NCBI GenBank assembly: GCA_963718915.1
Contig: CAVRAI010000003.1
Location: 360,001-392,000 of the forward strand
Length of the DNA: 32,000 nucleotides
Origin: an uncultured Chloroflexia bacterium
GTDB taxonomy: Bacteria > Chloroflexota > Ktedonobacteria > Ktedonobacterales > JADMIN01
Direction of reading: 5' to 3'
In this document: piece by piece, positions 1 to 32,000 of the stretch
Layout: each line of letters starts with the position of its first letter
How positions within the stretch are numbered: position 1 is the first letter of the stretch
Program-made: the position numbers and the translations under genes
The notes under the pieces: generated by a model
Seen by the model: only the letters and a program-made list of their open reading frames with translations
Databases searched by the model: none
What the model was told of the DNA's origin: nothing

Positions 1-1866
1 CGCGAAGTCGTTGAAGGTGGCGGCAGTAAATCCCAGCGCGAAGAGGCCCGCGTAGCCGGAGTGTGGCGCGGGCGGAGCGGCGTAGGGATCGTAGACACTG
101 CCCAAAAACTGGCCGTTGGCGTAGGCATAGTACATTGCCCCAACCACCACCAGCATCAGCCGATTCGGCACACCGACTCCGGTATGAATCGCGGCGCTGG
201 CACTACTTAAGGTAAGGAGACGCCATCCATCGTCGTTGTTATCGTCCGCGCGTGGGGGCTGTTCATGAGTGAATGACCACGTACCCTTAAGAGGATCGAC
301 ATCGAGGATAATCTCGTCGACCTGTCTCCCCTGGTCTGCCCCATCCTCAACACGAGCGACCAACCCAACATCGGCGCCATATTCGGATGCGTCTTGCACG
401 CGCACCGTGACTGCGACTGCCACGTCCGCATAGCGTGCGCCCTGCCAGACAACGTGATCACTGTAATTTGGACCGCTGTTGATGGTGTAGCCGCCATCCG
501 TGAACGCGAGGCTCATGGCATCTTTGTCCGATGTCGGCGTGTGAACCGGCCAGCCGTTTGTGTTACTGATCAGCGGATCGCTGAAGAGTGGCGTCTCGTT
601 GGCGACCCGCGCCGACCATGTGCTGAGATATGACTCGGCTTGATGATGCTCGAAGAGCCAGCCACCGCAGAGGCTTAGAATGACGACCAGCAGCGCCAGG
701 GCATTGAGCCAGTAGAAGCGGGGCCGCAGACGCACCGGTCGCGGCGGCCTGGCGCTCTCGACGCCGAACAGAGAGATAGGGGTGACGGAGCCGCCGTCGC
801 CTTCGCGCAGCGCAGTGAGCGCGGCCAGCAGCGATTTACGCGGATCGAGATCATTGGAATAGGCTTTCGGCTTTGACGAAATCGGCGCCTCCCACGCGCT
901 CAGCACATCCGCGCTGGCGGTCACATCGCGTAAAGGGCGGCCAGAGCGCGCTACTACTATCTGGCACAGCAGAGCGCTGGTGGAACGTTCGGCCACTCTG
1001 GCGCGCCAGGGCACTATCCATGCGAACGTCGCATCGTTGCTCAGGAGCAGATAACTATAGGCGGTGCCTGAACTGAATCCCGATTTATGGCGATGGATAC
1101 AGAAAGCCACGACATCCTGCCAGGCAAGCGTCTGCTCATGTCGCCGCCAGCTGCGCGGCTGCCAGCGGATGCCCCACTCGTCCACGGCAAGCAATCGCTG
1201 GCGCCGCATCGGCAGAAACGCGCCCCAGCCGTAGGACATGATCTGCGGCCCGGCGTAGAGGGTGATGATTTTTTCGCAGAAGAAGATGCCATAGACCAGC
1301 TGGAATACGCCCATAACGGTTGAGAGCGAATCGTAGTAGCTCGTCGCGGGCGCTCGGCGCAGAGAAATGACGGTAAGAGTAATCGCTCCGATGGTGAGGA
1401 TAAGGGCAACCACCGTGAAGACGACAGCGACTCTGCTGACACGCGCAAACCGGAGCGGCCATCGCCTCGTCGTGAGATCGGCTGATTGTTCAGGGGTGAG
1501 CGCTGGCGGCTGTTCCAATGCCACCGGCGCGATGGAATCGTTTCCTGCGAGCAGAGCGTTGCGCACGATGCGCGCGCCAAACCAGCGAGCCAGTGGTGGC
1601 GCAAACATCACTGTGAAAAGGACCGTCGTCAACGGCGCGATGATACATGTACAAAAGAAGATGACAAGAGAGAAGGTATCGGTTGGAAATGTGTCAATGG
1701 GCAGCAGCGCGCCATACTGAATGAGAAAGACGAGAAAGACGAGCCAGCCCCACGCCAATCCGATCCCCAGCCATTGTATAGCGCGTCCGCGCCGCCACGT
1801 CGCCTGATACGCCGCTGGCGACATCCCCAGCAGCGCGTTGAACTGGTCGCCCGAGGTTGTGGCCAT
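1..1866 (-). CDS. Partial CDS (C-terminus lies beyond the left edge): polytopic membrane protein with a C-terminal jelly-roll/lectin-like (DUF1080/LamG-like) domain
   Basis: The minus-strand frame is open from the ATG at 1866 to base 1 with no stop. It is absent from the supplied ORF track, apparently because no stop lies in the window. GAAAGAGGG sits ~10 nt upstream of the ATG. My translation begins MATTSGDQFNALLGMSPAAYQATWRRGRAIQWLGIGLAWGWLVFLVFLIQ and contains several hydrophobic helices. It ends with ...GGYTINSGPNYSDHVVWQGARYADVAVAVTVRV...NRLMLVVVGAMYYAYANGQFLGSVYD, which resembles a concanavalin-like fold. The domain name is inference. Confidence 0.7.
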   Translation of the reverse strand, partial: MATTSGDQFNALLGMSPAAYQATWRRGRAIQWLGIGLAWGWLVFLVFLIQYGALLPIDTFPTDTFSLVIFFCTCIIAPLTTVLFTVMFAPPLARWFGARIVRNALLAGNDSIAPVALEQPPALTPEQSADLTTRRWPLRFARVSRVAVVFTVVALILTIGAITLTVISLRRAPATSYYDSLSTVMGVFQLVYGIFFCEKIITLYAGPQIMSYGWGAFLPMRRQRLLAVDEWGIRWQPRSWRRHEQTLAWQDVVAFCIHRHKSGFSSGTAYSYLLLSNDATFAWIVPWRARVAERSTSALLCQIVVARSGRPLRDVTASADVLSAWEAPISSKPKAYSNDLDPRKSLLAALTALREGDGGSVTPISLFGVESARPPRPVRLRPRFYWLNALALLVVILSLCGGWLFEHHQAESYLSTWSARVANETPLFSDPLISNTNGWPVHTPTSDKDAMSLAFTDGGYTINSGPNYSDHVVWQGARYADVAVAVTVRVQDASEYGADVGLVARVEDGADQGRQVDEIILDVDPLKGTWSFTHEQPPRADDNNDDGWRLLTLSSASAAIHTGVGVPNRLMLVVVGAMYYAYANGQFLGSVYDPYAAPPAPHSGYAGLFALGFTAATFNDFA

Positions 1867-1990
1867 TCCTGGCTATTCCCTCTTTCACCCGCATACCAGC
1901 GCGCCTGCGTGCAGACCTTCCTTACCGCTAATAGCCCCCTCAGCATACACCGCTCGTCAACTGGAGAGTACGCTGCGCTCACCCGTAAAG

Positions 1991-2660
1991 TTATCCACAA
2001 CTTGCGAAGTTATCCACAATGATTGTGGATAGGTGGGCATTGGCGCGCAATGTCCCATTTTTCCAGCAGTTCGCCACAACAGGGAGATTTTCCAGCGCTG
2101 ATGAAGACTCACTGCCTCCGTGGATAACAGGCCTGAAAATGTGGACAACTCGCCCCTTGTGTGCATAAGTAGGCGCCCGTGTCATCCTCCAGATGACCCC
2201 ACTCACCTCCCCACACCCTGTGGATAACCGTGTGGAAAAGCGCCAAAGGAGGTGGATAGGTAGTGGGTAGCGCGTGGGGAGTCTTTAGATCAATGCAGCA
2301 TGCCATCATCCACATTGTGGGGAACTGTTGTTGAGAGATCGTGGATGGCTGTGGATGGGTCGCATCCTATCCACCTCGTTCGTGGATAGCCTGCGGCGCG
2401 TATCCACAGCCATCCACAATCGATGGGGATATTATCCCGCATTTGCCACGAACGCATCCACATTGAGAACGATGCCCAGACAATCGGTCAATGTGTGGCG
2501 CCCCTGAATTCAAGGGACATATCATGCGTTACGCAAACGTCGCTCACACTTATCCCCAGTATCCACCGGCCCTATTACTATGACTGCTATTTCTCTTAAT
2601 AAAAAAAGATCATAAGAGAAGGAACATCACCAGAGGCTGTGTTGTGTTGGGATATCCACA
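1991..2660. other. Dense DnaA-box cluster; putative chromosomal replication origin (oriC) or other DnaA-binding locus
   Basis: Perfect TTATCCACA at 1991-1999 (+), 2010-2018 (+) and 2219-2227 (-). One-mismatch boxes at 2024-2032, 2119-2127, 2140-2148, 2231-2239, 2306-2314, 2400-2408, 2550-2558 and 2652-2660. Two-mismatch boxes that keep the ATCCAC core at 2251-2259, 2350-2358, 2367-2375, 2381-2389, 2410-2418, 2454-2462 and 2559-2567. An AT-rich tract lies at 2573-2620 (cctattactatgactgctatttctcttaataaaaaaagatcataagagaa). I see no credible coding frame. Confidence 0.7.
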
Positions 2661-2849
2661 CAAAAGATTTCAGATCAGTGTCACACCCCATACAAGTAAG
2701 GCACATCGTCAAGACCATTACCAACGCGAAATATCAATTCGCAAAAAACACGAAGACCAGGTTCTGGGCGCCTGGCCTTCGAAGGGGAGGGGAGGAGATT
2801 GTGAATTGTCTCTCTGACCCAAGAATACATCGCACTGTTATATAGTCAC

Positions 2850-2886
2850 ATCAGGTAAACACCTGATATCGTATCAGGTAAACACC
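2850..2886. repeat. Two 14-bp direct repeats ATCAGGTAAACACC (2850-2863 and 2873-2886); the first lies within the palindrome TCAGGTAAACACCTGA (2851-2866)
   Basis: Read directly from the sequence. The repeats sit between the DnaA-box region and the stop codon (2894) of the minus-strand MarR-fusion gene. Confidence 0.8.
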
Positions 2887-2893
2887 CTAGTAT

Positions 2894-3991
2894 TCACCGG
2901 GTCGTGATGGAGACCGAGGCGACGGAGCTTGCGAGTTCGATGTCATAGCCTGGGGCGCTTCCATCGTAGTCGGCGCTTTGCATTCGCACGTCGTTGCCCA
3001 CAGCGGTGTACGATTGATCGTCGAAGACAAGTGAGGGCGCCCAGCCTTTGAGATGGACGCGCGCGGCGACCCCCGTGGGACGCCGAATGATGACCTCCGC
3101 CGCTCCGCCACTGATTCGTAGCGGAACCACACGCGAGGGCGCGGGGAGATTCAGCTGGAGCGCGCTCATTCCACCTTTGAATTCCAGCCCGATAAGATCA
3201 AGGCCACCTAGTTCCGCGCTGACGGCCGCAGCCCCGCCACGAAACTCGATCTGCCACGGAATGGCGGCGCTGAGTGTCACCTCCGCCGCGCGCTGACGCC
3301 AGTCGAGGAGCCGCGTGCGCCGCGAATAGCGGACGGTCACCACGCCGTTCCTGGCCTTCACCTCCGGCGCTGGCCCCTCGAAACGCGCGCGGTACAACTC
3401 GTCCATCCCAGCGTCCGCGCGCAGGGTGAGTTGTACCGCGCCAGTAGGGAAGATGAGCCGACCGCTCACCACATCTCCGAGTGGCTCGGCGAAGATCCCC
3501 TGCTCATCCGATGGCGCTTCACGCAACCGGATGATTTCTTGCTGGGAGCGCGCGTTGCTCTGTGCGAGGAACTCCAGAATGGTGGCGATCTGTTCGTCGT
3601 CGTAGTGTGAGGCGATCTCCTCCCACGCCTTCCCGATAGATGCGAAGACCGCATTGATCTCGCCCATGGTGTCCTTGCCTGGGACGAGCCGGACGATGAC
3701 CCGGCGGCCATCTTCGGGATCGCGCTCTCGGAGCACCAGCCCCGACTCCTCCAGTCGATTGAGCATCCCGGTGATTGCTCCGGTCGTAAGCCCTGTCAGC
3801 TCAGCAAGCTGACCTGCGGTTGTCGGGCTGGCGCTTTCCAGGATATCCATCACCTCGATATCCGTGATGGTCATCTCCGTCCGGGCCGCCACCGCCCGGT
3901 AGAACGATGCGCCAAGTCCAGTGAACCGCCGCAACTCGCGCGTAAGTTCCCCAAGCAACGCCACATGCGTTTTCTGGGTACCCCTTGACAT
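2894..3991 (-). CDS. MarR-family winged-helix regulator fused to a beta-rich LiaF/DUF4097-like (toast-rack type) C-terminal domain
   Basis: ORF 2894..4054. I prefer the internal ATG at 3991 (MSRGTQKTHV...), which has GGAGGA 7 nt upstream. The wHTH motif is GQLAELTGLTTGAITGMLNRLEESGLVLRERDPEDGRRVIVRL. The C-terminal half shows repeated GG-x-beta-strand units (FRGGAAAVSAELGGLDLIGLEFKGGMSALQLNL...ISGGAAEVIIRRPTGVAARVHLKG), typical of LiaF-type domains. The C-terminal domain name is inference. Confidence 0.8.
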   Translation of the reverse strand: MSRGTQKTHVALLGELTRELRRFTGLGASFYRAVAARTEMTITDIEVMDILESASPTTAGQLAELTGLTTGAITGMLNRLEESGLVLRERDPEDGRRVIVRLVPGKDTMGEINAVFASIGKAWEEIASHYDDEQIATILEFLAQSNARSQQEIIRLREAPSDEQGIFAEPLGDVVSGRLIFPTGAVQLTLRADAGMDELYRARFEGPAPEVKARNGVVTVRYSRRTRLLDWRQRAAEVTLSAAIPWQIEFRGGAAAVSAELGGLDLIGLEFKGGMSALQLNLPAPSRVVPLRISGGAAEVIIRRPTGVAARVHLKGWAPSLVFDDQSYTAVGNDVRMQSADYDGSAPGYDIELASSVASVSITTR

Positions 3992-4015
3992 GCTCACGTC
4001 CTCCATGTACATTGT

Positions 4016-4040
4016 TATTAACTTAGTTACTAAGTTAATA
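4016..4040. promoter_or_regulatory. 25-bp perfect palindrome TATTAACTTAG-tta-CTAAGTTAATA; candidate MarR-type operator in a divergent promoter region
   Basis: The 11-bp arms at 4016-4026 and 4030-4040 are exact reverse complements. The site lies in the AT-rich 138-bp gap between the regulator start (3991, -) and the ABC ATPase start (4130, +). Confidence 0.55.
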
Positions 4041-4129
4041 TAGATTTGCTTCATTTAGCTGCTAAACGTGATTTCTGGATTTCCCTTAGCGGCTCAGTGA
4101 ATTGCATTGTAGCATATGGAGGTGTCCCG

Positions 4130-5086
4130 ATGATGATCGAAACGCGGGGACTGCGCAAATCGTTTGGGGATCACGTGGTGCTCGATGGCATTGACCTGAA
4201 CGTGGCTGAGGGAACAATCTTTGCGCTGCTTGGCCCCAATGGCGCTGGCAAGACGACGGCGGTTCAGATCCTCTCGACGCTTATTAGCGCCGATGGCGGC
4301 AAGGTGCGGGTTGCGGGCCACGATCTCGACAGGGAGCCTGATGCGATCCGCGCGGCGATTGGCGTGACCGGACAGTTCTCGGCGGTAGATAATCTGCTCA
4401 CCGGCGAAGAGAATCTGCTGCTGATGGCAGACCTGCATCACCTGGAGCGACGCGAAGGCCGCAAGCGTGCGGCGGCGCTGCTCGAACGCTTCGAGTTGGT
4501 CGATGCGGCGAAGAAGAGGCCAGCCACCTACTCCGGCGGTATGCGACGTCGGCTTGACCTCGCGATGACCCTGGTTGGCGACCCGCGCATTATCTTCCTC
4601 GACGAGCCGACCACCGGCCTCGATCCGCGCAGCCGCCACACGATGTGGCAGATCATCCGCGAGCACGTGGCCGACGGGGTCACCATCTTCCTGACCACGC
4701 AGTATCTGGACGAGGCGGACGAGCTTGCCAACCAGATCGCGGTGCTCGATCACGGGAAGCTGGTTGCCGAAGGCGCGCCCGACGATCTGAAACGCCTCAT
4801 CCCCGGCGGCCATATCCGCCTCCAGTTCACCGACATGGGTGCGCTCGATGCGTCCGCCCGCGTTCTGGGCAAGGTGGCACGCGATGACAACGCGCTCAGC
4901 CTCCAGATTCCAACCGACGGCAGTGTCCGGTCGCTGCGGGCTGTGCTTGACCAGCTCGACCATGCGTCCATCAAAGTTGAGGGGGTATCGGTGCACACGC
5001 CCGACCTCGACGACGTCTTCTTCGCGCTCACGGGCCAGCCAAACACGCTGGATGCCGTTGAGACACAGAAAGGCGATAGACGATGA
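4130..5086 (+). CDS. ABC transporter ATP-binding protein, DrrA/ABC-2 exporter type
   Basis: Walker A GPNGAGKTT, signature YSGGMRRRL and Walker B IIFLDEPTTGLD. I chose the ATG at 4130 (MMIETRGLRKSFG), which is preceded by GGAGG. The longest ORF starts at 4046. Confidence 0.9.
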   Translation: MMIETRGLRKSFGDHVVLDGIDLNVAEGTIFALLGPNGAGKTTAVQILSTLISADGGKVRVAGHDLDREPDAIRAAIGVTGQFSAVDNLLTGEENLLLMADLHHLERREGRKRAAALLERFELVDAAKKRPATYSGGMRRRLDLAMTLVGDPRIIFLDEPTTGLDPRSRHTMWQIIREHVADGVTIFLTTQYLDEADELANQIAVLDHGKLVAEGAPDDLKRLIPGGHIRLQFTDMGALDASARVLGKVARDDNALSLQIPTDGSVRSLRAVLDQLDHASIKVEGVSVHTPDLDDVFFALTGQPNTLDAVETQKGDRR

Positions 5087-5898
5087 CCACGCTTCCATAT
5101 ACTTTGCGCGATTCGGCGACGATGCTGCGGCGCGATGTCCGGCACTCGCTGCGCAATCTCTCGATGACGATAAGTGGCCTGCTGACGCCGGTGGTCACGA
5201 TGGCGCTGTTCATCTATGTCTTTGGCGGAACGATGGGCGCTGGCCTTGGTGGTGTGGCGCATGGCGTCTCCTATGTCAATTACGTCGCGCCCGCGATTCT
5301 CATCATGACCATCGGCAGTGGCTGCTCGACAACCGCAGTGAACTTCTGTTCCGATATGGCCGAGGGCATTATCGCGCGCTTCCGCACGATGGCGATCTCG
5401 CGCGCCTCGGTGCTGACCGGGCTGGTCTTCGGCAGCCTGATTCGGACGATGATTACCATCGCCCTCGTCATCGGGGTTGCGTTGCTCATGGGCTTCCGCC
5501 CGTCCGCGAGCCTTGGCGGTTGGATTGCGGCGCTTGGCCTGCTTGCGTTCTTCACCCTCGCGCTCACGTGGATGGCGGTGGTGTTTGGGCTGATTGGCAA
5601 GACGCCAGAGGGGGCCAACGGCCTCTCCCTCATCTTCCAGCTCATTCTGCCGTTCACCAGCAGCGCGTTTGTCAACCCGCAGTCGATGCCAGCTGGAATC
5701 CGCTGGTTCGCCGAGTATCAGCCCTTCACTCCCGTCATCGACACACTGCGGGGCCTGCTGCTGGGTACCCCGGTTCCGAACAACAGCGCGATTCTGGCCA
5801 TCACCTGGTGTATCGTCCTCACCCTGGTCGGCTACCTGTGGGCGCGTGTGGTCTATAACCGCAACGCCGTGGCGAATAACCTCAGCTCCGTACGATAG
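5083..5898 (+). CDS. ABC-2 type transporter permease (DrrB-like)
   Basis: ATGA start/stop overlap with the upstream ATPase (5083-5086). The 271-aa protein has about 6 hydrophobic helices and an ABC-2 membrane-protein pattern. Confidence 0.9.
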   Translation: MTTLPYTLRDSATMLRRDVRHSLRNLSMTISGLLTPVVTMALFIYVFGGTMGAGLGGVAHGVSYVNYVAPAILIMTIGSGCSTTAVNFCSDMAEGIIARFRTMAISRASVLTGLVFGSLIRTMITIALVIGVALLMGFRPSASLGGWIAALGLLAFFTLALTWMAVVFGLIGKTPEGANGLSLIFQLILPFTSSAFVNPQSMPAGIRWFAEYQPFTPVIDTLRGLLLGTPVPNNSAILAITWCIVLTLVGYLWARVVYNRNAVANNLSSVR

Positions 5899-6041
5899 GC
5901 TGACCAACCGAACTGGATCTGCTTTGATGATGGGGTATAGGCCGAGCGCCGTGAGGATTGATAGCATGTCCATCTGAATTGTTGTCTATCGAACGCGCCG
6001 GAAACGCAGCCCGAAGGCCCCAGCGGATGGGCGGAAAAATT

Positions 6042-6065
6042 CGCCGTAGCGTTTACGCTACGGCG
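6042..6065. repeat. REP-like hairpin CGCCGTAGCG-ttta-CGCTACGGCG (member of a repeat family also found at 21406-21427 and 21569-21590)
   Basis: 10-bp perfect stem with a 4-nt loop, between convergent genes (stops at 5898 and 6102). The flanking sequence 6010-6041 resembles the reverse complement of 21428-21482 (cgctggNggccttcgg...). Confidence 0.75.
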
Positions 6066-6101
6066 CGCCTCCTCATCACAACGATCCAAACGGATGTCGT
6101 A

Positions 6102-6941
6102 TCAGTTGTCGGAATTGTCGAATGTGCTACGAGCGGGACCACTCGTGCCGGACGTTTCGAGCGCATCGAGCACGCTGGCGATATCGGCGGCGACCTCCGT
6201 GAACATGTGTGGCAGCCATTCTTCTGGATGTGGCTCGCCCTGGTGATAGGGCGACTGGCGGCGCGCGCGGCCAAGTGTCATGTGGCCCTCACGATACTCC
6301 TCAGCCACATGAAAACCACTGACACCCTCGGGATCCCAGAGCGGTAGTTCCACCCGCTGTTGTAGCGTGAGCGCCTCGGCCTCCATGCTGGTATCACCCA
6401 ACGCCAGCGCGACGTTCGAGCGCGTCTCCACGGCGCGGCTGCTATGTTCCGATGCGCGGAGCTTGACCAGGCGCGCGATGGCCTGTAAGTTGATCGCGCC
6501 CAGATCAATATGCGCCAGTGGAAGGCTATAGGAGAGGTCTATGACCAGCGGCAGCACATTTTCCGTGTGCAGATGCGGACACGACTCATCTGGCTCGTGA
6601 AAGAACTCACAGACGCCTTCAGCGCCATCGATGGAGAGTGCGGTATCCAGCGGCCCCCAGGCGAATGAGAGCGTGCAGACGGCGCGATGCTCAGCCTCTT
6701 CGCACGGGCCAGGATGCAGCGTGCAGGCAAACTCGCGCTCCAGCGTCTGCGTGTTCAACCAGAATTCTGGATGAACCGAGAGGCCGGTTGCCTCCGCCGC
6801 GCTCAGGAACAATTCGGTGAGGTCTTCATAGGTAACCATAGTTGGGCAATCCCTCCCGCCGACGAACTGTCTGTGACCGCTATCCTGCCCAAACAACGAC
6901 ATTGCGGCTTCGCGGAACGCAGTGGGTTTATCATACAACAA
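6102..6941 (-). CDS. Hypothetical acidic protein with no recognisable domain
   Basis: 279-aa ORF with coding-like composition. An alternative start is the ATG at 6839 (MVTYEDLTELF...), with GGGAGGG about 11 nt upstream. I recognise no motifs. Confidence 0.6.
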   Translation of the reverse strand: MLYDKPTAFREAAMSLFGQDSGHRQFVGGRDCPTMVTYEDLTELFLSAAEATGLSVHPEFWLNTQTLEREFACTLHPGPCEEAEHRAVCTLSFAWGPLDTALSIDGAEGVCEFFHEPDESCPHLHTENVLPLVIDLSYSLPLAHIDLGAINLQAIARLVKLRASEHSSRAVETRSNVALALGDTSMEAEALTLQQRVELPLWDPEGVSGFHVAEEYREGHMTLGRARRQSPYHQGEPHPEEWLPHMFTEVAADIASVLDALETSGTSGPARSTFDNSDN

Positions 6942-7076
6942 TCGCTACCAAACACAGTATCGGTTGGCGCGTCGACGATACTCACGTCGGGTATGTCGTT
7001 GTTGCGATTCACCCACCGGAGCTTGATGGCCCAGGAGAATTTCCCCGGTCTGGCGTGGCGCTCTGACCATTCGCCG

Positions 7077-7450
7077 TAGCATGATGCAGGTTTACAAAAT
7101 AGGAGGGGCACGCCAGGAGGCGGGCGACTGAAGTCGCGCCTGAAGGGCCTCGCCTGCTGCGCCGCGCGCCTCCGCACGCTGCGCCTGCTGCGCCTGCTGC
7201 GCCTGCTGCGCCTGCTGCGCCTGCTGCGCCTGCTGCGCCTGCTGCGCCTGCTGCGCCTGCTGCGCACGCTCCGCCACGCAACCCGCCTGCGCGGGGTGCC
7301 CAGACCCCTGCGCCAACGGCTCGCGCGTTGGGACACGGTCTGGGAGTCCGCGACGACGGACTTGGTGGCCGCAGGCCCCAAAGGCGCGGTTTGAACCGCC
7401 CGCGCCCCTCCGCGCATGTCCCTCGTACTTTCTAAAACTACATCATGCTA
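7077..7450. mobile_element. MITE-like foldback element (~370 bp) with ~80-bp imperfect terminal inverted repeats and TA at both flanks
   Basis: The left arm reads (ta)gcatgatgcaggtttacaaaataggaggggcacgccaggaggcgggcg...gcgcctgaagggcc. The reverse complement of the right arm reads (ta)gcatgatgtagttttagaaagtacgagggacatgcgcggaggggcgcgggcg...gcgcctttggggcc. By eye the arms are about 75% identical. There is no transposase ORF, and the centre carries a tandem repeat. Confidence 0.45.
7181..7263. repeat. Tandem repeat (GCGCCTGCT) x ~9
   Basis: Perfect 9-bp periodicity read directly from the sequence. It generates the spurious QAQ / RRS / AAG repeat ORFs in the track. Confidence 0.95.
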
Positions 7451-7580
7451 GGGCCTGCCTCGCCCACCACGACGTGCGGTGTTCGGCGTACATAGTAAAA
7501 CCACATCACCCTCCGGCCTGCCGCTCCCGCGCTCACCAACCATCCAGGTGCGAGACGACGACTGGCCGACAACAGGCAGC

Positions 7581-7615
7581 AAAAAGCCCGCCGCCACTGG
7601 AAGGTGAGAGCGGGC
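7581..7615 (-). terminator. Candidate intrinsic terminator downstream of the 496-aa membrane protein gene
   Basis: The minus-strand RNA reads GCCCGC-(18 nt)-GCGGGC followed by UUUUU (plus-strand aaaaagcccgcc...gagcgggc). It lies ~60-90 nt after the stop at 7672. The loop is rather large. Confidence 0.4.
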
Positions 7616-7671
7616 CGAAAGCATGCGGCATGCGTGGTAGAAACGTATATGAGAGATCTCTCTGCCGTTGG

Positions 7672-9162
7672 CTACTCTTGATTTGGCTGCCGTAGCCACT
7701 CTGGCAGGTCATGGTCTTCTATCGGTTCGCCTGGTTCGAGCGACCACGGATTCACATCAGCTGGTGGCGGCGCGTAGCCCGAACCGACAGGAGCGCCGTA
7801 TCCGCTGGCGGGGCCAGGCATCGGTGAGCGTGGCCCGCTCGCCGGCGCTGGCTGCCCCTGCATAGCAGCGTCTTCGGGCATCAACGTTCGCATCCACTCG
7901 GGCACAGCGTTTGCCGCGTTGCCCGCAGAGGATTGTGGGTTGGGATAGGGCGCGGAAGGGCGATCTGAGTATCCCATGGGCATATTAGGGGGATTGGGAG
8001 CGGCTCCGCCGGGAATTGGCATGCTGGCGCTGGCGCCAGGATATCCGCCTCCGGCTCCGGGTGATGGCGGGAGCTGTGCCGCGGATGGGCCACCTGGAGC
8101 ACGCGGCGTGAGCGCCCCGCGCAGCACATCGACGAGCCGGTCCAGCGGGGTATTGCTAGGCGCTGGCCAGATGGGCTGGCGTCCGCTATTGAGCATATAG
8201 ATCGCCTCGGTGACGCGATTCGCTTCCTCCTGGGTGCGCCGCAGGACAAAATCGGCCTGTGCAAGCCGACCCAGGCGGGCGACCAGATTATTCAGGCTGC
8301 TGCCAATCTGCCAGAGCAGACTATTGCGAATGGCGGGCGCGCGCACGTTGAAGTCGCCATTGGCCAGGTGGACGTGCACCGCGAGCAACTGGCGCACTCC
8401 CTCTTCCAGTTCGTGGGTGCGATCCAGTTCGCGGCGTTCCAGTTCGGCCAGCTCTTCGGCGCGGTCGGCGCGTCGGATAGACTGCACGGTGCTGCGCGCC
8501 CAGAGGAATCCGACAACTCCAATGATAAGCTGGAACGCGACCGGGCGGGCAATGAGCGTGAGCAAACCATCCGATGTCTGAAAAAGCGTCTCCATGCTTG
8601 AGACGTGTGGCTGAAGCAGGATATCGGCGACGGTGAATCCTATAGCGGCCACCGTGACGAGGAGCACCGCGGGCGGCGCCAGGAGCGTAGCTGCTATTAC
8701 AATGGAAATTGCGAGCAAATCAAATAGGGGGAGGTAAAGAGTATCCAGTTGTCCGTTGGGCGCGCCAACTATGCTCAACACAATCACCAGGGCCGGAAGC
8801 GCTACCATAATCAGACCGGCGATGTTGACGAAGCCACTGCGGTTCAGGATCATGGCGACGACGACAGCGCCGAGGCCAATGAGCGCGCTGATGAGTGATG
8901 CGGGATCACCCAGACCGATGAAGACGGCCAGGATCATCAGCAAGAGCAAACCGAAGAGCAGCGAGCCGCCCAATCGCCCGCGGCGAGCACGGTCGCGCGT
9001 CGCAAAGTCCGCGCTTGCGGGGGGTTCTGGGGGAACCGACAGCCGGAACCACCAGCCAAATGGACCGCCATAGTAGTTTGATGTGCCTTGCGTCAGCGCT
9101 GTGCTACCCGAGCGATAAGGGGGCCGCTCAGGCTCGAAAGAAGTATTTGGCCGCATGTTCAT
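7672..9162 (-). CDS. Membrane protein with about 5 TM helices, a coiled-coil/HAMP-like segment and a Pro/Gly-rich C-terminal tail
   Basis: 496-aa ORF with GGTGAGGTGA immediately upstream of the start. There is a hydrophobic block (LLFGLLLLMILAVFIGL...), then ELAELERRELDRTHELEEGVRQLLAVHVHLANGDFNVRAP, and a low-complexity P/G/A tail. Confidence 0.8.
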   Translation of the reverse strand: MNMRPNTSFEPERPPYRSGSTALTQGTSNYYGGPFGWWFRLSVPPEPPASADFATRDRARRGRLGGSLLFGLLLLMILAVFIGLGDPASLISALIGLGAVVVAMILNRSGFVNIAGLIMVALPALVIVLSIVGAPNGQLDTLYLPLFDLLAISIVIAATLLAPPAVLLVTVAAIGFTVADILLQPHVSSMETLFQTSDGLLTLIARPVAFQLIIGVVGFLWARSTVQSIRRADRAEELAELERRELDRTHELEEGVRQLLAVHVHLANGDFNVRAPAIRNSLLWQIGSSLNNLVARLGRLAQADFVLRRTQEEANRVTEAIYMLNSGRQPIWPAPSNTPLDRLVDVLRGALTPRAPGGPSAAQLPPSPGAGGGYPGASASMPIPGGAAPNPPNMPMGYSDRPSAPYPNPQSSAGNAANAVPEWMRTLMPEDAAMQGQPAPASGPRSPMPGPASGYGAPVGSGYAPPPADVNPWSLEPGEPIEDHDLPEWLRQPNQE

Positions 9163-9360
9163 TCACCTCACCCTACACCCTGAAGGCGCACATGTGCTTG
9201 CGTGATATCCGCTGCCAACCAGTCCTTGGGGACAAACGACGGATATCTCCACATCCACTCCTGCCACACAACCAGTATCGCCGAACCGTATGAAGTCCTG
9301 TCAGGAATAATAGCATTACTGTTCACTTTCCCGACGGGGTCAGGAAGTGTCAACGTTGCT

Positions 9361-9389
9361 ATGATACGCGGATTCAAGGAATCGGTCAA
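9361..9389 (-). promoter_or_regulatory. Candidate sigma-70-type promoter (TTGACC-17 nt-TATCAT) for the 7672..9162 gene
   Basis: The minus strand reads TTGACC gattccttgaatccgcg TATCAT. This would give a ~200-nt leader. Sequence match only. Confidence 0.3.
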
Positions 9390-9433
9390 TCAACCCGGCT
9401 GTTTCCGTGTGCGCCACTCACCGCCGAGATACC

Positions 9434-9466
9434 GGATACGCTCAGGATACGCTCAGGATACGCTCA
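9434..9466. repeat. Tandem repeat (GGATACGCTCA) x3 overlapping the stop codon of the ThiF-fusion gene
   Basis: Three perfect 11-bp units at 9434-9444, 9445-9455 and 9456-9466. Each carries TGA on the minus strand, so all three frames are closed. Confidence 0.95.
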
Positions 9467-11461
9467 GGACTGGCCCGACTGACCCACAGAAGGAATTGGC
9501 GGGCCATATGGCGGTGAGGCATACCAGCGCGGCGGGATTTGCGCCTCTTGCAGGAACATGGGCTGGGGCAGGTTCGCATTCCTCGCCAACTTTGCCACCT
9601 CGATGATCGCGCTCCGTGTGGATTCTGCCGGGCTGGCCAGCGCGCCATTCAGTTGCAGGCGGAAAGGCGCAATCGCGCGCAGGTCGGCGGTCGCCATGAC
9701 GAATGGCCAGAAATAGCCTTCCGCGTTGGTTGGCGGGATCCAGAAATCGTCTTCGGGCGCCGCCTCCGAGACGACGACCTGCGCCCAGGGGGCATAGAGC
9801 ATCGGAATATTGACCAGCTCCATCAGATTGCGCGCCTCAGGCCCGCTGCTCCCAAGCGCCACGTCGATGCCCAGCCGGGGGTTGGTCAGCACCTCCGTCA
9901 GCGCGTAGCATACCTCGAAGACCGCAATCCCTGTCAGCGGCGTTTTGATGGCCTGATTCCGCATCAAATGGGCTATCTCACGCATGCGCTCGACCGGTAT
10001 CGCTTGAATCGCGGGCAGCGACTCGAAGACGCCCCGGCCAAAGAGTTCGGTCTCGGCGGGGAACACCGCGCGTTCCTGGTCGGCCAGCGCCAGTGGTCGG
10101 CGGCGCTTTACCAGCAATCCGGTTGGCTCGCTATAGAGCGGCCCCCTGGGAGGCACAATTGAGCAACAGGCAAGGATTTGCCCCGAAGCCGTGCCACAGA
10201 GGACGTGAATCGCATTTTCCGCCAGATCAGCCAGCGTGGGGTCGGTGCGATAGCCGTGCTGCGCAATCTTCGAGGTGTCGTAGAGGCCCGCGAGGGCATA
10301 TTGATCGATTCTGAACTCGCCAAATTCGTTGAAGGCGTTCGCCGACAGCATATCGTGACGGATCGCGTAGGACCATAACCCCGACGGACGGTTGCGCAGG
10401 TAGAGGACATCCTTCCCCCTGGCGGCAAGCGCGGTGAGCGCAGGATAGCGCGCGCTCAACTGGCGGCTGCGCAGATAGACAAGAAAGTCGTCATCGGACT
10501 TCTTCGGCGCGGGCATCCGCAGTATTCCGGGGCTGGCGCTGGCTTTGCGTGTCTCAGGCGTCGCGCTCACCGCGGCTGGCGCTGGCAGCGTTGTGGCGGT
10601 ATCGCCTGGTTCTTCATCCGCTGCCGCTTCAACCTGCTCATCACTCGGTGGAGCGCTGGACGCCGCGGCGGATGGTTCGAGCAGGATGCGCAGATCGATG
10701 TGAGAAGCCGCTGGCGTGACCCGAACCGGCTCGTTGGCGGCGAGCGCCGCCGCCGCCCGCACCACCATCGCCGCGGTGAGCGATGCGGCCGGGCCAAGTT
10801 GCGGCTCGCAGGGCCACTGCGCGCCGTTGGTCTGGAAATCCGCCAGTGTCGTGGCGAGGTAGTCTGGCACGCCAACAGGCGACCCTCCGAAGGCGCTCGC
10901 GACGAGCCGCCCAGACACATCGGCGGCGTTATGGGTAGCCGCTGGATCCACACCCAGCATCTCTTCCAGGGGCATAGAATCCGCCGTGAAGACGAACACC
11001 GCGCCACCCCAGCCCAGATTCAGCGGGATGATCATCGGAACACCACGGGCGCGGGCATCGCGTGCCAGCGCGAACAGCGCCGGATTGTCATAGTCGATGG
11101 AGTTGATGACGATATTCGCCCGATCAAGTGAGGCGACATACGAGTCATTCTCGATGAATTCAGGGAGGACGATTACCTCAACATCTGGCCGGATATCGCG
11201 CAGCAGTTCCGCCGTGGCGGCGGCCTTGTTGGCGCCAATCTGGTGGCGAAAGAACGCCTGCCGATTCAGGTTCGATAGCTCGACGCTATCGCCATCCGCC
11301 AGGATGAACGAGCCGAACCCGGTGCGACATGCGAGCGCGACGATAGTACTACTGAGTCCGGCGCCAGCGGCAAACAGACAGGTATGATCGAGTATGTGCT
11401 GGATATCGGGTGTGATGAAGGCCCAGTTGCGTGAAAACAAATCATCGGAATCACTTGTCAT
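9464..11461 (-). CDS. ThiF/MoeB/E1-like adenylyltransferase domain fused, through an Ala/Pro/Glu-rich linker, to an uncharacterised ~360-aa C-terminal domain (possibly a LuxI/FeeM-like acyl-synthase fold)
   Basis: AGGAG lies about 8 nt upstream of the ATG at 11461. The N-terminal motifs are LFAAGAGLSSTIVALACRTGFGSFILADGDSVELSNLNRQ, GANKAAA and INSIDYDNPALF, which match the nucleotide loop, Arg finger and Asp of E1-like enzymes. There are no CxxC zinc pairs. The C-terminal pattern is ...FRIDQYALAGLYD...HVLCGTASGQILACCSIVP...ERMREIAHLMRNQ...GIDVALGSSGPEARNLMELVNIPM. Its family assignment is tentative. Confidence 0.85.
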   Translation of the reverse strand: MTSDSDDLFSRNWAFITPDIQHILDHTCLFAAGAGLSSTIVALACRTGFGSFILADGDSVELSNLNRQAFFRHQIGANKAAATAELLRDIRPDVEVIVLPEFIENDSYVASLDRANIVINSIDYDNPALFALARDARARGVPMIIPLNLGWGGAVFVFTADSMPLEEMLGVDPAATHNAADVSGRLVASAFGGSPVGVPDYLATTLADFQTNGAQWPCEPQLGPAASLTAAMVVRAAAALAANEPVRVTPAASHIDLRILLEPSAAASSAPPSDEQVEAAADEEPGDTATTLPAPAAVSATPETRKASASPGILRMPAPKKSDDDFLVYLRSRQLSARYPALTALAARGKDVLYLRNRPSGLWSYAIRHDMLSANAFNEFGEFRIDQYALAGLYDTSKIAQHGYRTDPTLADLAENAIHVLCGTASGQILACCSIVPPRGPLYSEPTGLLVKRRRPLALADQERAVFPAETELFGRGVFESLPAIQAIPVERMREIAHLMRNQAIKTPLTGIAVFEVCYALTEVLTNPRLGIDVALGSSGPEARNLMELVNIPMLYAPWAQVVVSEAAPEDDFWIPPTNAEGYFWPFVMATADLRAIAPFRLQLNGALASPAESTRSAIIEVAKLARNANLPQPMFLQEAQIPPRWYASPPYGPPIPSVGQSGQS

Positions 11462-11816
11462 GTCGTACTCTCCTGCACAAGACGATACGGGTTATCCTTT
11501 ACCTGCATCTAGTTCCCATGACTAGCGGCTTTCCGTGAGCGCGCCAGAGGTGTAAAGAGGTGTGTGGCTGACATGGATGACATGGATGACAGTCAGCACT
11601 CGCATTCTATGAGCGCATCGGTGAGGTGTCAACTAAAGCAAGAACACAAATATCGACTGGCCACGAAAGATTGAGGCTTGACGAAAGTACTATAGGAGGC
11701 GTAGGCTGATCGTGGCCCAGATGCCATTATGGGGGATGCTTGAGCAGGGACACGCATCAAGAGTCGCTTGTTCTACAGGGATGTCTTTATGCGGGCGCCT
11801 GCAACAAGGAGGAAAA

Positions 11817-12836
11817 ATGACTGCCGAGGTGGTGCGAGCGACTCGACCGAGTGTCAAGCAACAAGTTGGGGATCTGTATGCGAAGTACGGTCAGCGAAAA
11901 CCGATGGGAGTGAGCGCGCCCAGCCCGTGGCTGCCTCACTATTTTCTGCACAGAACGTTTCTTGGCGATCAGGATCTGCTTATTATCTTCAATACCAAAC
12001 GCTGCAAGTACCGTTGTCACTTCTGTCAGCTTCCGGCGAAAAGTTCGCCAACGCTTATTCCGGGCAGTGAGATTGTCTCACAGTTCTCGTATGTGGTGAA
12101 AGAACTGAAACACTCGCTGAGTGTAATAGATCGCCTCACCTTCAGCAACGAAGGGTCTGTGCTCGACGCGGCGACATTTCCTACCGAGGCCATGCTTGAA
12201 ATCGCCGAAGGTATCAACGAGCTACGCCGCGTGCGCACGCTCGTGCTGGAGACGCGCCTCGAGTTTGTCGATACCGATGTGCTGGCACAGATTCGCGAGG
12301 TAGCTCCTCGCATCACCTTCAATATCCTGACCGGCTTCGAGACGCACGATCCCTACATTCGCGACAAAGTGTTATTCAAACGCGAGCCGCTCGATGTCTT
12401 CGAGAGCGGGCTGGATCGGGTGGCTGAGGCAGGCGCGCAACTGACGACCTACGTGCTCTTCAAGCCGCGCTGGGATATGACCGACGAGGAGGCCGTCGCC
12501 GAGGCGGAATCCAGCATTGATTACCTGGTGGAGCAGACGAAGGCGCGCGGGCTTGGCCTCTCGGTGCGACTCAATCCCATGTATGCCGCGGATGGATCGC
12601 GGTGGGCGAAAAAGGCGCACACCTCGTCGGACTACCAGCCACCGCGGCTGACCGATGTGATGCGCGTGGCCGAGAAGAAACGCCGCGAGGGTGTCAATAT
12701 CTACATTGGCATGTCCACCGAGGGTCTCGACGACGGCTCGAACTACATGGGGCGTGAGGACTACTCCATGAAGCTCATCAGGCCGGTTCTGCTCTTCAAC
12801 GGCGGCAAGATCAATTCATTCAACGGCTACATCTAG
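11817..12836 (+). CDS. Radical SAM enzyme (single CX3CX2C cluster, no SPASM/twitch Cys motifs)
   Basis: CKYRCHFC is encoded at 12003-12026. I chose the ATG at 11817, preceded by AAGGAGG-aaaa; the longest ORF starts at GTG 11712. There are no other Cys residues downstream. Core motifs are FSNEGSVLD, VLETRLEFV and GFETHD, and the C-terminal SDYQPPRL reminds me of a TIGR01210/RaSEA-like layout (from memory, low confidence). Confidence 0.85.
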   Translation: MTAEVVRATRPSVKQQVGDLYAKYGQRKPMGVSAPSPWLPHYFLHRTFLGDQDLLIIFNTKRCKYRCHFCQLPAKSSPTLIPGSEIVSQFSYVVKELKHSLSVIDRLTFSNEGSVLDAATFPTEAMLEIAEGINELRRVRTLVLETRLEFVDTDVLAQIREVAPRITFNILTGFETHDPYIRDKVLFKREPLDVFESGLDRVAEAGAQLTTYVLFKPRWDMTDEEAVAEAESSIDYLVEQTKARGLGLSVRLNPMYAADGSRWAKKAHTSSDYQPPRLTDVMRVAEKKRREGVNIYIGMSTEGLDDGSNYMGREDYSMKLIRPVLLFNGGKINSFNGYI

Positions 12837-12848
12837 GTCATCCAGGTC

Positions 12849-13376
12849 ATGGCAAGCGCTAACGGCGACGATACCAACAAGACAACGACGATGATGCAGC
12901 CGACGACGCTGGATGGGCTGCTCGCGGAGGGCGGTGTCCGCTGCTTCGCGGGCGGCCTGGAGGTTGAGGTGCGGCGCGCATGGATCGTCGCGGGCGAGGA
13001 TCGTCTCGCCTACACGGCCATCGTGCGTCTGGTCGAATGTTGCCGCGAGTGGCACTGGCGGTCCGATATCCTCCCGCATGTGGGCGGCGCGCCGCTGGAC
13101 TCGATCACCAAATCCTTCGCGGCGGAGTTTACGCATCCAATAGCCCTTGGGAGCCTGCTGCGCATCACGCATCAGGTGATCGACGCGCGCCCCCGCAGCT
13201 ACCAGCTTCGCTTTGAGCTGACCACGCTACAGCCCGAACAGCTTTGCGCCACGCTGGAGATGGTCAGCGTCTTCTATGACCCCACGCGCGAAGCCGTCGC
13301 CGAGCCATCACCCGCCGTGGTGGCCTACCTCCGCTCCCACATCTCTCCCAATCTGCCAGCCGACGACAACTCGTAG
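12849..13376 (+). CDS. Hotdog-fold (4HBT/thioesterase-like) protein
   Basis: It starts 12 nt after the radical SAM stop, which suggests an operon. The 175-aa protein has the pattern VRRAWIVAGEDRLAYTAIVRLVECCREWHW...LLRITHQVIDARPRSYQLRFELT...ATLEMVSVFYD, consistent with the central helix plus beta-sheet of a hotdog fold. Inference from pattern only. Confidence 0.6.
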   Translation: MASANGDDTNKTTTMMQPTTLDGLLAEGGVRCFAGGLEVEVRRAWIVAGEDRLAYTAIVRLVECCREWHWRSDILPHVGGAPLDSITKSFAAEFTHPIALGSLLRITHQVIDARPRSYQLRFELTTLQPEQLCATLEMVSVFYDPTREAVAEPSPAVVAYLRSHISPNLPADDNS

Positions 13377-13382
13377 CGAGCG

Positions 13383-15743
13383 CTAGGGGGCGGCGACGGC
13401 AAAGACCCTCCCCTGCGCGTCGCTGGCGATGCCATTTATCGGCGGCGCTATAATGCCGTTCACTGGCACGGACCAGAGCATCCCATCTCCGCCCGTCGTC
13501 GGCGCATAGAGCAGCGAAAACTGTGGCGTCGGGCCAAGCGCCTGCCAGCGGCTCGCCCCCGAAGGCAAACGGTAGACATTGTATGTGGTTGCGCCGCTTC
13601 CGGTCGCCGCCATGTTGATCGCCAACAACGCGCCATCGCTGGTGAAGATGGGATAGTGCGGCGTAGCTGTCGCGTCGCCAGTGTCCAGCCCGGTTATATC
13701 GTGCCAGCCCTGGCCGCTATCGTCGCCGCAATACAGCAAATTGCTCGGCGCCGTGGTCGGGCTTGCTGCGAAGTCGGATACACAGATATCCCAGGCATGA
13801 TTTGGCTGTGGCGGCCGCACGATCACAGACGTAAAGCCATACGTTGGCGCTCGCAGGTTGCTCCAGTGCGCCCCGCCATCGCTGGAACGCCAGACCACCG
13901 TGGATGAGGTCGTCGTCACTCCTGCTCCGCTTGCCGAGGGCGGGACATTCGTCGCGAGTAATGCGCCGTTATAGGGGTTCAGCCAGAACTGGTCAACACT
14001 CGTTCTCCCGCCGCGGATAGCGCCGTCAACGATATGCCATGTCGCCATACCGTCTGTGCTGGCCTGCAATTCCGCCGTCGCGGTGGCGCTGAGCGGGTTT
14101 TCGACACGCAGGGCGTAGAATGCGCTGCCCTGTGTCGCGAACTGGTAGACGAGTGAGCCGTCGAGGCCGGATATATGTTGCCAGGAGACGCCGCCATTGC
14201 TGCTCCGATAATACCTGTCTGGCAGGGTAGTCCCGCCCGCAGGTGGATCTTGCGCAATGCCCAGCAGCACATCGCGTGGGTCCACCTCGTCCACCACGAG
14301 CGAACACCAGCCAGTGACTTGCGGCAGCGGGAGCGATGACCATGATGCGCCACCATCGTGCGTCGCCCAGCCCTGTGGTTGCGTGGCAGGCGGATCCGCG
14401 TTCGGCTGCGCGCAGGCGTAGGCGGTGCGGCCATCGCTCGGCGCGACTGCCAGGATGTTGGTGCTCGTCAGTCGTGGCTGGAAACCCGTTGGAGTGGCAA
14501 CCGGTTGCCATGCCAGCGGCGCGCCCTGTTCTACGTTGCCCATGGGTGTCGGCGTCTGCTGAGTCTGCGTGGGCAGCGGCGGCGCTGCTGGCCCAGGATA
14601 GCTGGCGGTGAAGATTTCTCCGCTGGAATGCACATCGAGCGGCAGAGTCGGCATAGACCAGAATATTCCCCCGCCCGGCCGTTGAGCGTAGGTTACGAAT
14701 TCGTTGCCTGGCGTATTTCCCGGCAGTCCACTGCCATTTTGCCAGTGGGAGGAACCTATCGGAAGACGATAGAGACTGGTGTGGGTTGTCGCGCCCTGCG
14801 CATCGAAGCGATCATCAACCGTCGCCAGCACAGCGCCATCGTTGGCGATACCCAGTGGTGTGATCGCCCCATAAGGATAGGCGTTCGACGAATCGCCGCA
14901 GCCCGCGCAGGGCGACGGCGCCGCGTTGCCCTGCCGCAGGATGTCGAGGCCGGACCGCTCGCTCCAACTGCTGGTGTCTGTGCCGCAATAGACATGGCTC
15001 CGAAAATCTGGATGCCGCAGATCGGTGCTGACGCCCGCGACCAGCGTACAGATCGACCAGCCCAGGCCATCGCTAGCTGGGATGGCTGCAACGCTCCCTG
15101 GCGGCGACTCCCCAACCTTGCGCCAGGTGGCGCCGTGGTCGTCTGTCGCCCAAAATAAGAGATCCGATGCTGGGCTTGGGATCGAATGCGCCTCAACCAG
15201 CAAATCGCCGCTCGTAGGGTTGATCCAGAAATAATCGCTGAGCAGCTTCTGGCTATGGATAGGATTATCCAGGACATTCCAGGTCGTTCCGCCATCGGCG
15301 CTCACCTCCAGACTCGTGGTGAACTCGCCAGTCTCGCGCACGGCATAGATTGCCCCATTGTGCATCGCGAATTCCCGCGCGAACTGGAAGGACGAGCCAT
15401 CCTGCCAGCTCACCCCGCTATCGAAGGTGATGAGATAGTCCACCTGCACTGTAGCTGGCTTGGCGTCAGGGATGTAGCCGTACTGGAGTAGCGCCACATC
15501 GGGATTGACCTGGTCGAGCGTGATCTGACACTCGTACGTTTTAACGCTGGTGGGAGCCGACGCCACCTGCCAGGTCGCGCCGCCATCACTTGTGCGCCAG
15601 ACACGGAGCGGGCCGGGCGCGGGCTTCGTCCCCGACTGGCAGAGCCACGCAACCGAGCCATCCGCATGGAAGACACTCAACCTGGCGTTGGCGCCGGGAG
15701 TCTCGCCCACCGCCGCAGGCAGTTTGACCTGCCGCCAATGCAC
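13383..15743 (-). CDS. Asp-box (BNR) repeat beta-propeller ectodomain, ~780 aa. Probably the frameshifted C-terminal part of the upstream anti-sigma factor; it has no start or signal peptide of its own
   Basis: About 9 Asp-box motifs: TSDGGATWQ, FDSGVSWQ, SADGGTTWN, TDDHGATWR, THDGGASWS, SSNGGVSWQ, STDGMATWH, SSDGGAHWS and GDDSGQGWH. The credible sequence starts around ...QPFQVHWRQVKLPAAVGE. The 917-aa track ORF extends to 16136 only as Arg-rich out-of-frame overlap. 15743 is the first in-frame GTG. Confidence 0.7.
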   Translation of the reverse strand: MHWRQVKLPAAVGETPGANARLSVFHADGSVAWLCQSGTKPAPGPLRVWRTSDGGATWQVASAPTSVKTYECQITLDQVNPDVALLQYGYIPDAKPATVQVDYLITFDSGVSWQDGSSFQFAREFAMHNGAIYAVRETGEFTTSLEVSADGGTTWNVLDNPIHSQKLLSDYFWINPTSGDLLVEAHSIPSPASDLLFWATDDHGATWRKVGESPPGSVAAIPASDGLGWSICTLVAGVSTDLRHPDFRSHVYCGTDTSSWSERSGLDILRQGNAAPSPCAGCGDSSNAYPYGAITPLGIANDGAVLATVDDRFDAQGATTHTSLYRLPIGSSHWQNGSGLPGNTPGNEFVTYAQRPGGGIFWSMPTLPLDVHSSGEIFTASYPGPAAPPLPTQTQQTPTPMGNVEQGAPLAWQPVATPTGFQPRLTSTNILAVAPSDGRTAYACAQPNADPPATQPQGWATHDGGASWSSLPLPQVTGWCSLVVDEVDPRDVLLGIAQDPPAGGTTLPDRYYRSSNGGVSWQHISGLDGSLVYQFATQGSAFYALRVENPLSATATAELQASTDGMATWHIVDGAIRGGRTSVDQFWLNPYNGALLATNVPPSASGAGVTTTSSTVVWRSSDGGAHWSNLRAPTYGFTSVIVRPPQPNHAWDICVSDFAASPTTAPSNLLYCGDDSGQGWHDITGLDTGDATATPHYPIFTSDGALLAINMAATGSGATTYNVYRLPSGASRWQALGPTPQFSLLYAPTTGGDGMLWSVPVNGIIAPPINGIASDAQGRVFAVAAP

Positions 15744-16221
15744 CTGAAATGGCTGCGAGGCGGTTCTGCGCGCCAGACTGGAAGAGCCGCGCAAAGCCGA
15801 CCACCACCAGCGCGATGGCAGCCACAGCGGCCAGCGTCCCCAGCGCGCGCCTGCGCCAGCTCCGTGGCGGAGTGAGTGATGGAGGAATCGGGTTCCTCTC
15901 GCCGGACTCGTCGGGTACGAGATGTTCGCCGGTGATCGAGTCGGCGCTCGTCGTCTGCCGTTCGGCGGCGAGGGCCGCGAGCACCCCCTGCCAGAGCCGC
16001 TCGTCGGGGGAGGGAACCTGCTGCGCCTGGAGCGTCGCCGCGACCATCGCGAATCCCCGCAGCCGCTGCTGACAGGCCGGGCAGCTCTCGCTATGCGCGC
16101 CGATGCGGGCCGTCTCATCCGGCGCGAGCGCCTCATCGCGCCAGGCGGAGAGGTCGGCGGAGGTCAGGCCAAGCGCGCAGGTGGGTGTCGTCTGTTGGCT
16201 CATATCGCTCGTCTGGCTCAT
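15586..16221 (-). CDS. Zinc-binding (ZAS, HxxxCxxC) anti-sigma factor N-terminal domain plus a single TM helix; the reading frame degenerates after the TM helix
   Basis: The ATG at 16221 overlaps the sigma-factor stop (ATGA). The zinc motif is GAHSESCPACQQRL and the TM helix is LGTLAAVAAIALVVVGFARLF. After ~15770 this frame reads nonsense-like sequence (GGGRDSRRQRQVECLPCGW...), while the +1 frame carries the propeller. Confidence 0.75.
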   Translation of the reverse strand: MSQTSDMSQQTTPTCALGLTSADLSAWRDEALAPDETARIGAHSESCPACQQRLRGFAMVAATLQAQQVPSPDERLWQGVLAALAAERQTTSADSITGEHLVPDESGERNPIPPSLTPPRSWRRRALGTLAAVAAIALVVVGFARLFQSGAQNRLAAISGALAAGQTACGGGRDSRRQRQVECLPCGWLGCVALPVGDEARARPAPCLAHK

Positions 16222-16907
16222 GATCGCTGCTCCTCGCGGGTATAGCGCGCGCGGAAGGCGTCGCGGCCACGGCTGAGTGTCATCTTGGCGGCGGCCAGCG
16301 TGATGCCCAGCGCCTCTGCCATCTCGGCGCACGAGAAGCCACACACCTCCCGCAGCACCAGCGCCGCCCGCTGTTGTGGCGGCAGCGCCAGCAGCGTCGC
16401 GCGTATCGCCTCGCTTTCCGCCAGTCGCCAGGCCGGATCGCTGATGGATGGCTCGTTGCCCATGGAGAATGGCTGGGCCGCGCCGACGGGAGCCGCCGCG
16501 CGTTTCTGGTGGGTCAGGGCGAGGTTGGTTGCCACACGAAAGAGCCAGCCACCGGGACGCTCATAGGTGGCGATACGGTCGAAGTGCTGCCAGGCGCGCA
16601 CAAAGGTCTCCTGGCTGAGGTCATACGCCGCCTGTTCATCGCCGGTCATGCGCCAGAGATAGCCGAAGATGTCGCGCTCATGCCGTCGGAAGAAAGCCTC
16701 GAAAGATGGAAGATCGCTGGTGTTGGCGTTGACGCTGGTATCGTCATCAGAAGGCGCGCTGGCGAGCGTGTGCTCAGACGCGCCCGTGATTTCAGTCAGG
16801 TTGGCGCTTCTCCGTAGCGCGCGCCCTATATCCGATATATCCCACCATGCGCCAGGCGTCCGCGAGCGACGGATTCTCCTCGCCGACCAACTGCCCGCGA
16901 TGACCAT
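16218..16907 (-). CDS. ECF (RpoE-like) RNA polymerase sigma-70 family factor
   Basis: Region 2 reads FRRHERDIFGYLWRMTGDEQAAYDLSQETFVRAW. Region 4 reads LPPQQRAALVLREVCGFSCAEMAEALGITLAAAKMTLSRGR. The start is uncertain because the N-terminal ~40 aa of the longest ORF look non-conserved. Confidence 0.85.
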   Translation of the reverse strand: MVIAGSWSARRIRRSRTPGAWWDISDIGRALRRSANLTEITGASEHTLASAPSDDDTSVNANTSDLPSFEAFFRRHERDIFGYLWRMTGDEQAAYDLSQETFVRAWQHFDRIATYERPGGWLFRVATNLALTHQKRAAAPVGAAQPFSMGNEPSISDPAWRLAESEAIRATLLALPPQQRAALVLREVCGFSCAEMAEALGITLAAAKMTLSRGRDAFRARYTREEQRS

Positions 16908-17138
16908 CTACTCGGCTTCCTTTCATCGAATTGTGTCTATCTCGATAGTGCATCGTGGTGTTGTGGCTGTACAGGCCTCTCACGTCACACACTATTGGAG
17001 CAGCACGAAAGTAACATCCTGTTTGGGCGTCTCAAACGTAACAACGACGGCGCGGGCCAATCGTGTACAATGGCAGCGCGCCAGTTTAGCAGCTCAGCAT
17101 CGTGGCTGGCCGTTTCTCTCGCTGGTTGGAGTGATGAG

Positions 17139-17741
17139 ATGCCCGCATTGTATCCTCTGCCTGTGACGCAGCCGTTCGCGGCGCTTCTCTCCGCGCTGGC
17201 GCTGGTGGTCTGCGCGGCGCCGGAGTGTGGTCGCCTGCTGACCCGGCGTCGCCGCGAGGGAGCCACAGCGGATGATCGGGGATCGCTAGCGCTGTTGCTG
17301 GCGTTGCTGGCGCTCAGCCTCATCTCGGCGGCGCTGGCGGCGTTGCTGCTGCCGGGCGCGGCGCTGATCCACGGGCGGACGGTCGTCTTTGGGCTGGGCA
17401 TTGCGCTGATTCTCGTCGGGACGGCGCTGCGAACCTATGCCATTCGTGTGCTGGGCCGCTACTTCGTCATTACGGTCGCCGTCGGCCCAGATCAGCAGGT
17501 GGTCGAGCGCGGGCCGTATCGCCTGATTCGCCATCCATCTTACACGGGCGTGCTGCTGTCGTTGCTTGGCTTCGGGCTGGTGTTGACCAACTGGGCCAGC
17601 CTCGCCGCTATAATCCTTTGTAACGCGGTGGGCTTCGGCTATCGCGTGATGGTGGAAGAGCGGGTGCTGGCGCGCGCGCTCGGCCAGCCATATATCACCT
17701 ATATGCGGCGGACGCGCCGATTGATACCCTACATCTTTTGA
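17139..17741 (+). CDS. Isoprenylcysteine carboxyl methyltransferase (ICMT)/phospholipid methyltransferase family membrane protein
   Basis: GPYRLIRHPSYTGVLLSLLGFGL...MVEERVLARALGQPYITYMRRTRRLIPYIF. I chose the ATG at 17139 (GGAG 7 nt upstream); the longest ORF begins at 16995. Confidence 0.8.
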   Translation: MPALYPLPVTQPFAALLSALALVVCAAPECGRLLTRRRREGATADDRGSLALLLALLALSLISAALAALLLPGAALIHGRTVVFGLGIALILVGTALRTYAIRVLGRYFVITVAVGPDQQVVERGPYRLIRHPSYTGVLLSLLGFGLVLTNWASLAAIILCNAVGFGYRVMVEERVLARALGQPYITYMRRTRRLIPYIF

Positions 17742-17750
17742 GAGTACGCA

Positions 17751-19730
17751 GTGCGGTACAGGGAGGTAGAAAAACCCGTGACCGAGCCGGTTGTAGCGCC
17801 CTATGGCGCGTGGAAATCGCCGCTGACGGCGGATGCGCTCTTGGCCAGCGCTCTTGGCCTGGACCAGCTTCAGCTCGACGGCGAGACAATCTACTGGACT
17901 GAGTTACGCCCCACTGATGGCGGACGCAGCGTGCTGGTGCGTCGCACCCCGGATGGCCAGATCGCCGATGTGACGTCCGCTCCATTCAACATTCGTACCC
18001 GCGTCCACGAATATGGCGGCGGCTCGTTTCTGGTGGCTGGTGGGGCCACCTACTTCTCCAACTTCGCCGACCAGCGCCTGTATCGCGTGACGGATGGCGG
18101 CGCGCCTGAGCCACTGACGCCCGACCTGCCCGGTGGTGTCTTGCGCTATGCCGACGCCACACTGGATGCGACGCGCAACCGGCTGATTGTGGTGCGCGAA
18201 GACCATCGCGAGTCAGGTCAGGAGGCGAAGAATACGCTGGTCGCGCTGGCGCTGGATGGCGAGAACGCGGACGGTGGGCGCGTGCTGGTTGCTGGTACGG
18301 ACTTCGTCTCGACGCCACGCCTCAGCCCCGACGGCTCGCGGCTTTCATGGCTGGCGTGGAACCACCCCAATATGCCCTGGGATGGCACGGCGCTCTGGGT
18401 GGCCGATGTCGCCGCCGATGGTTCGCTGGCGAATGCGCGCCAGGTGGCGGGCGGCAAGGACGAATCCATCTTCCAGCCAACCTGGTCGCCCGATGGCGAG
18501 CTGTACTTTGTCTCCGACCGCACCGGCTGGTGGAATCTCTATCGCTGGCGCAACGGACAGGCCGAGGCGCTGGCGCCAATGGAGGCGGAGTATGGCGCGC
18601 CGCAGTGGCGCTTTGCCATGGCAACCTACGCCTTTGCTGACGCCGGACATATCGTCTGCACCTGGCAGCAGGACGGCATAGTCCATCTTGGCTCGCTCGA
18701 CCTCGCGACGAGCGCGCTGACGCCCATCGAGACGCCCTATACACTGATTGCCCAGCCACAGGCGAGCGCCAGCCAGATTGTTTTCGTTGGCGCCTCACCG
18801 ACCCAGGCGGGCCAGATCGTGCGGATGGATACCACCACGGGCCAGCAGGAGACGCTACGCCAGTCCAGCACGCTGACACTGGATGACGCCTGGATTTCCG
18901 TGGGGAAAGAGATCGCGTTTCCGACGGAGAATGGGCTGACGGCCTACGGCTTCTATTACCCGCCGCGCAACCCCGACTGTGCCGCGCCGGAGGGTGAGCT
19001 GCCGCCGTTGCGTGTCCTGAGCCATGGCGGCCCCACGTCCCAGGTCTTCAATGGCTTCAACCCCAGTATCCTCTACTGGACGAGCCGCGGATTCGCCGTC
19101 CTCGACGTGAACTATGGCGGCAGCACCGGCTACGGGCGCGCCTATCGCGACCGCCTGAAGGGCCAGTGGGGCGTGGTGGATCTGGATGACTGCGTGAACG
19201 GCGCGCGCTATCTGGCGCAACAGGGGCTGGTGGACGGTAATAAACTGACGATCACCGGCGGCAGCGCGGGCGGCTACACAACGCTCTGCGCGGTCACTTT
19301 CCGCGATGCCTTCCGGGCGGGGGCCAGCCACTTCGGCGTCAGCGACCTGGGGGCGCTTGCCCGCGATACGCACAAGTTCGAGTCACGCTACCTCGACCAG
19401 ATGGTTGGCCCGTATCCCGAGCGAGAAGACCTCTACCAGGCGCGGTCGCCTATCTTCCATGTAGACCAGCTCCATACGCCGGTCATCTTCTTCCAGGGGC
19501 TGGAGGATCCGGTCGTGCCGCCGAACCAGGCGGTGACAATGGTGGAGGCGTTGCGCGCGAAGGGCGTGCCGGTGGCCTATCTCGCCTTCGAGGGCGAGAG
19601 CCACGGCTTCCGCCAGGCCGCGAATATCAAGCGTTCGCTGGAGGCGGAACTCGCCTTCTTCGGGCGCATCCTCGGCTATACCCCGGCGGACGAGATCGCG
19701 CCAGTGGAGATAGACAACCTGCCGGAGTAG
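17751..19730 (+). CDS. S9 family serine peptidase (prolyl oligopeptidase / acylaminoacyl-peptidase type) with an N-terminal beta-propeller
   Basis: Catalytic Ser in ITGGSAGGYTTL, Asp in FQGLEDPVVP and His in EGESHGF. The alternative GTG start at 17778 follows GGAGG. Confidence 0.9.
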   Translation: MRYREVEKPVTEPVVAPYGAWKSPLTADALLASALGLDQLQLDGETIYWTELRPTDGGRSVLVRRTPDGQIADVTSAPFNIRTRVHEYGGGSFLVAGGATYFSNFADQRLYRVTDGGAPEPLTPDLPGGVLRYADATLDATRNRLIVVREDHRESGQEAKNTLVALALDGENADGGRVLVAGTDFVSTPRLSPDGSRLSWLAWNHPNMPWDGTALWVADVAADGSLANARQVAGGKDESIFQPTWSPDGELYFVSDRTGWWNLYRWRNGQAEALAPMEAEYGAPQWRFAMATYAFADAGHIVCTWQQDGIVHLGSLDLATSALTPIETPYTLIAQPQASASQIVFVGASPTQAGQIVRMDTTTGQQETLRQSSTLTLDDAWISVGKEIAFPTENGLTAYGFYYPPRNPDCAAPEGELPPLRVLSHGGPTSQVFNGFNPSILYWTSRGFAVLDVNYGGSTGYGRAYRDRLKGQWGVVDLDDCVNGARYLAQQGLVDGNKLTITGGSAGGYTTLCAVTFRDAFRAGASHFGVSDLGALARDTHKFESRYLDQMVGPYPEREDLYQARSPIFHVDQLHTPVIFFQGLEDPVVPPNQAVTMVEALRAKGVPVAYLAFEGESHGFRQAANIKRSLEAELAFFGRILGYTPADEIAPVEIDNLPE

Positions 19731-20022
19731 ATCGCGCCGGAGCCTGTCAGTACTCGGAGCCGGTGAGTGGGCCAGGAGAGGTCTTCCTGACTGTGCGCTA
19801 GACGTTTGTGGCTTGCGCCTACATGCGTAAGTCCCAGACGGTCAGGCCGCTACTCAGATCAGGAAGCAAAAGGTGTTTTTGCACAAGTGGCGTGGTGATC
19901 AGTGCGCACTTTGGAGCAGTGCCCTTGACTTCGATGTGCGCACCGCAATTGTCCGACGACATACGCTTATATTTCACTACAACACGAGGCTATCTGAACC
20001 ATTGTCACGCCAAGCGCTGTCT

Positions 20023-21036
20023 CTATCGGAAGAACTGTCTTACCATATCGGGGTGTGTCACCAGATAAAGAATGACACTGCCTATTGCGCCTGGAATTGC
20101 GAAGGCGGCGCCAAGCGCTCCTGATGACATACCATCGCTCGCGCGCCGCAGTGCGACAATGAGGTAGTATCCGAGTACACAAGCCGGAATGAAGAAGAGC
20201 GCAACAACTCCAGATGTCTTGACAGTGTAGATTGTAAAGGCCAATATAGCCAGGAGGTCAGCGATGTTCAGCGGGGCACTAACTATTCCCGTAATTACCG
20301 CAGCGGTTATGTAGGGTGCGCTGCGTCTCCCCACTTCTTCACGAGCTGCCTGCGCGCCTTTGGAAATAGCAGCCTGGCGGTCATGTGCGGATAACGATGA
20401 GAATGCGGGCTTTTTATTCATAAGCTCCGCGAAGTGCGATTCCGCATCCCCCATTTCTTCACGCATGCCATCAACGTATCCTCTTGAGAATCCATTGATG
20501 TAAGCCAGTGCTGTTTGAAGTAATGCAAGTACCACAATAACTATGAATGGGACACCGTGCGTAAACCATCCAAAGAGTTTCGCGGTTGATCCGATGATTA
20601 CATCTAGAAAGATTATTTGAAGCACAAACATGGCTGGATACGCGAGCACGATACTTAGTCCACTCACCTCTGTGTCATTGGAATTTGCTAGCAAGGTAGA
20701 CCAGCGTCCCCGAAACAAGATGGGAAGAGAAAGCACAATGATTCCCACGCATATCCCGATTATCTCTGAAATCGAAAGGCCACTGAATGGTAGTGGCAGT
20801 GGTGATGCGAGCGATTGGAAGAGCAGACCATTGGTTGCCACATCAAACAAATAAAAGAGTCCAGCAGCAATCGCAGCGGCGGGAATAGCGACTAGTACAG
20901 AGCTATAGAATCCTTTTGGCCGAGCCAGTGCAGGGAAACGACCAAGGACTTTTGAACCGAACAAAAACGAAAACGCGAGTAGGATGTACGCCAGGCCCTT
21001 GAGTATATTCGCATGTGCGAAGATCCAGGCTGCCAT
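20023..21036 (-). CDS. Hypothetical polytopic membrane protein in a visibly lower-GC islet
   Basis: The ATG at 21036 (MAAWIFAHANILKG...) has GGAGGG 5 nt upstream; the longest ORF begins at 21075. There are about 8 hydrophobic helices and a charged loop (DGMREEMGDAESHFAELMNKK). I recognise no family. Confidence 0.7.
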   Translation of the reverse strand: MAAWIFAHANILKGLAYILLAFSFLFGSKVLGRFPALARPKGFYSSVLVAIPAAAIAAGLFYLFDVATNGLLFQSLASPLPLPFSGLSISEIIGICVGIIVLSLPILFRGRWSTLLANSNDTEVSGLSIVLAYPAMFVLQIIFLDVIIGSTAKLFGWFTHGVPFIVIVVLALLQTALAYINGFSRGYVDGMREEMGDAESHFAELMNKKPAFSSLSAHDRQAAISKGAQAAREEVGRRSAPYITAAVITGIVSAPLNIADLLAILAFTIYTVKTSGVVALFFIPACVLGYYLIVALRRASDGMSSGALGAAFAIPGAIGSVILYLVTHPDMVRQFFR

Positions 21037-21316
21037 GATGCCCCTCCAAATAGTGCATGTCATCCAAACGATCATGTTCCGGGGAAATTTAGAGCATGCT
21101 ATGCTCCAACGCGGGGGTATGCGGGTGAAGATAAAACCATGTCTCGCCTGTAGTGCTGCTACGTGCCCGTCGTTCTACAAGTCCTCTCCATAGAGTGATG
21201 AGAGTGACGAGTGGAAAAACAATATCACAAGACGACAAGATTGTCAAACAAGTGGTTATCAGGCTTACACTGGTTTCGTTCGGGACGTTGTTGCTGGGAA
21301 CGGCGCGCCTTATCCG

Positions 21317-21340
21317 GATGTAGTTTTACAAAATAGGAGG
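21317..21340. repeat. Solo copy of the MITE terminal motif GATGTAGTTTTACAAAATAGGAGG
   Basis: It matches 7083-7106 (gatgcaggtttacaaaataggagg) at 22/24 positions, and also matches the reverse complement of 7432-7446. Confidence 0.7.
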
Positions 21341-21405
21341 AACAGCCGCCGACCGCTATGGGCCGATATTAGACCGAACACCGAGTGGAGTGGCGTGATG
21401 AGCAG

Positions 21406-21427
21406 GCCGTAGCGTTTACGCTACGGC
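21406..21427. repeat. REP-like hairpin GCCGTAGCG-ttta-CGCTACGGC
   Basis: 9-bp perfect stem. The core is the same sequence as at 6042-6065. Confidence 0.8.
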
Positions 21428-21568
21428 GAATGGGCGGATGAGCCGCTCGCACCAGGAAATTCGCTGGCGGCCTTCGGCGCGCCCAGCCCAGCACCCAATG
21501 TGTGGAGGTAATGCTAAACATTCATTAACCGCCAGCAATCGCGGCTGCTCCACCGCATTTGCTCATTC

Positions 21569-21590
21569 GCCGTAGCATTTACGCTACGGC
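21569..21590. repeat. REP-like hairpin GCCGTAGC-atttac-GCTACGGC
   Basis: 8-bp stem. The left flank ctcattcgccgtagca is also present at 7066-7081. Confidence 0.75.
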
Positions 21591-21637
21591 CCGCACCCAA
21601 AGCTGCCGACCACTATTGGCCGATGGTTAACATGTCC

Positions 21638-23329
21638 TCATCCCACGAGCACCTGGATGGCGTGGTAGCCCGACGCGCCATCGGGGAGTGGTGGCGCGCC
21701 CGCGGCAATCTGCACGTTGCCGTCCAGGTCAACCGCGCGCACCGCCAGGATGTGCGAGCCAGACGTTGGCTGCCACTGATACTGCCAGAGCACCCATGTC
21801 AGCGCGCCGAGCGGACGCCGTAGCGTCGCGGGTTGCCATGTCGCCCCGGAGTCGGTGCTGACATCCACCCGGCTGATGCCACGATCAGCGGCAAAAGCCA
21901 CGCCCGCGATCCAGGTGGACTTGTTGCTCGCCAGCACTGCGCCATCGCTGGGCAGGTCGATGCGCGAGGTCATCTTGACCTTCGCCTCAGGGGTCCAGCC
22001 GCGCGTTTCCCAGTAGCCCATATAATCGCCAGAGCTGACCTGCAGCGAGGTGAGCCATTTGCCGTTCTTCATGCCGTAGAGGCCGGGAATCAGCATCCGC
22101 GCGGGGTAGCCATGCGCCTGGGGCAGCGGCGCGCCGTTGATCTCGTAGACGATCAGTGAGAGCGGGTCCATCGCCTGACTCAGATGCAGGCGGTCGCTAT
22201 AGTCGTCGGCGGCGCGAAAGATCAGCTCATTGGCGCCGGTCTGTATGCCAGCGTAGTCGAGGAGATCGGCCAGCCGTGTCCCACGGAAGAGCGCGTTGCT
22301 CATCAGGTCGCCACCGACCTCATTGCTGATGCATTCGAGCGTGTGATAGCGCTCGACCACTGGCAGCGCCTTCAACTGGTCGTAGGTGAGCGTGACAGGA
22401 TTGTTGACGTTGCCGCCGATGGTCAGCTTCCAGGTCTTGCCATCAACTTGCGGGTCGCCAACGAGGTTCTTGGAAACGTAATAGAAGTCTTTGGTCGGTG
22501 TGACCTCAGCGGTTTGCCCGCTCAGCGAGGTCCACGGGCCATAGTTGGGCTTCGGCGGAGGGACGATCCGCTGAGGCGTCTCATCCACGTTGAGTGGTGG
22601 GCGGCGGGTCAGGTTGATGCCCAGACTGGACGAGATAAACTGCCACGCCAGCGCCGCGCCCGCCGCGATCACCACCACCGTCAGCCCGCGATTGAGCAGT
22701 CGCCGCCGCGAGAGTTGCATCGCCGCCGCAGCGTCCGCCATCGTCTCGCCTGGCTGTGGCTGGATCAGCAGGGTTGCTCGCAGCAGCCAGATGAACGCCA
22801 GCGCGAAGACGACATCGGGCAGCAGTTGCGTCAGCAGCGTCCCGATGATGCCCTCGGCGAATCCCGCGCCAAAGAAGCCGCCACCCACCAGTGGCGCGAA
22901 AATGCCCGCCGTCACCAGCCAGAGCAGCAACACGATCAGCGGGATCTCGGCATAGCCAGGAACCGCGCTCGTAAGTGAATGGCGCTCGGCTCGCCCCATC
23001 CGATGCAGCACGGCGCCACGCAGCGCGCAATAGAGCAGACCGCCTGCCGCCGCAATGACGCCCGCGCCAATGAGCGTGATGCCGAAGAAGAGATGTTTCG
23101 CGCTGGGGCCAAGCGTGCCGACGAGCCAGGAGAAGACGGAGAGCGGGACGAAGCGTATCAGCGCCTCGGCGAAGACCTCCGCGGGAGTCGTGATCTGCAG
23201 GATGAATCGCGCCAGCAACGCCGCGCCCACAGCCAGCGCCGCCGCGATCAACGCCTGACGCCACGCGGCCCGCAACAGATTATCCGCTCCGCCTGCCGCC
23301 TTTGAGGCGGCCTGGGTTGTCTGAGCCAT
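21638..23329 (-). CDS. Molybdopterin-dependent oxidoreductase (sulfite-oxidase family) with an N-terminal multi-TM membrane domain
   Basis: The N-terminal ~230 aa are hydrophobic. The catalytic domain reads YHTLECISNEVGGDLMSNALFRGTRLADLL...GAPLPQAHGYPARMLIPGLYGMKNGKWLTSLQV, and a Moco-dimerisation-like C-terminus follows. Confidence 0.9.
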   Translation of the reverse strand: MAQTTQAASKAAGGADNLLRAAWRQALIAAALAVGAALLARFILQITTPAEVFAEALIRFVPLSVFSWLVGTLGPSAKHLFFGITLIGAGVIAAAGGLLYCALRGAVLHRMGRAERHSLTSAVPGYAEIPLIVLLLWLVTAGIFAPLVGGGFFGAGFAEGIIGTLLTQLLPDVVFALAFIWLLRATLLIQPQPGETMADAAAAMQLSRRRLLNRGLTVVVIAAGAALAWQFISSSLGINLTRRPPLNVDETPQRIVPPPKPNYGPWTSLSGQTAEVTPTKDFYYVSKNLVGDPQVDGKTWKLTIGGNVNNPVTLTYDQLKALPVVERYHTLECISNEVGGDLMSNALFRGTRLADLLDYAGIQTGANELIFRAADDYSDRLHLSQAMDPLSLIVYEINGAPLPQAHGYPARMLIPGLYGMKNGKWLTSLQVSSGDYMGYWETRGWTPEAKVKMTSRIDLPSDGAVLASNKSTWIAGVAFAADRGISRVDVSTDSGATWQPATLRRPLGALTWVLWQYQWQPTSGSHILAVRAVDLDGNVQIAAGAPPLPDGASGYHAIQVLVG

Positions 23330-24071
23330 ATTGAACTACTCCCGCATCTATTTCTCGATTTGGTAGGCGATGTGTCTGAGTGATAGCTCTTGCGCAAATA
23401 GTACGGCGCTCGCCGCAATCGCGCCAGATGACTCTTTATCGCCGCCTCTCTGGCACATGGATTGCAAAGCTTATCCGAAAAGAATACGCGCGCAGGTTGC
23501 GGATACTGGCGTTGTGATGAGGAACGATGCGTTTGGATGGGAAGAACGGAACGGTAAGATCGGCGTTTGAGCATGCGCCACAGAACGTGCCACAGCAATC
23601 GCCCCTGCCACGACGACCGCGCAACCCACCGCGACCGTACCATCGACGGCGACCATGATGTCGCAATTCACCCCCGACGCGGGGCAACCGCCAGCGCCAT
23701 AACACAAACATGCCTCGGCCGTTTGCGCAAACCATCCCACGACGATATCCTTTGTTGTGCCGGGCTGTCGGCGAAATATTAGTATTACAGTTGCATTTGT
23801 CGGAACTGCCCCAATTTTTCAGACTTTGTGGCAAACGAGCGATATTTCCTGTTCTGATGGTCAAACCGCTGAATTTCTGCGTTGCCGACAATGCAAACAA
23901 GAGGCATTCCGCTATCTGCAACTGTAATATTAGAGCGTGTTTGGGAAATGCTTTGCGGTAGCCTCGTGCATCAAGAAGAGCAAGGTAGAAGAAGTTTTTC
24001 TGACCACGTCGTGCTATGGTGGGAATGCTTGCGGTTGACATGCGCCATCATGAGAGAAAGGTCAGCAAACG

Positions 24072-24638
24072 ATGAGAAAAGTGGTCGGCGGTTTATTTAC
24101 ATCCCTTGATGGCGTCGTCGAGGCAGAGATCCTCCCACAACCCCAGGCAGAAGAGTGGACTCCATTTTATGCGGATATGCAGGACTTCATGGTGGAAGCG
24201 ATCAACGAGCAGGATGCCGTCCTGCTCGGGCGTGGGACATATCAGGCATGGGCGGCTTTCTGGCCCACCGCGCCCGCCGAACTCCCCTTTACTCGCTTCA
24301 TTAACCCGGTCTCCAAGTACGTGGTTTCAACCACCTTGAGCAACGTCGAGGCATGGCAACCCACAACGGTACTCACGGGAGATATTCCCCAAACAATCGC
24401 GCAATTGAAGCAGCAACCTGGGAAGAACATTGGCGTCCATGGCAGTCTGACCCTCATTCGCTCCCTGCTCGAATGGGATCTGTTGGATGAGCTCAATCTG
24501 GGTGTTATCCCCATTTTGCTGGGTGGGGGAAGGCGTCTGCTCAACGATGGAGATAGCCTCAAAAGATTGCAACTCGTCAGTGCCAAATCCACCAAAACGG
24601 GAGGTCTGCTCCTCACCTACCAACTAGCTCGGCCCTAG
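24072..24638 (+). CDS. Dihydrofolate reductase-like / RibD C-terminal domain family protein
   Basis: MRKVVGGLFTSLDGVVE...VLLGRGTYQAWAAFWP...KYVVSTTL...IGVHGSLTLIRSLLEWDLLDELNLGVIPILLGGGRRLL. Confidence 0.85.
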   Translation: MRKVVGGLFTSLDGVVEAEILPQPQAEEWTPFYADMQDFMVEAINEQDAVLLGRGTYQAWAAFWPTAPAELPFTRFINPVSKYVVSTTLSNVEAWQPTTVLTGDIPQTIAQLKQQPGKNIGVHGSLTLIRSLLEWDLLDELNLGVIPILLGGGRRLLNDGDSLKRLQLVSAKSTKTGGLLLTYQLARP

Positions 24639-24732
24639 CAACGCGAAAAGGATCACTCTATGACCTCTTCTCTGAATTTTCCCAAACACGCTCTTAATTG
24701 GTTCATAAATAGAAAAACTGGGAGAAGTCACT

Positions 24733-25200
24733 GTGGCAACGCTCCATTTAATGGTGGGACTTCCCTGTTCGGGAAAAACGACACGTGCAAAAAAACTTGA
24801 GCGTGAACAATTTGCCCTTCGACTGACACCTGATGAATGGCATATACATCTGTTTGGTCAAGATGCTGAGGAGCTGGAACATGACGCCAGGCACAGTCTC
24901 ATTGAGATGATGCTTTGGAACATAGCCAGTAGAGCGCTTGAATTGGGAATGAACGTAATACTCGATTTCGGTTTTTGGGCGCGCGAGGAACGGGAGGACT
25001 ATCGCTCTCGAGCGAAGGAACTTGGGGCCAGTAGCGAAGTACACTTTCTTGATGTGCCGACAGATGAGTTGATGCACCGGCTTACGGCAAGAAATTCGCA
25101 GTCTTCGCCAGCAAGTTTCTCTATCCCCGAAGAAATGATGAAGCCATGGATTGCCTTCTTTCAAAGGCCAACGCCCGACGAGCTTGAGCGCCGAGATTAA
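24733..25200 (+). CDS. Small P-loop kinase/ATPase (AAA_33 / zeta-toxin-like fold)
   Basis: Walker A GLPCSGKTT at the N-terminus. The start is GTG with GGAG 8 nt upstream. The gene encodes 155 aa in lower-GC sequence. Confidence 0.8.
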   Translation: MATLHLMVGLPCSGKTTRAKKLEREQFALRLTPDEWHIHLFGQDAEELEHDARHSLIEMMLWNIASRALELGMNVILDFGFWAREEREDYRSRAKELGASSEVHFLDVPTDELMHRLTARNSQSSPASFSIPEEMMKPWIAFFQRPTPDELERRD

Positions 25201-25255
25201 AAAGACCACACATCTTGGTAGCCAACTGTTCGGTCTTGAGCGTGTTTTGAGAGAA

Positions 25256-25630
25256 TCAACAACCTCGCCCAAGACGAGCGCGCAGCAAGCGAATCATCGC
25301 CACCTCGATCAGCGTTTCGCTGGTCTGGACCTTGCGTTCGTAGTCTTTGCTCATTTGGGGATTCCGGGAGAGCCATCCAAACATCCGCTCGACGACCCAT
25401 CGTTTCGGTTGCACCCGAAAGCCACGTATCCCCGCCGTTCGCTCCACGACCCGCGGATCCCAATTCCCCCTGTGCTTTGCACCACTTGGCGAGTTCCTGG
25501 CCACGCTACGCTGCATCCGCCAAATATGCTTCAGACGAGGAACGAAGTATTTCAGCCCCGCTAGCGGTCGACGTGCTCCTTGCGCGTCGTACATGTCGGT
25601 GGGCGTAACATACACGGAGAGGGGTCGCAA
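25256..25630 (-). pseudogene. Decayed C-terminal remnant of an IS5/IS4-superfamily (DDE_Tnp_1) transposase
   Basis: FRVQPKRWVVERMFGWLSRNPQMSKDYERKVQTSETLIEVAMIRLLRARL is the typical IS5-family C-terminus. Upstream, the conserved ADAAYRGQELAKWC block is in another frame and carries an in-frame TAG where Tyr is expected (YLADAA*RGQELAKWCKAQG). The N-terminal two thirds of the transposase are absent. Confidence 0.75.
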
Positions 25631-25681
25631 TTAGTTCTTAATTCTGTTGTATTTTATCCTGTTTCGTGGTATTTTCTGAGC

Positions 25682-26281
25682 ATGAAACTCAGCGCCTACG
25701 CCAAACAGGTCGGCGTCACCTACAAAACGGCTTGGCAATGGTGGAAAGATGGGCGATTGGACGCCTATCAATTGCCCACGGGAACGGTAATTGTGCGAGA
25801 ATCGCGCCTGGCTCCTGCGGGTGTGGCGCTTTATGCCCGGGTATCTAGCGCTGACCAGAAAGCAGATGCCACACGCCAACTAGAGCACTTGCGCACGTAT
25901 GCGGCGGCGCGCGGTTACCAAGTGGTTGCCGAGGCAAGAGAGATTGCGTCTGGCTTGAATGATGAGCGGCCTAAACTGACGAAACTGCTCACCAATCCGC
26001 AGATTGGTGTCATTGTGGTGGAACATCGGGACCGGCTGACGCGCTTTGGCTATGGCTACATTGCCACACTGCTGGAAACCCAGGGGCGGCGGGTAGAGGC
26101 GATTTTTCCTGCCGATACTGGTGATGGCTTGGTCGATGATTTTGTGGCGATCATCACGAGCATGGCGGCACGTATCTATGGACGCCGCAACAGTAAACGC
26201 CGGGCGGAGCGGATTAAGGCATGCGTTGAACATGTCATGCAAGTTGAACATGTCATGCAAGAGGAAGACCGAGAGGCCTAG
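25682..26281 (+). CDS. tnpA: IS607-family transposase TnpA (MerR-like HTH plus serine recombinase catalytic domain)
   Basis: The N-terminus reads MKLSAYAKQVGVTYKTAWQWWKDGRL. The catalytic Ser motif is ALYARVSSADQK, followed by VIVVEHRDRLTRFGYGYI. Confidence 0.9.
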   Translation: MKLSAYAKQVGVTYKTAWQWWKDGRLDAYQLPTGTVIVRESRLAPAGVALYARVSSADQKADATRQLEHLRTYAAARGYQVVAEAREIASGLNDERPKLTKLLTNPQIGVIVVEHRDRLTRFGYGYIATLLETQGRRVEAIFPADTGDGLVDDFVAIITSMAARIYGRRNSKRRAERIKACVEHVMQVEHVMQEEDREA

Positions 26282-26283
26282 TG

Positions 26284-27525
26284 ATGCCGATTGTCCGCGC
26301 CTACAAGGCTGAACTAGGCCTGAATAACGCGCAAGTCACCGCCTGCAAGAAACATGCGGGGGCGGCGCGTTGGGCCTATAATTGGGGCTTGCGGCGCAAA
26401 CAAGAGGCCTACGAGCAAACGGGCACGACGCCCACCGCGATAGACTTGCATCGGGAACTGAACGCGCTCAAAAAGAGCGCAGTACCCTGGATGTATGAAG
26501 TGAGCAAGTGCGCGCCACAAGAGGCATTGCGCAACTTGGATACGGCCTATATCAACTTCTTGCGCCGCTGCGGGCAAAAGAAGGCAGGACTGTGGAAGGG
26601 GAAACCGGGCTACCCCAAGCCCAAGACCAAGAAGAAGGGACTGGGCAGTTTCCGGCTCACGGGCTCGATTGTGGTGGGTACCCACGCGATTCAGTTGCCA
26701 CGTTTGGGACGCCTGCGTCTGAAGGAGCGCGGCTATCTCCCTATCAGCGGAGTGAAAATCCTCTCGGCCACGGTCAGTGAACAGGGCGGACACTGGTATG
26801 TCGCAGTGCACGTGGAGCAAGAGCAGGACATCCCCGTCAATAGCGGGCCAGTGGTGGGTGTGGACTTGGGTATCAAGACGCTCGCCACCATCTCAGACGG
26901 CACGCAGCATGAAACCGTTGCTAATCCCAAGCATCTGAAACGTCACCAACGTAAACTCAAGCACGTGCAGCGGGCGGTCTCCCGCAAACAGAAGGGGAGT
27001 CAGAATCGCAAGAAAGCCGTCGCCACCCTCGGCAAAGACCATCGTCACGTCGCTAATCAGCGCGCCAACACGTTGCATCAATTGACCGCGAGACTGGCGA
27101 AAACCAAGTCAGTGATCGTGATCGAAGACCTCAACGTGGCGGGCATGCTCAAAAATCATCACTTGGCGCAAGCAATTGCCGATGTCGGCTTTGCGGAGTT
27201 TCGTCGGCAACTCGCCTACAAAGCAGCGTGGTATGGCAGTCGTGTGGTGGTGGTGAGTCGCTGGGAACCCTCCTCGCGGCGTTGCTGGCGGTGTGGCCAT
27301 GTGAAAGCGGAATTGCTGCTGGCTGAACGCATGTACCACTGTGAAGTCTGCGGCCTCACCATAGACCGCGACCTGAACGCTGCGATCAATTTAAGCAAAC
27401 TGGCCGACAGTTCGCCGGACAGTCTAAACGCCTGTGGAGAGGCACGCACTGGCTTGTCGCGTGAGCGCCAAGTGAAACGATCCCCGATGAAGCAGGAACC
27501 AGATACGTTCGATGCTTCGGCATAA
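26284..27525 (+). CDS. tnpB: TnpB (OrfB_IS605-type RuvC nuclease with zinc ribbon); catalytic residues appear intact
   Basis: RuvC-I is VVGVDLGIK, RuvC-II is VIVIEDLNV, the zinc ribbon is CWRCGH...CEVCG, and RuvC-III is IDRDLNAAINL. Confidence 0.9.
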   Translation: MPIVRAYKAELGLNNAQVTACKKHAGAARWAYNWGLRRKQEAYEQTGTTPTAIDLHRELNALKKSAVPWMYEVSKCAPQEALRNLDTAYINFLRRCGQKKAGLWKGKPGYPKPKTKKKGLGSFRLTGSIVVGTHAIQLPRLGRLRLKERGYLPISGVKILSATVSEQGGHWYVAVHVEQEQDIPVNSGPVVGVDLGIKTLATISDGTQHETVANPKHLKRHQRKLKHVQRAVSRKQKGSQNRKKAVATLGKDHRHVANQRANTLHQLTARLAKTKSVIVIEDLNVAGMLKNHHLAQAIADVGFAEFRRQLAYKAAWYGSRVVVVSRWEPSSRRCWRCGHVKAELLLAERMYHCEVCGLTIDRDLNAAINLSKLADSSPDSLNACGEARTGLSRERQVKRSPMKQEPDTFDASA

Positions 27526-27583
27526 AACGGTAGATTCTGGAGAACGGAAGTCCCAGCGTATCGACCAGCAGATGCCGTTCGCT

Positions 27584-28627
27584 TCATCCCGTGATGAGCA
27601 CATCGTTGGGGTAGCGCTCGCCGGGGATAGTGGCGATCACTTTCAGGGTCGCGACATCTATCACCGCGAGATTCTTACCGAGCGTATCGGCGACGACGAC
27701 ATAGCGCCCGTCGGGTGTGACCGCGATGCCGTGCGGATAGCCCGTGACGCCGACCGTCGCCCGCACGGTGGGGTGCGCCGGATCGCCGCCGATATCGATC
27801 ACGCTGACGGAGTGCGAGCCGCCATTGGCGACGTAGAGCGTCTTGCTGTCGGGCGAATGGGCGATCAGCGCGGGGTGTAGGCCAACCGGCACGCTATCCA
27901 CCACCCGCCGCGCCTGCGTGTCCACCACGAAGAGGCGCCCGGTCAGGTTGTCGCTGGCGTAGAGATAGTGGCCGTCGGGGCTGATGGCGAGGCCATACGG
28001 TTCTGCTAGCTGTGGCAGCGGAATTGTCGCGGCAAGCGAGTCGCTGGTGGCGTTGATGACCGCGATAGCCGCGCCGCCGTAGCAGCCGGTATAGACCCAC
28101 TGGCCGTCGGGCGAGATGACGATGCTATGCGGCCGGTCGGGTGTCGTGATCGTCGTGCGCAGCTTCCAGGTATGCCCATCGACCACGGCCACATTCGCTG
28201 CGCCAAAACTGGTGACGAAGATCGTGCCGCCATCGCGCGTGGCCACCATATGCACCGGATAGACGCCAACGCCGACGCTGTGTATCTCTTTCGGCGCGCC
28301 GCTGCTCAGATTGAAGGCGATCAGCCGGTTGGTGGCGACGTCGGTGACGTAGAGCGTCTTGCCATCGGCGGAAAGCCCCAGGCCATGGATGCTCTGCGCG
28401 ACATGCCAGGTGTGTTTGCCCAGTTCGGCCATATTGCCGGTCAGCACATCAGTGACAAAGACCGAGTAGTTCGACAGCGGCGTTGGGAGCGCGAGCGTCG
28501 CGATGGGGGTGGGCGCGGTCGTCGCCGCCGCTGAAGGATCGCATCCCGCCAGCAACGCGGCCAGCGCCACCAGCAAGAGCACAGCCCCCGCGAGCGCGCC
28601 TCTTCCTCTGACCCCGCTTCGCCTCAT
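27584..28627 (-). CDS. YVTN-family beta-propeller repeat lipoprotein
   Basis: Signal peptide with lipobox (LVALAALLAGC). Repeated units of the type LYVTDVATNRLIAF / IFVTSFGAANVAVVD / LYASDNLTGRLFVVD / LYVANGGSHSVSVID / VVVADTLGKNLAVID. Confidence 0.85.
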   Translation of the reverse strand: MRRSGVRGRGALAGAVLLLVALAALLAGCDPSAAATTAPTPIATLALPTPLSNYSVFVTDVLTGNMAELGKHTWHVAQSIHGLGLSADGKTLYVTDVATNRLIAFNLSSGAPKEIHSVGVGVYPVHMVATRDGGTIFVTSFGAANVAVVDGHTWKLRTTITTPDRPHSIVISPDGQWVYTGCYGGAAIAVINATSDSLAATIPLPQLAEPYGLAISPDGHYLYASDNLTGRLFVVDTQARRVVDSVPVGLHPALIAHSPDSKTLYVANGGSHSVSVIDIGGDPAHPTVRATVGVTGYPHGIAVTPDGRYVVVADTLGKNLAVIDVATLKVIATIPGERYPNDVLITG

Positions 28628-28734
28628 CCGTCTTCTCTCCCCACAATCGGTACGCGACAGCCTTCAGCACACTCTAGCGCAGGGGCCAGCGGACACGCAG
28701 GTGTAGGGTACTTTCTTCGAGCGCGCCACTTACT

Positions 28735-28758
28735 CCCCTCCCCGCATGCGGGGAGGGG
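28735..28758 (-). terminator. 24-bp perfect GC-rich palindrome CCCCTCCCCGCA/TGCGGGGAGGGG, with a second hairpin CTGAGG-cat-CCTCAG at 28773-28787; possible mscL terminator without a U-tract
   Basis: All 12 base pairs were checked by hand. The site lies 20-75 nt downstream of the mscL stop (28808) on the minus strand. No T-run follows, so the function is uncertain. Confidence 0.35.
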
Positions 28759-28807
28759 CTGGGGGAGAGGGTCTGAGGCATCCTCAGCGAATTACTGGCT
28801 AGTATTC

Positions 28808-29239
28808 CTAAGAGGCAGCCGCCGCGACTGGGGACACCTCGGAGGTGCAGAATGGGCAGCGTGTCGCCTGAACCGGAATGCTGCTGAAGCAGTAGGGGCA
28901 GTCGTGGGTCGTTGGATCGGGGGGCAGTTCCTTCTTGCGGTGGGACATCAGCCAGTTGACCGGCTTGACGACGAAGAAGAAAATGACCGCCGCAAGGATC
29001 ACGAATGCGACCAGCGCCGTGAGGAAAGTGCCAATCTTGATCTGGCTGCCATTGATCGTCCACCAGTATTGATCAAACGACGGCTTACCCCCAAAGGCGC
29101 CGATGATGGGCATGATGACATTCTGCACCAGGCTTACTACTACCGCGCCAAACGCGGCGCCAATCACGACCGCGACGGCCAGATCGACAACATTACCACG
29201 AAGAATGAACGCCTTGAACTCGTTACCCCATCCCTTCAT
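28808..29239 (-). CDS. mscL: Large-conductance mechanosensitive channel MscL with a C-terminal CxxC-x10-CxxC zinc-ribbon extension
   Basis: FKAFILRGNVVDLAVAVVIGAAFGAVVVSLVQNVIMPIIG is the canonical MscL TM1. AGGTGG lies 7 nt upstream of the ATG. The tail reads DCPYCFSSIPVQATRCPFCTS. Confidence 0.95.
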   Translation of the reverse strand: MKGWGNEFKAFILRGNVVDLAVAVVIGAAFGAVVVSLVQNVIMPIIGAFGGKPSFDQYWWTINGSQIKIGTFLTALVAFVILAAVIFFFVVKPVNWLMSHRKKELPPDPTTHDCPYCFSSIPVQATRCPFCTSEVSPVAAAAS

Positions 29240-29580
29240 GATAGAGCCACCTTTCCCGTTGAGCGCGCGCCAATGCGCGGCGCGGCTTTGGTCTGAGTCA
29301 CTCGCAACCTTGCCACCTGTTCAGCAGTACGGTTGTTACCTACTATCGTACTAGACGATGGTGCTCAGCACAAGTGGGGCGGGGGCGTTTCATGAGCAGC
29401 TCACACGTTGCGGTATCAGGCGCCGGGCTATGCCAATCGACGCGGCCAGGCACGCTAGATTCTCTGCCAGGCGTGGTGTATAATCCCGGCCATGCTATTC
29501 GGATGGTCAGGCTCGATGGCCTTGAGGGAAGACCGGCTCCCGATACGCGGGCGCGCAGGATAAGGAATGGAGCGCCGACG

Positions 29581-30498
29581 ATGAACGGATATCCGCCGTC
29601 TCCATCTTCTCCGGAATCGTCGCAGCGTCAACCGCCCGCGCGAGTTCGTATCGTCACCGACAGCGCGTCGGACATTCTCCAGAGCCACGCGCACGCGATT
29701 GGGATTATCGTGGTCCCGAATCGGATTGTTCTGGACGGCCATATTTTTCGCGACGGCATTGATATCTCCGCCGCGCAATTCTATGCGCGTCTGCCGAAGG
29801 CGCGACCTGCTCCCTATACGGAACCAGCCTCCCCCGCCGACTTCTACCAGGTCTATCAGACAGCATTCGCTCAGGGGGCGACCGCGATTGTCTCCATCCA
29901 TGTCTCCAACCAGTTTAGCCAGGTGGTCCGGCATGCCACGGCCGCGCGCGACTATCTCACGCCTGCCCCAATTCATATCATCGACTCGCTCCAGCTTGGG
30001 ATCGGCATGTGGCCCGCCGTCATCGAGGCCTCGCGTATCGCGCATCTCGGCGCGCCAGTGCAGGCCATCCATGAGCGTGTCATCTCTTTGCTGGCTCGTA
30101 CGCATGTATTCGTCATGGTCGAATCACTGGAGCCACTGCGACGCTCGGGACGTATCGGACGGGTGCAGGGGCTGGTTGGCGCGCTCATCGACGCCCACCC
30201 CATTCTGACACTTGACCAGGGAGAGGCGCGTCTGGTCGAAACCGTTCGCTCGCGCAGGCGCGCCGTGCTCCGTCTGAGTGAGCTGGTGCGCGAGCGGGAG
30301 CGCTCGGTCGGCGGCATCGAAACGCTGCTCATCTGCGGTACCAGCATCGAGTCGATTGCCGAGATGGAGACGCTGCTCGCCAGGAAATATGCTGGCATGA
30401 TTCGGAAGACATGGCTCGGCCCAACCATTGGCGCCAACCTCGGCCCGGCCATCGCCGTCGCGCTCGTGGCCGGAGAGCCGCCACCATCCAGGCCCTGA
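29581..30498 (+). CDS. DegV family (fatty-acid-binding) protein
   Basis: VRIVTDSASDIL...IIVVPNRIVLDGHIFRDGIDISAAQFY...IVSIHVSNQFSQVVRHATAAR. I chose the ATG at 29581 (GGAG 8 nt upstream); the longest ORF begins at 29374. TATAAT is present at 29479-29484. Confidence 0.8.
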   Translation: MNGYPPSPSSPESSQRQPPARVRIVTDSASDILQSHAHAIGIIVVPNRIVLDGHIFRDGIDISAAQFYARLPKARPAPYTEPASPADFYQVYQTAFAQGATAIVSIHVSNQFSQVVRHATAARDYLTPAPIHIIDSLQLGIGMWPAVIEASRIAHLGAPVQAIHERVISLLARTHVFVMVESLEPLRRSGRIGRVQGLVGALIDAHPILTLDQGEARLVETVRSRRRAVLRLSELVRERERSVGGIETLLICGTSIESIAEMETLLARKYAGMIRKTWLGPTIGANLGPAIAVALVAGEPPPSRP

Positions 30499-30556
30499 GA
30501 AAAACGGCGGATTGTCCGGATCGGAGCTTTATGCCCCGCGTCACCGCCAGAACGGC

Positions 30557-31396
30557 TCAGCCAGTGGTGGTAGTATTCTCCAGCAGCCAGCGGAGGAAGC
30601 CCGGCACGGCTTCGGCGCTGGGCAGCGTCATATCGGCCTCGGTGGCCAGATGCGTGGGCGCCTCGCTGTGGAGCACCGCCACCGCCACCCCCTGACAGAC
30701 GCCATCCGCGGTCAGCCGCCGCAGCGTTCTGAAGGCGTCGATATCGGTCTGGTCGTCGCCCAGATACAACGCGCCACGCAGCCCGCGCGTCCGAATGAAG
30801 CTCTCGATGGAGACGCCTTTATCGATTTCAAGCGGCGGACGCACTTCCACTACCATCTTGCCGCGTGTCACGCGCAGACCATCCGCGCTGGCGGCGTCGG
30901 CGACCACCTTGTAGACCGCGTCTTCGGCTTCTTGCGGCTGTTCTACGCCGCGCAAATGAATCGTGGCGGTGACGCCCTTCCGCTCGATAATCAGTCCGGG
31001 AAATCGCACCATCAGCGGCGCCTGGATGTTGGCCAGCACATGATTGATAGCGCGTATCCACGGCTCGGCTTCGGGACGCACATGCACGGTCATGTCATCC
31101 TGGCTCAGGTGTTCGAGGCCGTGGTTGCCGATGTAGAGCAGGCCCGGCAGCCCGACCAGCGTGCGGGCGTCGATGGCGGTCCGGCCCGAGACGGCGGCGA
31201 CGAGATCGAAGGTGGAGAGCGCCTGCCGCAGCAGTTCGGCTACTCCTGGCAGGAGCACCGCCGCATCGGGGGTTGGCGCGATGACGCTCAGTGTACCGTC
31301 GATGTCGGAAAACAGACCCAGCGGGCGTAGCGCTAGCACCGCGCGCAGCCGGTCGCGGACGACATCCGAAGGGGAGAAGGCTTCCTCGATAGCCAT
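30557..31396 (-). CDS. otsB: Trehalose-6-phosphate phosphatase (HAD-IIB)
   Basis: HAD motif I is LFSDIDGTLS, followed by VSGRT, then KG and motif IV LYLGDDQTDIDAF. GGAGG lies 5 nt upstream of the ATG. Confidence 0.85.
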   Translation of the reverse strand: MAIEEAFSPSDVVRDRLRAVLALRPLGLFSDIDGTLSVIAPTPDAAVLLPGVAELLRQALSTFDLVAAVSGRTAIDARTLVGLPGLLYIGNHGLEHLSQDDMTVHVRPEAEPWIRAINHVLANIQAPLMVRFPGLIIERKGVTATIHLRGVEQPQEAEDAVYKVVADAASADGLRVTRGKMVVEVRPPLEIDKGVSIESFIRTRGLRGALYLGDDQTDIDAFRTLRRLTADGVCQGVAVAVLHSEAPTHLATEADMTLPSAEAVPGFLRWLLENTTTTG

Positions 31397-31441
31397 GGGC
31401 GCCTCCGTGGGTATGCTGGCTCGAACTGGCGGCGCGTTACG

Positions 31442-32000
31442 CTATGCGCGCGTGCCGAAATCCTCAGTCCAGTAGGTATGGGACGTGACCTTACCCGGAT
31501 CGTTGGCGAGATAGACATAGCCCACGCCGATATCATGCAGCGCGCAGTTCAGAATGTTCTTGCGGTGCGCGTCGTTGGGCGGCGATTCGTTGAACCACAT
31601 ATCTACGACCTGTTCAGGCGATGTCTGGCCCCAGGCGATGTTTTCGGCGAAGAGCGAATAGGCGTAGCCCGCCGCCGTGATGCGGTCGCCGATGGGTGCG
31701 CCGCTGGAGCTATTATGGCCCACAAAATCGTGCGTCGCCATATCGGCGCTATGCGCCTGCGCCGTCCCCATGAGAATAGGGTTCTGCGCCAGCGCGTGGC
31801 AGCCGTGCGCCACTCGATAGCTATTCGTGCGGGCGATGACGCGCGTGGCGAAATTGCTCGCGAGGGCTGTCGTCGTAGTCGTGGCGCCTATGGTGGTTGC
31901 CGCGACGGCGCCACGAGAGCTGGTGGGCGTATTGCCACTAGAGAAAGCCGGACTCGTCCAGCGCGCCGCGCATGACGCCGCGACCCCAATCCAGCAGCCC
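31442..32000 (-). CDS. Partial CDS (N-terminus beyond the right edge): secreted CAP/SCP/PR-1-like domain protein with a Thr-rich linker
   Basis: The frame stays open upstream of the track's GTG (31813) to the window end. My translation reads ...TSSRGAVAATTIGATTTTTALASNFATRVIARTNSYRVAHGCHALAQNPILMGTAQAHSADMATHDFVGHN...ENIAWG...HRKNILN...YWTEDFG, which matches the CAP-domain pattern. Confidence 0.8.
   Translation of the reverse strand, partial: GCWIGVAASCAARWTSPAFSSGNTPTSSRGAVAATTIGATTTTTALASNFATRVIARTNSYRVAHGCHALAQNPILMGTAQAHSADMATHDFVGHNSSSGAPIGDRITAAGYAYSLFAENIAWGQTSPEQVVDMWFNESPPNDAHRKNILNCALHDIGVGYVYLANDPGKVTSHTYWTEDFGTRA

Follow-up and report, generated by a model that had tools for sequence, protein, structure and literature searches.

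A conserved cluster of DnaA boxes with an unwinding module, separate from dnaA and dnaN, is a candidate replication origin in a soil Ktedonobacterales lineage

In Escherichia coli, oriC has an AT-rich unwinding element (DUE) 5' of the R1-type box TGTGGATAA, followed by boxes in both orientations. Actinomycete origins are situated in the gap between dnaA and dnaN. The published layout runs from the DUE through DnaA-trios to a box reading 5'-TGTGNAWAA; directly adjacent twin boxes by the DUE are typical of Actinomycetota, and the Streptomyces oriC, with about 30 predicted boxes in about 0.9 kb, is called exceptional (Weigel). The trio definition comes from Pelliciari (2021; PMC8287927), where the modal spacer between box and trios is 13 bp. 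A box cluster away from both indicator genes has been predicted as oriC next to hemE in Orientia, and was explained by a translocation of oriC or of the genes (PMC4009838). Ktedonobacteria, a soil-abundant class with genomes of 5–13 Mb and newly reported Rep-less megabase replicons, are described as actinomycete-like, and we found no sequence-level description of a Ktedonobacteria replication origin in the literature. In cultured members dnaA, dnaN, parA and parB form one chromosomal locus, and 10 of 20 genomes contain secondary replicons of 1.5–3.5 Mb without a canonical Rep gene, whose V-shaped skew extrema coincide with the origins predicted by Ori-Finder (PMC13289182, 2026). In that study the threshold for a chromid-like replicon is a normalised marker completeness of 0.2 or less.

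We analysed a stretch of 32 kb from this group (the window), in which a non-coding gap of 1027 bp (1867–2893) carries a dense cluster of DnaA boxes (Table 1). Judged from its sequence, the gap very probably is a functional DnaA-dependent origin of some replicon. Our preferred reading is that it is the main-chromosome oriC of a soil Ktedonobacterales lineage, separated from dnaA and dnaN; we hold it tentatively, as its chance of being right is just short of even. The preliminary description of this DNA had seen an oriC-like cluster away from dnaA and dnaN, and the unwinding module, the box footprints, the conserved neighbourhood and a local skew switch agree with that. Its figure of about 670 bp of non-coding DNA was right as to the non-coding character, but fell short of the full extent of the gap.

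Table 1. Features of the candidate origin and its flanking genes (positions in the window)
Feature	Positions	Strand	Details
Left gene, lineage-specific membrane protein	1..1866	-	Transcribed away from the box array
Conserved block CTCCAGTTGACGAGCGGTGTATGCTGA	1941..1967	-	Between boxes and left gene; seen in two alignments
Distal box triplet	1991..2032		TTATCCACA 1991+, TTATCCACA 2010+, CTATCCACA 2024-
Main DnaA-box array	2070..2462		Box scan and orthologue alignment
Conserved palindrome CCCCTGAATTCAAGGG	2501..2516		Between array and unwinding module
Abutting twin boxes beside the DUE	2550..2567	+	TTATCCCCA (1 mismatch), GTATCCACC (2 mismatches)
GC spacer, boxes to trios	2568..2571		GGCC here; GGGC in relatives
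Nine DnaA-trios	2572..2598	-	3'-GAT AAT GAT ACT GAC GAT AAA GAG AAT-5'
AT-rich tract, candidate DUE jointly with the trio region	2599..2640		Stability and A+T
Far-side box ATATCCACA	2652..2660	+	Beyond the DUE; invariant in alignments
C-rich motif, hairpin, T run	2743..2797	-	CTCCTCCCCTCCCC 2784-2797; hairpin 2751-2781; short T run after it
Two 18-bp palindromes	2850..2890		ATCAGGT-N4-ACCTGAT; TATATAAC motif adjoining
Right gene, MarR-family fusion regulator	2894..4054	-	Transcribed toward the DUE

Scanning 1985–2665 for TTATCCACA recovered the three perfect boxes noted before (1991+, 2010+, 2219-) and nine boxes with one mismatch (2024-, 2119-, 2140-, 2160-, 2231-, 2306+, 2400+, 2550+, 2652+), where eight had been counted. 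Ten further boxes have two mismatches, and seven of them keep the ATCCAC core, as many as the preliminary description had given as a minimum; the occurrence in both orientations was likewise seen on the recount. Twelve of the 15 boxes with at most one mismatch in the whole window lie inside these 681 bp, while the remaining 31 kb contain three, all of them one-mismatch boxes. In 100 dinucleotide-preserving shuffles of the window the number of boxes averaged 3.1 and never exceeded 7, so that none of the 100 reached the observed 15 and the density is indeed far beyond chance. An origin of the cluster as a chance or compositional artefact was rejected on these shuffles and on the retention of the boxes in at least 17 independent loci, and its probability is negligible.

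In the distal triplet, which is almost invariant among the aligned orthologues, the boxes at 2010+ and 2024- form a head-to-head pair. The main array includes, at 2070+, a weak box of low conservation, and a run of boxes in the same orientation on the minus strand (2119, 2140, 2160, 2219 (perfect), 2231 and 2251), followed by mixed or twin boxes (2306+, 2316-, 2350-, 2367+, 2381-, 2400+, 2410+, 2424-, 2454+). A gap of 87 bp, which contains the conserved palindrome, a possible site for an accessory protein, separates the array from the twin boxes. With boxes at 1991–2462 and the DUE-proximal pair at 2550–2567, the locus has the contiguous arrangement named in criterion 4 of Weigel.

On the minus strand the twin boxes read GGTGGATAC TGGGGATAA, which is the R1-type orientation, and only one of their positions varies among the orthologues. 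The order on this strand (AT tract, trios, GGCC, GGTGGATAC, TGGGGATAA) corresponds to the orientation given by Weigel, and the GGCC spacer fits the "GC-rich region" of about 4 bp that belongs to the definition of the basal unwinding system (BUS). Eight of the nine trios have the central A, three of the nine are a perfect GAT, and 13 bp separate the first trio from the better, one-mismatch box. Twin boxes, GC spacer and trios together make up a complete BUS. A trio run of such quality occurred a single time in the 2 x 32 kb of scanned strand, namely at 2572–2598; it provides the at least three NAN trios, leading from the DUE to the proximal box, that are described in criterion 5 of Weigel and in the BUS of Pelliciari (2021).

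The AT-rich tract that had been noticed next to the cluster was found as well: A+T amounts to 67.6% in 2573–2640 compared to 39.4% window-wide, and no 50-mer in the 2.5 kb around it is less stable than the one at 2572–2621. Window-wide this 50-mer ranks at the 99.94th percentile; its nearest-neighbour dG is -53.7 kcal/mol, where the window averages -75.8 (sd 5.3), a distance of about 4 sd. In the relatives the sequence of 2599–2640 is conserved to 61.5%, yet its A+T richness is maintained. The presence of one DUE (criterion 1 of Weigel) was judged by nearest-neighbour stability, while that paper prescribes SIDD. Folding the DUE region as single-stranded DNA gave nothing above shuffled controls. 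Altogether, the locus agrees with four of the five criteria of Weigel for manual oriC prediction.

At such an origin, DnaA would bind the boxes at which the match is perfect (three) or near-perfect and conserved, and would then fill the array of about 20 boxes cooperatively. A filament of ATP-DnaA would grow from the twin boxes over GGCC onto the nine lower-strand trios, and by stretching would open the AT-rich DNA next to them, as far as about 2640, where the helicase would be loaded and from where forks would depart bidirectionally. From the features described here we infer DnaA binding, unwinding and firing at the locus, as well as the replicon that it serves.

Independent MAGs and metagenomes supplied at least 17 orthologous loci in which the box cluster has the same gene neighbourhood. 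In the shared order, genes for YkuD, YjgF, an amino-acid permease, a DZR protein and the left gene precede the candidate origin, and a luciferase-like and/or MarR-ABC gene, hyp279, hyp496, a ThiF-like and a radical SAM gene follow on its right. Phylogenetic footprinting with six distinct orthologues (66–75% identity to the window) gave a column conservation of 92.8% in the boxes, 97.5% in the trios and 72.7% in the spacers; within the locus, conservation is highest in the trios. Used as a DNA signature, the twin-box/trio block led to additional contigs from soil metagenomes that carry this locus. The hyp279 family, with 543 homologues, is widely conserved in Ktedonobacterales, and a remoter hyp279 homologue (67% identity, L048-L051) had no box cluster nearby, which makes the association of hyp279 with the origin specific to this clade. 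The absence of MarR synteny in L002 and L003 was set aside: L003 ends at the edge of the origin block, and L002 probably is a paralogous locus.

GC skew was followed locally, over at most 29 kb of the window and its relatives. In nine relatives the left flanks had a skew of -0.02 to -0.048 over 4–11 kb, while right flanks of at least 5 kb had +0.01 to +0.033, and the sign was independent of gene orientation. In L045, the sole relative with two long flanks, the skew jumped by +0.065 compared to an sd of 0.0115 between adjacent 8-kb blocks elsewhere, a small null sample. The short right flanks (0.85–3.7 kb) of L031, L037 and L040 were slightly negative, and those of L037 and L040 carry MarR-ABC genes. 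In the window itself, the 8 kb that follow the cluster on the right had a skew of about zero.

Another reading is a second or downgraded origin, lying on the same chromosome beside a dnaA-proximal oriC. A layout with two origins has been described for P. aeruginosa, and most Halomonadaceae are predicted to have it too, one of the origins having repeatedly undergone "downgrading" (preprint 10.1101/2025.08.05.668638). Strong purifying selection acts on the unwinding module, however, and the skew switch argues for real fork divergence here; we regard a second origin as very improbable.

The left protein comprises more than 622 aa in the window, where its gene starts at 1866, and is 100% identical to the full record P0121 of 639 aa. 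It has no match in Pfam or NCBIfam, and in the relatives its homologues (42–76% amino-acid identity to the window protein) adjoin the same box cluster. The true start of the MarR fusion probably yields a protein of 365 aa; in some relatives a luciferase-like gene replaces it. Of the earlier naming of the flanking genes, membrane protein and MarR fusion were confirmed, while "lectin-like" had no Pfam or NCBIfam match behind it. At every locus the DUE-side gene (MarR, or luciferase-like in relatives) points toward the DUE, whereas in all experimentally confirmed origins it is transcribed away from the origin (Weigel, criterion 3). The conserved hairpin stands between the DUE-side gene and the DUE.

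Neither dnaA nor dnaN was detected in the window by Pfam scans of long ORFs or by tblastn, which worked in the positive control, locus L012, where dnaA, boxes and dnaN were recovered; 22 related loci were searched by tblastn as well. In the window and the flanks of its relatives, dnaA, dnaN, parA and parB were absent within 29 kb on the right or about 10 kb on the left, and tblastn with Soj revealed no parA in the window or the related loci. The cluster thus is not a canonical dnaA-linked oriC with dnaA and/or dnaN adjacent, a position that is common among origins though not universal, just as the preliminary description had it.

A distant dnaA would also suit a non-origin cluster, either a sink or recharging site for DnaA of the kind seen at datA, DARS and the DBCs of B. 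subtilis, or a promoter region of the left gene under DnaA control. Non-origin box clusters in B. subtilis regulate neighbouring genes, and datA has five high-affinity boxes (PMC3245932). Here the distal triplet lies just upstream of the promoter-like block of the left gene, and the direction of the DUE-side gene departs from that at confirmed origins. The block at 1941–1967 probably is the promoter region of the left gene; a consensus promoter scan did not call it. On the other hand, the 22 boxes accompany a module of twin boxes, spacer, trios and DUE in correct orientation and spacing, the 97.5% conservation of the trios has no reason in a pure double-strand binding sink, and GC skew changes sign at the locus. 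Loci of the datA/DARS/DBC type are not known to have an unwinding module or a replication start, and the locus differs from that type. The datA- or DARS-like alternative raised in the preliminary description found no support in view of the trio/DUE module and the skew switch, and a sink or regulatory cluster is unlikely. An origin is favoured over a sink by the twin boxes, the trios, the least stable DNA, the at least 17 conserved loci and the skew switch. To our knowledge, neither a DnaA-trio/DUE module nor a skew switch has been described for loci of the datA/DARS type. At datA and DARS2 a site for IHF (or Fis) is required for function.

The choice between a relocated origin and a DnaA sink, as posed in the preliminary description, omits a secondary replicon. 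The locus may instead serve a megabase chromid-like replicon as its origin, with chromosomal DnaA acting through an oriC-type module in place of a replicon-encoded initiator; this is a serious possibility, although we consider it less probable than the main chromosome. All origin-type evidence (module, conservation, stability and skew) applies equally to such a replicon, and if the chromosomal origin lies at dnaA/dnaN/parA/parB as in the cultured Ktedonobacteria, the locus here is something else. The window is without dnaA, dnaN and parB, and the surrounding 40 kb contain accessory-type genes and an IS607-type element, with no recognisable housekeeping genes; transport, regulatory and mobile genes are overrepresented on the secondary replicons (PMC13289182). 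A DnaA-bound origin on a second chromosome has a reported precedent in Cyanothece 51142 (PMC4674748).

Several observations argue against a secondary replicon and favour the main chromosome. Orthologue sharing among chromid-like contigs is sparse and strain-specific (PMC13289182), whereas here many samples share the gene order, even where the left gene has diverged to 42% identity, and the neighbouring hyp279 belongs to a family widely conserved in Ktedonobacterales. Chromid-like contigs carry parA near the predicted origin (PMC13289182), in contrast to the sequence seen here, although this absence is weak evidence, as "near" was judged at megabase scale in that study. With about 60% G+C the lineage also stands outside the families of 49–54% G+C in which such replicons have been shown (PMC13289182). 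Searches for Rep-family domains were negative for the window and for the annotated flanks of the relatives, and the repeats at the locus are DnaA boxes only, without iterons, so that it does not resemble plasmid or chromid origins with Rep and iterons; the chromid-like replicons of Ktedonobacteria, too, are without Rep genes (PMC13289182). A comparison of the gap and the left protein with 72,556 plasmids gave no similarity. A plasmid origin was rejected, the only matches being ABC transporters on Streptomyces plasmids. We split the assignment between main chromosome and secondary replicon because the known chromosomal dnaA/dnaN/parAB locus and the Rep-less megabase replicons coexist in this class (PMC13289182). 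The absence of dnaA, dnaN, parA and parB nearby, the direction of the DUE-side gene, the accessory-type surroundings, the local nature of the skew data with their small null sample, and the slightly negative or near-zero skew close to the cluster on its right count against the main-chromosome oriC that we tentatively prefer.

Beyond the far-side box the gap contains further conserved elements. The C-rich motif with hairpin and T run (2743–2797) would, by its sequence, halt or insulate minus-strand transcription approaching the DUE. The pairs of the hairpin are preserved in the relatives, without compensatory changes. The palindromes at 2850–2890 are conserved irrespective of the neighbouring gene. 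Reading 2743–2890 as a small RNA was dropped, as covariation is lacking in the hairpin and the relatives have a weak T tail; the promoter scan bearing on this block found no sigma-70 consensus, and the frame of a short plus-strand ORF in it is, by inspection, not kept in L013. An Rfam search of the gap gave no match at the gathering score nor at E <= 1, and a tRNA search of the gap found none.

The locus provides a precise and conserved candidate origin for the Ktedonobacteria, with boxes, trios and DUE at base resolution, and its twin-box/trio signature could help to anchor peak-to-trough growth-rate estimates. If it is a working origin, it is a natural exception to the rule on transcription of the DUE-side gene. 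Should it instead belong to a secondary replicon, it would account for the replication of the Rep-less replicons reported in 2026, and one cell would have two DnaA-dependent origins on two replicons, whose coordination becomes testable.

Among known systems, the E. coli oriC in the mnmG/gidA-mioC gap is likewise separate from dnaA, by about 42 kb (PMC3245932), and has the same layout of DUE, R1-type box and array in two orientations, in agreement with Weigel. With about 22 boxes in 0.68 kb, the locus is larger than the E. coli oriC with about 11 in 0.25 kb; its abutting twin boxes and strong trios contrast with a weak BUS score there, it is without the 13-mer or GATC system, and its DUE-side gene points toward the origin instead of away from it. 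The incC BUS of B. subtilis (DnaA-boxes 6/7 and trios) also combines tandem boxes, a short GC spacer, at least three NAN trios and AT-rich DNA; both prefer GAT nearest the boxes, and the spacer of the locus has the modal 13 bp. In B. subtilis, however, dnaA and dnaN flank the origin, while the locus has neither within tens of kb. The hemE cluster of Orientia has other neighbours and belongs to another lineage, and the evidence for our locus is comparative and local, not a whole-genome skew. The linear chromosome of Cyanothece 51142 and the chromid-like contigs of Ktedonobacteria share a DnaA-box or initiator-less origin without dnaA beside it and accessory-type genes; the locus differs from them in that no parA was seen nearby. 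At datA, DARS1/2 and the B. subtilis DBCs, boxes also occur outside the dnaA-linked origin, and some control their neighbours. We know of only few boxes at these sites, and of no trio/DUE module or replication start; the locus is distinguished from them by its unwinding module and skew switch. The oriC of Streptomyces and other Actinomycetota, although from another phylum and without sequence homology to the locus, is long and box-rich and has twin boxes beside the DUE, as is the case here.

In silico analysis of positions 1985-2665 revealed three perfect TTATCCACA boxes (1991+, 2010+ and 2219-), as well as nine boxes with one mismatch and ten with two; of the latter, seven retain the ATCCAC core. 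The perfect and core-retaining boxes were as numerous as in the preliminary description, but we count one more than its eight one-mismatch boxes; its stretch of about 670 bp is indeed non-coding, although the true gap is larger and spans 1867-2893 (1,027 bp). Outside the cluster the window holds no perfect box and three one-mismatch boxes. The window total of 15 boxes with at most one mismatch compares with a mean of 3.1 and a maximum of 7 in dinucleotide-preserving shuffles of the window, so that the density is beyond chance, as had been claimed. The cluster is very likely a genuine DnaA-dependent origin of some replicon. In the far half of the box array, most intervals are near 10 or 20 bp (12-21 bp) and one is a 59-bp gap. 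The palindrome that separates the array from the twin boxes may bind an accessory protein.

Features of the probable origin and its surroundings (window positions)
Feature	Position	Strand or reading	Remarks
Left gene, membrane protein of >622 aa	starts at 1866, runs off the window	minus	
Distal triplet of very strong boxes	1991-2032		adjoins promoter region of left gene
Far half of array	2119-2259	minus	six boxes, all minus strand
Half of array near the DNA unwinding element (DUE)	2306-2567		twin boxes and head-to-head pairs mixed; majority oriented to the DUE
Palindrome CCCCTGAATTCAAGGG	2501-2516		conserved; inside the origin, between array and twin boxes
Twin box 1, TTATCCCCA	2550	plus	
Twin box 2, GTATCCACC	2559	plus	
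GC spacer GGCC	between box 2559 and trio region	plus	
Trio region CTA TTA CTA TGA CTG CTA TTT CTC TTA	2572-2598	plus	
AT-rich tract	from trio region to about 2640		
Hairpin with short T run	2751-2781		
C-rich motif CTCCTCCCCTCCCC	2784-2797		
TATATAAC motif	within block 2743-2890		
Two ATCAGGT-N4-ACCTGAT palindromes	2850-2867, 2873-2890		
Right gene, MarR-fusion	2894-4054	minus	
Most AT-rich 40-50 bp of the entire window	4008-4058		divergent MarR/ABC promoter gap, outside the origin; no DnaA boxes
9-bp tandem repeat CGCCTGCTG	7151-7265		about 13 copies, in the hyp279/hyp496 gap
ThiF-like E1 enzyme, radical-SAM protein, thioesterase	9464-13376		E1 enzyme of 665 aa, long C-terminal part without assignment
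IS607-type unit	25580-27525		serine recombinase (Resolvase domain), then TnpB (OrfB_IS605 / Cas12f-like TNB domain)
18-bp tandem duplication	26225-26261		inside 3' end of recombinase ORF, just upstream of tnpB

On the lower strand the trio region reads 3'-GAT AAT GAT ACT GAC GAT AAA GAG AAT-5'; the central A is present in eight of the nine DnaA-trios, and three are perfect GAT. The better twin box is separated from the trios by exactly 13 bp, the 4-bp GC element included. A trio run of such quality occurs only here on both strands of the window, and within the surrounding 2.5 kb no 50-mer is less stable than 2572-2621 (dG -53.7; mean over the window -75.8, sd 5.3). The basal unwinding system consists of a box with up to two mismatches, an optional second box with up to four, a spacer not exceeding 16 bp (mode 13) and then at least three NAN trios (Pelliciari et al., 2021); the module at 2550-2598 fits this definition. 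Its orientation also matches the published layout, in which the DUE is followed by trios and a box reading 5'-TGTGNAWAA. The 13-mer/R1 arrangement of E. coli is oriented in the same way. That the cluster is a DnaA sink or regulatory cluster without origin function appears improbable.

The cluster recurs in related loci (L-numbers) from MAGs and metagenomes. By exact-protein look-ups it was found directly upstream of the left-protein homologue in L005/L006 (76% amino acid identity) and L007-L009 (58%); searching a genome collection for the distal double-box pattern yielded three Ktedonobacterales/Chloroflexia MAG loci (L013, L021, L031), searching metagenomes for the twin-box/trio block added nine further loci (L036-L044), and remoter left-gene homologues (47% and 42% identity) led to L045-L047. 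Each gap-spanning locus carries 10-13 boxes with at most one mismatch, three perfect among them (best 700 bp or gap); the 1-kb contig L038 has only seven. The common order runs from YkuD, YjgF, amino-acid permease, DZR protein and left gene to the origin, and on to luciferase-like and/or MarR-ABC genes, hyp279, hyp496, ThiF-like and radical SAM; the luciferase-like gene is missing from the window and MarR-ABC from some relatives. No box cluster was found near a remoter hyp279 homologue (67% identity), and the association of cluster and neighbourhood is therefore specific to the clade. In a footprint alignment of six distinct orthologous sequences (66-75% identity to the window), column conservation was 97.5% in the trio region, 92.8% in DnaA boxes, 72.7% in the spacers between them and 61.5% in the AT tract, which retained its A+T richness. 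The best-conserved block reads TAAGAGAAATAGCAGTCATAGTAATAGGGCCGGTGGATACTGGGGATAAGT on the minus strand. Several metagenome contigs, independent of one another, end at or near the C-rich motif (L003 end, L005 and L039 starts) or about 50 bp past the distal box triplet (L007-L009 starts); these breaks, located inside the origin block or at its margin, may reflect strain-level spacer variation or a repeat.

GC skew, expressed in window orientation, was -0.02 to -0.048 over left flanks of 4-11 kb (L007, L013, L031, L039, L040, L042, L043, L045, L046) and +0.01 to +0.033 over long right flanks of 5-29 kb (window, L021, L036, L044, L045). Its sign was independent of gene orientation: plus-strand skew in the window's right flank was +0.028 in plus-strand and +0.015 in minus-strand genes, and in left flanks the replication-type sign persisted in genes oriented to the origin. 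In L045, with both flanks present, skew jumped by +0.065 across the cluster; between adjacent 8-kb blocks elsewhere, differences had an sd of 0.0115 and did not exceed 0.026 (local data, small null sample). As the switch is from negative to positive, it indicates an origin, not a terminus. The short right flanks (0.85-3.7 kb) of L031, L037 and L040 were slightly negative; MarR-ABC genes occupy those of L037 and L040.

Both flanking genes were seen as previously described, the left one as a membrane-protein gene; the left protein gave no Pfam or NCBIfam family. The left gene is dynamic, with 30% to 76% identity to the window protein vs. 82-94% for neighbours; it forms two tandem paralogues in L013 (1748-5716) and is reduced to a 28-aa remnant in L031 (1566-1649). 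On the other side, the MarR/ABC-2 exporter cassette (window 2894-5898) adjoins the origin in some relatives, a luciferase-like monooxygenase gene replaces it in others (L021, L036, L044), and L003 has both. The pattern points to gene gain and loss directly at the origin edge. The ThiF-like and radical-SAM genes, the latter with a weak RaSEA-like match under the cut-off, are kept beside the origin in relatives, and with the thioesterase gene may form a small modification or biosynthetic cassette. An Arg/Ser-repeat ORF (6803-7417) was rejected as a spurious product of the 9-bp tandem repeat.

The window has 60.6% G+C, and in their source records homologues of the flanking proteins carry the names Ktedonobacterales, Ktedonosporobacter or Chloroflexota. 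Pfam scans of its long ORFs matched an ABC-2 exporter, ThiF-like E1 enzyme, radical-SAM protein, thioesterase, BNR-repeat protein, ECF sigma factor with anti-sigma factor, S9 peptidase, molybdopterin oxidoreductase, DegV, trehalose phosphatase and the IS607-type unit; dnaA, dnaN, parA and parB were not found. Likewise, tblastn with DnaA and DnaN of E. coli and Soj of B. subtilis as queries returned nothing in the window or 22 related loci, while an unrelated control locus gave dnaA, boxes and dnaN. The cluster thus lacks an adjacent dnaA or dnaN, as originally reported.

Which replicon it serves was weighed against Ktedonobacteria genomes, where dnaA/dnaN and parA/parB form one locus on chromosome-like contigs (PMC13289182, 2026). 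Synteny stable over many samples, the widely conserved family of the neighbour hyp279 (543 homologues) and the lack of a detected parA in the window and related loci speak for a main-chromosome oriC separated from dnaA, a reading we favor tentatively. In 10 of 20 genomes there are secondary replicons of 1.5-3.5 Mb with an enrichment of genes for transport and regulation and of mobile genes; these replicons have no canonical Rep initiator, their skew extrema agree with origins predicted by Ori-Finder, and parA lies near the predicted origin with parB absent (PMC13289182). A secondary-replicon origin is therefore a serious rival, and the failure to find dnaA, dnaN or parAB and the accessory-type gene neighbourhood fit a chromid-like replicon, which is possible though less probable than the chromosome. 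The accessible parts of the text and supplements of PMC13289182 give neither the position of the chromosomal origin relative to dnaA nor the form of secondary-replicon origins. If the locus were a Rep-less secondary-replicon origin, it would be considerably more interesting. A second origin on the same chromosome is very improbable.

The Weigel preprint lists as criteria for a predicted oriC a DUE, an adjoining reverse-oriented box, an upstream gene whose transcription leads away from the origin, a box array that is contiguous, and trios. Here four of the five apply. The exception is the third, which according to the preprint held in all experimentally confirmed origins: in every relative the DUE-side gene reads toward the DUE. 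This gene and the DUE are separated by some 150 bp (2743-2890, minus strand) that form a block directed toward the DUE and conserved in every orthologous locus regardless of the neighbour gene. It gave no Rfam match, covariation or consensus promoter. The block may terminate or insulate incoming transcription; besides such a terminator/insulator, a small RNA or a centromere-like site bound by protein is conceivable.

E. coli, some cyanobacteria and Chlamydiae already provide examples of origins distant from dnaA and dnaN, and the locus is therefore a further case of a known phenomenon. It is unusual in two respects: its box load is like that of Streptomyces, and its relation to transcription in the flanks is inverted. 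About 0.9 kb with about 30 boxes is exceptional and typical of Streptomyces, and directly adjacent twin boxes are typical of Actinomycetota (Weigel preprint); in box load and twin boxes, the window origin resembles this style.

Follow-up and report, generated by a model that had tools for sequence, protein, structure and literature searches.

ThiF/MoeB, the tRNA ct6A cyclodehydratase TcdA and the PRK08223 family share an adenylation fold with a nucleotide loop, an Asp/Arg/Lys/Asp set and an N-terminal Arg. MccB and PaaA (microcin C and pantocin A) use the ThiF fold to adenylate a carboxylate and promote intramolecular N-attack, and they have an N-terminal peptide-binding domain, a zinc site and a precursor peptide. 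The LuxI-type AHL synthases (TofI, 3P2H; LasI, 1RO5; RpaI, BjaI and MesI) and the FeeM-type N-acyl amino acid synthases (2G0B) have a GNAT-type fold that serves to acylate an amine, with ACP or CoA as the acyl donor; OlsB-type aminolipid N-acyltransferases presumably belong, by extension, with these systems. Among radical SAM enzymes, RaSEA (archaeosine synthase beta subunit, TIGR01210) combines a minimal single-cluster architecture with an obligatory partner, ArcS, and Elp3 joins a radical SAM domain to a GNAT/KAT domain acting on acyl-CoA. In this study, we analyzed a four-gene cluster from a soil Chloroflexota (Ktedonobacterales-like) genome, encoding a membrane protein, a ThiF–acyltransferase fusion, a radical SAM enzyme and a thioesterase-like protein. 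In line with an earlier claim, no characterized pathway for this combination was found among curated families, PADLOC defence models, plasmid records or the literature, and homology searches did not place each gene in a well-characterized pathway.

The initial annotation of the window, the whole 32,000-nucleotide stretch of DNA analyzed here, had described a three-gene cassette. Its three ORFs lie exactly where it had placed them, every motif that it had quoted is found (AGAGLSS, DGDSVELSNLNRQ, SIDYDN and CKYRCHFC), and the ORFs are kept as proteins across many contigs and are thus not chance ORFs. All three genes are real, but the cassette was drawn too small, as the gene for a membrane protein at 7672-9162 also belongs to it. 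We tentatively read the locus, jointly with the mechanism proposed below, as a four-gene system of two modules: module A, the membrane protein and the ThiF–acyltransferase-fold fusion on the minus strand, and module B, the radical SAM enzyme and its hotdog partner on the plus strand. Linkage within each module is tight, and the two are transcribed divergently out of a conserved promoter region. The features are as follows.

7672-9162, minus strand: partner membrane protein, 496 aa, multi-pass; homologues adjoin an acyltransferase-like gene
9361-9389, minus strand: promoter-like site TTGACC-17-TATCAT upstream of the membrane-protein gene, from a consensus scan only
9464-11461, minus strand: gene 1, 665 aa, ThiF-type adenylating domain, linker and LuxI/FeeM-like acyltransferase-fold domain (Pfam, homologues and alignment)
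9467-10510, minus strand: C-terminal 348-aa domain of gene 1, predicted GNAT-type fold, nearest to AHL synthases and FeeM (AlphaFold model and Foldseek)
10511-10675, minus strand: low-complexity Ala/Pro/Ser/Glu linker, about aa 263-317 (homologue alignment, columns ~330-430)
10676-11461, minus strand: ThiF/E1-type adenylation domain, about aa 1-262 (Pfam ThiF, E 8.6e-21)
11604-11632, minus strand: near-consensus promoter-like site TTGACA-17-TAGAAT for gene 1 (consensus scan and alignment of eight relatives)
11678-11707, plus strand: promoter-like site TTGACG-18-TAGGCT for the radical SAM/hotdog operon (block invariant in eight relatives)
11806-11812, plus strand: Shine-Dalgarno AAGGAGG, 4 nt 5' of ATG 11817 (invariant in eight relatives)
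11817-12836, plus strand: radical SAM enzyme, RaSEA-like, 339 aa (Pfam and NCBIfam profiles, cysteine count, structure model)
12849-13376, plus strand: hotdog-fold (4HBT_2 thioesterase-like) protein, 175 aa (Pfam 4HBT_2)

For gene 1, the searches gave some 47 homologues of full or nearly full length, with identities of 39-92%. Its N-terminal domain matches Pfam ThiF over residues 11-237 (74.6 bits; cut-off 28.1) and contains an N-terminal SRN (R11), the nucleotide loop G33-A-G35-L-S-S, D56, R67 in NLNRQ, K79, D123 and NLGWGG. R11, the G33/G35 loop, D56, R67, K79 and D123 are invariant in an alignment of 21 homologues and match their counterparts in E. coli ThiF (1ZUD/1ZFN); the ATP-site residues, whose loss had been raised as a possible flaw in the adenylation call, are therefore intact. 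The best solved relatives are 9EGB and 9EGC (E 2e-20), which have the SRN and NLGWGG motifs in common with gene 1 and which, together with 9EGD, are unpublished ThiF-fold proteins among the closest known systems for this domain. The domain falls below all NCBIfam equivalog cut-offs (best PRK08223, 85 bits versus 266). The protein has seven cysteines and no CxxC, which agrees with the original description of a ThiF-type fold without zinc pairs and, unlike ThiF/MoeB-type systems, it has no rhodanese domain, catalytic cysteine domain or ubiquitin-like partner. MccB and PaaA are weak PDB matches, and their peptide-binding domain, zinc site and precursor peptide are all missing here. The low-complexity linker that had been described after the ThiF domain is also evident; its length and sequence differ between homologues, and it is short or missing in those of 39-43% identity.

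The C-terminal domain, for which a LuxI/FeeM likeness had been suggested, was modelled with AlphaFold (pLDDT 85.6, pTM 0.87) and compared with the PDB using Foldseek. The top matches were TofI 3p2h (E 3.8e-6), LasI 1ro5, FeeM 2g0b, RpaI, MesI and BjaI (E 4e-6 to 3e-4, target-normalized TM 0.6-0.69, identity 9-15%), so that the likeness probably holds at the level of the fold, and at that level the domain is a predicted acyltransferase. No sequence profile linking it to LuxI or FeeM was found, and a Pfam scan of 38 family members matched no relevant family; H419, R464, E470, E495, P586 and D593 are invariant across the alignment of these 38. The domain, of about 348 aa, exceeds the LuxI- and FeeM-type enzymes (170-215 aa) in size and carries large insertions as well as a helical extension at its C-terminus. 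Its family, which comprises 139 cluster representatives at 50% identity in an exhaustive search, includes fusions to ThiF (8 of the 139), cNMP-binding, methyltransferase or GNAT domains, whereas neither such fusions nor pairing with a specific membrane protein are known for LuxI or FeeM. A ThiF domain fused to an acyltransferase fold had no precedent in any resource searched. In locus L014, the two domains are separate neighbouring genes of 371 aa and 361 aa, and their occurrence either fused, in eight family clusters, or adjacent indicates that they act in one pathway.

The membrane protein has about 5 to 6 hydrophobic segments (aa 64-226), followed by a conserved coiled segment (IRRADRAEELAxLE ... 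ANGDFxxRAP ... SLNNLxxRL ... PIWPAPSxT) that appears HAMP-like when judged by eye, and a Pro/Ala/Gly-rich tail of about 150 aa. It had no match in Pfam, NCBIfam, PADLOC or PDB sequences. Its gene lies beside the acyltransferase-like gene in all close relatives and in every divergent lineage examined (five further), where the homologues have 35-39% identity (L011, L012, L013, L014 and L080).

The radical SAM protein, which has more than 330 homologues, contains exactly three cysteines (63, 67 and 70), forming a single CxxxCxxC, and the earlier statement that it has one cluster, no further cysteines and no SPASM domain stands. It scores slightly below the cut-off for Pfam Radical_SAM (28.0 versus 29.5 bits), and its model (pLDDT 90.5) is a generic radical SAM barrel with Elp3 (8PTX and 8ASW) among its structural matches. 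RaSEA and queuine lyase are its closest characterized sequence relatives: TIGR01210/RaSEA is the sole meaningful radical SAM match in NCBIfam, and 6P78 is the only PDB match of the family profile (E 8.8e-6). The TIGR01210/RaSEA layout proposed earlier is accordingly right as to the nearest family, but with 99.2 bits, where the cut-off is 212, the protein is RaSEA-like and not a RaSEA. Like RaSEA it pairs a minimal architecture with an obligatory partner, which here is the hotdog protein, sometimes fused, instead of ArcS. A radical SAM enzyme and a GNAT-type fold also meet in one system here, as in Elp3; unlike in Elp3, they belong to different subfamilies and are made as separate proteins from divergent genes, and there is no sign of a tRNA substrate.

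The hotdog protein matches Pfam 4HBT_2 above its cut-off (30.4 versus 25.5 bits) and its gene starts 12 nt 3' of the radical SAM stop codon, in keeping with the thioesterase-like call and the spacing first annotated. In 54 of 59 testable loci the hotdog gene is directly downstream of the radical SAM gene or fused to it (fusions are found in protein P0142 and two of the loci). The hotdog protein is thus an obligate partner of the radical SAM enzyme, and the pair is a separate, widespread module. The usual companions of the pair outside the Ktedonobacteria-type clade are a STAND NTPase–FGE-sulfatase (FGS) fusion, an acyl carrier protein (ACP) and a FabG-like reductase; here the ThiF–acyltransferase gene takes their place. 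Neither context is one of deazapurine genes, in contrast to RaSEA. A FAS-type ACP (80 bits; cut-off 71) and the reductase precede the pair in 23 of 27 loci outside the clade, which points to an acyl-thioester substrate.

The most likely role of the cluster is to make or modify an acylated small molecule. The specific reading that we prefer, with low confidence, is that an N-acyl compound is derived from an acyl thioester by a pathway that is coupled to the membrane partner. The hotdog protein would bind an acyl-ACP or acyl-CoA thioester, whose acyl chain might be tailored there by the radical SAM enzyme, much as RaSEA acts on an ArcS-held substrate. The LuxI/FeeM-like domain would use the thioester to acylate an amine, for example an amino acid, and the ThiF domain, by analogy with TcdA and MccB, may adenylate a carboxylate of the substrate or product for condensation or cyclization. 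We would expect an N-acyl amide-type lipid or signal as the product, an amphiphile that the membrane protein could sense, anchor or export. This reading is favoured by the intact ATP site together with the lack of CxxC pairs and of any Gly-Gly-ending ORF near the cassette, by the closeness of the C-terminal fold to acyl-ACP/CoA-dependent N-acyl synthases, by the thioesterase-family match of the hotdog protein, by the divergent layout retained in L014, by the conservation of both promoters and by the position of the membrane partner beside the acyltransferase-like gene in five additional divergent lineages. Against it, the locus holds no ACP, acyl-activating enzyme or obvious amine-supplying gene, the substrates of the radical SAM enzyme's nearest relatives are 7-deazaguanine nucleosides rather than lipids, the acyltransferase call comes from the fold with no profile link, and modules A and B are joined in one lineage only.

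This last point bears on whether the modules belong together at all. The trio, which had been taken as one unit, does co-occur in gene neighbourhoods, but as two modules joined in a single Ktedonobacteria-type clade. Module A occurs without B in L011 and L012, and B without A in L002-L004 and some 44 further loci. Radical SAM genes linked to ThiF fall into one clade nested within the ACP/SDR/STAND-linked family, so a single capture event explains every co-occurrence, and the combination could be inherited synteny. That the modules are unrelated systems, adjacent only by shared Ktedonobacteria ancestry, nevertheless seems quite unlikely, since L014, at 38-63% protein identity, retains the head-to-head layout despite fusion or fission of the ThiF and acyltransferase genes, and since module B here has lost its otherwise conserved ACP, SDR and STAND partners, which suggests that module A supplies the missing functions. 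Another reading is conflict- or defence-type signalling, in which an NTPase-switch immune system would depend on the radical SAM–hotdog pair for a small-molecule signal or modification and, in this clade, the membrane protein and ThiF–acyltransferase enzyme would have replaced the STAND–FGS sensor/effector. A STAND (NACHT)–FGS protein directly follows the hotdog gene in 16 of the 21 loci outside the clade with enough downstream sequence, and its N-terminus varies as effector domains do (SIR2_2, BTAD or none), the SIR2 domain matching models of Thoeris ThsA. FGS domains have been described as sensor or neutralizing modules of conflict systems (PMC7159879), and neighbours elsewhere include restriction-modification, MmeI, GmrSD, toxin-antitoxin and Bub genes and a ProA-like fragment. 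Unlike Thoeris-type signal-producing systems, however, the window has no STAND, SIR2 or other effector-type gene and lacks defence genes in the vicinity, PADLOC models match none of the radical SAM, hotdog, ACP, SDR, membrane and acyltransferase-like proteins, and the STAND linkage carries no direct word on module A. We therefore regard a defence role as unlikely.

Two further readings start from the enzymes' relatives. The classical role of ThiF-family enzymes is to activate the C-terminus of a protein or peptide, and PaaA and MccB are among the PDB matches, so the ThiF domain could adenylate a C-terminus in a RiPP-like or ubiquitin-like modification, as MccB, PaaA and E1 do, with the acyltransferase domain and the radical SAM enzyme tailoring the product; tailoring by GNAT and radical SAM enzymes is common in RiPP pathways. 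We give this little credence: the ThiF domain begins at residue ~8, leaving no N-terminal peptide-clamp or RRE domain, a zinc site and SPASM or twitch cysteines are missing, and neither intergenic region holds a conserved small ORF, as indels break the frames. Modification or salvage of a nucleoside or tRNA (7-deazaguanine type) would fit the RaSEA and queuine lyase matches and the rank of the tRNA-modifying TcdA among the best relatives of the ThiF domain. It is very improbable, given a score under half of the RaSEA cut-off, the absence of ArcS, TGT, QueC/D/E and other deazapurine genes from the domain-scanned neighbourhoods and the conserved ACP, FabG-like reductase and hotdog partners, which indicate thioester chemistry.

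The N-acyl pathway that we prefer draws in part on the conserved intergenic region. In the alignment of eight relatives, most positions of both hexamers of the gene 1 promoter-like site are invariant; the site for the radical SAM/hotdog operon is weaker than consensus in its spacing and -10 hexamer. The longest radical SAM ORF starts at GTG 11712, but conservation of AAGGAGG before ATG 11817 in the same relatives favours the 339-aa start.

The genes between positions 7672 and 13376 make up a well-supported and genuinely uncharacterised enzyme system for which a link to signalling or immunity is plausible. Module A consists of a membrane protein and gene 1, a fusion of a ThiF domain to an acyltransferase-like domain, and module B of a radical SAM enzyme and a hotdog protein. 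The initial annotation described three open reading frames (ORFs) of 665, 339, and 175 aa, the last starting 12 nt past the radical SAM stop codon, and the ORF list agrees on each point. The names given to near-identical database proteins and loci mark the window as DNA of a Ktedonobacterales-like member of the Chloroflexota. The limits first proposed, 9464-13376, were too narrow, as they miss a fourth gene that adjoins the acyltransferase-like gene in divergent loci. The features at the cassette are as follows.

7672-9162, minus strand: membrane protein gene, 496 aa, downstream of gene 1
9464-11461, minus strand: gene 1, 665 aa
11712-12836, plus strand: longest reading of the radical SAM gene; an internal ATG at 11817 gives 339 aa
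11806-11812, plus strand: Shine-Dalgarno-like AAGGAGG before ATG 11817
12849-13376, plus strand: hotdog gene, 175 aa

The AAGGAGG is invariant in eight aligned related intergenic regions, which makes the 339-aa start of the radical SAM gene likely in preference to the longer reading. Two conserved promoter-like blocks lie in the same region, TTGACA-17-TAGAAT for gene 1 and TTGACG-18-TAGGCT for the radical SAM operon. A riboswitch or other RNA element between the divergent genes was rejected, since the region gave no Rfam match at the gathering threshold or even at an E value of ≤1, and a search across relatives found no conserved small ORF there.

The ThiF domain of gene 1 matches Pfam ThiF (PF00899) over residues 11 to 237 with 74.6 bits against a cut-off of 28.1. 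R11 (SRN motif), G33/G35, D56, R67 (NLNRQ), K79, and D123 are invariant in an alignment of 21 homologues of 41 to 91% identity. In E. coli ThiF, the aligned counterparts of all but R11 are the nucleotide loop, Asp, Arg, Lys, and Mg-Asp, and the ATP site therefore looks intact; the adenylation-type fold originally proposed thus keeps its ATP-binding residues. The nucleotide loop itself reads GAGLSS, with Ser in place of the third Gly, and R11 falls outside the E. coli ThiF alignment and matches only the SRN motif of 9EGB/9EGC. The domain had also been read as lacking zinc CxxC pairs, and indeed none occurs among the seven cysteines of gene 1, unlike ThiF, MoeB, and MccB proper, which carry a two-CxxC structural zinc site. 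Gene 1 belongs to the superfamily but lies under the cut-off of every NCBIfam equivalog (ThiF, MoeB, TcdA, and PRK08223): the best match, to the uncharacterised PRK08223, reaches 85.4 bits against 266, with ThiF TIGR02356 at 62.6 against 275 and TcdA at 45 against 304. The closest solved proteins, 9EGB, 9EGC, and 9EGD (E value, 2e-20), have the SRN and NLGWGG motifs in common with it. They are annotated as "THIF-type NAD/FAD binding fold domain-containing protein" and nothing more, and our literature search found no paper on them.

Candidate partners of the ThiF domain were sought around the cassette. No ORF of ≥45 codons (stop to stop) ending in Gly-Gly, as expected of a beta-grasp protein (ThiS/MoaD/Ubl), lies nearby, which led us to reject a ubiquitin-like conjugation or sulfur-carrier system; ORFs with this ending elsewhere in the window overlap other genes or sit far from the cassette. 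A beta-grasp partner may be encoded elsewhere in the genome. An MccB/PaaA-type RiPP system was rejected as well, as the peptide-binding domain, zinc site, and conserved small ORF are all missing.

A low-complexity linker of variable length leads to the 348-aa C-terminal domain, which the initial annotation could not assign from sequence. Our searches bear this out: the domain has no NCBIfam match and no PDB sequence-profile match, and neither it nor 38 family members gave a relevant Pfam match at E values up to 1. Its resemblance to LuxI/FeeM-type synthases, also suggested at the outset, holds at the level of fold and not of sequence profile, as neither Autoind_synth, Acetyltransf_5, nor any GNAT Pfam profile matches the family. 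An AlphaFold model built from 22 sequences (pLDDT, 85.6; pTM, 0.87) has as its top Foldseek matches in the PDB the acyl-homoserine lactone (AHL) synthases TofI (E value, 3.8e-6) and LasI. Further best matches are FeeM, an N-acyl amino acid synthase, and the coenzyme A-dependent AHL synthases RpaI, MesI, and BjaI, with generic GNATs ranked below; the likeness to LuxI/FeeM is therefore supported as a likeness of fold. H, R, E, E, and D residues peculiar to this family are invariant among its members. An exhaustive HMMER search gave 139 cluster representatives at 50% identity, of which 91 are stand-alone proteins of about 340 to 390 aa, 37 have C-terminal extensions (cNMP-binding, methyltransferase, GNAT, or cNMP plus FAD-binding), and 8 have an N-terminal ThiF domain. 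A word-indexed profile search with the alignment of this domain, which weighs at most 8000 candidates, gave at least 25 proteins, and a genome scan with the family alignment found eight loci, every one in Chloroflexota. One branch of the family carries a C-terminal cNMP-binding domain (P0321, P0322, P0259, P0262, P0270, and P0290). The contigs of P0321 and P0322, the two that were read, have a TENA/Haem_oxygenase_2 (diiron oxygenase-like) gene that lies upstream and overlaps the family gene, a different pairing that is likewise uncharacterised.

The tightest linkage of gene 1 is to the membrane protein. Homologues of the latter with 35 to 39% identity adjoin the acyltransferase-like gene in every divergent locus that could be read, namely L011 (with a stand-alone acyltransferase-like gene), L012, L013 and L080 (distant ThiF fusions), and L014. 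The protein has about five to six hydrophobic segments, a Pro/Ala/Gly-rich tail, and a strongly conserved segment, IRRADRAEELAxLE ... ANGDFxxRAP ... SLNNL ... PIWPAPSxT, in which the ANGDFxxRAP...LNNL portion appears HAMP-like by eye. It has no match in Pfam (HAMP included), NCBIfam, PADLOC, or the PDB.

In module B, the radical SAM protein scores 28.0 bits against Pfam Radical_SAM, slightly below the cut-off of 29.5. As initially noted, it has a single CKYRCHFC cluster: C63, C67, and C70 (CxxxCxxC) are its full complement of cysteines and are invariant in 27 sequences. The accompanying view that it is not a SPASM/twitch maturase stands, and we rejected a SPASM/RiPP maturase on the same ground, the absence of auxiliary-cluster cysteines. 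A structural model (pLDDT, 90.5) with the partial TIM-barrel fold of the superfamily gave 104 PDB matches at an E value of ≤0.001, dominated by radical SAM proteins; these are generic superfamily members and nothing narrower. The family is much broader than that of gene 1, with >330 database proteins. The hotdog protein had been called thioesterase-like, and this is correct at the superfamily level. It scores 30.4 bits against Pfam 4HBT_2 (cut-off, 25.5), and we read the match no more narrowly because its homologues score weakly against that profile and YbgC TIGR00051 gives 13.7 bits against 68.7. A GEDRL(A/S)YT...ECCRE motif is conserved in the window protein, L014, and P0142; judged by eye, it may hold the counterpart of the YbgC catalytic Asp. 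We collected 64 metagenomic radical SAM loci through the family alignment, added the loci fetched earlier, and scanned them with purpose-built HMMs. In 54 of the 59 loci with enough sequence, the radical SAM gene is directly followed by the hotdog gene or fused to it. P0142 (487 aa) joins the two cleanly in one protein, and for these reasons the two proteins almost certainly act together.

Outside the Ktedonobacteria-type clade, all-against-all clustering of neighbours placed this pair in a larger operon. A fatty acid synthase (FAS)-type acyl carrier protein (ACP; 80 bits; NCBIfam cut-off, 71) and a FabG-like short-chain dehydrogenase (SDR) precede the radical SAM gene in 23 of the 27 loci that extend ≥1.3 kb upstream. 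Downstream, 16 of 21 loci with ≥2.5 kb encode a large NACHT/STAND NTPase that ends in an FGE-sulfatase (FGS) domain and whose N terminus varies (SIR2_2, matching ThsA models; BTAD; or none recognisable). A class I methyltransferase is a frequent further neighbour. The order ACP, FabG-like SDR, RaSEA-like radical SAM, hotdog, and SIR2/BTAD/none–NACHT-STAND–FGE-sulfatase, with or without a methyltransferase, occurs in diverse uncultured bacteria, as in three related loci:

L030, 6867-13579: ACP to STAND–FGE-sulfatase operon
L036, 6884-13780: the same operon
L052, 7131-13538: the same operon

The operon is also present in L002, L004, L028, L032, L033, L037, L061, and L072. No PADLOC system matched it, and it is possibly an undescribed small-molecule-based immune or regulatory system. 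Several of these loci have restriction-modification, MmeI, GmrSD, toxin-antitoxin, and Bub genes as neighbours. In L004, a Solirubrobacterales MAG, BubE and DUF6791–ThiF genes of a Bub system lie at 16324-17020, with some 7 kb separating them from the radical SAM cassette; that ThiF belongs to another family than gene 1. L028 encodes a 445-aa protein (3839-5176) between the hotdog and STAND genes with a 150-aa stretch like anti-phage ProA (NF058533, 52 bits, well under the NCBIfam cut-off). In L033, the STAND–FGE-sulfatase protein (8049-11519) has a C-terminal methyltransferase, which recalls the FGE-sulfatase and methyltransferase part of OvoA, and is followed by a LysA-like PLP decarboxylase (11538-12663). 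The methyltransferase and decarboxylase hint that the FGE-sulfatase domain could be enzymatic instead of a sensor.

How the two modules work together can be framed in several ways, and we tentatively prefer an acyl-thioester/N-acyl mechanism, which as a whole we regard as possible. The hotdog protein would hold an acyl thioester for the radical SAM enzyme, the LuxI/FeeM-like domain would move an acyl group onto an amine, and the ThiF domain would activate a small-molecule carboxylate for condensation or cyclisation. In the ThiF domain there is no zinc site or peptide-binding domain, and no ubiquitin-like partner lies near the cassette. The membrane protein would serve as sensor, anchor, or exporter of an amphiphilic product. 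The context of module B in other taxa is thioester-flavoured, with its ACP, ketoreductase-like SDR, and thioesterase-like hotdog. A conflict- or defence-type signalling system is unlikely and is kept as a rival on account of the STAND–FGS/SIR2 linkage of module B in other taxa and the treatment of FGS domains in PMC7159879, but PADLOC provides no match. Against PADLOC-DB 2.0, the cassette gave only generic E1 similarity of the ThiF domain, on which ground membership of a known defence system was rejected, and a 17-bit radical SAM match; the hotdog protein and the ACP and SDR of related loci were unmatched. Peptide or protein modification would suit a ThiF fold and a radical SAM enzyme; set beside the failed RiPP and conjugation candidates, it appears decidedly improbable. 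Deazapurine nucleoside chemistry draws on the queuine lyase 6P78, the sole PDB match of the radical SAM family profile (E value, 8.8e-6), and on TIGR01210/RaSEA, the sole meaningful NCBIfam match. The RaSEA-type layout suggested in the initial annotation is thus the best match without amounting to membership: the window protein scores 99.2 bits and the L030 homologue 84.4 against a curated cut-off of 212. The partner of RaSEA is ArcS, whereas here it is the hotdog protein, and ArcS/TGT genes are absent from the domain-scanned neighbourhoods. With a score below half the cut-off and the wrong context, membership of the RaSEA/archaeosine/queuosine pathway was rejected, and we consider deazapurine chemistry highly improbable.

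That the modules are unrelated and happen to be neighbours is an explanation we judge unlikely. The trio was originally presented as one unit; it does co-occur in the Ktedonobacteria-type clade, but elsewhere it resolves into two separable modules. The radical SAM pair has ThiF, the acyltransferase-like domain, and the membrane protein beside it only in that group, whose ThiF-linked radical SAM genes form one clade nested inside the remaining family in a neighbour-joining tree. Conversely, the 521-kb contig L011 has the membrane protein/acyltransferase pair and neither ThiF nor radical SAM genes. The L014 counterparts of all five parts share only 38 to 63% identity with those of the window, ThiF and the acyltransferase-like part are encoded there by two genes, and the divergent layout is kept, which argues that the combination within the clade is not trivial synteny. 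The acyl-thioester/N-acyl mechanism can be extended to a joint reading that we consider quite unlikely, in which the fusion uses ATP to produce cyclised or condensed N-acyl amino acid signals and a parallel STAND system acts in immunity or regulation. The acyltransferase domain would join an acyl group to an amino acid, the carboxylate of the resulting N-acyl amino acid would be adenylated by ThiF for intramolecular closure (compare TcdA on t6A), and the products would serve filamentous Chloroflexota as functional analogues of acyl-homoserine lactones. An unusual acyl chain would come from the radical SAM–hotdog pair, and the membrane protein, adjacent in every case, would act as cognate receptor. 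The widespread ACP–FabG-like–radical SAM–hotdog genes before SIR2/BTAD–STAND–FGE-sulfatase would form an immune or regulatory system, so far unrecognised, that works through small-molecule signals.

The initial claim that no characterised pathway holds the trio agrees with the family libraries, PADLOC, plasmids, and literature searched. The ThiF–acyltransferase fusion and the radical SAM–hotdog pairing are absent from these sources, no plasmid-borne annotated homologue was found, and our literature search found no characterised system combining ThiF, radical SAM, GNAT, and thioesterase, nor did it turn up anything relevant on TIGR01210 or PRK08223. The acyltransferase-fold and membrane-partner families are uncatalogued. 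Because nothing known fits, we hold the cassette, whose function is putative, to be categorically new by exclusion; each part belongs to a known enzyme superfamily, and none qualifies for a characterised family. Uncharacterised enzyme cassettes are common, and nothing in this one so far overturns expectation. Should the proposed reading hold, the locus and its relatives define an acyltransferase-fold family of 139 clusters outside Pfam, akin in fold to quorum-signal synthases and tied to ThiF, cNMP-binding, and membrane partners. They would also define a widespread radical SAM–hotdog pair, most closely related among characterised enzymes to ones that break C-N bonds on deazapurines and usually tied to NLR-like STAND NTPases with SIR2 effectors and FGE-sulfatase sensor domains. 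The identity of the product would bring out new radical SAM chemistry and possibly a signalling or lipid molecule in the Ktedonobacteria, which are little studied, developmentally complex, and rich in metabolites.

Beside the cassette lies what looks like an unrelated unit of a sigma factor and a surface protein; the two genes also lie beside the cassette in L001, a related locus.

13383-16907, minus strand: sigma factor plus 917-aa ORF unit
16218-16907, minus strand: ECF-type sigma-70 gene, followed by the 917-aa ORF with Sortilin/BNR (Asp-box) repeats

At 9434-9469, an 11-bp unit is perfectly repeated in tandem (GGATACGCTCA, 3.3 copies; on the gene strand, TGAGCGTATCC, 3 copies), starting at the gene 1 stop codon. 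The repeat is missing from all 81 related loci and so probably arose by a recent slippage duplication. Another tandem repeat, of 9 bp in 13 copies (CGCCTGCTG), occupies 7151-7265, between a 279-aa ORF (6102-6941) and the membrane protein gene, and reads as (SRR)n or (AAG)n stretches in putative minus-strand ORFs that overlap one another. The G+C content falls to 0.50 to 0.52 at 2001-3000, 20001-21000, and 24001-25000, compared with about 0.62 for the remaining window.
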